Shown: positions 1 to 64,000 of the stretch, piece by piece
Layout of the letters: each line of letters begins with the position of its first letter
Numbering within the stretch: the first letter of the stretch is position 1
DNA from: Macrostomum hystrix
Lineage: Eukaryota; Animalia; Platyhelminthes
DNA: 64,000 nucleotides
Direction: 5' to 3'
NCBI GenBank assembly: GCA_950097015.1
Contig: CATNEN010000038.1
Coordinates: 11,780,001-11,844,000 of the forward strand
The notes under the pieces: model-generated
What the model was told of the DNA's origin: nothing
Seen by the model: only the letters and a program-made list of their open reading frames with translations
Databases searched by the model: none
Translations under genes and position numbers: made by a program

Positions 1-483
1 AATCTGGTCATAGATTTTAGCCTTCTTTAATCTGGTCATGGATCCTAGCTTTCTTATCTGTAAAGTACAAACCTAAGCAAAACATACTTTCTCCACCTTT
101 CCTTACCTTCTAACTGTCGGTTAGATTCGAGTAGTTTAAATTCTACAAACTACTTGTACATGGGAGAAATTATCATAGAGACGTAGGAAACAAGATCCAA
201 CAGCTGACTGTGTCTTTAGTTCACCGTTAGTTATGTTCAAAATTTGCCGTATTTTTGGCATAGCAGCATAACTTGGGGTACTGGGACGAAGCATGTCATA
301 ATGGGAGGTCGACCGCAAAATATTAAGAAAACACAGAGAGAGAGTAAGTGAGAGTGAAAAACAAGACGCAAACGAATAGGTTCTTTAAAGTACAAAGCTG
401 CATCATCAACAGCAGGTCTAGTAGTTGCTGGGCCTATGCTTCCTAATTCACTGTTCCTTTATAGAATAATTAATGAAATACTG

Positions 484-750
484 TAATAATTTATCAGTCC
501 CAATCAGGCCAGATTTGCAGCCGACAGCACAGCCGCAGCTATATTGCGCGGCGTATCTGAAGGCTGCGTACGGCTGTTCAGTCCATGGACTGGGGGGGAC
601 GCCACACCCACCCTCAATTACCCCAGCTAATGCCAATGCTGTTATCCATTTAAGAGCTGGGTGAAATGAAGCAATTCCAGGTGGATTCGGGAATCGAACC
701 CCCGACCTTCAAGTCGTGGGTCTGACGCTCCAACGACTATGGCTGCAGAG
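484..750 (-). mobile_element. SINE family A copy (internally deleted)
   Basis: Reverse-complement match to 30296-30627, including GGCTGTTCAGTCCATGGACTGGGGG and the B box (GGGAATCGAACC on +). Confidence 0.85.
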
Positions 751-1244
751 TATGCCCTCATTCTTTTCCTGTGCACTTTTTGTCGAACTTAAAAGTGCAA
801 CGGACCACTAGCGCATCACCGCTGCGGGGCTGGCAGTTTTATCGGACTAAGAAATGGAATTTCCTCTACCAGTTGTTGTTACCGTTTCAGTCCAGCTCGC
901 TTCGCAACATTCCGGAGCAGCTTTTGTTTCTGCAATTTAATTTTCAGAACATTTCTACTTTGATTTCTGCTTTCAAATGCCAGAACCGCTGAAAACAGAT
1001 CTATAGAAGCGACTGCATTTTTTGCTAGATAAAAAACTGGGTTAGATTAGAATCAGCAATTAGTGAAATTGCTTCTGGAGTCAGTCAAGCCGGGTGGGCG
1101 AATCAGAATTGAGCATTGCTCAAGGAAATGCAAAGGCCGCTCATTTTAATTTTTATCAAATCCTTGAACGATCTTTTTCGTCTTCATCTTCACAACCCGA
1201 AGTGTGTAAAAAATTAAGGCAAACAGAGAAATTCGCTTGTTAGT

Positions 1245-1800
1245 GTTAGACACAACATGGAACCGGTTGGACACATTCAAATGCTGGTTGGACACATTTT
1301 GGAACCTGTTAGACACTTTTAAATACATGTTAGACATCTTTTTGAATCCCTAGATATATTTTAGAACCTGTTAGACACAGTTTAAAATCCGTTAAGCACC
1401 GTGGAACCTGTTAGACACAATTTGGAACCTGTTAGAAGTGGTGTGGAACCTGTTAGACGTGGTGTGGAACCTGTCAGAATGGTGTGGAACCTGTTAGACG
1501 TAGTGTGGAACCTTTTAGACATGGTTTGAAACCTATTAGACACGCTTTGGAACATGTTAGACACGCTTTGGAATCGGTTAGACACGCTTTGGAACCTGTT
1601 AGACACAGTTTAGAACCCGTTAAGCACCGTGGAACCTGTTAGACACAATTTTGAACCTGTTAGACGTGGTGTGGAACCTTTTACACGTGGTGTGGAACCT
1701 GTTAGACACTGTGTGGAACCTGTTAGACACAATTTTGAACCTGTTAGACGTGGTGTGGAACCTGTTAGACACGATGTGGAACCTGTTAGACACTGTTTGA
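1245..1800. repeat. Degenerate ~21-bp minisatellite (GTGGAACCTGTTAGACACGTG-like)
   Basis: Repeated GGAACCTGTTAGAC core. Confidence 0.9.
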
Positions 1801-2001
1801 AGCGACGCGACTCTCTCGTGTCAGATTTAGCCTTTCTGCGTGGGCGGTAAACTAGATAAAATGTGTGTACTAAATTTAAATAACTTCCTTCCAGTTACAT
1901 CAAGCGACCCGTCTCACTATTCTCAGAACAGTAGCCGTCAGAGTCTTGTTACATTATTTGCCAGCTCATTTCCCTTCTGCATCATTCCCCCTTTTTTACA
2001 G

Positions 2002-5000
2002 AGGGAGATTCGATTTCACTACAATGATGAGTCGCCATTAATTTCCGGACAGGCCGTAACAGAAGCCTTCAGCAATGGCTACCTCAGGTAAGGATCCTTT
2101 TTGCAGTGTCGGTTCAATGTTCGTTTGTCTGCTAGCTGGAAATCTAAAAATGGATAGATTGGACTGATTTAGCCTGTGTATATTGTTGTACAATCCTGTA
2201 AAATAATACTTGACGAATTAGTTAAGCCTGTCCAGCTGACCGTACATTTCAGTGGTGCCTCTAAAATGGCATCACTGAGATAATAATTAAGATAAGAATC
2301 GATAAAGATGGTATAAGAATTCGATGGTCTAAGATAAGAATTCGATGGTCTAAGATAAGAATTCGATGGTCTAAGATAATAATTCAATAGACTGACATAA
2401 GAATTCGATAAACAAAGGTAAAAATTCTACGAACTAAGATAAGAATTAGACGAACAAAGATAAGAATTAGACGAACAAAGATAAGATTTCGACGAACAAA
2501 GATAAGAATTAGACGAACAAAGATAAGAATTCTACGAACAAAGATAAGAATTCTACGAACAAAGATAAGAATTCTACGAACAAAGATAAGATTTCGACGA
2601 ACAAAGATAAGAATTCTACGAACAAAGATAAGAATTCTACGAACAAAGATAAGAATTCTACGAACAAAGATAAGAATTCTACGAACAAAGATAAGATTTC
2701 GACGAACAAAGATAAGAATTCTACGAACAAAGATAAGAATTCTACGAACAAAGATAAGATTTCGACGAACAAAGATAAGAATTAGACGAACAAAGATAAG
2801 AATTCTACGAACAAAGATAAGAATTCTACGAACAAAGATAAGAATTCTACGAACAAAGATAAGATTTCGACGAACAAAGATAAGATTTCGACGAACAAAG
2901 ATAAGAATTCTACGAACAAAGATAAGAATTCTACGAACAAAGATAAGAATTAGACGAACAAAGATAAGAATTCTACGAACAAAGATAAGATTTCGACGAA
3001 CAAAGATAAGAATTCTACGAACAAAGATAAGAGTTCTACGAACAAAGATAAGAATTCTACGAACAAAGATAAGATTTCGACGAACAAAGATAAGAATTCT
3101 ACGAACAAAGATAAGAATTCTACGAACAAAGATAAGAATTCTACGAACAAAGATAAGAATTCTACGAAAAAAGATAAGAATTCTACGAACAAAGATAAGA
3201 TTTCGACGAACAAAGATAAGATTTCGACGAACAAAGATAAGAATTAGACGAACAAAGATAAGATTTCGATGAACAAAGATAAGAATTAGACGAACAAAGA
3301 TAAGATTTCGACGAACAAAGATGAGAATTAGACGAACAAAGATAAGAATTCTACGAACAAAGATAAGAATTAGACGAACAAAGATAAGATTTCGACGAAC
3401 AAAGATAAGAATTAGACGAACAAAGATAAGAATTAGACGAACAAAGATAAGAATTCGACGAACAAAGATAAGAATTAGACGAACAAAGATAAGAATTCGA
3501 CGAACAAAGATAAGAATTAGACGAACAAAGATAAGATTTCGACGAACAAAGATAAGATTTCGACGAACAAAGATAAGATTTCGACGAATAAAGATAAGAT
3601 TTCGACGAACAAAGATAAGATTTCGACGAACAAAGATAAGATTTCGACGAATAAGGATAAGATTTCGACGAACAAAGATAAGAATTAGACGAACAGCAAA
3701 ATCTAATGGCTATGAAAAAAGATTTCTTCGCATATTTGCATATTGTAAAAATTTGCTATTTCATTAGGCCCAGTTCTGTTCCTGCCGGCTTATACTGAGC
3801 AGAGCTCCAGACTCTAAAATTCTAATTTCGCTTTCCTTACAAAGAAGAATTAAGGATAATAAGAGAATTATGGGCGATCCTATATATACTGTATGCGAGC
3901 TGTTTTAGGGGATAAGCCTTGGCTAGACAGTGATTTGTTGAGCTCAGCAAACATGAATAGCCTATCCTGTAAAGCCAAGATTGTTGAGTGATCATTACAA
4001 GCGGCTCAATCCGTTAACGTACAGTCAGGCCAGCCTCCTCTACGCGCTTGCGTGCTGTACAGTGTCTCCCCTCTGTCTGGGATGACTGTTGCAGTCGACA
4101 CTTCGAGCTAGAAAAAGACAAGACAAGCTTGACGTCAGAGATTATTTAGAAAATAATTCAGACGACGATAAAAGAGGATCACAGTCGGGTTCGCTGTGGG
4201 GAGAGGGGAGAGAGAGTGGGAGAGAGGAAAAGAGGGAGAAGGAAAGAGTAGGAGAAATGGGCATAAGTAAGGTGTGAGAGGGAAGGGGAGAAAAAAGTAG
4301 TGGGGGGAGAGAGGTAAGGGGAGGGTGGATGGAGAGAAAGAGAGGGGAGAAGAGGAGAGAGCTAGGGATTTTTCTCAATTTTTCTAAGTTCGATTCCACG
4401 GCGAGGCCACATTTATTTGGGGGCTTGTCGTGCGATTTACGCCCTTTAGGGCCAACCTCCAAGGCACAGTGAGGGCGTATGAGAAGGTCAGGGCAGATGA
4501 ACACACCTGTGTGTGCTCTGACCCCAGCAGCAGAGAACCAATGTCCCCCCAGCAGCAGAGAACCAATGTCCCCCCAGCAGCAGAGAACCAATGTCCCCCA
4601 GCAGCAGAGAACCAATGTCCCCCAGCAGCAGAGAACCAATGTCCCCCCAGCAGCAGAGAACCAATGTCCCCCCAGCAGCAGAGAACCAATGTCCCCCAGC
4701 AGCAGAGAACCAATGTCCCCCCAGCAGCACAGAACCAATGTCCCCCCAGCAGCAGAGAACCAATATCCCCAGGAGCAGAGAACCAATGTCCCCCCAGCAG
4801 CAGAGAACCAATGTCCCCCCAGCAGCAGAGAACCAATGTCCCCCCAGCAGCAGAGAACCAATGTCCCCCCAGCAGCAGAGAACCAATGTCCCCCCAGCAG
4901 CAGAGAACCAATGTCCCCAGCAGCAGAGAACCAATGTCCCCCCAGCAGCAGAGAACCAATGTCCCCCCAGCAGCACAGAACCAATGTCCCCCCAGCAGCA

Positions 5001-8000
5001 CAGAACCAATGTCCCCAGCAGCAGAGAACCAATTTCCCCCCCAGCAGCAGAGAACCAATGTCCCCCCAGCAGCACAGAACCAATGTCCCCAGGAGCACAG
5101 AACCAATGTCCCCAGGAGCAGAGAACTAATGTCTCCCAGCAGCAGAGAACCAATGTCCCCCCAGCAGCAGAGTCCATGGGGTTTGGCCACAGATTTCAAA
5201 AATTGAAAATTCGTTGCAATTTTTAGCGCAGCTGAACCGCGTCAACGTTGAAAAAAGTTGACAAATTTAAATTAAACAACAATTTTTCTCAATCTTTAAT
5301 AATCAACTGCCCGGAACAGTTGACTGAAGATCGAATCACCTTGATTGGCCAGTCGCGAAATGATAAGAGCTGTCAGAGGCAGCAAATTAAGTGGCCAAAA
5401 AAATTCGGTTAGTCCATTGTTAAGATTGCAGGACAGTTTTCTCAAGCTTATAGACTCATTCTGTTGAGTATTTATTATAATGAAACTGATTTTCCTCAGA
5501 CGATTCCTACTGATGGATTTTCTTGGGACGATTCTCTTCAAGCTAGTATCCTGGGACGATTCTATTCAAGCTAGTATCCTGGGACGATTCTCTTCAAGTT
5601 AGTATCCTGGGACAATTCTATTCAAGTTAGTTTCCTGGGTCGATTCTATTCAAGTTAGTATCCTGGGACTATTCTATTCAAGCTAGTATCCTGGGACGAT
5701 TCTATTCAAGTTAGTATCCTGGGACTATTCTATTCAAGTTAGTATCCTGGGACGATTCTATTCAAGTTAGTATCCTGGGACAATTCTATTCAAGTTAGTA
5801 TCCTGGGTCGATTCTATTCAAGTTAGTATCCTGGGACGATTCTATTCAAGCTAGTATCCTGGGTCGATTCTATTCAAGTTAGTATCCTGGGACGATTCTA
5901 TTCAAGTTAGTATCCTGGGTCGATTCTATTCAAGTTAGTATCCTGGGACGATTCTATTCAAGTTAGTATCCTGGGTCGATTCTATTCAAGTTAGTATCCT
6001 GGGACGATTCTATTCAAGTTAGTATCCTGGGTCGATTCTATTCAAGTTAGTATCCTGGGTCGATTCTATTCAAGTTAGTATCCTGGGACGATTCTATTCA
6101 AGTTAGTATCCTGGGACGATTCTATTCAAGTTAGTATCCTGGGTCGATTCTATTCAAGTTAGTATCCTGGGACGATTCTATTCAAGTTAGTATCCTGGGT
6201 CGATTCTATTCAAGCTAGTATCCTGGGACGATTCTATTCAAGTTAGTATCCTGGGACGATTCTATTCAAGTTAGTATCCTGGGACTATTCTATTCAAGTT
6301 AGTATCCTGGGACGATTCTATTCAAGTTAGTATCCTGGGTCGATTCTATTCAAGTTAGTATCCTGGGACAATTCTATTCAAGCTAGTATCCTGGGACGAT
6401 TCTATTCAAGTTAGTATCCTGGGACGATTCTATTCAAGTTAGTATCCTGGGACGATTCTATTCAAGTTAGTATCCTGGGACGATTCTTTACTAATCTTTT
6501 TCATTGGTCTATTCCCTTCCATAGAATTTCTTGGTACGATTCTTTTTTGGAGAATCATTTTGGTAAGTTTTCACTTGTAAATTTTTTATTTTTATGAATC
6601 GTGTAATCGTGCTGAAGATAAAAAATGGCGTTAAAAGTTGCTTAATTAGTTCTAGGCGGGGGGCCTCGCTCATTCCTGAACCCACTACCTCATAGTACCC
6701 CTGTGCTCTGCTGTTTAGAAAGTGTGAGCAATCTGTGCTAGGTAAGCCAACAGTGTCTCAGTGTCCGACCTGTTCCATCCATTCCTTTCATTTCTAACTC
6801 ACACTGCTCACAACTCACACTGCTCACTCGCTCACTCTGTTTCTTGTTTCAATAATTTTCTCGTTTGGCTCAAACAATCGCTCGCTATGGACAGACGTGG
6901 ACTGTTGTTTTTGCAGAAGTAATTTTAGGGACTGGCTCACAATATAAACCTATGGGGCACTGGCTAGTCTTATTAATTATTCATTCATTAATTTAGCACA
7001 GCAGTAAATGCAAAAGATGGTATGGAGATGAGACTAAACAGAATTGGATTGCTATATAAATTTCTGCTAGGCTCTTACTTCAACTATTATTTTCCATATT
7101 TACTATATTAGCTACTTATTTTAGTAGTGCTTATATCAAGTGTTGATTTTTTCGCCACAGATAATTTATTCGGGACAAATTTACATCCGATGCAGGTCAT
7201 TGTCGACGTCCCAGGATCTGGTGGTGGTGGATTCTGCCAGTCTTCGGCAATCAGATGCAGCTGCTCTGTTTGGATCAGCGCCTCATGGACACATTGGTGA
7301 GCTGCCTCACACTGATTGCTCAGTACTCAGCTGTACCTGTTACACCTGTTACACCTGGGACACCTTTTACACCTGCTTCACCTGTTTCACCTGTTAGACA
7401 GGTTAGGCTCCTATTTTACCTAGGACACCTGTTCTACCTGTTACAAATGTTCAACCTCGTACACCTGTTACACCTGTTAGACAGGTTAGGCTCCTATTTT
7501 ACCTAGGACACCTGTTCTACCTGTTACAAATGTTAAACCTCGTACACCTGTTACAGCTGCTAGACAGGGAGTCACCTTTTAAACAGATAGTCACCTGTTA
7601 GACATGGAGCAACCTGTTAGATAGATTAGACACCTGTTAGATAGATTAGACACCTGTTAGATAGATTAGACACCTGTTAGATAGATTAGACACCTGTTAG
7701 ATAGATTAGACACCTGTTAGATAGATTAGACACCTGTTAGACAGATTAGACACCTGTTAGAAAGATTAGACACCTGTTAGATAGGGAGTCACATGTTAGA
7801 CAGGTAATCTCCTGTTAGACAGGCAGTCACATGTTAGACAGGCAGTCACATGTTAGACAGGCAGTCACATGTTAGACAGGGAGTCACAAGTTAGACAGGT
7901 AATCTCCTGTTAGACAGGCAGTCACATGTTAGACAGGCAGTCACATGTTAGACAGGCAGTCACATGTTAGACAGGGAGTCACAAGTTAGACAGGTAATCT

Positions 8001-11000
8001 CCTGTTAGACAGGCAGTCACATGTTAGACAGGCAGTCACATGTTAGACAGGGAGTCACATGTTAGACAGAGAATCACATGTTAGACAGAGAATCACATGT
8101 TAGACAGAGAGTCACATGTTAGACAGGCAGTCACCAGTTAGTGTGCCGTGAGCAAACTCTGCGCTTTCATTAATTTCAGTCGTGCAAACATCAATTTTGT
8201 GAATTGTCTTCTTTCAGGTGTCGCACTCCCGATCCGAGACCAGTCAGTGGCGCATTGCCTGGTGACTGTGAGTGGCCTTTTTTCTGCCTTGACTTGAAAG
8301 CAGGGCCGATTTGATTTTTGCTTGAGTTGGACGGGCGCGGCGGGTGGAACTGACTGCTTTTTTCTGAGCTCACCTGCAGCTTGAGCAGTCCCGCGCCTTC
8401 CGCTCATCATCGCATCTCTCCCCTCGCGGGCTCTACGCATCCTAATTCATCTCGCCCGGTATCCCCTCCCCAATACCCCCAGCCTACCCTACTTTCGTCT
8501 TCGTCATCTTCTTCTTTTCTCCTAGAGGCAATTTTTGTCGGCCTGTCTTAAACAGCGGGGCTAGGAGGTGAGCGGTGGAGGGGGTGGGTGGGCGAGTTGC
8601 TCGGTGGACACTGCAGCGGCAGTCAGCGAATCTCTCAACCCAGGCCCCTCTGATCTGATGCTCCCCCCCCGTGCGCCTTCTTATAGTCCGAACTCTCCTG
8701 ACAGCTCCGCGGCCTTGAGTTCCTCATTGCCCTGCTCAAATCTCCGCGGCAAGATCGCAGCGCAGTGTCCCACAATGAGATCTTCTTAGCCGGGGGGGCG
8801 CCCGGGTCAGAAGTAAAGAAGAGGCAAAAAAGGCCACCCTGTTTGCTACGTTTCGCCGTCTCTCCTTCTCCATGCGCACGTGTCGCTACAATTTCTTCTG
8901 TTGCAGTTTGTTGTACAGGAAGTCTCGGAGCTGCACAGGATGGCGCTAGAGGCCTTCAAGCGGCAGGTGAGTTCTGAAATACAATTCAATTCGGTCCGGC
9001 CGAGAAATGGCATGGAATACAGGAATAACAGGATACACCCGTGTCTAACAGGATACACCCGTGTCTAACAGGATACACCCGTGTCTAACAGGATACACCC
9101 GTGTCTAACAGGATACACCCGTGTCTAACAGGATACACCCGTGTCTAACAGGATACACCCGTGTCTAACAGGATACACCCGTGTCTAACAGGATACACCC
9201 GTGTCTAACAGGATAAGGTTGTGTCTAACAGGATACACCCGTGTCTAACAGGATACACCCGTGTCTAACAGGATACAGCTGTGTCTAACAGGATACAAGT
9301 GGGTCTAACAGGATAAGGTTGTGTCTAACAGGATACACCCGTGTCTAACAGGATACACCCGTGTCTAACAGGATACACCCGTGTCTAACAGGATACACCC
9401 GTGTCTAACAGGATACACCCGTGTCTAACAGGATACACCCGTGTCTAACAGGATAAGGTTGTGTCTAACAGGATACACCCGTGTCTAACAGGATACACCC
9501 GTGTCTAACAGGATACACCCGTGTCTAACAGGATACACCCGTGTCTAACAGGATACACCCGTGTCTAACAGGATACACCCGTGTCTAACAGGATACACCC
9601 GTGTCTAACAGGATAAGGTTGTGTCTAACAGGATACACCCGTGTCTAACAGGATACACCCGTGTCTAACAGGATAAGGTTGTGTCTAACAGGATACACCC
9701 GTGTCTAACAGGATACACCCGTGTCTAACAGGATACAGCTGTGTCTAACAGGATACAAGTGGGTCTAACAGGATAAGGCTGTGTCTAACAGGATGCAGCT
9801 GTGTCTAACAGGATACAACTGGGTCTAACAGGATAAGGCTGTGTCTAGCAGGATTCAACTGTGTATAATAGAATAACGTTGTGTCATATAGGATACAGTT
9901 GTGTCTAACAGGATAAGGCTGTGTCTAACAGGATGCAGCTGTGTCTAACAGGATACACCCGTGTCTAACAGGATACACCCGTGTCTAACAGGATACACCC
10001 GTGTCTAACAGGATACACCCGTGTCTAACAGGATACACCCGTGTCTAACAGGATAAGGTTGTGTCTAACAGGATACACCCGTGTCTAACAGGATACACCC
10101 GTGTCTAACAGGATACACCCGTGTCTAACAGGATACACCCGTGTCTAACAGGATAAGGTTGTGTCTAACAGGATACACCCGTGTCTAACAGGATACACCC
10201 GTGTCTAACAGGATACAGCTGTGTCTAACAGGATACAAGTGGGTCTAACAGGATAAGGCTGTGTCTAACAGGATGCAGCTGTGTCTAACAGGATACAACT
10301 GGGTCTAACAGGATAAGGCTGTGTCTAGCAGGATTCAACTGTGTATAATAGAATAACGTTGTGTCCTATAGGATACAGTTGTGTCTAACAGGAAACATTT
10401 TTATAAAATATCTGGTCCTTAGAGTATACGTTTTATACAACGTTAGAGTTTGGAATTTTTTCAGCTCGAAACCACCTGTACGAGACTTGTTCGTTTAGCT
10501 GCTCTGGGATTTCCTGGCGCAAGCAAGACCGCAACTGGTCAGCAGCAACAGCAGCAGCAGCAGCCAGCACCTATTGCCAGCGAATGTGACGGCACAGAAG
10601 ATTCAAAGCGAAATTCATCCGCATTGGTCCGTCGGGACAGCCAATCACATCCCATTCTGGCTTTGTGCGGTAAGTGAGCGAATGTACATTGCTATTTTTA
10701 GAACAGAGTATCGATCGCTGGTAAAGGAGAGAAAATTTCAATTTGACCTATTTTTAGAACTTTATCAGCCAACTAACGTTGAGACGAATTGTAGAACCTT
10801 AAAAGCTATTCTTATAAATTTCTTAGAAAGATGTCAAGTGTTTGCAACGTCGCGATGTACTAAAAGTGCGATCCCCCCTGAAACATTTTAGCGGAACTCT
10901 ACGACCAAGATTCTGGAAATTTGCAGCTGAAAGTGATCAATTACGTAAGAATGGGTATTTATCGTATTTAAAGGGTTCGAAATCAGTTACAATCGCGGCA

Positions 11001-14000
11001 CAAAATTAATTTTTTTACATTTCAGTTAAAAAGTCGAATCCACTGCGAGACCGGCTTCCTGCTGCTGGTGTCCCAAGATCGAGCGCACGTGTTTTGCCAG
11101 GTAAATTTAGCGAAAAGCGCTTTGAACTTTTGCGATTCGAAAATCAGCCTTTAAAAATGAGTCACGCCCAACAAAGCATCGATTTATCTATTCTCTCTCT
11201 CGTCTCTGATTGGTTAGCACTTAAACTCCTCTTTCCAGTGATAATAATGAACATAATTAATTACACCTGCCCTAATTGGGCCAGATGCCCTAATGCAGCC
11301 GACCGTACAGCCTGAGGGATTCATACGGCTGTTCAGTCCATGGACTGGGGGGCCGCCACACATCCTCAATTGCTCCAGCCAATGCTAGTACCCATTTAAG
11401 AGCTGGGTGAACTGAAGCAATGCAGAATTAAGAGTCTTGCCAAAGGACACAAGTTGTTCCAGTGGAGTCGGGAATCAAACCCGCGACCTTCAAGTCGTGA
11501 GTCCGACGCTCCAACCACTAAGCTACACCCCCTTTCCCGTCAACCTTCATTTGATCTGTTTTCTATGGTCCAGCCCAATGAGTTCTATGGCAACCGCCGT
11601 CATCAACCCGCAGGTGGTCGGCGACTCAGTCCTAGCCGAGGAGGTCCGCATCGGAGTATGTACCGAGTGCTTCAATGATGCTCCTGGCTTGTCGGCGAGC
11701 AAAGGCAAAGTAAAAATAGAGCCATAGAGGAACAGGCTTAGGCGGAGAGATTAGCTAAATGAGCTGGAGAATAAGCTAAAAATATGCAGCTGCATGCGTT
11801 ACACAGCAGATTTAGTAGTGCCTTTTTAGCTGTCGCCGCTGTGTTCGTGCTAAATAACTATGCAGCGAAGCACCAAAATTCGCATGTTAATTCTTTGAGC
11901 ACGCTTTACATAACACTAACCAGAGTAGAAGTTTAGACGTGCTAATTAAAATAAAAATAACAGCTAGATGATCTTGCGAGCCTCCTGAAACTTCGAGGTA
12001 CCAAAGTACTTATTTGGAAGTGACGATGATACTCATCTGAAAGCAGATTTAAGACCCGTTCACTTCAAGCGTTACTTTAATTAGTTCAATTACTTTAAAT
12101 TTCTTAAAATATCTACTAGGGGAAGGGGACAATAATGATAATAATAATACGAGTAATAATTGCAGCAGGGCTGCGGGCAATGGCACATCATTTGGTGACA
12201 CTAGACCCGCAGCCAGCAAGGAGGCAATTCTGCCATTTCGCTGACTCCTGAGCACACACGCACAGATGCTGTACAAAAGCAAACTCACACAGGTGTGTAC
12301 ATCTGCCCCGACTTTCTCATCGTCAGGCAGTGTACACTTTCAGTGTGCCTTGTAGGTCTCGCCGCGGAATCGCCCTGGTTATTCCAGAATATTGTGGAGC
12401 TAAATTTTGAATCGAAGTTTCTCAGCGGCTCTGCAAAAATTATTCCAAGAAAAGGCAGTAAAACTCGTAGTAAATTATTTTAGTTTCTTCTAGACTAATT
12501 AAGCTTGCCTTTGTTTGCCCGCCAGAAAATTTGTTGTTCTTAAAACAATTGTTGTGTCCGTTTTTTTGTTGCTTACATATTTTCTATTGTTTTGTTAAGA
12601 ATTTTCATCTGACCGCGACTACAGAGGCTACTGAGAGTTTTGAATGGTTCGAATGTGAAACTATTTGTGTTCTATTTCTGTCCTACAGTCCTCTGAACAT
12701 TTTGGTGGGGTATGTTGCCTCCCCAGTCCATGGACTAAACATCCGCACCCCGCCTAGTTGTTAGAGCGTTGGACTCACGCTTGAAGGTCGCGGGTTCGAT
12801 TCCCAACTTCACGGGAACAGTTTGTGTCCTTTAGCAAGACACTTCGACTGTGTTGCTTCAGTTCACCCAGCTGTTATATGGGTACCAGCATCAGCTTGGT
12901 AGTTGAGGGTGTGTGTGGCGTCTCCCCTGTCCATGGACTGAACAGCCGTATGCAGCCTTCAGATGCACTGCGCAATAGCTGCGGCTGCGCTGTGGGCTGT
13001 ACATCTGGCCTGATTGAGGGCTGGTGTAATTAAGAAAAAATATGATCGTAATCGTTGTTTGTTGAAATTGCATTTTTCGAATTTTCCGATCAAAACACAA
13101 CAACAAGAAACTCGACTGCTTTCAGCTGGGAATTGGCTGCGGTTGCGGAACACCTGAGGTGAGCTAGAGCTGATCGCAAGGACATTATAGACCAACCAAG
13201 GATTTAGTCTAAGCGCAATATTCACTTAAACGAGCAGATAAATTATCACGTTGCTGACTCGCTGCGTTGGTCCATGGTGTGGCTGTTAAACACTTAATCT
13301 TCATTATTTTGTGTCACAAAATTTACTAACTCTTTTCTGACAGTATTTTTCTAAGCGGTTAACAAAGTGCCCATTCAAAGGAGACAGGCAGTAGTAGGCA
13401 ATGGTCAATCGTCTTCGCTTGGTCAGCCTCCTTCCACACTTCATCTTAGTCTCTCTTGGTTTGGTCCAGCAGTCCCTCTGCCCCAAAGCTAGCCTGCAGC
13501 CTGTGACTCGAACAGAGTCGAGACGCAGAGGCCCAGCTATATATTATAATCCTTCTGGCATGTCTGTCCTCGGCTTCTGCCTCTTTATTCTATTGCTGCT
13601 GTTGCTGTTGCTGCTGCTACTGCTGCTGCTAATGCTACTGCTGAGCTGCTAATTCTAATATACTGCTGCTAATTTTAATATACTGCTGCTAATTTTAATA
13701 TACTGCTGCTATTGCTACTGCTGATGCTGCTGCTGCGGCTGCTGCTGTTTCTTCTGCTCTTTCTAATGATCCTACTGCTGCTAATGCTGCCACTGCTGCT
13801 GCTGCCACTGCTTCCACTGCTTCCACTGCTGCTGCTGCTTCCACTGCTTCCACTGCTGCTGCTCCCACTGCTGCTGCTGATGCTGCCACTGCTGCTGCTG
13901 CCACTGCTGCTGCTGCTGCTGCTTCCACTGTTTCCACTGCTGCTGCTGCCACTGCTGCTGCTTCCACTGCTTCCACAGCTGCTGCTGCCACTGCTTCCAC

Positions 14001-17000
14001 TGTTTCCACTGCTGCTGCTGCTGCTGCTTCCACTGCTTCCACAGCTGCTGCTGTCACTGCTGCTGCTACCACTGCTTCGACTGCTGCTGCTGCCGCAACT
14101 GCTGTGGGCGTGTGTGCTCAGGAGTCAGCGAAATAAGCAGACTTGCTGCCACTGCTGCTGCTGCTGCAAAAATGTAGATTTTCATCGCATGGTTGTAAAA
14201 AAATTGTCACCATGCAGATCATTCTTTTTCCAGTCATTACTATTTAATGGTTTTGTTATTTGATTTCTTATGAGGTCGATAAGTTGCACTGCCTAAATTA
14301 ATGCGATTTTCAACTTCTCTTGTAAATTTAAATCTGCGTGATTTGTTGATTTTTTGTTCAATTACTATAAAAAAAGCTCACAATTATTTTGGTGTGCATC
14401 TTTTCCGCCTATCGCGACTGCAACATTTTAGGCGCACAAGAACTTCTTTGCCGTAGTGATTCAAAACAATAAATCCTACTTCTTGGAGGATATTCCGAAA
14501 GTGAGTCACCCGAATGATCTTCTTAATGTATTCCATTGTTTTTAGGCTGAGAGAGCAGAGGAGAGATTAAATACAGGTCAGTTGGTACTGGGGAGAGATG
14601 AGATAGTGCAGATACGCTCGTAAGATAGGGGAGAAATTAGACAGGGAGAGATAAGATGGTGGAGAGGCTTTAGACCAGGGGTCGGCAAACTCCGGCCCGC
14701 GGGCCAGATGCGGCCCTCGAAGCTCCCAAATCCGGCCCGTTGCCCATTCCGACATCTACAGTATCCTGTCTCGTCTCTCCCCTGTAATATCTCTCCCCTG
14801 TCTCATCGCTCCCCTGTCCCCTGTGTCCTTTCTCTCCCGTGTCTTAACTCTCCCGCGTCTCATCTCTCCCGTGTCTCATCTCTCCCGTGTCTTATCTCTC
14901 CCGTGTCTCATCTCTCCCGTCTCATCTCTCAAGTGTCTCGTCTCTTCCCTGTCTCATCTCACCTGTGTCTCATCTCTCCCGTGTCTCATCTCTCCCCTGT
15001 CTGAACTCTCCTGCGTCTCATCTCTCCCGTCTCATCTCTCCAGTGTCTCGTCTCTTCCCTGTCTCATCTCACCTGTGTCTCATCTCTCCCGTGTCTCATC
15101 TCTCCCCTGTCTGAACTCTCCCGCGTCTCATCTCTCCCGTGTCTCATCTCTCCCGTGTCTCAACTCTACATTGTCTCATATTTTTACAGCCAATGCGGCC
15201 CGCTGTCGTCTTTTAGGTTCTCTATTTGGCCCGCTAGCTAATAAGTTTGCCGACCCCTGCTTTAGACTGTCCCATTTATGGATTCGTGTCCCTAAGTCGC
15301 TATTGTATCAAGCAGTGCCTGACATGAAAACGCACGCACCCAGGAGCAGCTGGCGGACATTGTGTCGGTACTCGGCGGCTCCGTGGACATTCTGTCGCTG
15401 CTCTGCGTCCCAGTGACTAGCCGAGGCGTCGGTCAAGTTGTTGCCATAGCCTGCATGGTGAACAAGACCTCAGCAGACAAGTGAGTCCGCTCACAAATAC
15501 GTCTCACGCTCGTATTTAACCAAGTCAAAGTAAGCTTAACCAGCCTTTTGTTCGAATTTCATTTCCAGCTTCACCCAGTCGGATGTGGACCTGATACACG
15601 AGTGCTTTCGCTACACATCCACTGTGCTAACCAGCACCATTGCATTTCAGACTGAACGGATGCTGAAGAACCAGACGCAGGCGAGTGTTTGGAAATCTAT
15701 GAAAATGCAAATTTAAGTCTACGATAAATTCGGCTCAATAAAACAAATAAACACCGGAAAAAACTGATAATGCAGCGAATCTTCAGTTCTTATCTAAATT
15801 TTATTTTAGCCTAACGGACTAAAAATTTGACAAGCGGAATCAAATTTTCCAATCCGCAGGCTCTGCTGCAAGTTGCTCAGAATATATTTCGCAAGCTGGA
15901 CGATCTCACAGTTCTGCTGCGCGAAATCATGGCCGAGGCGCGCAACCTCACTCAGGCGGAGAGGTTCGACTAGCAAAAACTAGAATTACACATCTTTCAG
16001 CATCTATTGTGAACCGAAAAGACGGTTCTTTAATTATACACATTTTTTTCATTTGGATGTATCGATAGAACGCCAGCATCCTCCGCTTAAATTATTGCCT
16101 TTGGGAGACATAATGACATCATTGTGAATGCCTGAAGAATCGGAAATGTCTACTGGCTTAGTTTTGCTAATGCAAATATTAACATATTTGAGCTAGTTAA
16201 AACGTTTCTTTTTAGTCTGAGAACATATTAGAGTGCATTTTTATTGCAAAAAAGCGTACAGTATTTACTTTTACAAGAAGTATTAAAGTCATCCAAAATT
16301 TATTTGCTAAGGACAGTCACGTGCTAACAGATAGGTCAATTTTTATTGGCTGAGGACAGACACGTGCTTGTTACAAAGTAGATTTTTATTGACTGGGGAC
16401 AGTGGCGTGCCTGTAAGAGGGTCCATTTTAATTGGCTGAGGAAAGTCACGTGCCTTTAATAGGGTCGATTTTAATTGGCTGCGGACAGTCACGACATTAT
16501 CAAGCTTACGAAATGGTTAAAAGTTTTCAATAATTGATTCTAGAAATAGAAAGACCAGTTTTCAGCCTAATATATTAAAAAACTATAATAATATTTCAGG
16601 TGCTCAGTCTTCTTACTAGACAAAGAAACTAACGAACTGGTTGCTAAGGTGTTCGATGGTCTTCCAACCACTTCCAACGAAAAGGAGGTAAATTAAAATT
16701 GTCCAGATTTTTTCAAGGCTCCAGGAGCTAGGTTTTTTCTCTTCGTGTTTCTTTTTAATATTCCGTTTGTTTAACTAACCTCTAAATGTGTTCGTGAGTT
16801 AATCAATAATACTGTACTCACTATTTACCCAAAAGTACATGTAATATCAAGCACGGGCCTTGCATGGCTGCTATTATGAAGTTTCAGTATTGAAATAAAT
16901 TACTCTCTCTTTACAAGTTATGCCCATTTTTCTTGTTTTGCTATAGCAATCTGCAAATCTGCAACAAAGACGGGTTAGTGAGCTCAAATAAAAAACAATT

Positions 17001-20000
17001 ATGAGCTCTTTTTAATATTATCTTCTTTACAGAAACTTTCATTACCCTTAGATTGGCATTTTTCTAATTAAATTAGAGCTATCTGATTCTACTACTACAA
17101 GTAGCTAGAATTGTATTGTTTCCCCTTTCAATGCTTTAAGTAAATATCTAGAGAATAAGAGTAAATCGGCAGTTTTTTCCCGTTTTTCAAAGCATTCGAA
17201 ATTTAATTTTCAAAGTTAATTTTTACTATCTGCAACACAAGCCGCATGTTACGTTCTTTAGGTTGCAGAAATACCTGCTTTGTCTAACCTGTGTTATTAA
17301 TCTTACCAGCGAAACTACCGTCTAGCATGCCACACTTTGCAAAATAGAAAAAAACTGAAAAAATTGAGAAAACTTGAGAACAAACAAGCATAGCTGAGGA
17401 GACATCAGTATCTAACAGAGAACACACCAGTATCTAACAGAGAACACACCAGTATCTAACAGAGAACACAACAGTATCTAACAGAGAACACACCAGTATC
17501 TAACAGAGAACACACCAGTATCTAACAGAGAACACACCAGTATCTAACAGAGAACACACCAGTATCTAACAGAGAACACACCAGTATCTAACAGAGAACA
17601 CACCAGTATCTAACAGAGAACACACCAGTATCTAACAGAGAACACACCAGTATCTAACAGAGAACACACCAGTATCTAACAGAGAACACACCAGTATCTA
17701 ACAGAGAACACACCAGTATCTAACAGAGAACACACCAGTATCTAACAGAGAACACACCAGTATCTAACAGAGAACACACCAGTATCTAACAGAGAACACA
17801 ACAGTATCCATCAGAGAACACACCAGTATCTAACAGAGAACACAACAGTATCTAACAGAGAACACACCAGTATCTAACAGAGAACACACCAGTATCTAAC
17901 AGAGAACACACCAGTATCTAACAGAGAACACACCAGTATCCATCAGAGAACATTTTCATAGTTTTTATTTCTTTGTTTAATTGCAAAGATAGTTTTTTCA
18001 AACTGTGACTGTAATTACGAGTTATATTCCATCATGTCACACTAGAATGCAAAAGAAAACAGCATTCTAGAATTAACGCCTAAAATTTCTTTTGTTCAGG
18101 TCTTGCAGAGAAAGATGATTTTGTCCGACGGCACAGAAATTGAGGTGGTTGATTATTGATTTCTATCAACCAGTTTTTATTGCTTTAAACGTTAAATTGC
18201 TAAGAATCAATTCGTAATGCGTAATCTCCAAACATAATCTTTGCTTGTGTACTTCTTATTAATTGACAAAACTTTAACATATAAAAAAGTTAATAGTCGA
18301 AAGAAATTTTAGAATCTGACTGGCTAATGAAAATAAGTTGTTTCTATTTTTAGAACATTTCTATGGGGAATCCCTTTTGCACAACGCTTATGCTAAGCAC
18401 GTGACAGAATTAAGCCAATCAAATTTTAAAGATCGATCTATAGGAATTTATACAATTTAATGTGACTTAGTCGTCGTTAATCATGTGTACAACAATGCAA
18501 ATTCTATTTAAAACCTAATGAAAAAACGAATTGGGTAGAATTTAATAGAAATAGGATTTATTATATTAATTGGATTTTTGTGTGACATTGTGTGTCCGTT
18601 GTAAATTCTGTCTTTGGTGTCCGTTTTTGACGCCTTAATAGATGTTGAACTCTTCTATGCGTGCTCCTTGTGATCTCCTGTGATTGAACTCCACTAAAAG
18701 TACTTTTGTTTCAGATTTTTTTTCAATTTAAATTTGATCGATATTTACAGCATTTGTCTTTAATTGCTGTTGACTACATTTCAAGTAGCCAGTATACATC
18801 GATTTATCGATCCATCGATTTATCGATCCATCGATTTATCGATCCATCGATTTATCGATCCATCGATTTATCGATCCATCGATTTATCGATCCATCGATT
18901 TATCGATCCATCGATTTATCGATCCATCGCTTTATCGGTCCATCGATTTATCGATCCATCGATTTATCGGTCCATCGATTTATCGATATATTTTTTCTTG
19001 AAATTGACGCGTTGTATTCCTATCGAGTATTAATTGTGTAGCCGAATTTATCGATTTGTTTTGTTATATGCTTCTAAACCAATAATCCGCCTTTAATTGA
19101 TTCGCTATAAATTATCTTGCTTTGAACCAGCTTTTTTATTTCATATGAAGCAACGCTTAGCGCAAAAGTAAACTTCCATGTAGTCGTGATCCTGTTGATC
19201 AATTCTTGATTATTTCTGCCATCTATCAATTATTGATATATTTTGTAATTTCAAATTAACCGAACTAAATTTCAAGTGCCGAAAAACAAAACTTTCAGCA
19301 ACCCGTGGAAATTCGGATTCCCGCCAATCACGGAATCGCCGGCTATGTGGCAACGAAAGGTGAGAAAAAACTGAAATTTTTTAAAGTACTTTACCTTGAA
19401 ATCAAGAAAGCACTAATTCACATTCAGGTGAACTGCTCAACATTAAGGATGCTTATTCTCATCCGCTGTTCTATAGCAAAGTTGACGAGGACACCGGCTT
19501 TAGAACCAGGTTGGTTTGATTGATTTCTACCTGAATAAGTCAAGAATGTTACCTTTTTAATCAATAATATTTCCCATTGGCCGGGCAGGAATATTCTGTG
19601 CTTCCCCATACAAGACGAAAGCGGCACCATTGTTGGCGTGGCTCAACTCTGCAACAAGATCAACGCTGCTCACTTTTCTAACTTCGACGAGGACATTGCC
19701 AGGGCCTTCTCAGTCTACTGCTGCATTAGCATCATCCATGTGAGGACAAAAAACTCATTTGAGCACACTCTAGCTTTCTCACTAGTTTCTCACGCGCTTG
19801 CCTCTCGCACCAAGGTTTCGGAGCTCGCATTCATTTAGGGCGCAGCCGGGGCTTATGGGGGCTTGTCGTGCAATTCGACAATGTCGACGATGAGAAATTG
19901 AGGGCAGATGTACACACCTGTGTGAGTGTGTGCCTGCGTACAGTATCCGTGTGCATGTGTGCTCAGGAGTCGGCGAAATGGGCAGAATTGCCTCCTCGCT

Positions 20001-22072
20001 GGCTGCGGATCCAGTGTCACCAAATGACGGTTAATTATTATGCTCATTCCGCTGACTCTTGAGCACACATTTACACAGGTTTTTATTGTTAGGCAGTGTA
20101 CATTCTCACTGTACAAGTTAATCCTCGCCACGGAGGGTCATTGTACACAACTCGCGTCACCAACTCATCCAACCTTTAGTCGCTGATGTACAAGAAGGTG
20201 CAGGCTGCTCAGGCTCGTCACCAGCTGGCCACGGAGCTCATGACCTACCACATGCATGTGCCCGAGCGCGGCATCGAGGAGTTAATCACGGCCCCGGCGA
20301 AGCCCATGGAGAAGTATTGCCCCAATTTCGACAGCTTCGTCTCCGTGCCGCGGCACGTAGTCGACGAGGACACCTGCCAGGCCGTCATGTTCATGTTCGA
20401 CGACCTCAAGCTGACGAAGAATTATCGAATCTCGCGGTCGACTCTGGCTAGGTTTGTCCTGCTAGCTCGCAAAGGCTACCGGGACCCGCCCTACCACAAT
20501 TGGTCTCACGCATTCTCAGTTGCTCACTTTACCTACCTGTGCTTGAAGAATCTGCGACTGGAGAACTACCTCACGCCGTTGGAGTACTTCTCATTTTTAG
20601 TGGCCTCACTGTGTCACGACATTGATCATCGGGGTACTAACAACTCGTTTGAGAACTCTAGCGGCTCAGCCCTGTCAGGCCTGTACAGCTCGGAAGGCTC
20701 TGTGCTGGAGAGGCATCATTTCTCTCAGACTGTCTGCATACTCAACAGGGAGGGCTGCAACGTGTTTGAGAACCTGTCAGAGAAGGTGAGAATTCTGTGC
20801 CTGATTAATTACTTTATACTCGTACTATCCATTATCAAGTGAAAATCTATGCATGATCTAGTTTTGATCTATCCATCATCTAGTCCTGATCTATCCATTA
20901 TCTAGTCCCGATCTATCCATCATCTAGTTATGATGTATCCATGATATAATTATGGTCTATCCATGATCTAGTCATGATCTATCCATCATCTAGTCCGGAT
21001 CTATTCATCATCTAGTTCTGATCTATCCATTATCTAGTTCAGATCTATCCATCATTTAGTCCTGATCTATCATTTAGTTCTGATCTATCCATCATCTAGT
21101 CCTGATCTATCTATCATCTAGTCCTGATCTATCCATTAGCGATTATCAAAAATTCACCAAACCTGCAATGCGGCCACCCAGGAGTACTCAGCTGTGCTGG
21201 ACATCATTCGCGACATTATCCTGGCCACGGACCTTGCTCATCATCTGAAAATTCGTAAAGAAATCGAGGCCATGGTCAACCAGAATGAGTTCGATGTGCA
21301 GAGGCCGCAGCACCGCTACCTGCTGCTCTGCCTGCTCATGACCGCCTCCGACCTCAGCGACCAGACCAAGGTGTGGAAAAACACCAGACAGGTAGCCAAG
21401 CTCATCTACCAGGAGTTCTTTAGCCTGGGCGACAAGGAAAAGTCCTTGGGCAAACAGCCGGCGGAGGGGATGGACCGGGACAAGGCCGACATTCCGCAGC
21501 TGCAGGTCAACTTTCTCAACATCATCGCGGCGCCGGTTTATAAGTGAGCTGACTGCACAATGTCCGGTAGTATTTCATTCTTAGTTTGAGTTTGATTTCC
21601 AGTGAAATTCGCTCGAACACTCAAACTTGCGAACTCTTGAACTCTCTAGAGTTCGTCGGACGGCTTTGAAAGTTCACGGCTTAGACTTTCACGAGAATCG
21701 GTCATTTAGTTTTGCAGCTATGGTGAACCAGGCAGTATTTGAGATACCATGCTAGTAATAGGTATTGTCTATTGTTGAGGGCCAACCCCCACAAATTACA
21801 CTGAGCCTGTTCAGGACATGATGAGAAAGTCAGATCACGTGTTCATCATCGGCATGTACGAAGTCGGTATATTTGTACATTGTGAATCGTCCCAACCACC
21901 TCACTGCAGAGCAATGGAGAAGCTATGGCCTGACGAATGCGGCGTTCTTTGTCGTCAAATCGAGCGCAACGTCAGCAATTGGAAGACAATCCGGCAGAAG
22001 CTGGAAAGCAAGGAGGTTGAGAAGACGGACAGAACCATCTTCGATGAGAAGCTAGTTTCAGACGATGAGTAA
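2002..22072 (+). CDS. PDE2A: cGMP-stimulated 3',5'-cyclic nucleotide phosphodiesterase (PDE2A-like; GAF-A, GAF-B, class I catalytic domain), multi-exon, 5' end not located
   Basis: Phase-consistent exons: 2002-2087, 7196-7296, 8218-8267, 8907-8966, 10465-10669, 10892-10944, 11026-11100, 11614-11655, 14432-14500, 15344-15480, 15569-15680 (GC donor), 15860-15963, 16600-16687, 19299-19359, 19428-19509, 19589-19739, 20180-20785, 21182-21543, 21910-22072. The translation follows vertebrate PDE2A ([20 protein letters not shown]; [15 protein letters not shown]; [20 protein letters not shown]; [16 protein letters not shown]; [12 protein letters not shown]; YHNWSHAF; [12 protein letters not shown]; [10 protein letters not shown]; SDLSDQTK). 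The first four exons rest mainly on splice signals and phase. Confidence 0.93.
2290..3695. repeat. 21-bp minisatellite (ACGAACAAAGATAAGAATTCT and variants)
   Basis: Direct tandem array; source of the LFVEFLS and RRTKIRI pseudo-ORFs. Confidence 0.97.
4385..4520 (+). mobile_element. SINE family B 5' fragment running into a minisatellite
   Basis: AAGTTCGATTCCACGGCGAGGCCACATT...GGCCAACCTCCAAGGCACAGTG...GTCAGGGCAGATGAACACACCTGTG. Confidence 0.75.
4522..5172. repeat. 24-26-bp minisatellite (CCCAGCAGCAGAGAACCAATGTCCC)
   Basis: Tandem array with a variable C tract; open in all six frames. Confidence 0.97.
5525..6487. repeat. 28-bp minisatellite (TCCTGGGACGATTCTATTCAAGTTAGTA)
   Basis: Direct tandem array. 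Confidence 0.97.
7330..8135. repeat. Compound 19-20-bp minisatellite (CACCTGTTAGATAGATTAGA / GGCAGTCACATGTTAGACA)
   Basis: Successive sub-arrays sharing a TGTTAGA core. Confidence 0.93.
9025..10393. repeat. 20-bp minisatellite (GGATACACCCGTGTCTAACA) with a 480-bp higher-order duplication
   Basis: Tandem array; the variant block at ~9720-9910 recurs at ~10200-10390. Confidence 0.97.
11255..11530 (-). mobile_element. SINE family A copy
   Basis: Same tRNA head, CORE segment and CAGTCCATGGACTG palindrome, reverse orientation. Confidence 0.85.
12140..12352 (-). mobile_element. SINE family B 3' half
   Basis: Reverse match to 60650-60860. Confidence 0.78.
12700..13035 (+). mobile_element. SINE family A copy preceded by a fragment of a second copy
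   Basis: Full head-CORE-3' region from ~12750; a fragment CCCCAGTCCATGGACTAAAC directly upstream. Confidence 0.83.
13590..14167. repeat. (CTG)n / CTGCTTCCA low-complexity tract
   Basis: Source of the poly-L and poly-A pseudo-ORFs. Confidence 0.93.
14676..15259 (+). mobile_element. hAT-type MITE, copy 1 (584 bp), with internal satellite
   Basis: TIR CAGGGGTCGGCAAAC / GTTTGCCGACCCCTG; 8-bp TSD CTTTAGAC at 14668-14675 and 15260-15267; internal (TCTCATCTCTCCCGTG)-like repeats. Confidence 0.92.
17406..17952. repeat. 22-bp minisatellite (CAGTATCTAACAGAGAACACAC)
   Basis: Homogeneous tandem array. Confidence 0.97.
18797..18988. repeat. 16-bp minisatellite (ATCGATTTATCGATCC)
   Basis: Tandem array built from ATCGAT palindromes. 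Confidence 0.95.
19838..20040 (+). mobile_element. SINE family B copy followed by an inverted fragment (20045-20105)
   Basis: GGGGCTTGTCGTGCAATT...GATGAGAAATTGAGGGCAGATGTACACACC...GTGCTCAGGAGTCGGCGAAATGGGCAG. Confidence 0.78.
20855..21137. repeat. Degenerate ~22-bp minisatellite (GATCTATCCATCATCTAGTCCT)
   Basis: Tandem degenerate units between two PDE catalytic exons. Confidence 0.88.
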
Positions 22073-23204
22073 AGGATCAAATCGTAAATACGAGCTAGAT
22101 TTGTCCCACTGTGTCTCTCTGAGCAGCTAGCTCAGTGATTCCTATCTTCAATTCTTATCTTCTAAATGCTTTTGTTGTTTTTAGTTTTTAATAATACGTT
22201 TCGGGCATGGCAACCAGATATTTAAACTGCCGGGGGTGCACAGCAACCAATGATTTCTGGGCACAATTCTGCCCCAAGAAGTCATCCGGCTTATTGTTTG
22301 TTAGTTTTTACTTTACTGTAGTCATACAGCAACATTTTTTGCTTTATTTTCGTGAGAAAGGTAGTTAAAAATGGTGAGTCATATTGACACACGCGCTCAC
22401 AGCTAAAGTTCTTTAATCACTTTGGCACCAATGCTAAATATTTCATATTTTTCAACCGATTCGAAAAAAGTGTAGAACTTTTTTTATCAAATTACAGCTA
22501 TTTGTCTCATTGTTCAGACCATGAATTGCAACCAGTTTTGTGCTTAGCTTAAACTGTCTTGAGCTGTACTCTGTTGCTTTCAAATTTGATTATTTGTGTA
22601 TCGTTTAAAAGCGCACATGGACCTTAGCACAATGAGCTGTCTGTCAAATTTGCAACACTTCAATGCCCGACTCATATCAATTCTCTATATGACTAGACCA
22701 CATGACATTGTGTTACTTTTCTGTAGTATTAGGCCAATCCTCAAGGAGTTATATGTTTCGGTCCTGACAAACAGAGAAGAATAACTTCATCATATCATCA
22801 TGAAATTGGCTAGAAATCGTTTATTTTATTTAAATGTTAAAGCTAAGCAAAAAGCTAATTTTTCTTTCTTCAGGTCACCAGGTCATCGCGTAGAAAAAAA
22901 TAGAACTATATTTTGATTTTTTGTTTCTCGGATCTGTTTGCTTCACACGCTGAATACTTGTAGGTCTTGTTACAGAGTTCTGTGTCATGCCGCGTAGTCC
23001 TATTTTTAACGAAAAAATGCATGATATTTCAAATAGACTCTCTTTTAGAGGCGAATGCTTTAAATTTGTGGAATGAGCTAAAAGCAAAACCAAAGGCCAC
23101 TGTGTTGGATTTTTTAGTCTTCCTTCAGACCACGCTGCAAATACCAGCATTTCCAATTAGCGATAGTTAAGTCAGGGAGTATGGGTGCCGAGTGTCGGGA
23201 TGTT

Positions 23205-23490
23205 GGCCCAGCCAATCGGCAATCAGCATCGGGTAGAAATAAGCCTGGCTGGCTTAGCCAATTAGCGATCAGCATATAGTAAAGATATGCTTAACAGGCT
23301 TAACAGGCCTAGCCAATCAGCGATCAGCGTAGGGTAGAGATCTGCCTTACTGGTCTAAGCCAATCAGCGATCAGCAAAAGTCTCAAGGGCACGAACAGTC
23401 AGAAAACGGCAGAAATAAGTATTTGCGACTTGCCGCGACCCATTTTCACGCCGGAAGCAACCTCTAGCCGCTGTGCTATAAAATAAGTAA
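23205..23490 (+). promoter_or_regulatory. Candidate lipase-gene promoter: four spaced CCAAT boxes, an ETS-like CCGGAAG and TATAAAA
   Basis: GCCAATC/T-AGCGATCAGC units at ~23211, 23257, 23312 and 23359; CCGGAAG at 23451; TATAAAA at ~23477; ATG ~430 nt downstream. Confidence 0.35.
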
Positions 23491-23908
23491 AAAAGCCAGT
23501 GAATCCTTCCTTAAATATGTTAATTTATAAAATCAACTTTTCATACAAGATTTAGAATGTTTCCCAATGTTTTCATTCAGGGGTATTATGCTAAACATAT
23601 ATAAATAGTCACAAGATCAAAGGTCTCGAGCACTTTCGCCGTCTGCCCATTAGCAGGGTAATAATTTGGTGTACCTGTGTGCACGGTTCGAGTTCAAGCT
23701 TTATCTTATCTTTTAGTGTTTTTTGTGCTGATATTATCAAATTCAAGATCAGATTTGCGCATAACCCATACAGTACGCTATATATGCGTTAGAAAAGTCA
23801 AACGCACGAAAGAACCTTGTCAAACAGATTCTGCAATAACTAACGATTCGCTTGCTTATTGCTTAGCTTAGCTTCGCTTCGCTTGCCAGGTAGCAAGCAG
23901 GGATCGAA

Positions 23909-26900
23909 ATGAGCCAGTTCCTCCAACCAATAAGAGCGATCTGTTTGCTGCTGCCCATCTGCCTTCTGTCAGCAGTTTGCAGAGCGGTGCCTCTCGGTAC
24001 TTCTGGCAGCAGTCGAAGCCCCGTGATTCTGGGTGAGTGAGCTCGACTTTCGTGTAACTTCGGACTGCTGACCGGGCAGTGGCGAACCCAGGGGGTGCCT
24101 CCTGGTTATGGGGGTTTTATCCCAACTTCCTCCGACGGAGGAGTTCCGCTCGTAATAAAATTAAGGATTGTGGACACTGGAGAATCCTTTAATGACTGTG
24201 ACTTGACCATTTACTCCTTACCATACGCGCCCACGCAGAGGTGTACATCTGACCTGTACTCTCACTGTTTCCTGGTGGTAATTGTTGGCCCTCATGGGCG
24301 TAAAATGCACGCCAAGACCCCCTGAACCTTCCCTGCTCTGCTGGACCCCAAGTTCTGGAGGTAAAACGAGTTATCGCCGCTCGCTTTTCAGGCGCATGAG
24401 AAATATATTACGTCTCTGAGCTAGTCAGGTAATTCCCTATTGCTCCTAGCTTGTACATCATTAGCTGGGTTGGAAATCCGGGTAGGTGTGGCGACCCCCA
24501 ATTAATCTATAGACTAAAAGTACACAGCCTTTGGATGCGCCGTGCAATAGCTGCAGTTGTGCCACATATTTGTATTCTTACAGTTCCTGGCAACGGAGGC
24601 AGCCAGCTTTGGGCCCACCTGCATGGCACTAAAAGTCCGTGGTACTGTCGCCGAAGATCAGCTAGGGAGAAGCCGCAGCAGTTGTGGCTAGATATGAGCA
24701 GCCTGTTGTATCCTGCCCTCAACTGCCTGGCCTACAACCTTAAGTGAGCGCTTTATGGAAGCACCCTACTGTACGCGAGATCAGTGTTGAAGTGCTGCTG
24801 ATTTTCTAATCATTTTCATCGTGCTGTGACGCTTCGATTGCATGGAGTGTCTAAGAAACTTTGTAGTTTCAGAACGCTGTGACATTTCAGAGCGGTTTTA
24901 AGTTTCAGAACGCTTTCAAGTTTCAGAACGCTTTCAATTTTCGGAACGCTTTCAAGTTTCAGAACGCTTTCAAGTTTCAGAACGCTTTTAAGTTACGGAA
25001 CAGTTTCAAGTTTCAGAACGCTTTTAAGTTTCGGAACAGTTTCAATTTTCAGAACGCTTTTAAGTTTCAGAACGCTTTCAAGTTTCAGAACGCTTTCAAT
25101 TTTCAGAACGCCTTCAATTTTCAGAACGCTTTCAAGTTTCAGAACGCTTTCAATTTTCGGAACGCTTTCAAGTTTCAGAACGCTTTTAAGTTTCAGAACG
25201 CTTTCAAGTTTCAGAACGCTTTCAAGTTTCGGAACGCTTTCAAGTTTCAGAACGCTTTCAAGTTTCAGAACAGTTTCAATTTTCAGAACGCTTTCAAGTT
25301 TCAGAACGCTTTCAAGTTTCAGAGTGACTTTAGCATCAAATAGATTTCGCGCTTCACAAGTAAGGAACACAAGGACCACTAGGAATTAAGTATATAAGTT
25401 AAGTAGTTAAGTAAGTATAGTAGTTGTCTAGTCAAGTAGTACTTGAAGGAACATTTGAAAATATTTAGTTTCAATGGTGCTTTAGGTTTCAAAACAATTT
25501 GAAGATGAAAAATGCTGGGATGCTTCAGAACGATCTGTAGGTAAAATTCAGGCCATCTGAATTGACTCTAATGATTTTCTCGATTCCGCACTTCTAGTGG
25601 TCATACGGCTCGTATAGTAACATGATTTTTTGCCGATTTTGTCGCAAAAACCAGGCTGACGACCCAGCCTGAAGGTCTATTCAGTGCAGCATCTACCATA
25701 GACAATACAGGCGTTAGCACCTTCGTGCCCGGCTTTGGCACCGTTGACACGATGTTGTGGATCTCCAGCTGGGAGTCCAAGTACAGTGAGTGCTTTTTTA
25801 GCTGTTCTATTCAGTGGGGTTTGGACATAACATCTCCCACTCAGTTTTTTTTCAACTTCAAAGTTATACCTAATTTTCCAAAGCGGCGTACTACTCAACC
25901 CTGGTGGCCCACCTGGAGGATAAGTTGGGCTATAAAAGGAACTCCGATATCAGAGGCGCGCCGTACGACTTCCGAAAGGCGCCAGGTGAGACAGGAACAG
26001 CATACTCAAAGATTTTTCCAAGCCCGACTGGGTCTTTCTTGCTTAAAATAATTGGTCCAATTTTTTTTCAGACGAGCTGGAAAACTATTTCCAATCGTTG
26101 AAGGAGCTCGTCGAGGAGGCGTATGCTAAAGCCGCTGGCCGCCGAGTTGTGCTAGTGGCGCACAGCCTTGGCGGCAAGCTGACTCTGCACTTCTTGCAGG
26201 CGCAGTCGTCCGATTGGAAGCAAAAGTACATCGAGCACTTTATCGCCATCGGCGGAGCCTTCGGAGGAGTGACAGCTTCGCTGCGGGCCATGCTGTTGGG
26301 TAAGGACTGTCCTCTGTACAATGAATCAAAGCAACTGTTTGGCTGTCCTGTTAACAGTAGAACAAACAAGAGACGCCTCTGTGAGCCAGCGAGCCAAGCT
26401 GTGAAATTTTTTTGGCAGCGCCTGAATGCTTACAGCGTTGGGTGGTGTGGTAAGTGATTGGTTGACAGACTAGGCGAGGGTGTCTAATATTTAGTCTTGG
26501 TCAGTAAAATTGGAGAAATTCGCGTCAGGGTGTCCATATAGTGGTCTAGTTCCACCTGTTGTAGTCATTGAAGGTCCAGCAAATCCGTCTAGATTAAGGT
26601 ATAGGTGACCACCGAAGACGGAGATGATGCAGGCACGTTCGGGTGACATGCTGATAAATTTTGAAGGCCTGGCAAGGCCGCACCGAGGCGCAGTGCTAAT
26701 TCGTGTATAGGGGTGTATGAAATATACTTGCGCTTTTGGGAAAAATAAGACCTTCGGCCAGAGCTGGCGACTTGATTCTTGTTTCAGAACATACGCAACA
26801 AAAATTTGGCCCATGTTCTTGCGTTTCTTGTGCTTGCATTGCTCCGTTCAGGTTGAATGAACTGATTATCAGACTATTTACGAGTACCTACCGCTTCCCG

Positions 26901-27433
26901 CAGGCTACAACCTGGGCATTCCCCTGGTGGATCCCCTGCGGTTTCGGCCGGTGCAACGGTCCTGGCCCAGCACGCATTACCTGCTGCCGGACGCTAGTCT
27001 CTTTGGCCCAGATCGGCCGCTGGTGAAAGCCACTGAGCCACCGACGCCAAAGCCGGATGTGTACACCGCGGCCAACCTGTCGGCCCTGTTTGCCAGGACC
27101 GGCTATGCCAGAGGCTACACTGAAGGTCGAGTCCGTTACGGCGGCCTGACGGACGTAGCGAAGCCGCCCGGAGTGGCCACAACCTGCGTGTTCGGCGACG
27201 GCCAGCCAACTCTGGCCAGCATCGCCTGGCCGGCCGACTCAGGCGAAGACGACACTCATGAGCCCGGCGACGGGACGGTGGCAGCGGCAACGGAGCAGAT
27301 CTGCAACGACTGGAAAGGCAGGCAGGCCGCGCCGGTGCGCGTGACCCGGCTGACCGGGGCGCAGCACATGGCGATTCTGTCCGACCAGCGACTGCTGGAG
27401 CTTGTTGCCAGCGTGATTGGAGGCCATAACTGA
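23909..27433 (+). CDS. PLA2G15: LCAT-family lipase / group XV lysosomal phospholipase A2-like, 6 exons, ~424 aa, N-terminal signal peptide
   Basis: Exons 23909-24032, 24584-24743, 25655-25785, 25884-25985, 26072-26299, 26904-27433 (1275 nt, in frame). Motifs PVILVPGNGGSQL, VPGFG, GAPYDFRKAP, AHSLG (nucleophile Ser), GDGTV (Asp), GAQHMAIL (His). Hydrophobic N-terminus ICLLLPICLLSAVC. Candidate polyA signal AATAAA at 27818. PLA2G15 versus LCAT naming is by family resemblance only. Confidence 0.88.
24458..24568 (+). mobile_element. Diverged SINE family A fragment just upstream of lipase exon 2
   Basis: GGTGTGGCGACCCC...CAGCCTTTGGATGCGCCGTGCAATAGCTGCAG matches the family A 3' half. Confidence 0.6.
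24867..25323. repeat. 18-bp minisatellite (TTTCAGAACGCTTTCAAG)
   Basis: Tandem array in lipase intron 2. Confidence 0.96.
26400..26780. repeat. Unclassified ~380-bp dispersed repeat (second copy at 53260-53331 + 54342-54655, split by MITE copy 2)
   Basis: Long near-identical stretches, e.g. AATTGGAGAAATTCGCGTCAGGGTGTCCA...GAAGGTCCAGCAAATCCGTCTAGA...TTCGTGTATAGGGGTGTATGAAATA, at both loci. Confidence 0.85.
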
Positions 27434-27574
27434 CCTGTCCGAGAAGCCTGCTTTCATTGGGTGTCATGTATTCTGCGCTTTTACGCTCTGTGAATTTGTT
27501 GTTTCGCATTGCTTTAATTCCTGATCCAATATATCGACCATTGACTATCAGGATAACATCGTTTTGCACACTGC

Positions 27575-27607
<33 letters not shown>

Positions 27608-28176
27608 GTCTGTCTGTCTGACTGTCTCTCTGTCTCTCTGACTCCGTCTCTATTTCTTGTTCTCCCTGTCTGCCTATCTCACTATCTGTCTTCATGCTTG
27701 TCTGGCTCAACTTTGTGATCATAGCCTTTCGATTTCCGTCATAATTACCTTTCGCTTGCAAGCTCGTATAGGTGTACATGATAAATAGGAATATGTATTT
27801 ACCATTGCAGGAAAAAAAATAAATGTCATTCTTTGTCTGCCATTTCGCGTTGAAAAACTCCCCAACCAGTTGAACATCCTTCTTCCCTTTAGTTTTTTTC
27901 AGCCTTTATTTCGCACCGCTGCTTTGCTGTACAAGAACGCTGACTTTGGCTGTTAATGTCGCAGTCGTCACTCTGGTGCATGTTCAGAGAGTGAAGCATC
28001 AGGCTGTGGTTGGGCTGGATGGTTCCTTCACGGCTTGCGCACGAACTACTGGTATGGGAAAGAATTCAGAATATAACACGACCTGGTGATTGTGGAACAG
28101 CTGTACAGTACAGCTGTACAGACTAGAATTTTGTCGCTTCTAATGCACATCCCACATACTCGTCTATTCGACTGAA

Positions 28177-28213
<37 letters not shown>

Positions 28214-28902
28214 ATCTTTCTGAATTGTCCCGAAGATTGTGGTAAAGACACACTCTAGAGAAAGAAAGCTGCAGCTGGTGGCGGTGGTGGACGCACACGA
28301 ATGGGGGATATTAGGCTTATAGAGAAAATGCCAATCGCCTGTCTGTTGTGCGCAAGCCAAGTTTCTAGCGCACTTACACGTGTGCTGGACCGTGTTGTGT
28401 GGGTGGAATTGGGGGGCATTGCATACAGTATAGGAGAATCGCTGCTGCGAGTCATCGATCCACGTAGCTAATGCAGGCAGGTCAGGGCCAAATCCCCAAT
28501 ACCTTTTCTCTTTCTCTCCCCTATTCGGGCGCAGCCTCTTCACCTCGCTGCTGGATGAAAAGTTTCTTGTCTCCCCCAGTTCCAGGGGGATCTTTTGCAA
28601 AAGTGGATGAAGTCTCGTTGGGTTTGGGAATGGCAGTCGAATGGGAAGGGGAGAAGGGGTGGCGGTCTGCCGTTTCTGCCAAGTTAAATGTCGCTGCGGC
28701 CCTCTGCTAATTCCGCCTCCTCCTTCCTTCACATCGCAGTCAGCGCATCTCCTCCTTCACCTTCCAACCGTTGTTAGAATTGTCCGCCTTGTCCGCCAGG
28801 CTTTTCGTTGCGACTTAGATTTCGCCGCTCACATAGCGAAGCAGTTTTGCTGAAATTTGCAATCTCAAGTCTTATAGTCAAGGCTATAATCAAATCCGAA
28901 GA

Positions 28903-30588
28903 ATGGACGCCATCAAGAAGAAGATGCTGGTGCTGAAGCTCGAGCGGGAGAATGCTGAGGAAAAGTAAGTTTCGCATTGTGTTTGATATTGATTATTATT
29001 TTAGAATCAGTACGTGACGCAAAGTATGACAGATCATAGTTCATACGAGAAATATAGCTCAAGAACCGATATTCGCTACTAAAAAATGCCAGACAGACAA
29101 GAAAAAACCATTAAGAAGCCAAATTTGTGTCGCCAGAAGGTTAAATACAAGAAACGACTATAAAAGGGAATCGTATAGTAAAACTCTATCACATAAGGGG
29201 ATTTCGCCTTTCATTTAGATTGATATTTTCTCTACAAATATAGTTGTAATAACTATGCAGTTAATGCACAGAGCATATAGAGTTAAAAGTCTAAGGATTA
29301 GTTTCTCTTTTTTTCAAAGAAGAAATAACTGACCTGCGATCTATTTTTACTGTCGAAACCAGGACCACTCAGCTGAATGTCAAGCTGCAGGAAAAGGAGG
29401 CCGAAATGAACAAGAAGGAGGAAGAGATGGGTGAACTTCAGAATAACTTCAAGCAAATGCAAATCAATGTGGACGAAGCGCAGGAGGCTTTGGCTACTGC
29501 TAATACCAACCTCGATGAGACAGAGAAGCGGGCGAGCAACGTAAGTGATTCAATCGCCCTTTTATGCCGGAAAGATATTTTTGTTTTTTCCGTAAAAAGT
29601 TTTCGTTTAGACGAAAATTTAAATGTAAGAATTGTTGCTCCTTTCTAGGAATCATAGTCCGATCAATACATTGTAGGTCTTACCGTCTCTAAGAACTAGC
29701 TAGTGATATCGTGATAGTTGTGTTTCCCATTTTCTAAGCTATTATATTAAAGTCTGGGTAAAATAGTGCTACGGTTTTTTTCGCCTACCTTCTATATAAC
29801 TAATACAATAAAATATATCCAGTCATGTCGATGTCAGCTACCAAGGATGCTCAGGGCCAGGGCCAAAATATTTTGACAACTCTTAAAAACAAGATGCAGT
29901 GTCTTAGGAATGAGCTTGATAAGGTCTCAGAAGATCTAGCTAAAAAAGAGCTTGCTCTTAAGGAAGAGGTTCATTTGCGTGCTCAGGTAATCAAATTAAA
30001 ACTTTAAAGCGTTCATTTTGCTTTGCTTTTTGCCTGGAAATGCAATCTGTCCTATCTATGAAAAGTTGGCCTAAACTTGTACAAAAATTAGCATAGGCAA
30101 AACTAAAAGAAATTAAATACTGGTTTGGAATGTTGATATAATTGTTAACTTCTTGCATGAGAAAACGGTTTCTACTATAACACATTAGATTAGATGTGGT
30201 TAAAATTAAGTTTTAAAAAATCTCTATTTACAGTTTTTATCAAACTAGAGTTAATATTACTTCTTTTCTTAAAGTATCATGAGCAATTTCTTACAAGAGG
30301 TTGTAGCCTAGTGGTTAGAGTATCAGACTCACAACTTGAAGGTTGGGGGTTCGATTCCTGACTCCACTGGAACAATTTGTGTCCTTTAGCAAGACACTCA
30401 ACTCTGCATTGCTTCAGTTCACCCAGCTGTTAAATGGGTACCAGAATCAGCTGGGATAATTGAAGGTGGGTGTGGCGTCCCCCCAGTCCATGGACTGAAC
30501 AGCTGTACGCAGCCTTCAGATGCGCCGCGCAATAGCTGCGGCTGTGCTGTTGGCTGCACATCTGACCCAATTGGGCCAGGTGTAATCA

Positions 30589-30629
<41 letters not shown>

Positions 30630-33600
30630 AAGTTAAAAAGCAAAAAACTTATTATTTGTTTGATTTGGTCAATTGCTTTGACCTAATTGATTCAATAAAT
30701 GAGAATAAGCTAATTTGTCTTTAGTTTTTTAATTTATTTTTTTGTATCAAAATAGCTCAAACAAAAAACCTAGTGATAGATTTAGCATTTTGTTTGTGGG
30801 AAAAATTGTTTGGTGTTGCTACAACCAAAAGCAGCTAATTGGACACTATTGTGTCAGTGTGGCACTGTGAAGGCCACTTTGAAGGGAGCTCGAATCACTA
30901 ACCACCTAGCTACAATATCACTTTTAGGCTAGAAAAGCAAAACTTTATTTCGCTGTTCATTTGCATTATTTGCATATAAATATTACAAAGCTCAGATATG
31001 ATGCATGAAACATTTCCATGCTTCTTTAAACAGGCAGAGGCTGAGGTGCAAGCCCTTACTAGGCGCATTCGTCTCCTTGAGGAGGACCTTGAACAGACTG
31101 AGAGCCGCCGTGCCGAGGTCACCCAGAAGCTTGAGCAGGCTAGCAAGCATGCAGATGAGAGTGAGCGGTAAGCATGTATATCTTTTTATTTATTTGTCTA
31201 TAGCAATGTAGTAATAAGCAATGTACAATGTAATATACTTCTCTATATATTTACTTATCAACGTTTATCTATTTTATTGAATACATATTTAGGAAGTTAT
31301 TAACAATTTTTTACATGATTTAATCTACATGCCCAAGACAGATGCCTTGCCATTTTAATTTTACAATGGATAAGTCTAAATATGTAATTTTGAATTGTGC
31401 ATGAATTTTCAACATTTTCACATATTTGATATCATAAGCCTAAGAATATGAAGTTTCACTTAGTTTATCTACAGTGTTTTTATCTTCATCCAATTGCTAG
31501 AAAGGAAATGGCTTAGATATTCACATATCATTAGTGGTTCTGTTTTCTATTAAATTCACACCAAGAAGTTTCTAACAAGACGTTCGAAAATTGTTTAAAA
31601 AAAGCGGTTTTAATTCGTTTTTTTGCATAATTTAAGTTTTATTACTTGTCAACACTGCAACCAACAAGTTTATTTAACCACCTGTTTGAAATAGTAAAAA
31701 ATACATTAGTCTTATTGCAGCTACCTATTAACCCTTGATCCATTTTTACCCTATTTTCATCTACTGTATTGCAAGCATGAACCAATTGATAGGTCCGTTA
31801 ATCAATTAGTTGTCACACTTAATCCAGCCGTTGCTACCGTTAATCCACCCGTTGCTACCGTTAATCCACCCGTTGCTACCTTAAATTTATCTATTACAAG
31901 CGTTGTTCTATGTTCCGCCACTATTTTGCATAGAGTTTATAAAGTATTATTATTATATATAGTTATTTTTAATTCCCAACCTGACTGGCATGTGCAATCT
32001 TTGTGCTTTTAATTTGCTGTCTGGTTCATTGTGCATGCTTTCGCTAGGCAGCTAAGGTTTCAACTTTAAATTCTCTCCGATTTAAAAAACCAACTTGCTA
32101 AAACTAACCGCGCCCCAGATCTCGCAAGGTCATGGAGAGCCAGCTCAATGCGGTGGAGACTGAGACAACCGGCCTAGAGCAGCGCTTCAAGGACGCCACG
32201 CAGGCCGCTTCAGAGGCCGAAAAAAAATACGAGGAGGTTAGACGCTTAGTGTTCATCCCCGCGCTAGCGGGAATGACGGGAGCAATGTGCTCTGTGGATT
32301 TTAATTTTTTTTTCGTTGAACAATTAATGCAAGCATTTTGTGTTTAATGTGTTCTAATGGTAATACATCTTTTAAGACTTTAATTCGTTCAAAATTTAAT
32401 CTGATTTTTTTCCCGATCCTTCAGGACCACTCTTCCCGATCCTTCAGGATCACTCTTCCCGATCCTTCAGGACCACTCTTCCCAATACTTCAGGACCACT
32501 TTTCCCGATCCTTCAGGACCACTCTTCCCGATCCTTCAGGACCACTCTTCCCGATCCTTCAGGACCACTCTTCCCGATCCTTCAGGACCACTCTTCCCGA
32601 TCCTTCAGGACCACTCTTCCCGATCCTTCAGGACCACTCTTCCCGATACTTCAGGACCACTCCTCCCAATACTTCAGGAACACTCTTCCCAATACTTCAG
32701 GACCACTCTTCCCGATCCTTCAGGACCACTCTTCCCGATCCTTCAGGACCACTCTTCCCAATACTTCAGGACCACTCCTCCCGATCCTTCCTGCCGGCTA
32801 TTTGTTTTGTGTTTTTCTATAGTTTCGTGTCTTTAAAAGCGCACTTTAATAAGATTGTTTAATGTAATTGTTGTGTACAATGGATTTATACTTTTAAGTA
32901 TTCTAATGGGACATTCATTTGGTTAAGAATTGGTAAAGAAGTTTAGGTAGAAAAATGATACTAAAGCCAAATGCGCCAACAATCAACAATGCCAGCGCTC
33001 GCAAACTGCTGGAGACTCGCTCCATCGCAGATGATGAGCGGCTGGGCACCCTAGAGGAGCAGCTTAAAGAGGCCAAGTACATCGCCGAGGATGCCGACAG
33101 GAAGTACGACGAGGCCGCTCGCCGCTTGGCCATCTCCGAGGTTGACCTCGGTCGCGTTGATTCGCGCCTGGAGACCGCCGAAAGGTCCCTAAACCCAAAC
33201 TAGGATTCAAGAATGATATGCTTGATATATTGGCCCCCGCATGGATTTGATGTTCCGTTTTTTAAGGATTTTTTTTTCTTCCGGCTCTCTGATTGGATAG
33301 GTCGGGAGCTAATGAAGCTTTCCGATGGGCTGTCGTTTGGGGGAGGAGCGCGGAGTGAGGTGGGTGCTCGGATTGGACATAATGAAGCTTTCTGATTGGG
33401 TGGCTGACGGTTCGTGTGAAATAGGGAGTGAGGTGGATGCTCAGATGGGAAATAATGAAGCTTTCTGATTGGATGGATGTTTTAGATAGATTGATAGATT
33501 GATAGAGAGTTTTTTGATTGAATTAGCAATAAGTGACCAGTTTATGTTTTAATTCTTCAAGCAGAATCTTTGCCGATAAATATGGCAGATAAATAAGAAG

Positions 33601-36600
33601 AATATTTATTCAGTTGTAATCATAATTAGCTATCAAATTAACTTTATAAATCTTGCAAGTCCTACAATGCCTAGCTGCGCTTGTAAGCCTCGGAAAGTTT
33701 GCAGCTACATTATACACTGTCGCATAAAGTTTACACTTTGTCAAATGATGATGCTTTGGGTCTGGTCTAGTTTTCGCTCGCGCCTGAATACTTTTGTCGC
33801 TGTGTTTTGTGTGCGTATGTATGGCAACACCTGGGCTAGAATGTGGCCTGCGTTTTGTTTCCGAGTCGCGCGACTAAAATGTGTCAGGCAAATTAGCATC
33901 GGTGTCACCGGGGTAGTGGGCGGGCAGCAGGTTCACTAGAGACACAAAGTGAAGCCTGCATTCTGTGTAGGTTGCTGCATGTTATATGTGTTCGGGTCTG
34001 TTTGATGGCTAATGCAGAACACAGACGTGCTAAATTTGTTTTTGGCTACATAAACGCACGCACATGAACTTTTTGTTCTATAATTCTGCAAAGTTTGCTT
34101 TTAAATCCTATATAAAAACTAAATAAATGTTTTTCCGCAACACCTTACTAATTAAAATTTAATTAAATGCGAAACTTAGGTCAGCAGAAAGCAGCGATTG
34201 ACGGAATCCCAGCTCGAGCGGGCAGAGTCGCGAGCTGAAGCCAGCGAAAGACGCGCCAAGGAGCTTCAAGATGAACTGCAGAAGCTGGGCCATAGTCTCA
34301 GATCGCTTGAGGCCAGCGGGGCACAGGTACTGGCTTTAGCTCAGTGCCAGTTTATTATCAGTGAGGTTTGGGTTTAGCTCAGTGCCAGTTTATTATCAGT
34401 GAGGTTTGGCTTTAGCTCAGTGCCAGTTTATTATCAGAGAGGTTTGGCTTTAGCTCAGTGCCAGTTTATTATCAGTGAGGTTTGGGTTTAGCTCAGTGCC
34501 AGTTTATTATCAGTGAGGTTTGGCTTTAGCTCAGTGCCAGTTTATTATCAGTGAGGTTTGGGTTCAGCTCAGTGCCAGTTTATTATCAGTGAGGTTTGGG
34601 TTCAGCTCAGTGCCAGTTTATTATCAGTGAGGTTTGGCTTTAGCTCAGTGCTAGCTTATTATCAGGGAGGTTTGGCTTTAGCTCAGTGCCAGTTTATTAT
34701 CAGTGAGGTTTGGCTTTAGCTCAGTGCCAGTTTATTATCAGGGAGGTTTGGCTTTAGCTCCGTGCTAGCTTATTATCAGTGAGGTTTGGCTTTAGCTCAG
34801 TGCCAGTTTATTATCAGGGAGGTTTGGCTTTAGCTCCGTGCTAGCTTATTATCAGTGAGGTTTGGCTTTAGCTCAGTGCCAGTTTATTATCAGTGAGGTT
34901 TGGCTTTAGCTCAGTGCCAGTTTATTATCAGGGAGGTTTGGCTTTAGCTCAGTGCCAGCTTATTATCAGTGAGGTTTGGCTTTAGCTCAGTGCCAGTTTA
35001 TTATCAGTGAGGTTTGGGTTTAGCTCAGTGCCAGTTTATTATCAGTGAGGTTTGGGTTCAGCTCAGTGCCAGTTTATTATCAGTGAGGTTTGGCTTTAGC
35101 TCAGTGCCAGTTTATTATCAGTGAGGTTTGGGTTCAGCTCAGTGCCAGTTTATTATCAGTGAGGTTTGGGTTCAGCTCAGTGCCAGTTTATTATCAGTGA
35201 GGTTTGGCTTTAGCTCAGTGCCAGTTTATTATCAGTGAGGTTTGGGTTCAGCTCAGTGCCAGTTTATTATCAGTGAGGTTTGGGTTCAGCTCAGTGCCAG
35301 TTTATTATCAGTGAGGTTTAGGTTCAGCTCAGTGCCAGTTTATTATCAGTGAGGTTTGGCTTTAGCTCAGTGCCAGTTTATTATCAGTGAGGTTTGGGTT
35401 CAGCTCAGTGCCAGTTTATTATCAGTGAGGTTTGGGTTCAGCTCAGTGCCAGTTTATTATCAGTGAGGTTTGGCTTTAGCTCAGTGCCAGTTTATTATCA
35501 GTGAGGTTTGGGTTCAGCTCAGTGCCAGTTTATTATCAGTGAGGTTTGGGTTCAGCTCAGTGCCAGTTTATTATCAGTGAGGTTTAGGTTCAGCTCAGTG
35601 CCAGTTTATTATCAGTGAGGTTTGGCTTTAGCTCAGTGCCAGTTTATTATCAGGGAGGTTTGGCTTTAGCTCAGTGCCAGCTTATTATCAGTGAGGTTTG
35701 GGTTTAGCTCAGTGCCAGTTTATTATCAGTGAGGTTTGGGTTCAGCTCAGTGCCAGTTTATTATCAGTGAGGTTTGGGTTCAGCTCAGTGCCAGTTTATT
35801 ATCAGTGAGGTTTGGCTTTAGCTCAGTGCCAGTTTATTATCAGTGAGGTTTGGCTTTAGCTCAGTGCCAGTTTATTATCAGTGAGGTTTGGCTTTAGCTC
35901 AGTGCCAGTTTATTATCAGGGAGGTTTGGCTTTAGCTCAGTGCCAGTTTATTATCAGTGAGGTTTGGCTTTAGCTCCGTGCTAGCTTATTATCAGTGAGG
36001 TTTGGCTTTAGCTCAGTGCCAGTTTATTATCAGGGAGGTTTGGCTTTAGCTCCGTGCTAGCTTATTATCAGTGAGGTTTGGCTTTAGCTCAGTGCCAGTT
36101 TATTATCAGTGAGGTTTGGCTTTAGCTCAGTGCCAGTTTATTATCAGGGAGGTTTGGCTTTAGCTCCGTGCTAGCTTATTATCAGTGAGGTTTGGCTTTA
36201 GCTCAGTGCCAGTTTATTATCAGTGAGGTTTGGCTTTAGCTCAGTGCCAGTTTATTATCAGGGAGGTTTGGCTTTAGCTCAGTGCCAGCTTATTATCAGT
36301 GAGGTTTGGCTTTAGCTCAGTGCCAGTTTATTATCAGTGAGGTTTGGGTTTAGCTCAGTGCCAGTTTATTATCAGTGAGGTTTGGGTTCAGCTCAGTGCC
36401 AGTTTATTATCAGTGAGGTTTGGCTTTAGCTCAGTGCCAGTTTATTATCAGTGAGGTTTGGGTTCAGCTCAGTGCCAGTTTATTATCAGTGAGGTTTGGG
36501 TTCAGCTCAGTGCCAGTTTATTATCAGTGAGGTTTGGCTTTAGCTCAGTGCCAGTTTATTATCAGTGAGGTTTGGGTTCAGCTCAGTGCCAGTTTATTAT

Positions 36601-39307
36601 CAGTGAGGTTTGGGTTCAGCTCAGTGCCAGTTTATTATCAGTGAGGTTTAGGTTCAGCTCAGTGCCAGTTTATTATCAGTGAGGTTTGGCTTTAGCTCAG
36701 TGCCAGTTTATTATCAGGGAGGTTTGGCTTTAGCTCAGTGCCAGCTTATTATCAGTGAGGTTTGGGTTTAGCTCAGTGCCAGTTTATGATCAGTGAGGTT
36801 TGGGTTTAGCTCAGTGCCAGTTTATTATCAGTGAGGTTTGGGTTCAGCTCAGTGCCAGTTTATTATCAGTGAGGTTTGGGTTCAGCTCAGTGCCAGTTTA
36901 TTATCAGTGAGGTTTGGCTTTAGCTCAGTGCCAGTTTATTATCAGGGAGGTTTGGCTTTAGCTCAGTGCCAGTTTATTATCAGTGAGGTTTGGCTTTAGC
37001 TCAGTGCTAGCTTATTATCAGGGAGGTTTGGCTTCAGCTCAGTGCCAGTTTATTATCAGTGAGGTTTGGGTTTAGCTCAGTGCCAGCTTATTATCAGTGA
37101 GGTTTGGGTTCAGCTCAGTGCCAGTTTATTATCTGTCAGGCTTGGGTTTACATTTTGCCATTTTTAAGCAACCAAAATTTGACTCAACAGTAAGAAACAA
37201 TGTTTTTTTATTGCGGATTCCGGCATGCTGTTTGGCTTTGATGTTCGTGAATTTTTTGTCTCTGTGTTTGCTTCTAAGTTTTTAAAAGTCTGATTAAGCG
37301 CTTGTTCTGCTGTTTTCTCCTGTTCAACTTTTCTAAAGCTTTTTTGTAATAGTTCATTGTCGTGCTTTTTGGTTTTTAAATGCTGCCTTTATACGATAGC
37401 CGCTCTCTATAGTACTAGCTGTCGTAATCATAATCAATTGATATAAGCGCTGCACCAATAGCTTGGAGTGACGTCATAACGTTTGATAGCACTGAGTGGC
37501 GTCATATGACATTTAATAGCTCGCAGTGACGTCATATGACCTTCAATTGCTCCGAGTGACGTCATATGAACTTAAAATATTCAGAGGAACGTAATATGAC
37601 ATTTTATGACGCCAGTGACGTCATTTGACCTCCAATAACCCTGAATGACGTCATATTAACTTCTAGCCGTCTTGCGAGTCCCTAAAAAACACAAAAGTCA
37701 GTCCATTTAACAGCAGCAGATGATTATGATAAATAATAATTTGAAAGCAAATCTTAAGCAACACAATTTGCAAACGCAACGAAACCAACTCTGCAGCAAG
37801 ATCCTGGAACTGGAAGAGGAGCTGCGTGTTGTTGGTAGCAACATGAAGTCTCTGGAGGTCTCGGAGCAGGAGGCCGCCCAGCGCGAGGAGTCCTACGAGG
37901 AGACCATCCGGGAGCTGACGGACCGGCTGAAGGCTGTAATTAGACTTGCACTTTTTACTGCAGTACAATATATACTACTTATTATTAGTGTACAACTGAG
38001 TAGTATTCTGAGTAAATTGTCAAATTCTTTCAAGTATTTCTCCATCTGTCTCTCGTTTAATTCTGATTGCGAATAAAAGTGCATTTTTTAACAACCAGAA
38101 TGCATGCTGAGCTTTTCAGTTTTGTTGTGTCTTTAAACAGCCATCTAGCATGCCGGAGGCAGTCAATGGTTGTCTTGTTGAGCTTGAGTCTCAGTAATAC
38201 TAACACGCACCCGCTTGAAAAATCCCAACCCAATTTCAGTCTGTTAATAGAGAGGAATATTACGAAGTTCAAGTGAAGGATCTCACAATTAGGCTGAAGC
38301 AGGTAAATTTATTATTATTATCTAGCTTTTGCATTTTATTTTCGTATTAAAATATTTATTTTGTTGATTTATTGACATTTTCAGCACTAGTGTAGGCATA
38401 GGAGTTAGTAATAATTTCAGCGATTAACCTGCCTGAATTGCGTGTGCTCGCATGCTGAATGCTTTTTTGTGTCATGTGCTCTCTTGCTACTCTTGTTGAG
38501 TAGTGTTTAATGAGTGATTTGCAAAAACTTGCCGACCTGCTGGCCGCCTTCTGAGCATGACGCATCGATTGGACGAGGTCCCCGTTCAGCATCATGACCC
38601 GGTTTTCTTGTCCTGACCCATCCTGACCAACTTGCCACTGTCCTGACCTTTCTCGACCAACTTTTTACAGTCCCTGACCCATCCTGACCTCCTTTTTACT
38701 GACCTGACTCATACTGACCCACTGTTTTCTGTCCTGACCCATCTTGACCCACTATTTATGTCCCGACCTATTGGACCCACGTCTTACTGTCCTGACTCAC
38801 CCTGGCCTACTTTTTACTGTTCTGACCCATCTTGACCCAGATTGACCCAGCTTGACCCAGCTTGACCCAATTTTTACTGTCCTGACCCGACTTGACCCAC
38901 TTTTTCTGTCCTGATCCATCTTGACCCACGTTTTACTGTCCTGACACATCCTGACTCATTGTTTTCTGTCCTGACCCAACTTGACCCACCGTGACCATTT
39001 TTTTACCAAAGCCGTCTGCAACCTTGCTTGGCTTTGAAGTGTCGACTCGCGGGACTCTTTTCTTGTATTAATTCTTCATTTTCTTTCTAAATTCTCTGTT
39101 ATCTTGTTGTCTGAATATTCATCTGTCTTGAAAATCTGTAAGTCTGTAGTCATTCCTCGTGGAATCTTGTTTCTCCTCATTTCTCAAACCCCATTATTCC
39201 CAACAATTTACGCTTGGCGTCGCCAGGCCGAGCAGAGGGCCCAGGAGGCGGAGCGCCAGGTTTCGAAGCTGCAGAGCGAAGTCGACCGTCTGGAGGGTAC
39301 GTCCGAG

Positions 39308-39367
<60 letters not shown>

Positions 39368-42300
39368 AAGAATAAAATAATATATTCAGAATTTTAGCCA
39401 GTTTAAAAAAAGCCCCAAATTACTCGCTGTTATCTATTTATCATTTTTTGTATTTTTTCGGTGGCAGCAATAGGAAATTATAAACAAACAAAACTGGCAT
39501 GTATTTGATGTGCTGCTAATTTTAAGGATCGTTATGCATGTTTTTTGAAAGAATCATTTTTTTCCATAAAATAGTAGTCACTAGAAAAAATACTTTTTAA
39601 AAGATTAACTAATTTTTGCTTACGCATGGAGTTTAGAGTAATCGATTTTGAAAAAGAAACTGCATTTTCTGGAGTTTTTTTATTGCGTAATTATAACTTA
39701 CTATACCTTGTCTATTCTTGCTCTAAAAGACCACGGACAGGGCTGAGACTGTTGAACGAGAGGCCGTCAGACGTCAGAAAGAATTGGAAAAAGCGGAAGG
39801 TACTTAATTAAGATAGTTGAATTCCAAATTTAAGAATTTGTTGTTTAGTGAATCGATTAATTTTATCACTACATAATTTTAATTTTTTGTTGTGATTGTT
39901 AACGCATTCCGTGTCGTTTTAATACCATTTATAATATCGCAGTAGTTAATTATCATTAACGGAAAACATTTTCAAAATATTTATTGCATGCTTATTAGAA
40001 TGCATTTTTAATTATTTTATACGCAATAAGCGTTTTTAGAAGGTAAAAAACACACTAACAAAACATCGATAAAATAGTGCAGCGCTCGCTTGGAGACTGT
40101 GGAGCGGGCTGCTTTAGCGATGCGACAGGAGCGAGACAGAGCGGAAGGCAAGGGCGATTGGTGATGGCTTTTTCTAAAATTCTATAGGCTAGCTTCTGGT
40201 TTATGTTCAGGGTTGAACAAGCTTTTTGCATAGTTAAAAAATTAACTTATCGATTTAAATCAATCTGGTTTTAACCAATATTTTAACGTTTTATTATGCT
40301 GTGCATGTTTGTTTTCTATTGTTAGTCTTTTTTACTATTGGTGCTATTAATGTTGTCTGTGGGTTCTCGTTTATATAGTGCGTCTTATTAGCTCATATTT
40401 ATGCCTTCCCGCTTATCTAATTGGCTCTCCAACCCCCAACCCATTGAAGCCTCCCTCTTATCTAATTGGCTCTCTAACCCCCACCCAATTGAAGCCACCC
40501 TCTTATCTAATTGGCTCTCTAACCCCCAGCCCATTGAAGCCTTCCTGTTATTTAATTGGCTCTCCAACCCCCAACCCATTGAAGCCTCCCTCTTATCTAA
40601 TTGGCTCTCTAACCCCCACCCAATTGAAGCCACCCTCTTATCTAATTGGCTCTCTAACCCCCAGCCCATTGAAGCCTTCCTGTTATTTAATTGGCTCTCC
40701 AACCCCCAACCCATTGAAGCCTCCCTCTTATCTAATCTTATCTAATTGGCTCTCTAACCCCACCCCATTGAAGCCTTCCTGTTATTTAATTGGCTCTCCA
40801 ACACCCAACCCATTGAAGCCTCCCTCTTATTTAATTTGCTCTCTAACCCCCACCCCATTAAATCTTATCGCTTATTTAATTGGCTCTCTAACCCCACCCC
40901 CATTAAATCTTATCACTTATCTAATTGGCTCTCTAAGCTCCACCTCATTGAAGCCTCCCTCTTATTTAATTGGCTCTCTAACCCCCACCCCATTGAAGCC
41001 TCCCTATTATTTAATTGGCTCTCTAACCCCACCCCATTAAATCTTATCGCTTATCTAAATGGCTCTCTAACAACCACCCTATTGAAGCCTCCGTTTAATT
41101 TAATTGTCTCTCTAACACCCACCCCATTGAAGCCTCTCTCTTATTTAACTGGCTCTCTAACCCCACCCCCATTAAATCTTATCGCTTATCTAAATGGCTC
41201 TCTAACAACCACCCCATTGAAGCCTCCGTTTAATTTAATTGGTTCTCTAACCCCATTGAAGCCTCTCTCTTATTTAATTGGCTCTCTAACCCCACCTCCC
41301 ATTAAATCTTATCGCTTATGTAATTGGCTCTCTACCCCACCCCATTGAAGCCTCTTATTTAATTGGCTCTTTAACCCCACCCCATTGAAGCCTCTCTCTT
41401 ATTTACTCCAAGGGCAGCACTTTAGAAATGCATGCCTTCTAAGTGTGACGCCAACGGAACCTTGGACTAACAGCCTGACTCGCTCGCCTAATTGCCTGCT
41501 TTTGTTTTCCCCAAACCGCTTGCAGAGAAGCTGTTGGAAGAGAAACAGCGTAGTGCGGCTCTTAAACAGGAGATGGACGCCATGCTGACGGAATTTCAGC
41601 AGCTTTGAACCTCCCAGCAGCTTCGGAGAGTCCCAAACACTGCGGAAGAATTGTCCCGGTCCACTATAAAGCCAAGTCTAATATTATTAGCTCATTGTGC
41701 CCTGGTGGATTTGCGGACTTCTTTAGAAATCTTCTGAAATTTATTACTAGTTTTTTTTCTTTTGTAAGACGATTTTTTCACATTATCGTGGCAATAATAA
41801 AATTTTTATTCCAAATGGTAGTATGACCTGGAAGTTGTTCTTTAAACAAAAGATGCTTCACGAGATCTACGAGTAATTAGCATTGTTGCTAAGATGATAG
41901 AATTACAAAGCGATCGAATCGCCTAGCAAGATTTTTTTAACTTGAAAAACTTGCTCGATTCTTCGATTAGTTCCATTGTCATTGGTTACTGCTTGGTGTT
42001 TTGTGTTTTCAAGTTTTTTGATGCTCGCTTTTTTTCTGCTTTATCCATATTTTGTTGCTATGCTGTTATTAACTTACTAATATTCGGAATTCCCCTAAGC
42101 GAAAGATTTAATCCTGCGAGAACATTGCCTTGACTTGCATTGCACGCCGTTGTCACCTGTCACGTAGTTCGTTTTAGTGTGCTTTTTGGCTACAATAATT
42201 TGTCTCTATGAGATTGTTTACCTAGAAAGGTATTATTCGTATGTTGTGTAAATCACTTAGTAACTATTAATATGGTGATTAATTTTTAAGCAGCAATACT

Positions 42301-45194
42301 AACTGGTGTTTTCTTACATTGGCAAAATTAGTCACTACTAAATTAGTTTTTTTTTGTGTAACCAATATCTGTTTCGCAGCTGCTATGCTATTTATGATTA
42401 AATTAGCAATAAAATCAATTCCAATGATTCTTTCATTCGCCAATTACGAGCCCGTAAGACTTTTAGCCCTTGTCCCGATAGCCATCACCCACCCCTAAGT
42501 ACACTCACTCTAACCCCCATCACCACCCCTAAGTACACTCGCTCTAACCCCCATCACCACCCCTAAGTACACTCGCTCTAACCCCCATCACCACCCCTAA
42601 GTACACTCGCTCTAATCCCCGTCACCACCCCTAAGTACACTCGCTCTAATCCCCGTCACCACCCCTAAGTACACTCGCTCTAACCCCCATCACCACCCCT
42701 AAGTACACTCGCTCTAACCCCCGTCACCACCCCTAAGTACACTCGCTCTAATCCCCGTCACCACCCCTAAGTACACTCGCTCTAACCCCCATCACCACCC
42801 CTAAGTACACTCGCTCTAACCCCCATCACCACCCCTAAGTACACTCGCTCTAACCCCCGTCACCGCCCCTAAGTACACTCGCTCTAATCCCCGTCACCGC
42901 CCCTAAGTACACTCGCTCTAACCCTCATCACCACCCCTAAGTACACTCGCTCTAACTCACTTTACTAGTAGTATTGATTTTTAAACTAAAACGAGACAAT
43001 AATTATTCCAAGGTGGCAGTCACACGTGTCTTCTAGTAATTATTACTGAAAGTATTCACTTATTTCATTATTTTCACTTGTCATGTAGGGCTTGCTCACA
43101 TATTTTATTTACTCTACTCTGAAGCACCTTTATGAAACATCTTTATAGAAGCAAACCAAATTAATTTGTACATCTAAAATATTTGTTTTTCAGTTTTGAT
43201 ACAGTAACAGAGTATTGGTTAGTAGATATAATAGATTAACAAAAAAGTTTTTCTCGATTCGTATTTCAACTTTTAAATTCCAAATCAAATTTTCTTTTAA
43301 TTTTGAACATTGAAATTTGAAATTAACCTCAATAAACATTTTTTTCTTTTTTTGTCTGTTAATTAGATTTTTATTCGGCTAATTCAATTCAATGTCTATA
43401 TTTTTTCTTTATATGTACATTATCTATCTTCTCTAGCATTAGTACTATTGTACTATTATAAGATTTCGAAGTTAATAATAACGCAAACTACTTTTCAATT
43501 CGTAGCTTATTTATAAATAAGGCACGTTATTTAACCATTTTATAATCCTTACTAATAAACATGATTCCAGTTAGTATTTTTCTGCTTATTTTCGTATTTG
43601 GCTACTAACTAGTAGGCAGTTACCGCCTATGCCTGATTGGTCAGGCTATGCATGAGTTTGCTGTGCGAAAATTTATCAACTTGCGTCACCGAAAAAAAAA
43701 CAGAAGAATATTTTTACTACCCCTATGACTTCATTAGTTGTAGCTGTAAAAATCACGGGACATTGTTATAAGGAGCTGCTACGAACAGGAACCTAATTTA
43801 ACCCACAATGCTGCCGTTTAAAAATCGCCAATTTTTTAACTAGAGAATTGTCTATTCTACCCCTAGAGAATCGTCTATTCTACCCCTAGAGAATTGTCTA
43901 TTCTTCCCCTAGAGAATTGTCTATTCTACCCCTAGAGAATTGTCTATTCTACCCCTAGAGAATTGTCTATTCTATCCCAAGAGAATTGTCTATTCTTCCC
44001 TAGAGAATTGTCTATTCTACCCCTAGAGAATCGTCTATTCTACCCCTAGAGAATTGTCTATTCTACCCCTAGAGAATTGTCTATTCTACCCCTAGAGAAT
44101 TGTCTATTCTCCCCCTAGAGAATTGTCTATTCTACCCCTAGAGAATTGTCTATTCTACCCCTAGAGAATTGTCTATTCTACCCCTAGAGAATTGTCTATT
44201 CTACCCCTAGAGAATTGTCTATTCTACCCCTAGAGAATTGTCTATTCTACCCCTAGAGAATTGTCTATTCTACGCCTAGAGAATTGTCTATTCTATCCCT
44301 AGAGAATTGTCTATTCTTCCCTAGAGAATTGTCTATTCTACCCCTAGAGAATCGTCTATTCTACCCCTAGAGAATTATCTATTCTACCCCTAGAGAATTG
44401 TCTATTCTTCCCTAGAGAATTGTCTATTCTACCCCTAGAGAATTGTCTATTCTACCCCTAGAGAATTGTCTATTCTTCCCTAGAGAATTGTCTATTCTAC
44501 CCCTAGAGAATTGTCTATTCTACCCCTAGAGAATTGTCTATTCTACCCCTAGAGAATTGTCTATTCTACCCCTAGAGAATCGTCTATTCTACCCCTAGAG
44601 AATTGTCTATTCTACCCCTAGAGAATTGTCTATTCTTCCCTAGAGAATTGTCTATTCTACCCCTAGAGAATTGTCTATTCTTCCCTAGAGAACTGTCTAT
44701 TCTTCCCTAGAGAACTGTCTATTCTACCCCTAGAGACAGCTAGTACAGCTAGTGATGTAAGTACAGCTAGTGAGAATTAAGAGTGTATTTTGGTGTGTGT
44801 GTGTGTGTGTGTTTGGTGTGTGTGTATTTTAAGGATGTCATGTGAGTACATCCATTTCATTATAATTTAAGCAACTTAAATTTTGGTATATAGAAATGAA
44901 TTGACTAGAGAATGATAGCTATACAACTGTATAAATCTGGGTGAACTGAATTACCCATGAGGCTAAGAATCGACCTCCTGACCACTGGATCAAATTTATA
45001 GAAATGAGGATCTGGTTAGGTAATAGCTACATGTAGGCGTACAGTTAAAGTGCACGAAGATGCAGAACTCAATTGTAAAAATCTATAAGCTACTCAAAAA
45101 CTGCATCGCAGACGAACTTCTGTCGGAGAAGGAGCGCTACAAGGGCATCAGCGACGAGCTCGACACCACCTTCGCCGAGCTCACCGGCTACTAG
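28903..45194 (+). CDS. TPM: Tropomyosin, long (284 aa) muscle-type isoform (path B)
   Basis: Exons 28903-28964, 29363-29540, 31034-31167, 32996-33184, 37797-37935, 39227-39296, 45112-45194 = 855 nt = 284 aa + stop. Starts MDAIKKKM; contains [60 protein letters not shown]; ends [15 protein letters not shown]. Confidence 0.95.
29825..29986 (+). CDS. TPM: Tropomyosin alternative first exon (1b-like, short isoform)
   Basis: ATG-initiated 54 codons ([10 protein letters not shown]...[18 protein letters not shown]...EEVHLRAQ) ending CAG|GTAATC in phase 0, matching exon 3 at 31034. Resembles the N-terminus of low-MW tropomyosins. Confidence 0.85.
30296..30627 (+). mobile_element. tRNA-derived CORE-type SINE (family A), full length
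   Basis: A box TAGCCTAGTGG, B box GGTTCGATTCC; CORE-like TGTGTCCTTTAGCAAGACACTCAACTCTGCATTGCTTCAGTTCACCCAGCTGTTAAATGGG; (ATT)n tail; multiple copies in the window. Confidence 0.88.
32119..32236 (+). CDS. TPM: Tropomyosin alternative exon 4A
   Basis: 118 nt (canonical exon 4 length), CCCCAG| ... |GTTAGA, phase 2 to 0; [39 protein letters not shown]. Confidence 0.85.
32410..32790. repeat. 23-bp minisatellite (GATCCTTCAGGACCACTCTTCCC)
   Basis: Tandem array between tropomyosin exons 4A and 4B5B. Confidence 0.96.
34180..34326 (+). CDS. TPM: Tropomyosin alternative fused exon 5A+6A
   Basis: 147 nt = 71+76, CTTAG| ... CAG|GTACTG, phase 0 to 0; [49 protein letters not shown]. Not in the ORF track. 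Confidence 0.85.
34331..37133. repeat. 38-bp minisatellite (GCTCAGTGCCAGTTTATTATCAGTGAGGTTTGGCTTTA), ~2.8 kb
   Basis: About 73 tandem units starting within a few nt of the exon 5A6A donor. Confidence 0.98.
37465..37660. promoter_or_regulatory. Degenerate ~30-bp repeat carrying five perfect CRE palindromes (TGACGTCA)
   Basis: TGACGTCA at 37469, 37527, 37557, 37616 and 37646, with degenerate copies between; function not shown. Confidence 0.45.
38240..38302 (+). CDS. TPM: Tropomyosin alternative exon 7A
   Basis: 63 nt (canonical exon 7 length), TTTCAG| ... CAG|GTAAAT; [21 protein letters not shown] aligns with [21 protein letters not shown] of path B. Confidence 0.85.
38595..38995. repeat. Degenerate ~30-bp repeat (CTGACCCATCTTGACCCACTTTTTACTGTC-like)
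   Basis: Repeated TGACCC cores. Confidence 0.85.
39730..39799 (+). CDS. TPM: Tropomyosin alternative exon 8A
   Basis: 70 nt, AAAG| ... AAG|GTACTT, phase 0 to 1; [23 protein letters not shown]. Confidence 0.78.
40078..40147 (+). CDS. TPM: Tropomyosin third exon-8 variant (8C), GC donor
   Basis: Exactly 70 nt between ATAG| and |GCAAGG; [23 protein letters not shown], paralogous to 8A. Confidence 0.65.
40410..41400. repeat. ~46-bp minisatellite (TCTAATTGGCTCTCTAACCCCCACCCATTGAAGCCTCCCTCTTA-like)
   Basis: Tandem array upstream of tropomyosin exon 9d. Confidence 0.94.
41526..41608 (+). CDS. TPM: Tropomyosin alternative last exon (9d-like, non-muscle-type C-terminus)
   Basis: 83 nt after TTGCAG|, phase 1; [33 protein letters not shown] at 41796 and 42408. 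Confidence 0.87.
42485..42957. repeat. 34-bp minisatellite (CACCACCCCTAAGTACACTCGCTCTAACCCCCAT)
   Basis: Direct tandem array. Confidence 0.96.
43840..44736. repeat. 23-bp minisatellite (CTAGAGAATTGTCTATTCTACCC)
   Basis: Direct tandem array. Confidence 0.97.
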
Positions 45195-46706
45195 ACGTAG
45201 CGTTATTAGCTACCAGCTTAGCAACCGCAGGCTAGCCCGAGCTACACCTAGGAGTAGTCTTTGTTTCACTCCGCGAGGAACTGTCAGTGATTATAACAAA
45301 TTATTCGTTAAAAATCTTTTTTACTGCTTCACCTCCGCAATATTATTGAATTTCTGTTTTTTTCGCGTCTCGCTCCAGTTTCAAATTAAAACTTTTTGTT
45401 TAAAATCACATAGTAACTCGCGTTACTTTTTCTTAAAATTTTTCCTATTTAAATCTGGAATCTGGAATCGAAAATTACAATGTAGGACATTGTTCGCTTC
45501 TCACCGGAAATTTGTAATCAAATTGAGTTTTCACTCTCGACCTTCCCCCATTTTTTAGTGCAACCGCTTCTGCCAGATTATCAGTTGAGATCAGACCGGA
45601 GATTGCGTAACAACTGTTATCTGCTAAGATCTAATTTAATAATAGCCTGTACCCCTTGAATGTCTCGCTTTAATGCCTATAATAAACTAACGTTGATTAT
45701 TGAGTTAATTATTATGACTTCTGACTACTGCGTTACTTAGTCGGGGCAGATGTACATGCAGACAGTGGGACAGACAAATACTATGTACAGCTGTTCAGTC
45801 CATGGACTTAAATAGTAGGATCTCTATGAAACTGCAGCAAGTACATTTTTAACTGATTTTAAAGAATGTTAAATTTCATTAACTTCTTTCACACTTGAAA
45901 GTATCAACAAGCAATGCAAAGAAAAATTCTAGCTTGAAATATATCCTTAATTTGGCAGTTTGTAGTGTATAATTCTCATGACCGTTATAAATATTTGATA
46001 AAAATTGACAAAAAAGTTATTTAAAGCTAATGGAGTAATGAAAACAAAAACTTTTGTAAATAGAAAAAAGACGGAATGTATCGCGCGCACAGGTAAAAAA
46101 CAAGCTGATTATATAAGATACAATATTTTACTCGTATTTAATAATGAATCAACCAACAGTCAAAACTATCTATGCACGAGTAGTTTGTTCGCACATAAGC
46201 ACTGTTTTTTCTTCCAACAAACGACATAAAAAGCGGAAAATTGTAAAGCTTTAATATTGTATTGAAAACTAAAATGTAGAACTTTTAGAATGATATTATT
46301 TGGTTTCGATATAGAAACTGTCCGTTTTTGGAAGACCTTTCGATCGACAGTAAATAATGGTCAATATGTAGATTGTAGAAGCTGTCATTGAAAAACGCTT
46401 AGTATAAAATATGCATAGATTAGTATTTTTTACCGCCTGACACCAAGACGGGAATCGTTGAAAATCTCGACGATGCCGACCGATGTTTTGATATTCTGGA
46501 ATTTGTTTTATAAATTTCTTAGCAGAAAATTTTAGCCAAAGAATCGTAGCAGAAGATTCTGGGTACCTGAAATACCCCCTGGGCTTTCTGCTGTTAAGGA
46601 GAGGTCAGTTGACTTGCCGTTTAAAAAAATATTTCTAATTTTTAAGGGCAAAATCCAAATTCAAAATAGAAGCTGTGTTTTAAAAAGGAAAAATTTGCAC
46701 ACTCGC

Positions 46707-49700
46707 CTATCGTCCTGATGGCGGCCTCGTGACGTACTGCAGCAGGCTGCTCGGCGTCGGCTTCGGCGGTCCGTAGCAGAGGTCGACGCCCTCGTTGCCG
46801 CAGAAGACATTGAACAAGATGCCGGCTGTCATGAGCAGGACGTACAGTACCAGAAAGATCCAGAACATGATCTTCTCCCAAGGCTTCACGTCAAGGTTGC
46901 GAAGCAATGGAACTCCGATTAGAAGGCCTGATTTGAGGAATTCCGGGTTGGGAATCGCGATTTTTATGCGTGACCCATACAGGCCAGTCTGATCAAGGCC
47001 AACTAATCAAGGCCAGCCAATCCAGACAAACCCAGCCCAGCCAATCCAAGCCAGCCCAGCTAATCCAGACAAGCCTAGCCAAGCCAATCCAGACAAGCCC
47101 AGCCCAGCCAATCCAGACAAGCCTAGCCCAGCCAATCCAAGCCAGCCCAGCTAATCCAGACAAGCCTAGCCCAGCAAATCCAGACAAGCCTAGCCCAGCT
47201 AATCCAGACAAGCCTAGCCCAGCAAATCCAGACAAGCCCAGTCAAGCCAATCCAGACAAGCCCAGCCCAGCCAATCCAGGCCAGGCCAGCTAATCCAGAC
47301 AAGCCTAGCCCAGCAAATCCAGACAAGCCTAGCCCAGCTAATCCAGACAAGCCTAGCCCAGCAAATCCAGACAAGCCTAGCCCAGCAAATCCAGACAAGC
47401 CCAGCCCAGCAAATCCAGACAAGCCTAGCCCAGCAAATCCAGACAAGCCCAGTCAAGCCAATCCAGACAAGCCCAGCCCAGCCAATCCAGACAAGCCCAG
47501 CCCAGCCAATCCAGACAAGCCTAGCCCAGCAAATCCAGACAAGCCCAGCCCAGCCAATCCAGACAAGCCTAGCCCAGCAAATCCAGACAAGCCCAGCCCA
47601 GCCAATCCAGACAAGCCCAGCCCAGCCAATCCAGGCCAGGCCAGTCCCCTCACCAGCAGCGAAGCCGCCGCCGTGCGCGGCAAAGCTAGTCCTGGAGCGG
47701 GTGTCGGTCATGAATCTGTTGAAAACGGCCAAGCCGGTATCGCCGCCGCCCAGCAGAAGCAGGACAATCAGGCGGAACACTCCACTGCCTAGAAAGGTGA
47801 CTGGACTCTTTAACCAATTGTGCTGCATCTCCTCCCAGTTCATAAACACATTGGCCAGGTGGGCGCCGATCAGAGCGTAGCAGCCGCCTGAGGCTCCAAC
47901 CAGAGCGATGCGCGAATCAAAGCAGGAGCTGGCGAGCGAGCCAGCAATCACGCCTAGTAAATAAACCGGGCCGACGCGCCAGAGTTTGTGCACCAGCTCC
48001 AGTAGAATGCCCAGGATTAGCTGCACCAGACAGTTGAATATCAGATGCAGGTAGCTGAAGTTGGGGCGGAGCGAGGACACAATTGTGCATTGATTTTGGC
48101 TAACAAAACAAAACAGAAATAGTATGAGATAGAACAACTAGATATAGAGGGGAGAGAGTAGACAGAAAGGGGGAGAGAGTAGAAAATGAGGGGGGAGAGT
48201 AGACACAGGTAAGAGGTTGATAGAGCGGAGAGTGTAGACGGGAGTGAGTAGACAAATGGGGAGAGTAAACAAGGGGAGAGAGTAGACAAGGGGAGAGAGT
48301 AGACAAAGGGAGAGAGTAGACAAAGGGAGAGAGTAGACAAGGGGAGAGAGTAGATAAAGGGAGAGAGTAGACAGGGGGACAGAGTAGACAGAGAGGGGGA
48401 GAGTAGACAGAGGGACAGAGCGGGGGAGAGAAGACTCAGGAAATAGGTTGATAGAGGACTGGAGAGAGCAGATAGGTACCCATTGTGCAGCAGCATGTAG
48501 CTGAGGAATCTCCAAGCTTCAATTCGTTTCCTAGGATCGTAGAGCAGCGGCGAGTCCATCGGGCAGCCGGAGCTGGCTGTCACGGGGTACTTGGCTCGGC
48601 TAGTAGGCTCCAAGGCATAGAAGAGAAACACGGCTATCTCGGCGGCGGTCACCAACGGTATGAAAATGGGCGGCGGCCTGCAGTCGTAGGCGTCCGTGAA
48701 GGCTTCAATTTCGCCGGTGTCATTCCACGGCGAGAAGGCGTCGCGCGCGTCGGCTGAGACAACTGTGCGCGCCCGCAGGCCGGGCACCGCCGTGAGCACG
48801 GCGCGGTTCATGAACCGCTTGCCCAGACCCATGCGGCGCCTCGTGTCCTCGTCTGCCCGGGTCATCTCCACCACGAACTCGCCGTAGGTGATGCGATTGT
48901 TTGCATCGGCATCGGCTCGGCGCAGCATGGCATTGATGCGCATCCGGGGCAGGGTGCTGGACTCCTGCAGCCGCTCTGACAGCTGGTTCAATGGAACACC
49001 CTCAGCATACGCCGGGTCAGCCTCATACTGGGGAAAGAGAGATTGAGTCAGCTGACCTGCTTGATTTGCTTTTGTGAAATGAGTCAAATTAATTTGCATT
49101 CTATTAGTCAGTTACAGCTATTTGTATTTATTTAAAGCTGGTCCTATTTTCTGTTGACTTATTTTTGGTCAGTTTATAAATAGGCCTACAGTAGTTTTAG
49201 TAAAACAGGAAATACTTGTATCTTAGTAATAATAATAACTGCAGGAACTTTGTGCATGGTGACACTGCTTCACATTATTTGGTGACACTAGACCCGCAGC
49301 CAGCAAGGAGGGAATTCTGCCCATTTCACTGACTTCTGAGCACACGCTCACACAGGTGTGTACATCTGCCCTGACTTTATCATCATCAGGCAGTGTACAT
49401 ACACTTTCACTGACTTGGAGGTTGGCCTTCAATGGCATAAATTGCATGACAAACCCCCAAGACTTCTCTCTGCTACTAAGTCTGGCCTTGCCACAGAATT
49501 GAGCTCAAGGACATTGGTGCAAGAGGCAAACAGGTTAACCACTCTGCCACCAACCCCCTAGGTAATACATTTTTAATTTAAATATAGCACATAAATTTTA
49601 CATGTGAAAAAGAAGGATATAAAAATTTTTATTGATGGTTTTTGAGACAATAGACCTAGACTTTCAGTAAGTAAAAGTAAGAAGTAGAGCAACAGAAAAC

Positions 49701-50348
49701 TTACCCTCTCAAACAAAGGCCGAAAAGTCTAAAAATTAGTTTGAAATGGGGGAATCATTTATAGAAAATATGAATTTATATTGAGTATAATAGTTATTCA
49801 TATATAAAGTTTACATTTTTGGCATAATTAATTTATTCCAACATATTGCCTATGCCTCTGCCTTAGCAGATAATGTACATAAATAAAATAGATAATGTAT
49901 AGCTAACTTCTTAAGCAGTTTTTTAATTAGGCCTAACTACTACTTGCTTACTTGCAACTTAATTATTTATATCTACCTGAACTAATTCAATATTTAGCTG
50001 CTGATCTCCGTTTTGTTCCAGCCAAGCTAAACTTTCTGTCCTTTAAATTAAACATGTAGCAAAACTGATGATGCACATAAATTTATGCCACCTAAAGTAT
50101 TTTAACATAGGAAAGTTTTCTTCACATATAAATGGTATTTAAATCAATTGTTAGCAATTTTATGAGTATATTATTACTTAAGTAAGTATAAGACTTAAAG
50201 TTACTGTGCTAGTGCACATGCATATTACAAACAAGCTAAAACCCAGCTATAGAGCACACTTAGCGAAAATGTCAAGTGTGCACTAATCCCTCTTACCCAC
50301 CTCATCGATTTCCTTGCGAATCAGTCTCTCTGCTGTCGCATCTGTCAT
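46707..50348 (-). CDS. Rhomboid intramembrane serine protease with N-terminal EF-hand (RHBDL1/3, rhomboid-4-like), 5 exons, ~413 aa
   Basis: Minus-strand exons 50301-50348, 49705-49728 (24-nt microexon), 48480-49027, 47654-48054, 46707-46927 = 1242 nt in frame. EF-hand-like DADANNRITYGEF; EAWRFLSYMLLHNGYLHLIFN; catalytic GASGG and AAHGGGFAAG. Confidence 0.9.
46990..47643. repeat. 24-bp minisatellite (CCAGACAAGCCTAGCCCAGCAAAT) filling rhomboid intron 4
   Basis: Direct tandem array; gives the GLVWIGWA tail of the 307-aa ORF. Confidence 0.96.
48145..48465. repeat. Degenerate purine-rich repeat (GGGAGAGAGTAGACAA) in rhomboid intron 3
   Basis: Tandem degenerate units. Confidence 0.88.
49250..49556 (-). 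mobile_element. SINE family B copy in a rhomboid intron
   Basis: Minus strand GTGGCAGAGTGG head, family B hairpin and 3' GCTGGCTGCGGGTCTAGTGTCACCAAAT. Confidence 0.8.
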
Positions 50349-51187
50349 ACTGAGGTGCTTTACTTTAACTGTTCTGTGATTAAAATAACACAAAATATGG
50401 ACAGAAACGAACGCTACTACTATGGACGTGAATGATTTTAAATAAAAAATTCTAGATTTAAAGGAAGGAAAAAAGTCATTTGAAATAAAGTTAAAAGTTT
50501 ATAAATTATTAGTACTCTGGCACAGGATAGTTAATGTACGATTCAAAATTAATCATAAATACTTTTATTAGATACTGTCAATCATATAAATATAAACTAG
50601 TAAACTCGTACACTAGCTTGTATCGTTTGTTATAGTATACATAAGTAAACCGGTAATGTTTGGTTTTGTACTTGTTTTGAGTTAACCTATATTATTCTCT
50701 AATTTTTGTGATCTTTCGAAACATATGTTTTTTTAAACAGTTGAAAGAGGTGCTTAACATTAACTTAAGTCCTTGCTTGTATTAACAAAGCTTAATTCAC
50801 TTTAAATGCATATACTTACACGATTAGTAACAAATTTAATGTACAGTACTGCTTGTGCATCGATACGTATCGAAACGTTTGCATGTGCATAAAACAATAG
50901 TATATTTTATTTGTTTCATTCATCTCAAGAAAAATTTGCATTGTCGCACTATCAACGAGATATTCAATGATGCGGGTCTGTCAACGAAAATTTCATGGTC
51001 CACCATTAGAAATGTGCATTATTTGTATATAAACTTACTAAGTACCACTGTAGCAGTTCACTGTAGTATTCTTTAAAATATATTTAGTCAAGTAATACAA
51101 TAGGCGTACCGCACGAGAAACGTATATAAAGCAATCTGTTCAACTACTACGAGCTGAGCAGCACCGTTTAGCAGAAGCTGCATGCAG

Positions 51188-54100
51188 CTAGCATGAACCT
51201 GAGCAGCAACAAAGACTGCAAGCCGGCAGCGACAGATGCCATTGCCGCCATGATTTACTTCTGCTTCCGGCCTGGGCAGCGGCTGCAATGACCTGCTGTG
51301 ATTTAGCGGTCACAGATTCCTGAAGGTTGCAACTTGATTCGTCCGGAGATGCACTATCAGATTTTTTATCGCAGCGACAACAGGCGCCGAATCGTCGTTT
51401 GCTAATCGTCTCAATATTCACCGAGTCGCCGCATTGGATGCAATTGGCGCAGTCCCGATGCCAGACGGTTCCTTGCCAGAGCCGAACAACGTCCGCTGAC
51501 CCACCTTCTGTCACCGCTGCGCCTTGTATGGCCAGCAGGGAGTTTGAAAGCGTATAATCCAAAATTCTCTCTTCGCAGTGGGCGCAGAATTTTCTGAATT
51601 AAATGCACTTTTAATAAATCTAATCCTGAATATGAAAAACTTGGCTGCTACTGTGCTTCGTAATTTATTGGTTAACGAGAATCTGCAAAGATTGTTCTAT
51701 TTTTAGAAACCTGATTAGCCAATCAACAAAAACTCTAATCTATGCGCACGTGACGGCACGTGAGCCAATAAAATTGCACGTACCACATCTGCAGCAGCAG
51801 AAAGTATTGAATAATTTATCATAGTCATATTTGCAGTATCTGCGCCCGTGGATCTGCATGTATATTAAAAGTTGGATCGAATATAGAATTTCTATTTTTG
51901 TCATTTAAACATTAACATAAATTGTGTTCTTTTTACCTCGAAAAAATTGTTCAGTTCTACTGGCTGCAGGCACTGGCAGCAACTGAAAATTAAGAGAGTT
52001 GTGGATTAAGGGTGACGTAGATTACGGGGGAGGTAGATTAAGGGTTAGCTGTATTAATGGTGAGGTGGATTATGGGTCGATTAAGGGTGGATTAAAGGTG
52101 GATTAAGGGTAAGGTGGATTAATGGAGAGGGTGACCATGAATGAGATGGATTAAGGGTGAAGCGGATTAAGGTTATGGTGGGTTTAGAATGAGGTGGATT
52201 AATGTTGAGGTGGATTAACGTTAAGGTAGATTAATGGTGAGGGTGACCATGAATGGGGTGGATTAAGGGTGAAGCGGATTAAGGTTTAGGTGGGTTTAGA
52301 GTGAGGTGGATTAATGTTGAGGTGGATTAAGGTTAAGGTAGATTAATGGTGAGGGTGACCATGAATGGGGTGGATTAAGGGTGAAGCGGATTAAGGTTTA
52401 GGTGGGTTTAGAGTGAGGTGGATTAATGTTGAGGTGGATTAAGGTTAAGGTAGATTAATGGTGAGGGTGACCATGAATGGGGTGGATTAAGGGTGAAGCG
52501 GATTAAGGTTTAGGTGGGTTTAGAGTGAGGTGGATTAATGTTGAGGTGGATTAAGGTTAAGGTAGATTAATGGTGAGGGTGACCATGAATGGGGTGGATT
52601 AATGGTGAAGCGGATTAAGGTTTAGGTGGGTTTAGAGTGAGGTGGATTAATGTTGAAGTGGATTAAGGTCAAGGTAGATTAATGGTGAGGGTGACCATGA
52701 ATGGGGTGGATTAAGGGTGAAGCGGATTAAGGTTTAGGTGGGTTTAGAGTGAGGTGGATTAATGTTGAGGTGGATTAAGGATAATGTGAATTAAGGTGAG
52801 GTGGATTAAGGGTGGGGCGGATTAAGACAGGTGGATTAAAAGTGAGGGTGACCAAGAAGGAGCTGGGTTAAGGGTGGGACGGACTATAGGTGAGGTGGAT
52901 GGTGTTAGTTCTTTGATGGCTCACGCCAAGCAGGCTGGATGATACGGACGACCTCCGTGAGTCACGATGGCTCGCGCCGGTTCCAAAATTCTCTCTTCGC
53001 AGTGGGCGCAGAATGTTGAAAAGTCGCTGTAGAGACGGGCATTTTGGGAAGGCGTGCTTAAAGCGACAAGAAGAGTGAAAAACATGCTTTCCATGTTTGC
53101 AGCTCTTCTCAGATGCCTCAGAATCTGCTCAGAATCCAGCAGAATAAACTACGTACTTGGCAAAAATTTTTAAGTGTTCTGAAAATCTCTAATCTTTACC
53201 AATGACAACTAAAGAATCAAGAACACTAGAAAAGTACGTGAAATATACAGGAAATCCACCCTGAAAAGTTTTTTGGAAGCGCCTGAATGCTAACGCTCGT
53301 AAAAGCGTCAAAATTGGTTGACAGACTAGGCCAGGGGTGGGCAAACTTATTTGCTGGCGGGCCAAAGAGAGAGCCTAAAAGACGACACGGGAGACACGGG
53401 AGAGATGAGACACAGGAAAGATGGGACACGAGAGAGATGAGACACGGGAGAGATAAGACAGGGAAGAGATTAGACACGGGAGAGATTAGACACGGGAGAG
53501 ATTAGACACGGGAGAGATAAGAAAGGGAAGAGATAAGACAGGGAAGAGATTAGACACGGGAGAGATTAGACACGGGAGAGATTAGACACGGGAGAGATTA
53601 GACACGGGAGAGATTAGACACGGGAGAGATTAGACACGGGAAAGATAAGACAGGGAAGAGATTAGACACGGGAGAGATAAGACAGGGAAGAGATTAGACA
53701 CGGGAGAGATGAGACACGGGAGAGATTAGACAGGGAAGAGATGAGACACGGGAGAGATAAGACAGGGAAGAGATTAGACACGGGAGAGATGAGACACGGG
53801 AGAGATTAGACACGAGAGAGATGAGACACGGGAGAGATGAGACACGAGAGAGATGAGACACGAGAGAGATTAGACACGGGAGAGATTAGACACGGGAAAG
53901 ATAAGACGGAAGAGATTAGACACGGGAGAGATAAGACAGGGAAGAGATTAGACACGGGAGAGATTAGACACGGGAAAGATAAGACAGGGAAGAGATTAGA
54001 CACGGGAGAGATAAGACAGGGAAGAGATTAGACACGGGAGAGATTAAACACGGGAGAGATGAGACACGAGAGAGATGAGACACGAGAGAGATGAGACACG

Positions 54101-56347
54101 AGAGAGATTAGACACGGGAGAGATTAGACACGGGAGAAATTAGACACGGGAGAGATTAGACACGGGAGAGATTAGACACGGGAGAGACTAGACACGGGAG
54201 AGATGAGACACGAGAGCGATGAGACATGAGAGAGATGAAACAGGACACTGTAGATGTCAGAAGGGGCAACGGGCTGGATTTGGGAGCTTCGAGGGCCGCA
54301 TCTGGCCCGCGGGCCGGAGTTTGCCGACCCCTGGACTAGGCGATGGTGTCCTGTGGTTGAGCTGCGTCTAGTATTTTGGCTTGATCTGTGAAATTGGAGA
54401 AATTCGCGTCAGGGTGTCCAAAGTGACCTAGTTCCACCTGTTGTAGCCCTTGAAGGTCCAGCAAATCCGTCTAGATAAAGGTAGGTGACCACCGAAGACG
54501 AAGATGATGCAGGCACATTCGGGTGACATGCTGATAAATTTTGAAGGCCTGGCAAGGCCGCACTGAGTCGCAGTGTTAATTCGTGTATAGGGGTGTATGA
54601 AATACCAGAAAAATTGAATGTCTCGACGGGTCAGAAGATCGAGCTGGCGATTTGACCGTACGCAGGCACATGTTCACCCAGGTGTGTACATCTGACCTGA
54701 CTTTCTCATCGTCAGGCAGTGTACACTGTGCCTTGGAGGTTGGCCTTCAAGGGCATAAATTGCACGACAAGCCCCAAAGCCTTCTCTCCGCGGCTGCGCC
54801 CCCCAAAAAAATGTGGCCTCGCCGTGGAATAGAACTTAGGGACCGTGGTGCGAGAGGCAAAAGCGATAACCGCTCTGCCACGACCTTTCCTTGGTATAGT
54901 TAGTTCTACTGTTAAACTGACGCACATACAAAGGTACTTTTTGAAGGCTGAAGTCTATACGTACGGCTGTTCAGTCCATGGACTGTGGGACGCCACACCC
55001 GCTCTCAATTACCCTGGAATCGGACCCGCGATCTCCAAGTGACGACTCCGATGCTCTAACCTTCAGACGATTTCAAAAATGGTCCGGCAAATTACTAATG
55101 CTGAGCGATGGCGTGCTGTTGGAATGCTGGAAGTCGGTGTGTCGCGGTGTGAGACTGGCAGCGTGGAGCACGCTGCGAAAGACAGTCAGCGCCTTGATCT
55201 CCGTGGCTCAACAGCCGAGCAAATTGCCGTCTGATGCGAATAGTAAGGCGAACTCCCACCCTGCCAGCCACCCTGCTCCGTCTGATGTGGGTGAGAGAAG
55301 CAGAGCAGGAAGCATCCTGAGCGCCCAGACAATTGGACGTCGAATTCGGGAGGCCGGCCTCCGCTCTCGCAAGATGCGCAAGCGGCCTCGACTCAGTCCT
55401 GCCCACATCGCCAGCCGAGAGCAGTGGGCGATGCAGCGCGTCCACTGGAGGCAGCAGCAGTGGCGACGCGTTGTTTTCACTGACGAGAGCCGGTTCCGAC
55501 TTTTCCAAGCAGACGGTCGCACCCGCGTTTGGCGAGATCCGCGGCAGGAGATGCTGCAGCGGCGTGTACAGTGCGCTGAGAGCCAGGCTGCCTCAGTGCA
55601 CGTTTGGGCCGGCATCTCGCCACATTCAAGGACGGACATCGTCTTCCTGGATGCCAACGTGAACGCTAGTAGCTACGCAGATCTTCTGCAGACTCGGTTC
55701 CTACCGTTTGCCGACGCTGCTTTCGGAGGAGTTGGCAACTGCATTGTCCAGGATGATAACGCGCCGCCACACCGAGCCGATGCTGTTGGTCTAGTGAAAG
55801 AGCAGCTACAGATCCGCACTCTGCGCAGGCCTTCCCGGTCCCCAGACATGAATCCAATCGAGCATGTCTGGGACTTTCTAAAGCGCAGCATTCGAAAAGA
55901 GAATGTAACACAAAATGTTGCGGAGCTGCGTCACGCCATTGCAAACGCTTGGCAGCAACTTCCCCAGGACTTTCTGCACCGCCTTATCTTGGGGATGCCC
56001 CGCAGAGTCGCCGCTCTTCTGCGTGCGAGGGGATCCCACACGCGGAATGAAGCATTGCGATTCTAACTGCATTTTGCATAAAAAATAAACTTGTGATTTT
56101 GTGCGACTGGCGTTTATTATTGATTCAATCACCCCTCCCTCCTCGCGGCGTAGTTGCGTAACTCGCGGGTTGAATTGTGAGCGAGAAGTTATCTCTGACT
56201 AGGCGCGATAGGTGTGCAACTTTTGACTGTTGCTGAGTGTATGAGTACCTTATTATCTGCTCAACCAATTGAGGCCAGGCTCTATACTCACAAATCCTCA
56301 AGATGCTGCTGAACCTGTTGCCCGCCGTCAGCTTCAGACTGAGCCAT
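51188..56347 (-). CDS. Two-LIM-domain protein (PINCH/LIMS LIM1-LIM2-like), 5 exons, ~202 aa
   Basis: Minus-strand exons 56292-56347, 52925-53026, 51937-51982, 51784-51853, 51188-51522 = 609 nt with matching phases. LIM1: CAHC-EERILEPARAIVTHGGRPY-HPAC-LA-CCQC-LQPVELNNFFEIHGRRY-CKYD. LIM2: CCRC-x21-HRDC-AN-CIQC-x16-CCRC. The first exon and the last acceptor (AAG) are less certain. Confidence 0.8.
52000..52900. repeat. 112-bp higher-order repeat built from GGTGGATTAAGG subunits, filling LIM-gene intron 2
   Basis: GAAGCGGATT recurs at 52271, 52383, 52495, 52607 and 52719. Confidence 0.93.
53332..54333 (-). mobile_element. hAT-type MITE, copy 2 (1002 bp), with expanded internal 16-bp satellite
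   Basis: TIRs CAGGGGTGGGCAAAC / GTTTGCCGACCCCTG; TSD GACTAGGC at 53324-53331 and 54334-54341; internal (GATTAGACACGGGAGA)n. Confidence 0.92.
54660..54892 (-). mobile_element. SINE family B copy (5' part with A and B boxes)
   Basis: Minus strand reads GTGGCAGAGCGG (A box) ... GTTCTATTCC (B box), then the family B body. Confidence 0.8.
54940..55062 (-). mobile_element. SINE family A fragment abutting the Tc1 5' region
   Basis: GTACGGCTGTTCAGTCCATGGACTG...GACGCCACACCC...GGAATCGGACCCGCG...GACTCCGATGCTCTAACC. Confidence 0.75.
55079..56239 (+). mobile_element. Decayed Tc1/mariner-superfamily (DD34E) transposon with transposase pseudogene, in intron 1 of the LIM gene
   Basis: FTDESRF ... VQDDNAPPH ... 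SPDMNPIEHVW with 34 residues between the second D and E; stop at 56066. The probable N-terminus (MVRQITNAERWRAVGMLEVG, ATG 55079) is in another frame. The conserved W of WPxxSPD is R. The right end ...GCAACTTTTGACTGTTGCTGAGTG|TA looks like a Tc1 TIR plus TA; no left TIR seen. Confidence 0.88.
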
Positions 56348-56619
56348 CTGGCACCTCCAGTAGGTCGGCACCCTACGCGATCCGCTGCATCAAGGTGTCA
56401 GGTAGGCGGGGAAAAATTAAGCATCGGAATTTGCGGGCATTTGGGAAGGACGCTCTGCGATTTGCATTAAGCCAAAACAGCAGGACCGATTTTCGCATCA
56501 ACAACTGTTATTTAAAAGTACAGAATAATAGGACGACGAAATAGCATCTACAGTATCCCTTGCCCGTATGCACTTCAGATTCCAATTGCAACCCAGATGC
56601 CCGTTTTTTATCCTAACAT

Positions 56620-57540
56620 CAACCTAGATCCCATTATGTTTAATCCAGTTCCCAAATTTAATACTAATCCCATTAACTTTAATCCAGATCCCAACTTTAA
56701 TCCTGATCCCAACTTTAATCCTGATCCCAACTTTAATCCTGATCCCAACTTTAATCCTGATCCCAACTTTAATCCTAATCCCAACTTTAGTACAGATCCC
56801 AACTTTAATCCTAATCCCAACTTTAGTACAGATCCCAACTTTAATCCTAATCCCTACTTTAGTACAGATCCCAACTTTAATCCAGATCGCAATTTTAATC
56901 CAGATTCCTGTTTTAATCCTGATCCCAACTTTAATATAGATCCCAACTTTAATCCTGATCCCAACTTTCATCCTGATCCCAACTTTAATCTTAATCCCAA
57001 CTTTAGTACAGATCCCAACTTTAATCCTAATCCCAACTTTAGTACAGATCCAAACTTTAATCCAGATCGCAATTTTAATCCAGATTCCTGTTGTAATCCT
57101 GATCCCAACTTTAATACTGATCCAAACTTTAATATAGATCCCCATTTAAATCCAGATCCTCATTTCAATCCAGATCCTCATTTTAATCCAGATCCTCATT
57201 TTAATCCAGATCCTCATTTCAATCCAGATCGCAATTTCAATCCAGATCCCCATTTTAATCCAGATCCCCATTTTAATCCAGATCCCCATTTTAATCCAGA
57301 TCCCCATTTTAATCCAGATCCCCATTTTAATCCAGATCCCCATTTTAATCCAGATCCCCATTTTAATCCAGATCCCCATTTTAATCCAGATCCCTGTTGC
57401 AATCCAGATCGCAATTTTAATCCAGATCCCTGTTGCAATCCAGATCGCAATTTTAATCCAGATCCCTGTTTAAATTCAGATCCTCATTTTAATCCAGATC
57501 CTCATTTTAATCCTGATCCACATTTTAATCCAGATCCCTG
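56620..57540. repeat. 18-bp minisatellite (GATCCCAACTTTAATCCT / GATCCCCATTTTAATCCA)
   Basis: Tandem array; source of the FNPDP pseudo-ORF. Confidence 0.95.
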
Positions 57541-58024
57541 GCATTTATTTTCAGTTCCATTTTATCAAGAACCCTTTTTCTAAACTTATAAACATCTTCA
57601 TTTCTATCATATGAAGGTCACAACTGTGCAAACTCATACATGAATAATTAAATTTTAATACGAAGCAACAGTGAACAAATAATTATAGCAGCCTAACCAC
57701 CATTTCTAACTCTATACAGGTACAGTTTACCTGAAGCAGAACATATTTGCTACATCTAGAATGCATGCTGTTGACAATAAACTTACAGCAAACATCACTG
57801 GGTGCAGAATTCTTCTATGTTGAGGCGTTCGGTAAACATCGGGAACTATGCGCTAGCCTTATAGCATCTTATCGACACTTTAATCGCCATTAAAATTAGA
57901 TGTGCCTTAACTGTGAGCTTGATTAATTGATAATTAACGAACTAACTGCACATGTGGCCCCTGAAAAAGATGCTGTTTAAAAAGCTCGACAAAAAATTGG
58001 AGAATTGCCATGGCAAAAAACTCC

Positions 58025-59700
58025 TGATTGAGGAATGGGATGTGGGAAAACTGCTGACTGATTGAGGAATATGATGTGGGGAAACTGCTGACTGATTGAG
58101 GAATGGGATGTGGGGAAACTGCTGGCTGATTGAAGAATGGGATGTGGGAAAACTGCTGGCTGACTGAAGAATGGGATGTGGGAAAACTGCTGACTGACTG
58201 AAGAATGGGATGTGGGGAAACTGCTGGCTGATTGAAGAATGGGATGTGGGAAAACTGCTGACTGACTGAAGAATGGGATGTGGGGAAACTGCTGACTGAC
58301 TGAAGAATGGGATGTGGGGAAACTGCTGACTGACTGAAGAATAGGATGTGGGAAAACTGCTGACTGACTGAAGAATGGGATGTGGGGAAACTGCTGACTG
58401 ACTGAAGAATGGGATGTGGGGAAACTGCTGACTGACTGAAAATGGGATGTGGGGAAACTGCTGGCTGACTGAAGGATGGGATGTGGGAAAACTGCTGGCT
58501 GACTGAAGAATGGGATGTGGGAAAACTGCTGACTGACTGAAGAATGGGATGTGGGGAAACTGCTGACTGACTGAAGGATGGGATGTGGGAAAACTGCTGA
58601 CTGATTGAGGAATGGGATGTGGGGAAACTGCTGACTGATTGAGGAATGGGATGTGGGGAAACTGCTGACTGATTGAGGAATGGGATGTGGGGAAACTGCT
58701 GACTGATTGAGGAATAGGATGTGGGGAAACTGCTGACTGATTGAGGAATGGGATGTGGGAAAACGGCTGACTGAAGGATGGGATGTGGGGAAACTGCTGA
58801 CTGACTGAAGAATGGGATGTGGGGAAACTGCTGACTGAAGAATGGGATGTGGGGAAACTGCTGACTGAAGGATGGAATGTGGGGAAACTGCTGACTGATT
58901 GAGTAATGGAATGTGGGGAAACTGCTGACTGACTGAAGGATGGGATGTGGGAAAACTGCTGACTGATTGAGGAATAGGATGTGGGGAAACTGCTGACTGA
59001 CTGAAGAATGGGATGTGGGGAAACTGCTGGCTGACTGAAGGATGGGATGTGGGAAAACGGCTGACTGAAGGATGGGATGTGGGGAAACGGCTGACTGACT
59101 GAAGAATGGGATGTGGGGAAACTGCTGACTGAAGGATGGGATGTGGGGAAACTGCTGGCTGACTGAAGAATGGGATGTGGGGAAACTGCTGGCGGACTGA
59201 AGGATGGGATGTGGGGAAACTGCTGGCGGACTGAAGGATGGGATGTGGGGAAACGGCTGACTGAAGGATGGGATGTGGGGAAACGGCTGACTGAAGGATG
59301 GGATGTGGGGAAACGGCTGACTGACTGAAGAATGGGATGTGGGGAAACTGCTGACTGAAGGATGGGATGTGGGGAAACTGCTGACTGAAGGATGGGATGT
59401 GGGAAAACGGCTGACTGAAGGATGGGATGTGGGGAAACTGCTCGCGGACTGAAGGATGGGATGTGGGGAAACTGCTGACTGAAGGATGGGATGTGGGGAA
59501 ACTGCTGACTGAAGGATGGGATGTGGGGAAACTGCTGACTGAAGGATGGGATGTGGGGAAACTGCTGGCGGACTGAAGAATGGGATGTAGGGAAACGGCT
59601 GACTAAAGGATGGGATGTGGGGAAACTGCTGGCGGACTGAAGAATGGGATGTGGGGAAACTGCTGACTGAAGGATGGGATGTGCTGAAACTGCTGACCGA
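58025..59700. repeat. G-rich ~30-34-bp minisatellite (ACTGAAGGATGGGATGTGGGGAAACTGCTG +/- ACTG)
   Basis: Tandem array; source of the 610-aa pseudo-ORF. Confidence 0.97.
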
Positions 59701-60524
59701 CTGCATGATACGGTGAAGGTTATGGATAAACGGAAGAAGGATGATGATGGACTGCAGCGTGCTCACTCCATAGTTATCACCTGCTCAGCTCAAGGTGCAG
59801 CTTCATCCTGACAGCCCGTTGAGCAGTCGATGCCGAATAACCTGAGGCCCTGGTTTCGCTGAGATTTTCCATTCGTTCAACTTTCGCACTCAACAAATCG
59901 ATAACCTTCTCTCGTCAGGCACCAAATTGTTGTCTTGAGCAAATCTGCCGCGGTCTTCTATATATATATATATATAGTATTTTATTTTCTCTTCAAAGAC
60001 CCATTTACAAGGTGTGCCAGCCAATCAGGGCTGTGCAATTTAAAAAAGGCAATGTGCAGGATGGCCAGCTCGCTACGACTCGCGGTTATAGAGGCGAAGA
60101 AAATGCATATTTTTATATTTTATGACAAGTGTTGGCCAGGAGCAGAGAGGAAAGACAGTGTGAGGGTAGAGGAGCGATTTTCATCCCAGCAAGACCCACC
60201 GCGGATTCCCTCCCCCGCCTCCATTCCCCATTCCGCTCCTCCCCCGCTGACTCAGCCTCTGAGCCTCTCCCCAGCGCGTTCAAGCAACGGCATAGCAGAA
60301 GCTGGTAGAAGATTATGAGAATTGACTCCGTTCATTGATCCAAGAACAGATTTTGTTAAAAAGAACGAAAATAAAACGGAATTGACGCCTATTGGAGAGG
60401 AAATAAGAAATTGGCGGTGTGTGGGGAATTCACAATGGATGGCTTTGAATGCGTTATTGGCGATGCGACTAGCTGCATCCGGTGCTTTGGGGGGTGAAAT
60501 TGTGATGGGTCTGCACAACTCTTG

Positions 60525-60860
60525 CACAAAGGTCCCTGAGCTCGATTCCTTGGCGAGGCCACATTCATTTGGGGCGCAGCCGCGGAGAGAAGGCTTGGGG
60601 GCTTGTCGTGCAATTTATGCCAGGTTCAACCAGGGCCAACCCCCAAGGCACAGTGCAAGAGTGTACACTGCCTGACGATGAGAAAGTCATGGCAGATGTA
60701 CACACCTGTGTGAGTGTGTGCCTGTGTACAGAATCTGTTTACGTGTGTGCTCAGGAGTCAGCGAAATGGGCAGAATTGCCTCCTCGCTGTCTGCAGGTCA
60801 AGTGTCTCTAAATCATGTGCCATTGCCCGCAGCCCTCCTAAAATATATCATTATTGTTAG
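60525..60860 (+). mobile_element. tRNA-derived SINE family B copy
   Basis: B-box-like GCTCGATTCC; body GGGGCTTGTCGTGCAATTTATGCC...CTGCCTGACGATGAGAAAGTCA...GTGCTCAGGAGTCAGCGAAATGGGCAGAATTGCCTCC; AT-rich tail; shared with several other copies. Confidence 0.8.
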
Positions 60861-62739
60861 TGAAGAGAGCGGTATTAGAAAAAACGGAGTTAAATAGTAT
60901 CAGATGAAGATAACAACGACAGAACTGATTCGAATGGGAGACAGCGGAGAGAGGTGAGAATGGAATGATGTGAGAATAGGAGAGACTTGAGAACGGTAAA
61001 GAGTTAAAGAATGGTAGATAGTTAAGAGTTGGGGAGAGATTTGAGATTTAATAATGGGAAAGAGAGGTGAGAATGGGAAAGAGAGGTGAGAATGGGAAAG
61101 AGAGGTGAATGCATGTAGATTTACACATACATGTACATGAAACGATATTTTTCGAATTATGTAATCTTCTCTATCTGGTTCAACTTGGTCAACTTTAAAT
61201 CTAGCAATCCCAGCATACGCTCGTATTAACTAAGCTAGTAAAGTATCCAACAGCTAGCTAGTTTTGCTATTTGATATGCTGTGTGGTTGGATCATACATT
61301 TAAACACTATATATATATTTCAATATAAAGGATGCCTGCAGGGCCTAGAATTAAAATGAGTCAAGATTGGAGCACATAGCCTCTAGAAATTGATCTATAC
61401 ATTAGTGATAACCGAATTATATAATAATTACCTACATCGAAGTTATTTACAAGCTTTGCAAGCTCGGCCTTGTTGGTTGACGAACACTGCAGCACCTGCC
61501 GTGCAGTGTGTAGTTAACGCAGCGAAATTATTTTAGTTTACTCTTACTAATTTCATAGACGTAGTCTAATGAGATGCCCCTTGTGCATGACCTGAAGGCT
61601 GCATACTTAGCATTTTTGTCTCTTGTTTCTTCCACTAGCTGCGAATTTATGCTGACATGGCAGTTTTAATGCGCGACTTCCGAATTCGCTTAAATTATCT
61701 TTTACAGCGATGAATACTGCAATGTTGAAATAAATGAGAGAGCCAAAGATCTAAAGAGATCAATTTAATCAGGTTCTATGATAATGAACATATCGAGATG
61801 CTCGACTAACAAGCTTGAACTCTTTCATGCTCAATTTTTATTTTCTTCTAGAATTCAAATTTATGGATACAAAAAAATATTATTAGTGAGAAAATAACTT
61901 GATTTTACAAGAAAGCATACAATTTTTAAAGAAATCTAATGCTGATCAAATGAGTAATATGCAACGTAAACAAACAATATCTGGAAAATCGAAACAGTAA
62001 TGACATTAAAATAGTAACCGAAGTTAACCAAAGCCGGTAATTTTTTTGAAAAAATTTAAACAAACAACAAGCAACTTGTTATAGTAAGAAAATAAATAGC
62101 AATGGCTGTTGTAGATTTCGGTTATTTGTTTGTTTATATGTAGTAAAATAAATAAAATGTTATTTTCTTGTCAGTATTTATGATTGGTTAAATTCGAGCT
62201 GACCAATAAAATACAATAATATGTGTTTGTCGATTAAAGACAGTAAGCCATTGGTTGTAACTCATTGGTTGGCCAGTCAGCAATTGGCACCAAGGTTTCG
62301 GCGGCCGCTGCGAGCGTCGATTGGCCTACAATAGCAGCAACATCGGCATGCATCGCACACCTAAACTAATGTGGGATAAACTTTGGGAATAAATGTTTTA
62401 GGCTTTTGGCCTTCCCGCCTTACGCCTAGCTAAGACCTAATGGGTAAACGATGGAATGTCGCAAGGCCTCAAATGATTATTGAGGTCTTCACAATATATA
62501 GTACTTGCTCTTTTTCACAGGGATACAGCGAGTGTATCGTATTCTATAGCTAGCTACCAGCGATTTATAAATACTTACACTAGTTCAGCTTAGCTAGCTA
62601 CTAGCCTAGCTAGTTTTGCTTTTGCAAGGTTAAGACAAAACAAGAAGATTTATTATACAATTTAGACAGTTATCATTTCTTTTCTATTTATTTTTATTGA
62701 TTATGTTTTACAATTTAGATGGTATCATACAGCCTAGAT

Positions 62740-63110
62740 CAGGGGTCAGCAAACTCCGGCCCGCGGGCCAGATGCGGCCCTCGAAGCCCCTAAATCTGGC
62801 CCGTTGCCCCTTCCACCACCTATAGTAGGCCTATCCTGTCTCATCTCTCCAGTGTCTTATCTGTCCTGTGTCTAATTATCTCTCCCCTGTCTCATCTCTG
62901 CCGTGTCTCCCGTCTCTCTCCAGTCTTATCTATTCTCATCTCTGGCTCATCCCTCCCCTGTCTCGTCTATCTGGTGACTCATCTCTCCCATTTCTCATCT
63001 ATCCTGTGTCCCATCTCTCCCCTTTCTCATATTCCTACAGTTAATACGGCCCGCTGTCGTCCTATAGGTTCTCTCCGTGGCCCGCTCGCTAAAAAGTTTG
63101 CCAACCCCTG
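62740..63110 (+). mobile_element. hAT-type MITE, copy 3 (371 bp)
   Basis: TIRs CAGGGGTCAGCAAAC / GTTTGCCAACCCCTG; TSD GCCTAGAT at 62732-62739 and 63111-63118. Confidence 0.92.
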
Positions 63111-64000
63111 GCCTAGATACTTAGCTTTGTCTCCAAATATATTCTAACTTAGGCATTTTTTAATGGCTATAGGCTATTGAATCTTATTCATGGCATCTTA
63201 AAATTGTGATAGGCCTATGCAAGATACCTTTGACCTGAAAATCTATTAATATTCATACAAACCCCTCATATGTATATAACTATAAAATAGCTTATATATA
63301 ATATTTGATAATTCTAGCCTACTTCTACCTTAGTTTATATATATACCTTGATTTAAATAGTTTTAGCTACTTTACTTCTTTTCTACCTAGTTAATTGATC
63401 ATTATATAGAAAACAAATCACATTAATTATTGATAGAAGTATGTAATTATTGTGTAAATATTCCATGATATATATGCTAGGCCTATAGGTTTTTTTTCTT
63501 ATTTTTTACATATTTTTCTTTAAAGTAATTTATAAAGAAGTATATTATATAGTCTAGTAGTCTATTATGTTCTATAAAGTAGTGTGTTAAAAAACAGTAT
63601 TTATATAATTTTTTTGGATCTAACAATTTAGGCAACTTTTTGGGACTCATTTGTTGCTATGTATTTGTAGGTTAGTAAGTAGAATAGTAGATTAATCTAA
63701 TGTAATTGCCTCTTACATCAAGAGCCTAAATGGTGACACCTCAATTGTTTAGAGCATAGCTGCAGAGAAGAGGTGGCAAATGTGACTTGTGCAATTCATA
63801 CAAGGTCAAAAGACAGTAAAAGTTCCATTGCCTTATGAGAAGATCACCTGCTGTGTGTCCATGTACATATGTTTTTATATGCTCAGGAGTCATCTATATT
63901 TAGCCAGCTTGCACATCCACACAAATAATGACATAAGCAACACATGCCAACACAAGAAATAGGCAATCTTGCTCAAATTAAGTACACATGCTTGCAGCTT

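Follow-up and report, generated by a model that had tools for sequence, protein, structure and literature searches.

The window analysed here, a stretch of 64,000 nt from the genome of Macrostomum hystrix (GCA_950097015.1, contig CATNEN010000038.1, positions 11,780,001 to 11,844,000 of the forward strand), raises the question of how a single gene can carry two sets of exons whose boundaries do not correspond, and of what keeps the two sets apart during splicing. The locus is a flatworm-type tropomyosin gene on the + strand, extending from approximately 28.7 to 45.2 kb of the window, and it contains two interleaved 'internal paralogs', termed series A and series B below. All exons and motifs are on the + strand and all coordinates are those of the window.

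The initial annotation had proposed two exon paths through the segment equivalent to exons 4-7, and all five of the exons were found exactly where they had been placed, each flanked by AG and GT. Series A comprises exons 4A (32119..32236; 118 nt), 5A6A, which represents a fused exon 5+6 (34180..34326; 147 nt), and 7A (38240..38302; 63 nt), while series B comprises the fused exons 4B5B (4+5; 32996..33184; 189 nt) and 6B7B (6+7; 37797..37935; 139 nt). The alternatives differ in length and are unlike in both boundaries and phases, yet both paths add up to 328 nt, can be read without a stop in the frame that exon 3 dictates, and encode 109 amino acids, without indels between the two. Recomputation of the phases gave phase 0 for the path A joints and phase 2 for the path B joint, at the end of 4B5B, as had been claimed. 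Comparison against the Pfam Tropomyosin profile (PF00261) matched exon 3 to profile positions 37-83 and placed 4B5B (60.7 bits; positions 85-145) and 6B7B (57.4 bits; 147-192) above the 38.6-bit cut-off, whereas 5A6A (37.5 bits; 123-169) and 4A (20.5 bits; 85-122) fall below it at collinear positions. A 38-bp minisatellite of 74 copies (34331..37150; Tandem Repeats Finder) begins 4 nt past the 5A6A donor and occupies most of the following intron. No RNA family was found in an Rfam search of 28000-46000.

The 5′ end of the gene harbors two alternative first exons. Exon 1a (28733..28964; ATG at 28903) belongs to the long, muscle form, with a product starting MDAIKKKM, and is followed by exon 2 (29363..29540), which is used in the long form only. 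Exon 1b (29739..29986; ATG at 29825) is the first exon of the short form and shares 50% identity with short tropomyosin P0022 at its N-terminus. Both lead into exon 3 (31034..31167; 134 nt), which ends in phase 2. Towards the 3′ end, exon 8B (39227..39296; 70 nt) is flanked by AG and GT, and its homology to the eighth exon of long tropomyosins (60-72% identity) suggests that it belongs to the long form, while for exon 8A (39730..39799; 70 nt) both homology and an upstream motif point to the short form. A putative third copy of exon 8 with a GC donor (8A2; 40078..40147; 70 nt) was recognized by sequence comparison, as was a 9d-like terminal exon of the short form (41526..41608), which ends in EFQQL and a stop codon. 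The 9a-like terminal exon of the long form (45112..45194) ends in FAELTGY and a stop codon and is 68% identical to the C-terminus of a Schistosoma long tropomyosin. On the basis of these similarities we infer that 8A and 9d pair with series A, and 8B and 9a with series B. Translation of the exon models then agrees with the two proteins that had been predicted, namely a muscle-type long form of 284 aa (1a-2-3-4B5B-6B7B-8B-9a) and a short, non-muscle form of 258 aa (1b-3-4A-5A6A-7A-8A-9d), which share exon 3 alone. These lengths fit those of canonical tropomyosins (284 aa for long and approximately 250 aa for short forms).

Whether both series are used was assessed with assembled RNA contigs from four public runs (X1-X4), aligned to 28500-34480, with later exons visible as loose ends. 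Six spliced joints were identified, all of them GT..AG: 1a to 2 (28964 to 29363) and 2 to 3 (29540 to 31034), both in 4/4 runs; 1b to 3 (29986 to 31034), from an X1 contig covering 29739-29983; 3 to 4B5B (31167 to 32996), again in 4/4 runs; and 3 to 4A (31167 to 32119) and 4A to 5A6A (32236 to 34180), both in a 424-nt X1 contig. In spliced contigs both first exons therefore lead to exon 3, 1a by way of exon 2, and the contig pieces for exon 1a begin at 28733. The loose end after 34326 in X1 corresponds to the first 30 nt of 7A, and that after 33184 in X2, X3 and X4 to the first 30 nt of 6B7B; a single 980-nt contig incorporates 1a-2-3-4B5B-6B7B. The path A junctions, whose absence would have reduced series A to pseudo-exons, are thus present in RNA, and in X1 the contig 3-4A-5A6A-7A reaches a depth close to that of the B contig of the same run. 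Both series are transcribed and are spliced at exactly the predicted boundaries, in agreement with the proposal of one gene with two exon series of complementary introns. Series A and 1b joints co-occur in a single run, X1, apart from faint traces in X3, and the link between 1b and series A consists of this co-occurrence, as no contig spans 1b, the shared exon 3 and series A. No hybrid A/B joint was found in the spliced contigs over 28500-34480, although assembled contigs drop rare variants. Divergent contigs at 30300-30580 derive from a high-copy dispersed repeat, and an expressed element there was rejected as a feature of the gene.

Tropomyosin genes elsewhere in the genome provide a second line of evidence. 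The staggered layout also occurs in two paralogs (C8 and C1), while a fourth gene (C25) contains series A only, and conserved 63-nt AG..GT exons matching 7A are present in all three. In the three genes with both series, identity between the A and B segments of one gene amounts to 33-51%. Between paralogs, the A exons share 29-59% amino acid identity and the B exons 85-94%, with pN of 0.25-0.46 against pS of 0.63-0.83 for series A and pN of 0.03-0.09 against pS of 0.44-0.55 for series B, which indicates that purifying selection acts on both series. The much greater divergence of the A exons, together with the absence or faintness of series A in three of the four runs, could be taken to mean that series A represents decaying duplicates or splicing noise and that the muscle form alone is real. 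Decay is, however, difficult to reconcile with A exons that are open in all four loci with pN well below pS, with a gene composed of series A alone, with the orthology of series A to annelid short tropomyosins described below, and with the fully spliced X1 contig. This reading is considered highly improbable, and was rejected on the strength of the spliced series A contigs and the paralogs.

The layout is not confined to this locus, recurring both in the paralogs and in the tropomyosin gene models of other flatworms. The Hymenolepis (H. diminuta) model P0278 contains blocks in the order 3, 4A, 4B(5B), 5A6A, 6B7B, 7A, 8B, 8A, 9d, partial versions of the same interleaved order occur in models P0280, P0298, P0285, P0289 and P0079, and gene models of Paragonimus, Schistosoma and Dibothriocephalus show part of it, these orders being read from mis-spliced gene models rather than from genomic loci. 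Judged from the paralogs and these models, the interleaved layout is normal for flatworm tropomyosin genes. One mollusc and one annelid gene model each contain 4+5 / 5+6 / 6+7 blocks. Loci of this type are routinely mis-spliced by gene predictors, which is of relevance to annotation; exons of both series are run together in several database models, taken from tapeworms, flukes, one snail and one annelid. A phylogenetic tree placed series A together with the short tropomyosins of annelids (100/100) and united series B with the long forms of Schistosoma and Paragonimus (97/94). The former grouping implies that the A/B split is old, and suggests an exon 4-7 split common to flatworms and annelids.

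The recurrence of the exon order also bears on the integrity of the assembly. That the region is an assembly mosaic of two tropomyosin genes could be argued only from its unusual layout and its long minisatellites, while against this both series are spliced from one exon 3 and the order recurs at two further loci in this genome and in the gene models of other flatworms. Of all the explanations considered this is the least probable, and it was rejected because of the spliced joints and the paralogs.

The origin and control of the arrangement are best accounted for, with a probability of about 70%, by a two-series gene whose layout arose through exon duplication and intron loss, whose choice of series is made by the promoter or a GCAUG-binding factor, and in which the frame clash is passive. 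Exons 4-7 would have been duplicated singly, so that the copies lay as A B, B A, A B, B A along the genome, after which three introns (4B/5B, 5A/6A and 6B/7B) would have been lost to produce the staggered 'brickwork'. Only these three could be lost, because they held no exon of the other series, and the staggered boundaries that resulted would mean that single exons were no longer exchangeable.

An alternative holds that the complementary intron losses were selected as error-proofing, with frame incompatibility and nonsense-mediated decay (NMD) as the chief enforcers of an all-or-none choice. The four hybrids listed in the initial annotation (4A to 6B7B, 4B5B to 5A6A, 4B5B to 7A and 5A6A to 6B7B) do all shift the frame, and 19 of the 21 mixed A/B combinations are prematurely stopped. 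Three paralogous loci have furthermore retained the layout, as have cestodes and trematodes, and the three fused boundaries all lack a GT, which leaves no latent donor. The crossover from 6B7B to 7A had been overlooked, however; it is in frame in the exon models and underlies the remaining two combinations, such that this joint escapes the frame lock and some other mechanism is needed anyway. Moreover, the frame already keeps ordinary exon pairs (118, 71 or 76 nt) safe from double inclusion or skipping, and the layout follows from loss limited to introns empty of the other series' exons. Selection for error-proofing is consequently viewed as an unlikely explanation. Under the passive reading preferred here, the A/B choice would probably be made earlier than any frame check, and frame incompatibility would serve as a safety net rather than a switch.

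Two routes to such an early choice are envisaged, the first being the promoter, with 1a set against 1b, and the second an Rbfox-like GCAUG-binding factor. The latter was proposed because GCAUG precedes nearly every A exon and almost no B exon within 300 nt. A motif scan of the window identified TGCATG 87 nt upstream of 4A (32032..32037), 204 nt upstream of 5A6A (33976..33981) and 139 nt upstream of 7A (38101..38106), the last also lying 166 nt downstream of 6B7B, as well as 194, 92 and 96 nt upstream of 8A, 8A2 and the 9d-like exon, respectively. The motif is thus found upstream of 6/6 A-series exons and 0/5 B-series exons in the window. When the paralogs are included, GCATG occurs at most 300 nt upstream of 11/12 A exons as opposed to 1/6 B exons. 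Against a background of 0.29 per 300-nt window, the binomial probability is 1.2e-5, and Fisher's test gives 0.004. This bias suggests a single-factor switch, with the A/B choice possibly under the control of one factor. Given the position rule known for Rbfox and its abundance in muscle (PMC11874969), the factor would silence the entire A series in tissues that contain it, such as muscle. The A-only paralog retains its upstream GCATG motifs, which fits repression in muscle, yet a signal that purely chooses between series would not need them. Two crude searches of this genome for an Rbfox gene, one with the Fox-1_C profile and one with a degenerate, back-translated RRM motif, found nothing, both being weak across introns.

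Competing RNA structures could in principle make the same choice, either by intronic docking/selector pairing or by looping 6B7B out on a stem, a mode known from mutually exclusive exon clusters of some arthropods. A 19-nt inverted repeat does surround 6B7B in the window and a 28-nt inverted repeat surrounds it in C1, where the score is reached by 0/100 shuffles. The pair in the window is nevertheless within chance (15/100 shuffles reach its score), as is the best pair in C8 (29/100 shuffles), and no pair is conserved between paralogs. As the C1 pair alone exceeds the shuffles, an RNA-structure switch was rejected as a general mechanism and is regarded as improbable, well behind selected error-proofing, while a promoter or GCAUG-dependent choice remains the favored reading.

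A bolder combination of these elements would see the fusions as an ancient, selected 'gear-lock' of flatworms, and perhaps other spiralians, that made two indivisible cassettes out of combinable exon pairs, with one GCAUG-binding factor silencing the seven-exon short series in muscle. We consider this speculative and rather doubtful, but if it were true the gene would constitute a natural model for the long-range coordination of many splice choices per transcript. Little is understood so far about how distant splice choices within a single pre-mRNA are coordinated. The locus offers a clean natural case, in which the choice at seven alternative regions is made jointly, with mismatched boundaries as a hard structural constraint and a simple candidate signal in GCAUG, which is retained upstream of series A in the four paralogs.

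The closest known systems are the flatworm genes tpm-1 and tpm-2, for which Koziol et al. 2011 (Mol Biochem Parasitol 175:181) and Alvite & Esteves 2009 (Gene 433:40), cited in PMC4015340 and PMC3342872, are said to describe a single gene with alternative promoters that yields two isoforms, a muscle isoform of high molecular weight and one of low molecular weight, with most exons reportedly duplicated and used exclusively and one exon common to the isoforms. The M. hystrix gene resembles these in its long and short isoforms from one gene and in its interleaved order, and genes with a single series exist too, C25 being an example, while the species and the set of paralogs (four loci here) differ. 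For internal tropomyosin paralogs, up to 77% of the transcripts is said to derive from different DNA; in the present gene the corresponding share of the long and short transcripts is about 83-84%.

The general principle of exon sets specific to long and short tropomyosin forms has already been published. In the account given in PMC3342872, duplicated tropomyosin exons are each assigned to one of two promoter-defined isoforms, and the internal paralogy ('MATEs') of Irimia et al. 2010 (Mol Biol Evol 27:1504) is summarized there as recurrent, independent duplications in many lineages, with further duplication and reciprocal loss splitting both series into separate genes in some cases. The M. hystrix gene shares with these the tandem exon copies, each attributed to the long or the short isoform, but where that summary has independent duplications, the tree obtained here hints that flatworms and annelids have the exon 4-7 split in common. 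Internal tropomyosin paralogs are not a new concept, and what is gained is a well-documented, RNA-supported example and a testable regulatory hypothesis.

Similarity to Rbfox/(U)GCAUG control (PMC11874969) is seen in the motifs, which cluster at up to 300 nt upstream of exons expected to be silent in muscle, with some located downstream of muscle exons; the likeness is one of motifs alone. In vertebrate TPM1, the 6a/6b and 2a/2b exons are likewise homologous tandem copies that are never included together, and double inclusion or skipping breaks the frame. The vertebrate pairs are, however, equal in length and boundaries and can be combined with one another, whereas the staggered exons of the M. 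hystrix gene lack single counterparts and the whole series is exchanged.

Five middle exons of the tropomyosin gene, encoded on the + strand, are found at exactly the coordinates proposed in the initial annotation, all of them flanked by AG and GT: 4A (32119-32236), 4B5B (32996-33184), 5A6A (34180-34326), 6B7B (37797-37935) and 7A (38240-38302). Along the DNA, exons of series A (4A, 5A6A and 7A; short form) alternate with those of series B (4B5B and 6B7B; long or muscle form), and each series totals 328 nt, open in the frame inherited from exon 3. Exons 4A and 5A6A match the Pfam Tropomyosin profile at positions 85-122 and 123-169, and exons 4B5B and 6B7B at positions 85-145 and 147-192, respectively, these collinear matches indicating that the exon 4-7 segment is encoded twice. 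Tropomyosins retrieved in a profile search that started from exon 5A6A served as queries in local tblastn searches, which placed the remaining exons on the same strand, namely exon 1a (ATG at 28903, end at 28964), exon 2 (29363-29540), exon 1b (ATG at 29825, end at 29986), exon 3, which is common to both forms (31034-31167), exons 8B (39227-39296) and 8A (39730-39799), and two terminal exons, one 9d-like (41526-41608) and one 9a-like (45112-45194). Exon 8 has one further copy, 8A2 (40078-40147, +), which is 70 nt long, open and AG-flanked, with a GC donor and a TGCATG motif 92 nt upstream. With exons 8 and 9 chosen by homology, local translation of the models 1a-2-3-4B5B-6B7B-8B-9a and 1b-3-4A-5A6A-7A-8A-9d yields products of 284 and 258 aa, the sizes originally predicted for the long and short form, with exon 3 accounting for about 16-17% of either coding sequence.

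Sampled words of positions 31000-39000 are present in four public RNA runs (X1-X4), available as assembled contigs, at 6-10%, which approximates the exon content. The contigs, aligned over 28500-34480, skip introns at GT..AG, indicating that the material is spliced RNA, and show no mismatches in the exons. Joints between exons 1a and 2 (28964/29363), 2 and 3 (29540/31034), and 3 and 4B5B (31167/32996) are present in all four runs, and those between exons 1b and 3 (1b/31034), 3 and 4A (31167/32119), and 4A and 5A6A (32236/34180) are found in X1. From 6B7B onward the exons are visible only as loose contig ends: past 34326 an X1 contig extends for 129 letters, of which the initial 30 match the start of 7A, and past 33184 the X2-X4 contigs extend for 247 letters, whose initial 30 match the start of 6B7B. 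The path A junctions are found spliced in the X1 contig as 3-4A-5A6A-7A, and a single 980-nt contig runs through 1a-2-3-4B5B-6B7B and beyond. Exon 1b and series A joints co-occur in X1; X3 shows faint traces of them, and X2 and X4 show none. Over 28500-34480, no joint was observed between 4A and 4B5B, from 4B5B to 5A6A or its interior, or between exon 3 and 5A6A in the contigs of X1-X4, which, as assemblies, lose rare variants and are interrupted at exon 3, the exon in common.

The two series also differ in how they carry the reading frame. Exon 3 ends in phase 2; phase 0 is reached after 4A, with the lengths of 5A6A and 7A being multiples of three, and in series B phase 2 is kept by 4B5B and phase 0 brought back by 6B7B. 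The five middle exons can be combined in 32 subsets, eight of which keep the frame, and only the pure A and pure B sets give the full 328 nt. A premature stop was computed for 19 of the 21 series-mixing subsets, and the two stop-free mixes both contain 6B7B joined in frame to 7A, with 21 additional residues. The hybrids initially listed as frameshifted, and proposed there to be eliminated by NMD, do shift the frame, but this in-frame 6B7B-7A joint had been overlooked. A latent GT donor was found at none of the three fused boundaries.

We suggest that the staggered arrangement could have arisen if exons 4, 5, 6 and 7 had each been tandemly duplicated, with their copies in the order A B, B A, A B and B A, respectively. 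Under that order, the only introns free of exons of the other series would be 4B/5B, 5A/6A and 6B/7B, and these are exactly the introns that are missing. As each of the kept introns contains an exon of the other series, its loss would be impossible without deleting that exon; only the empty introns could go, so that a frame lock need not have been selected for to explain the staggering. Either series would nonetheless be welded into one indivisible unit.

In the 220 Mb M. hystrix genome, where the window corresponds to C38:11780001-11844000, paralogous loci on contigs C8 and C1 harbor the same six exons as the window, identical in order and lengths. A fourth locus, on contig C25 (L015:6137-8981, L016:80-815; G000:C25:3476137-3480815), contains series A only (4A, 5A6A and 7A), with no 4B5B; in the place of 6B7B, a 27-aa stretch shares 63% identity with the 6B part, with similarity lost beyond it. 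This locus looks to be a gene for the short form alone, in which an exon of series B is decaying. Between paralogs, series A shares 29-59% protein identity (pN: 0.25-0.46; pS: 0.63-0.83) and series B 85-94% (pN: 0.03-0.09; pS: 0.44-0.55). In both, pN is lower than pS, showing that both series are under purifying selection, and by these comparisons series A evolves faster than series B. Among the C38, C8 and C1 gene pairs, dS of the B exons (0.66-0.98) is far below that of the A exons (1.4 to saturated), a gap that could stem from codon bias in the muscle form, which is highly expressed, or from gene conversion between B exons.

Exon order in other species was inferred from database gene models, several of which read through both series and thereby make the exon blocks and their order visible. 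The Hymenolepis diminuta model (3, 4A, 4B(5B), 5A6A, 6B7B, 7A, 8B, 8A, 9d) follows the order of the window, parts of which can also be recognized in models of H. microstoma, Paragonimus, Schistosoma bovis and Dibothriocephalus. Furthermore, in a model of the snail Batillaria a 4+5 block (62 aa) precedes a 5+6 block (49 aa), and in one of the annelid Paralvinella a 5+6 block precedes a 6+7 block. Models from tapeworms, flukes, a snail and an annelid (P0278, P0280, P0298, P0285, P0289, P0079, P0023 and P0003) mix exons of both series, with translated intron between exons or cryptic joins into 5A6A, and these public models are annotation errors resulting from the staggered gene architecture. In a midpoint-rooted tree of the 109-aa segment (109 columns), series A of all four M. 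hystrix loci clusters with short tropomyosins of the annelid Helobdella (100/100), and series B with long forms of Schistosoma and Paragonimus (97/94) and next with mollusc and annelid long forms. This points to an A/B split predating the flatworms, the tree being suggestive, not conclusive, given its 109 columns, midpoint root and fast-evolving series A.

(U)GCAUG motifs were sought in the window and the other three loci. TGCATG occurs in the window 87-204 nt upstream of 4A, 5A6A, 7A, 8A, 8A2 and 9d, and none was found upstream of exons 2, 4B5B, 6B7B, 8B and 9a. Across the four loci, GCATG lies at most 300 nt upstream of 11/12 A exons versus 1/6 B exons, with a background of 0.29 per 300-nt window (binomial P: 1.2e-5; Fisher P: 0.004). 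Rbfox proteins are GCAUG binders abundant in muscle, and their binding upstream of an exon typically represses it, while downstream binding activates (PMC11874969). Combined with the location of GCAUG upstream of the A exons, this position rule suggests that one such factor could silence the whole of series A in muscle, making an Rbfox-like factor a candidate for the switch. Crude searches of the genome, weak across introns, gave no match to an Rbfox gene.

A switch based on RNA structure is unsupported, the inverted-repeat pairs flanking 6B7B in the window (37219-37237 / 38139-38157) and in the C8 paralog being within chance in a shuffle test. In the C1 paralog, a 28-nt inverted repeat around 6B7B (L013:8274-8301 / L013:9191-9218) is 82% complementary, and 0/100 shuffles reach its score.

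Several repeats lie in introns of the gene. A 38-bp minisatellite (34331-37150; 74 copies, 95% match) starts 4 nt past the 5A6A donor and takes up the bulk of the intron between 5A6A and 6B7B; every unit contains a donor-like CAGTGAGG. Further tandem arrays in other introns are located at 32410-32790 (23 bp x 16.6), 38609-38989 (30 bp x 12.8) and 40407-41405 (45 bp x 22). The intron between exons 1b and 3 harbors a dispersed high-copy repeat (30300-30580) with 3778 first-look candidates in the genome; the 40 copies that were scored share 94-96% identity along the entire 281 nt. The many divergent RNA contigs that it attracts, at high depth, give it the look of a young SINE- or MITE-like element transcribed in many contexts. 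TGCATG shows a strong strand bias over the whole window, with 30 copies on the + versus 7 on the - strand, only 11 of the former being inside the tropomyosin gene. Also encoded in the window are a cyclic-nucleotide phosphodiesterase exon (20186-20842, +), an exon with a rhomboid domain (47214-48137, -), for which the nearest atlas clusters come from flatworms, and a Tc1/mariner-type transposase ORF with DDE_3 and HTH_Tnp_Tc3_2 domains (54978-56066, +).

The presence of two exon series in the window is confirmed, and their interpretation as interleaved, phase-locked paths, with the RNA support, is essentially right. Flatworm tropomyosin genes reportedly give rise to high- and low-molecular-weight isoforms with one exon in common, and some of the duplicated planarian genes are said to be reduced to one series. 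According to a review, tropomyosin exons underwent duplication in most bilaterian lineages, with the copies assigned to one of two promoter-defined isoforms (PMC3342872). In cestodes, the high-molecular-weight isoforms encoded by tpm-1 and tpm-2 are restricted to muscle (PMC4015340). The aspects of the M. hystrix locus that deserve experiments are its staggered exon fusions and GCAUG pattern, and the locus itself belongs to a known class, the flatworm tropomyosin genes that contain internal paralogs for the long and the short form.
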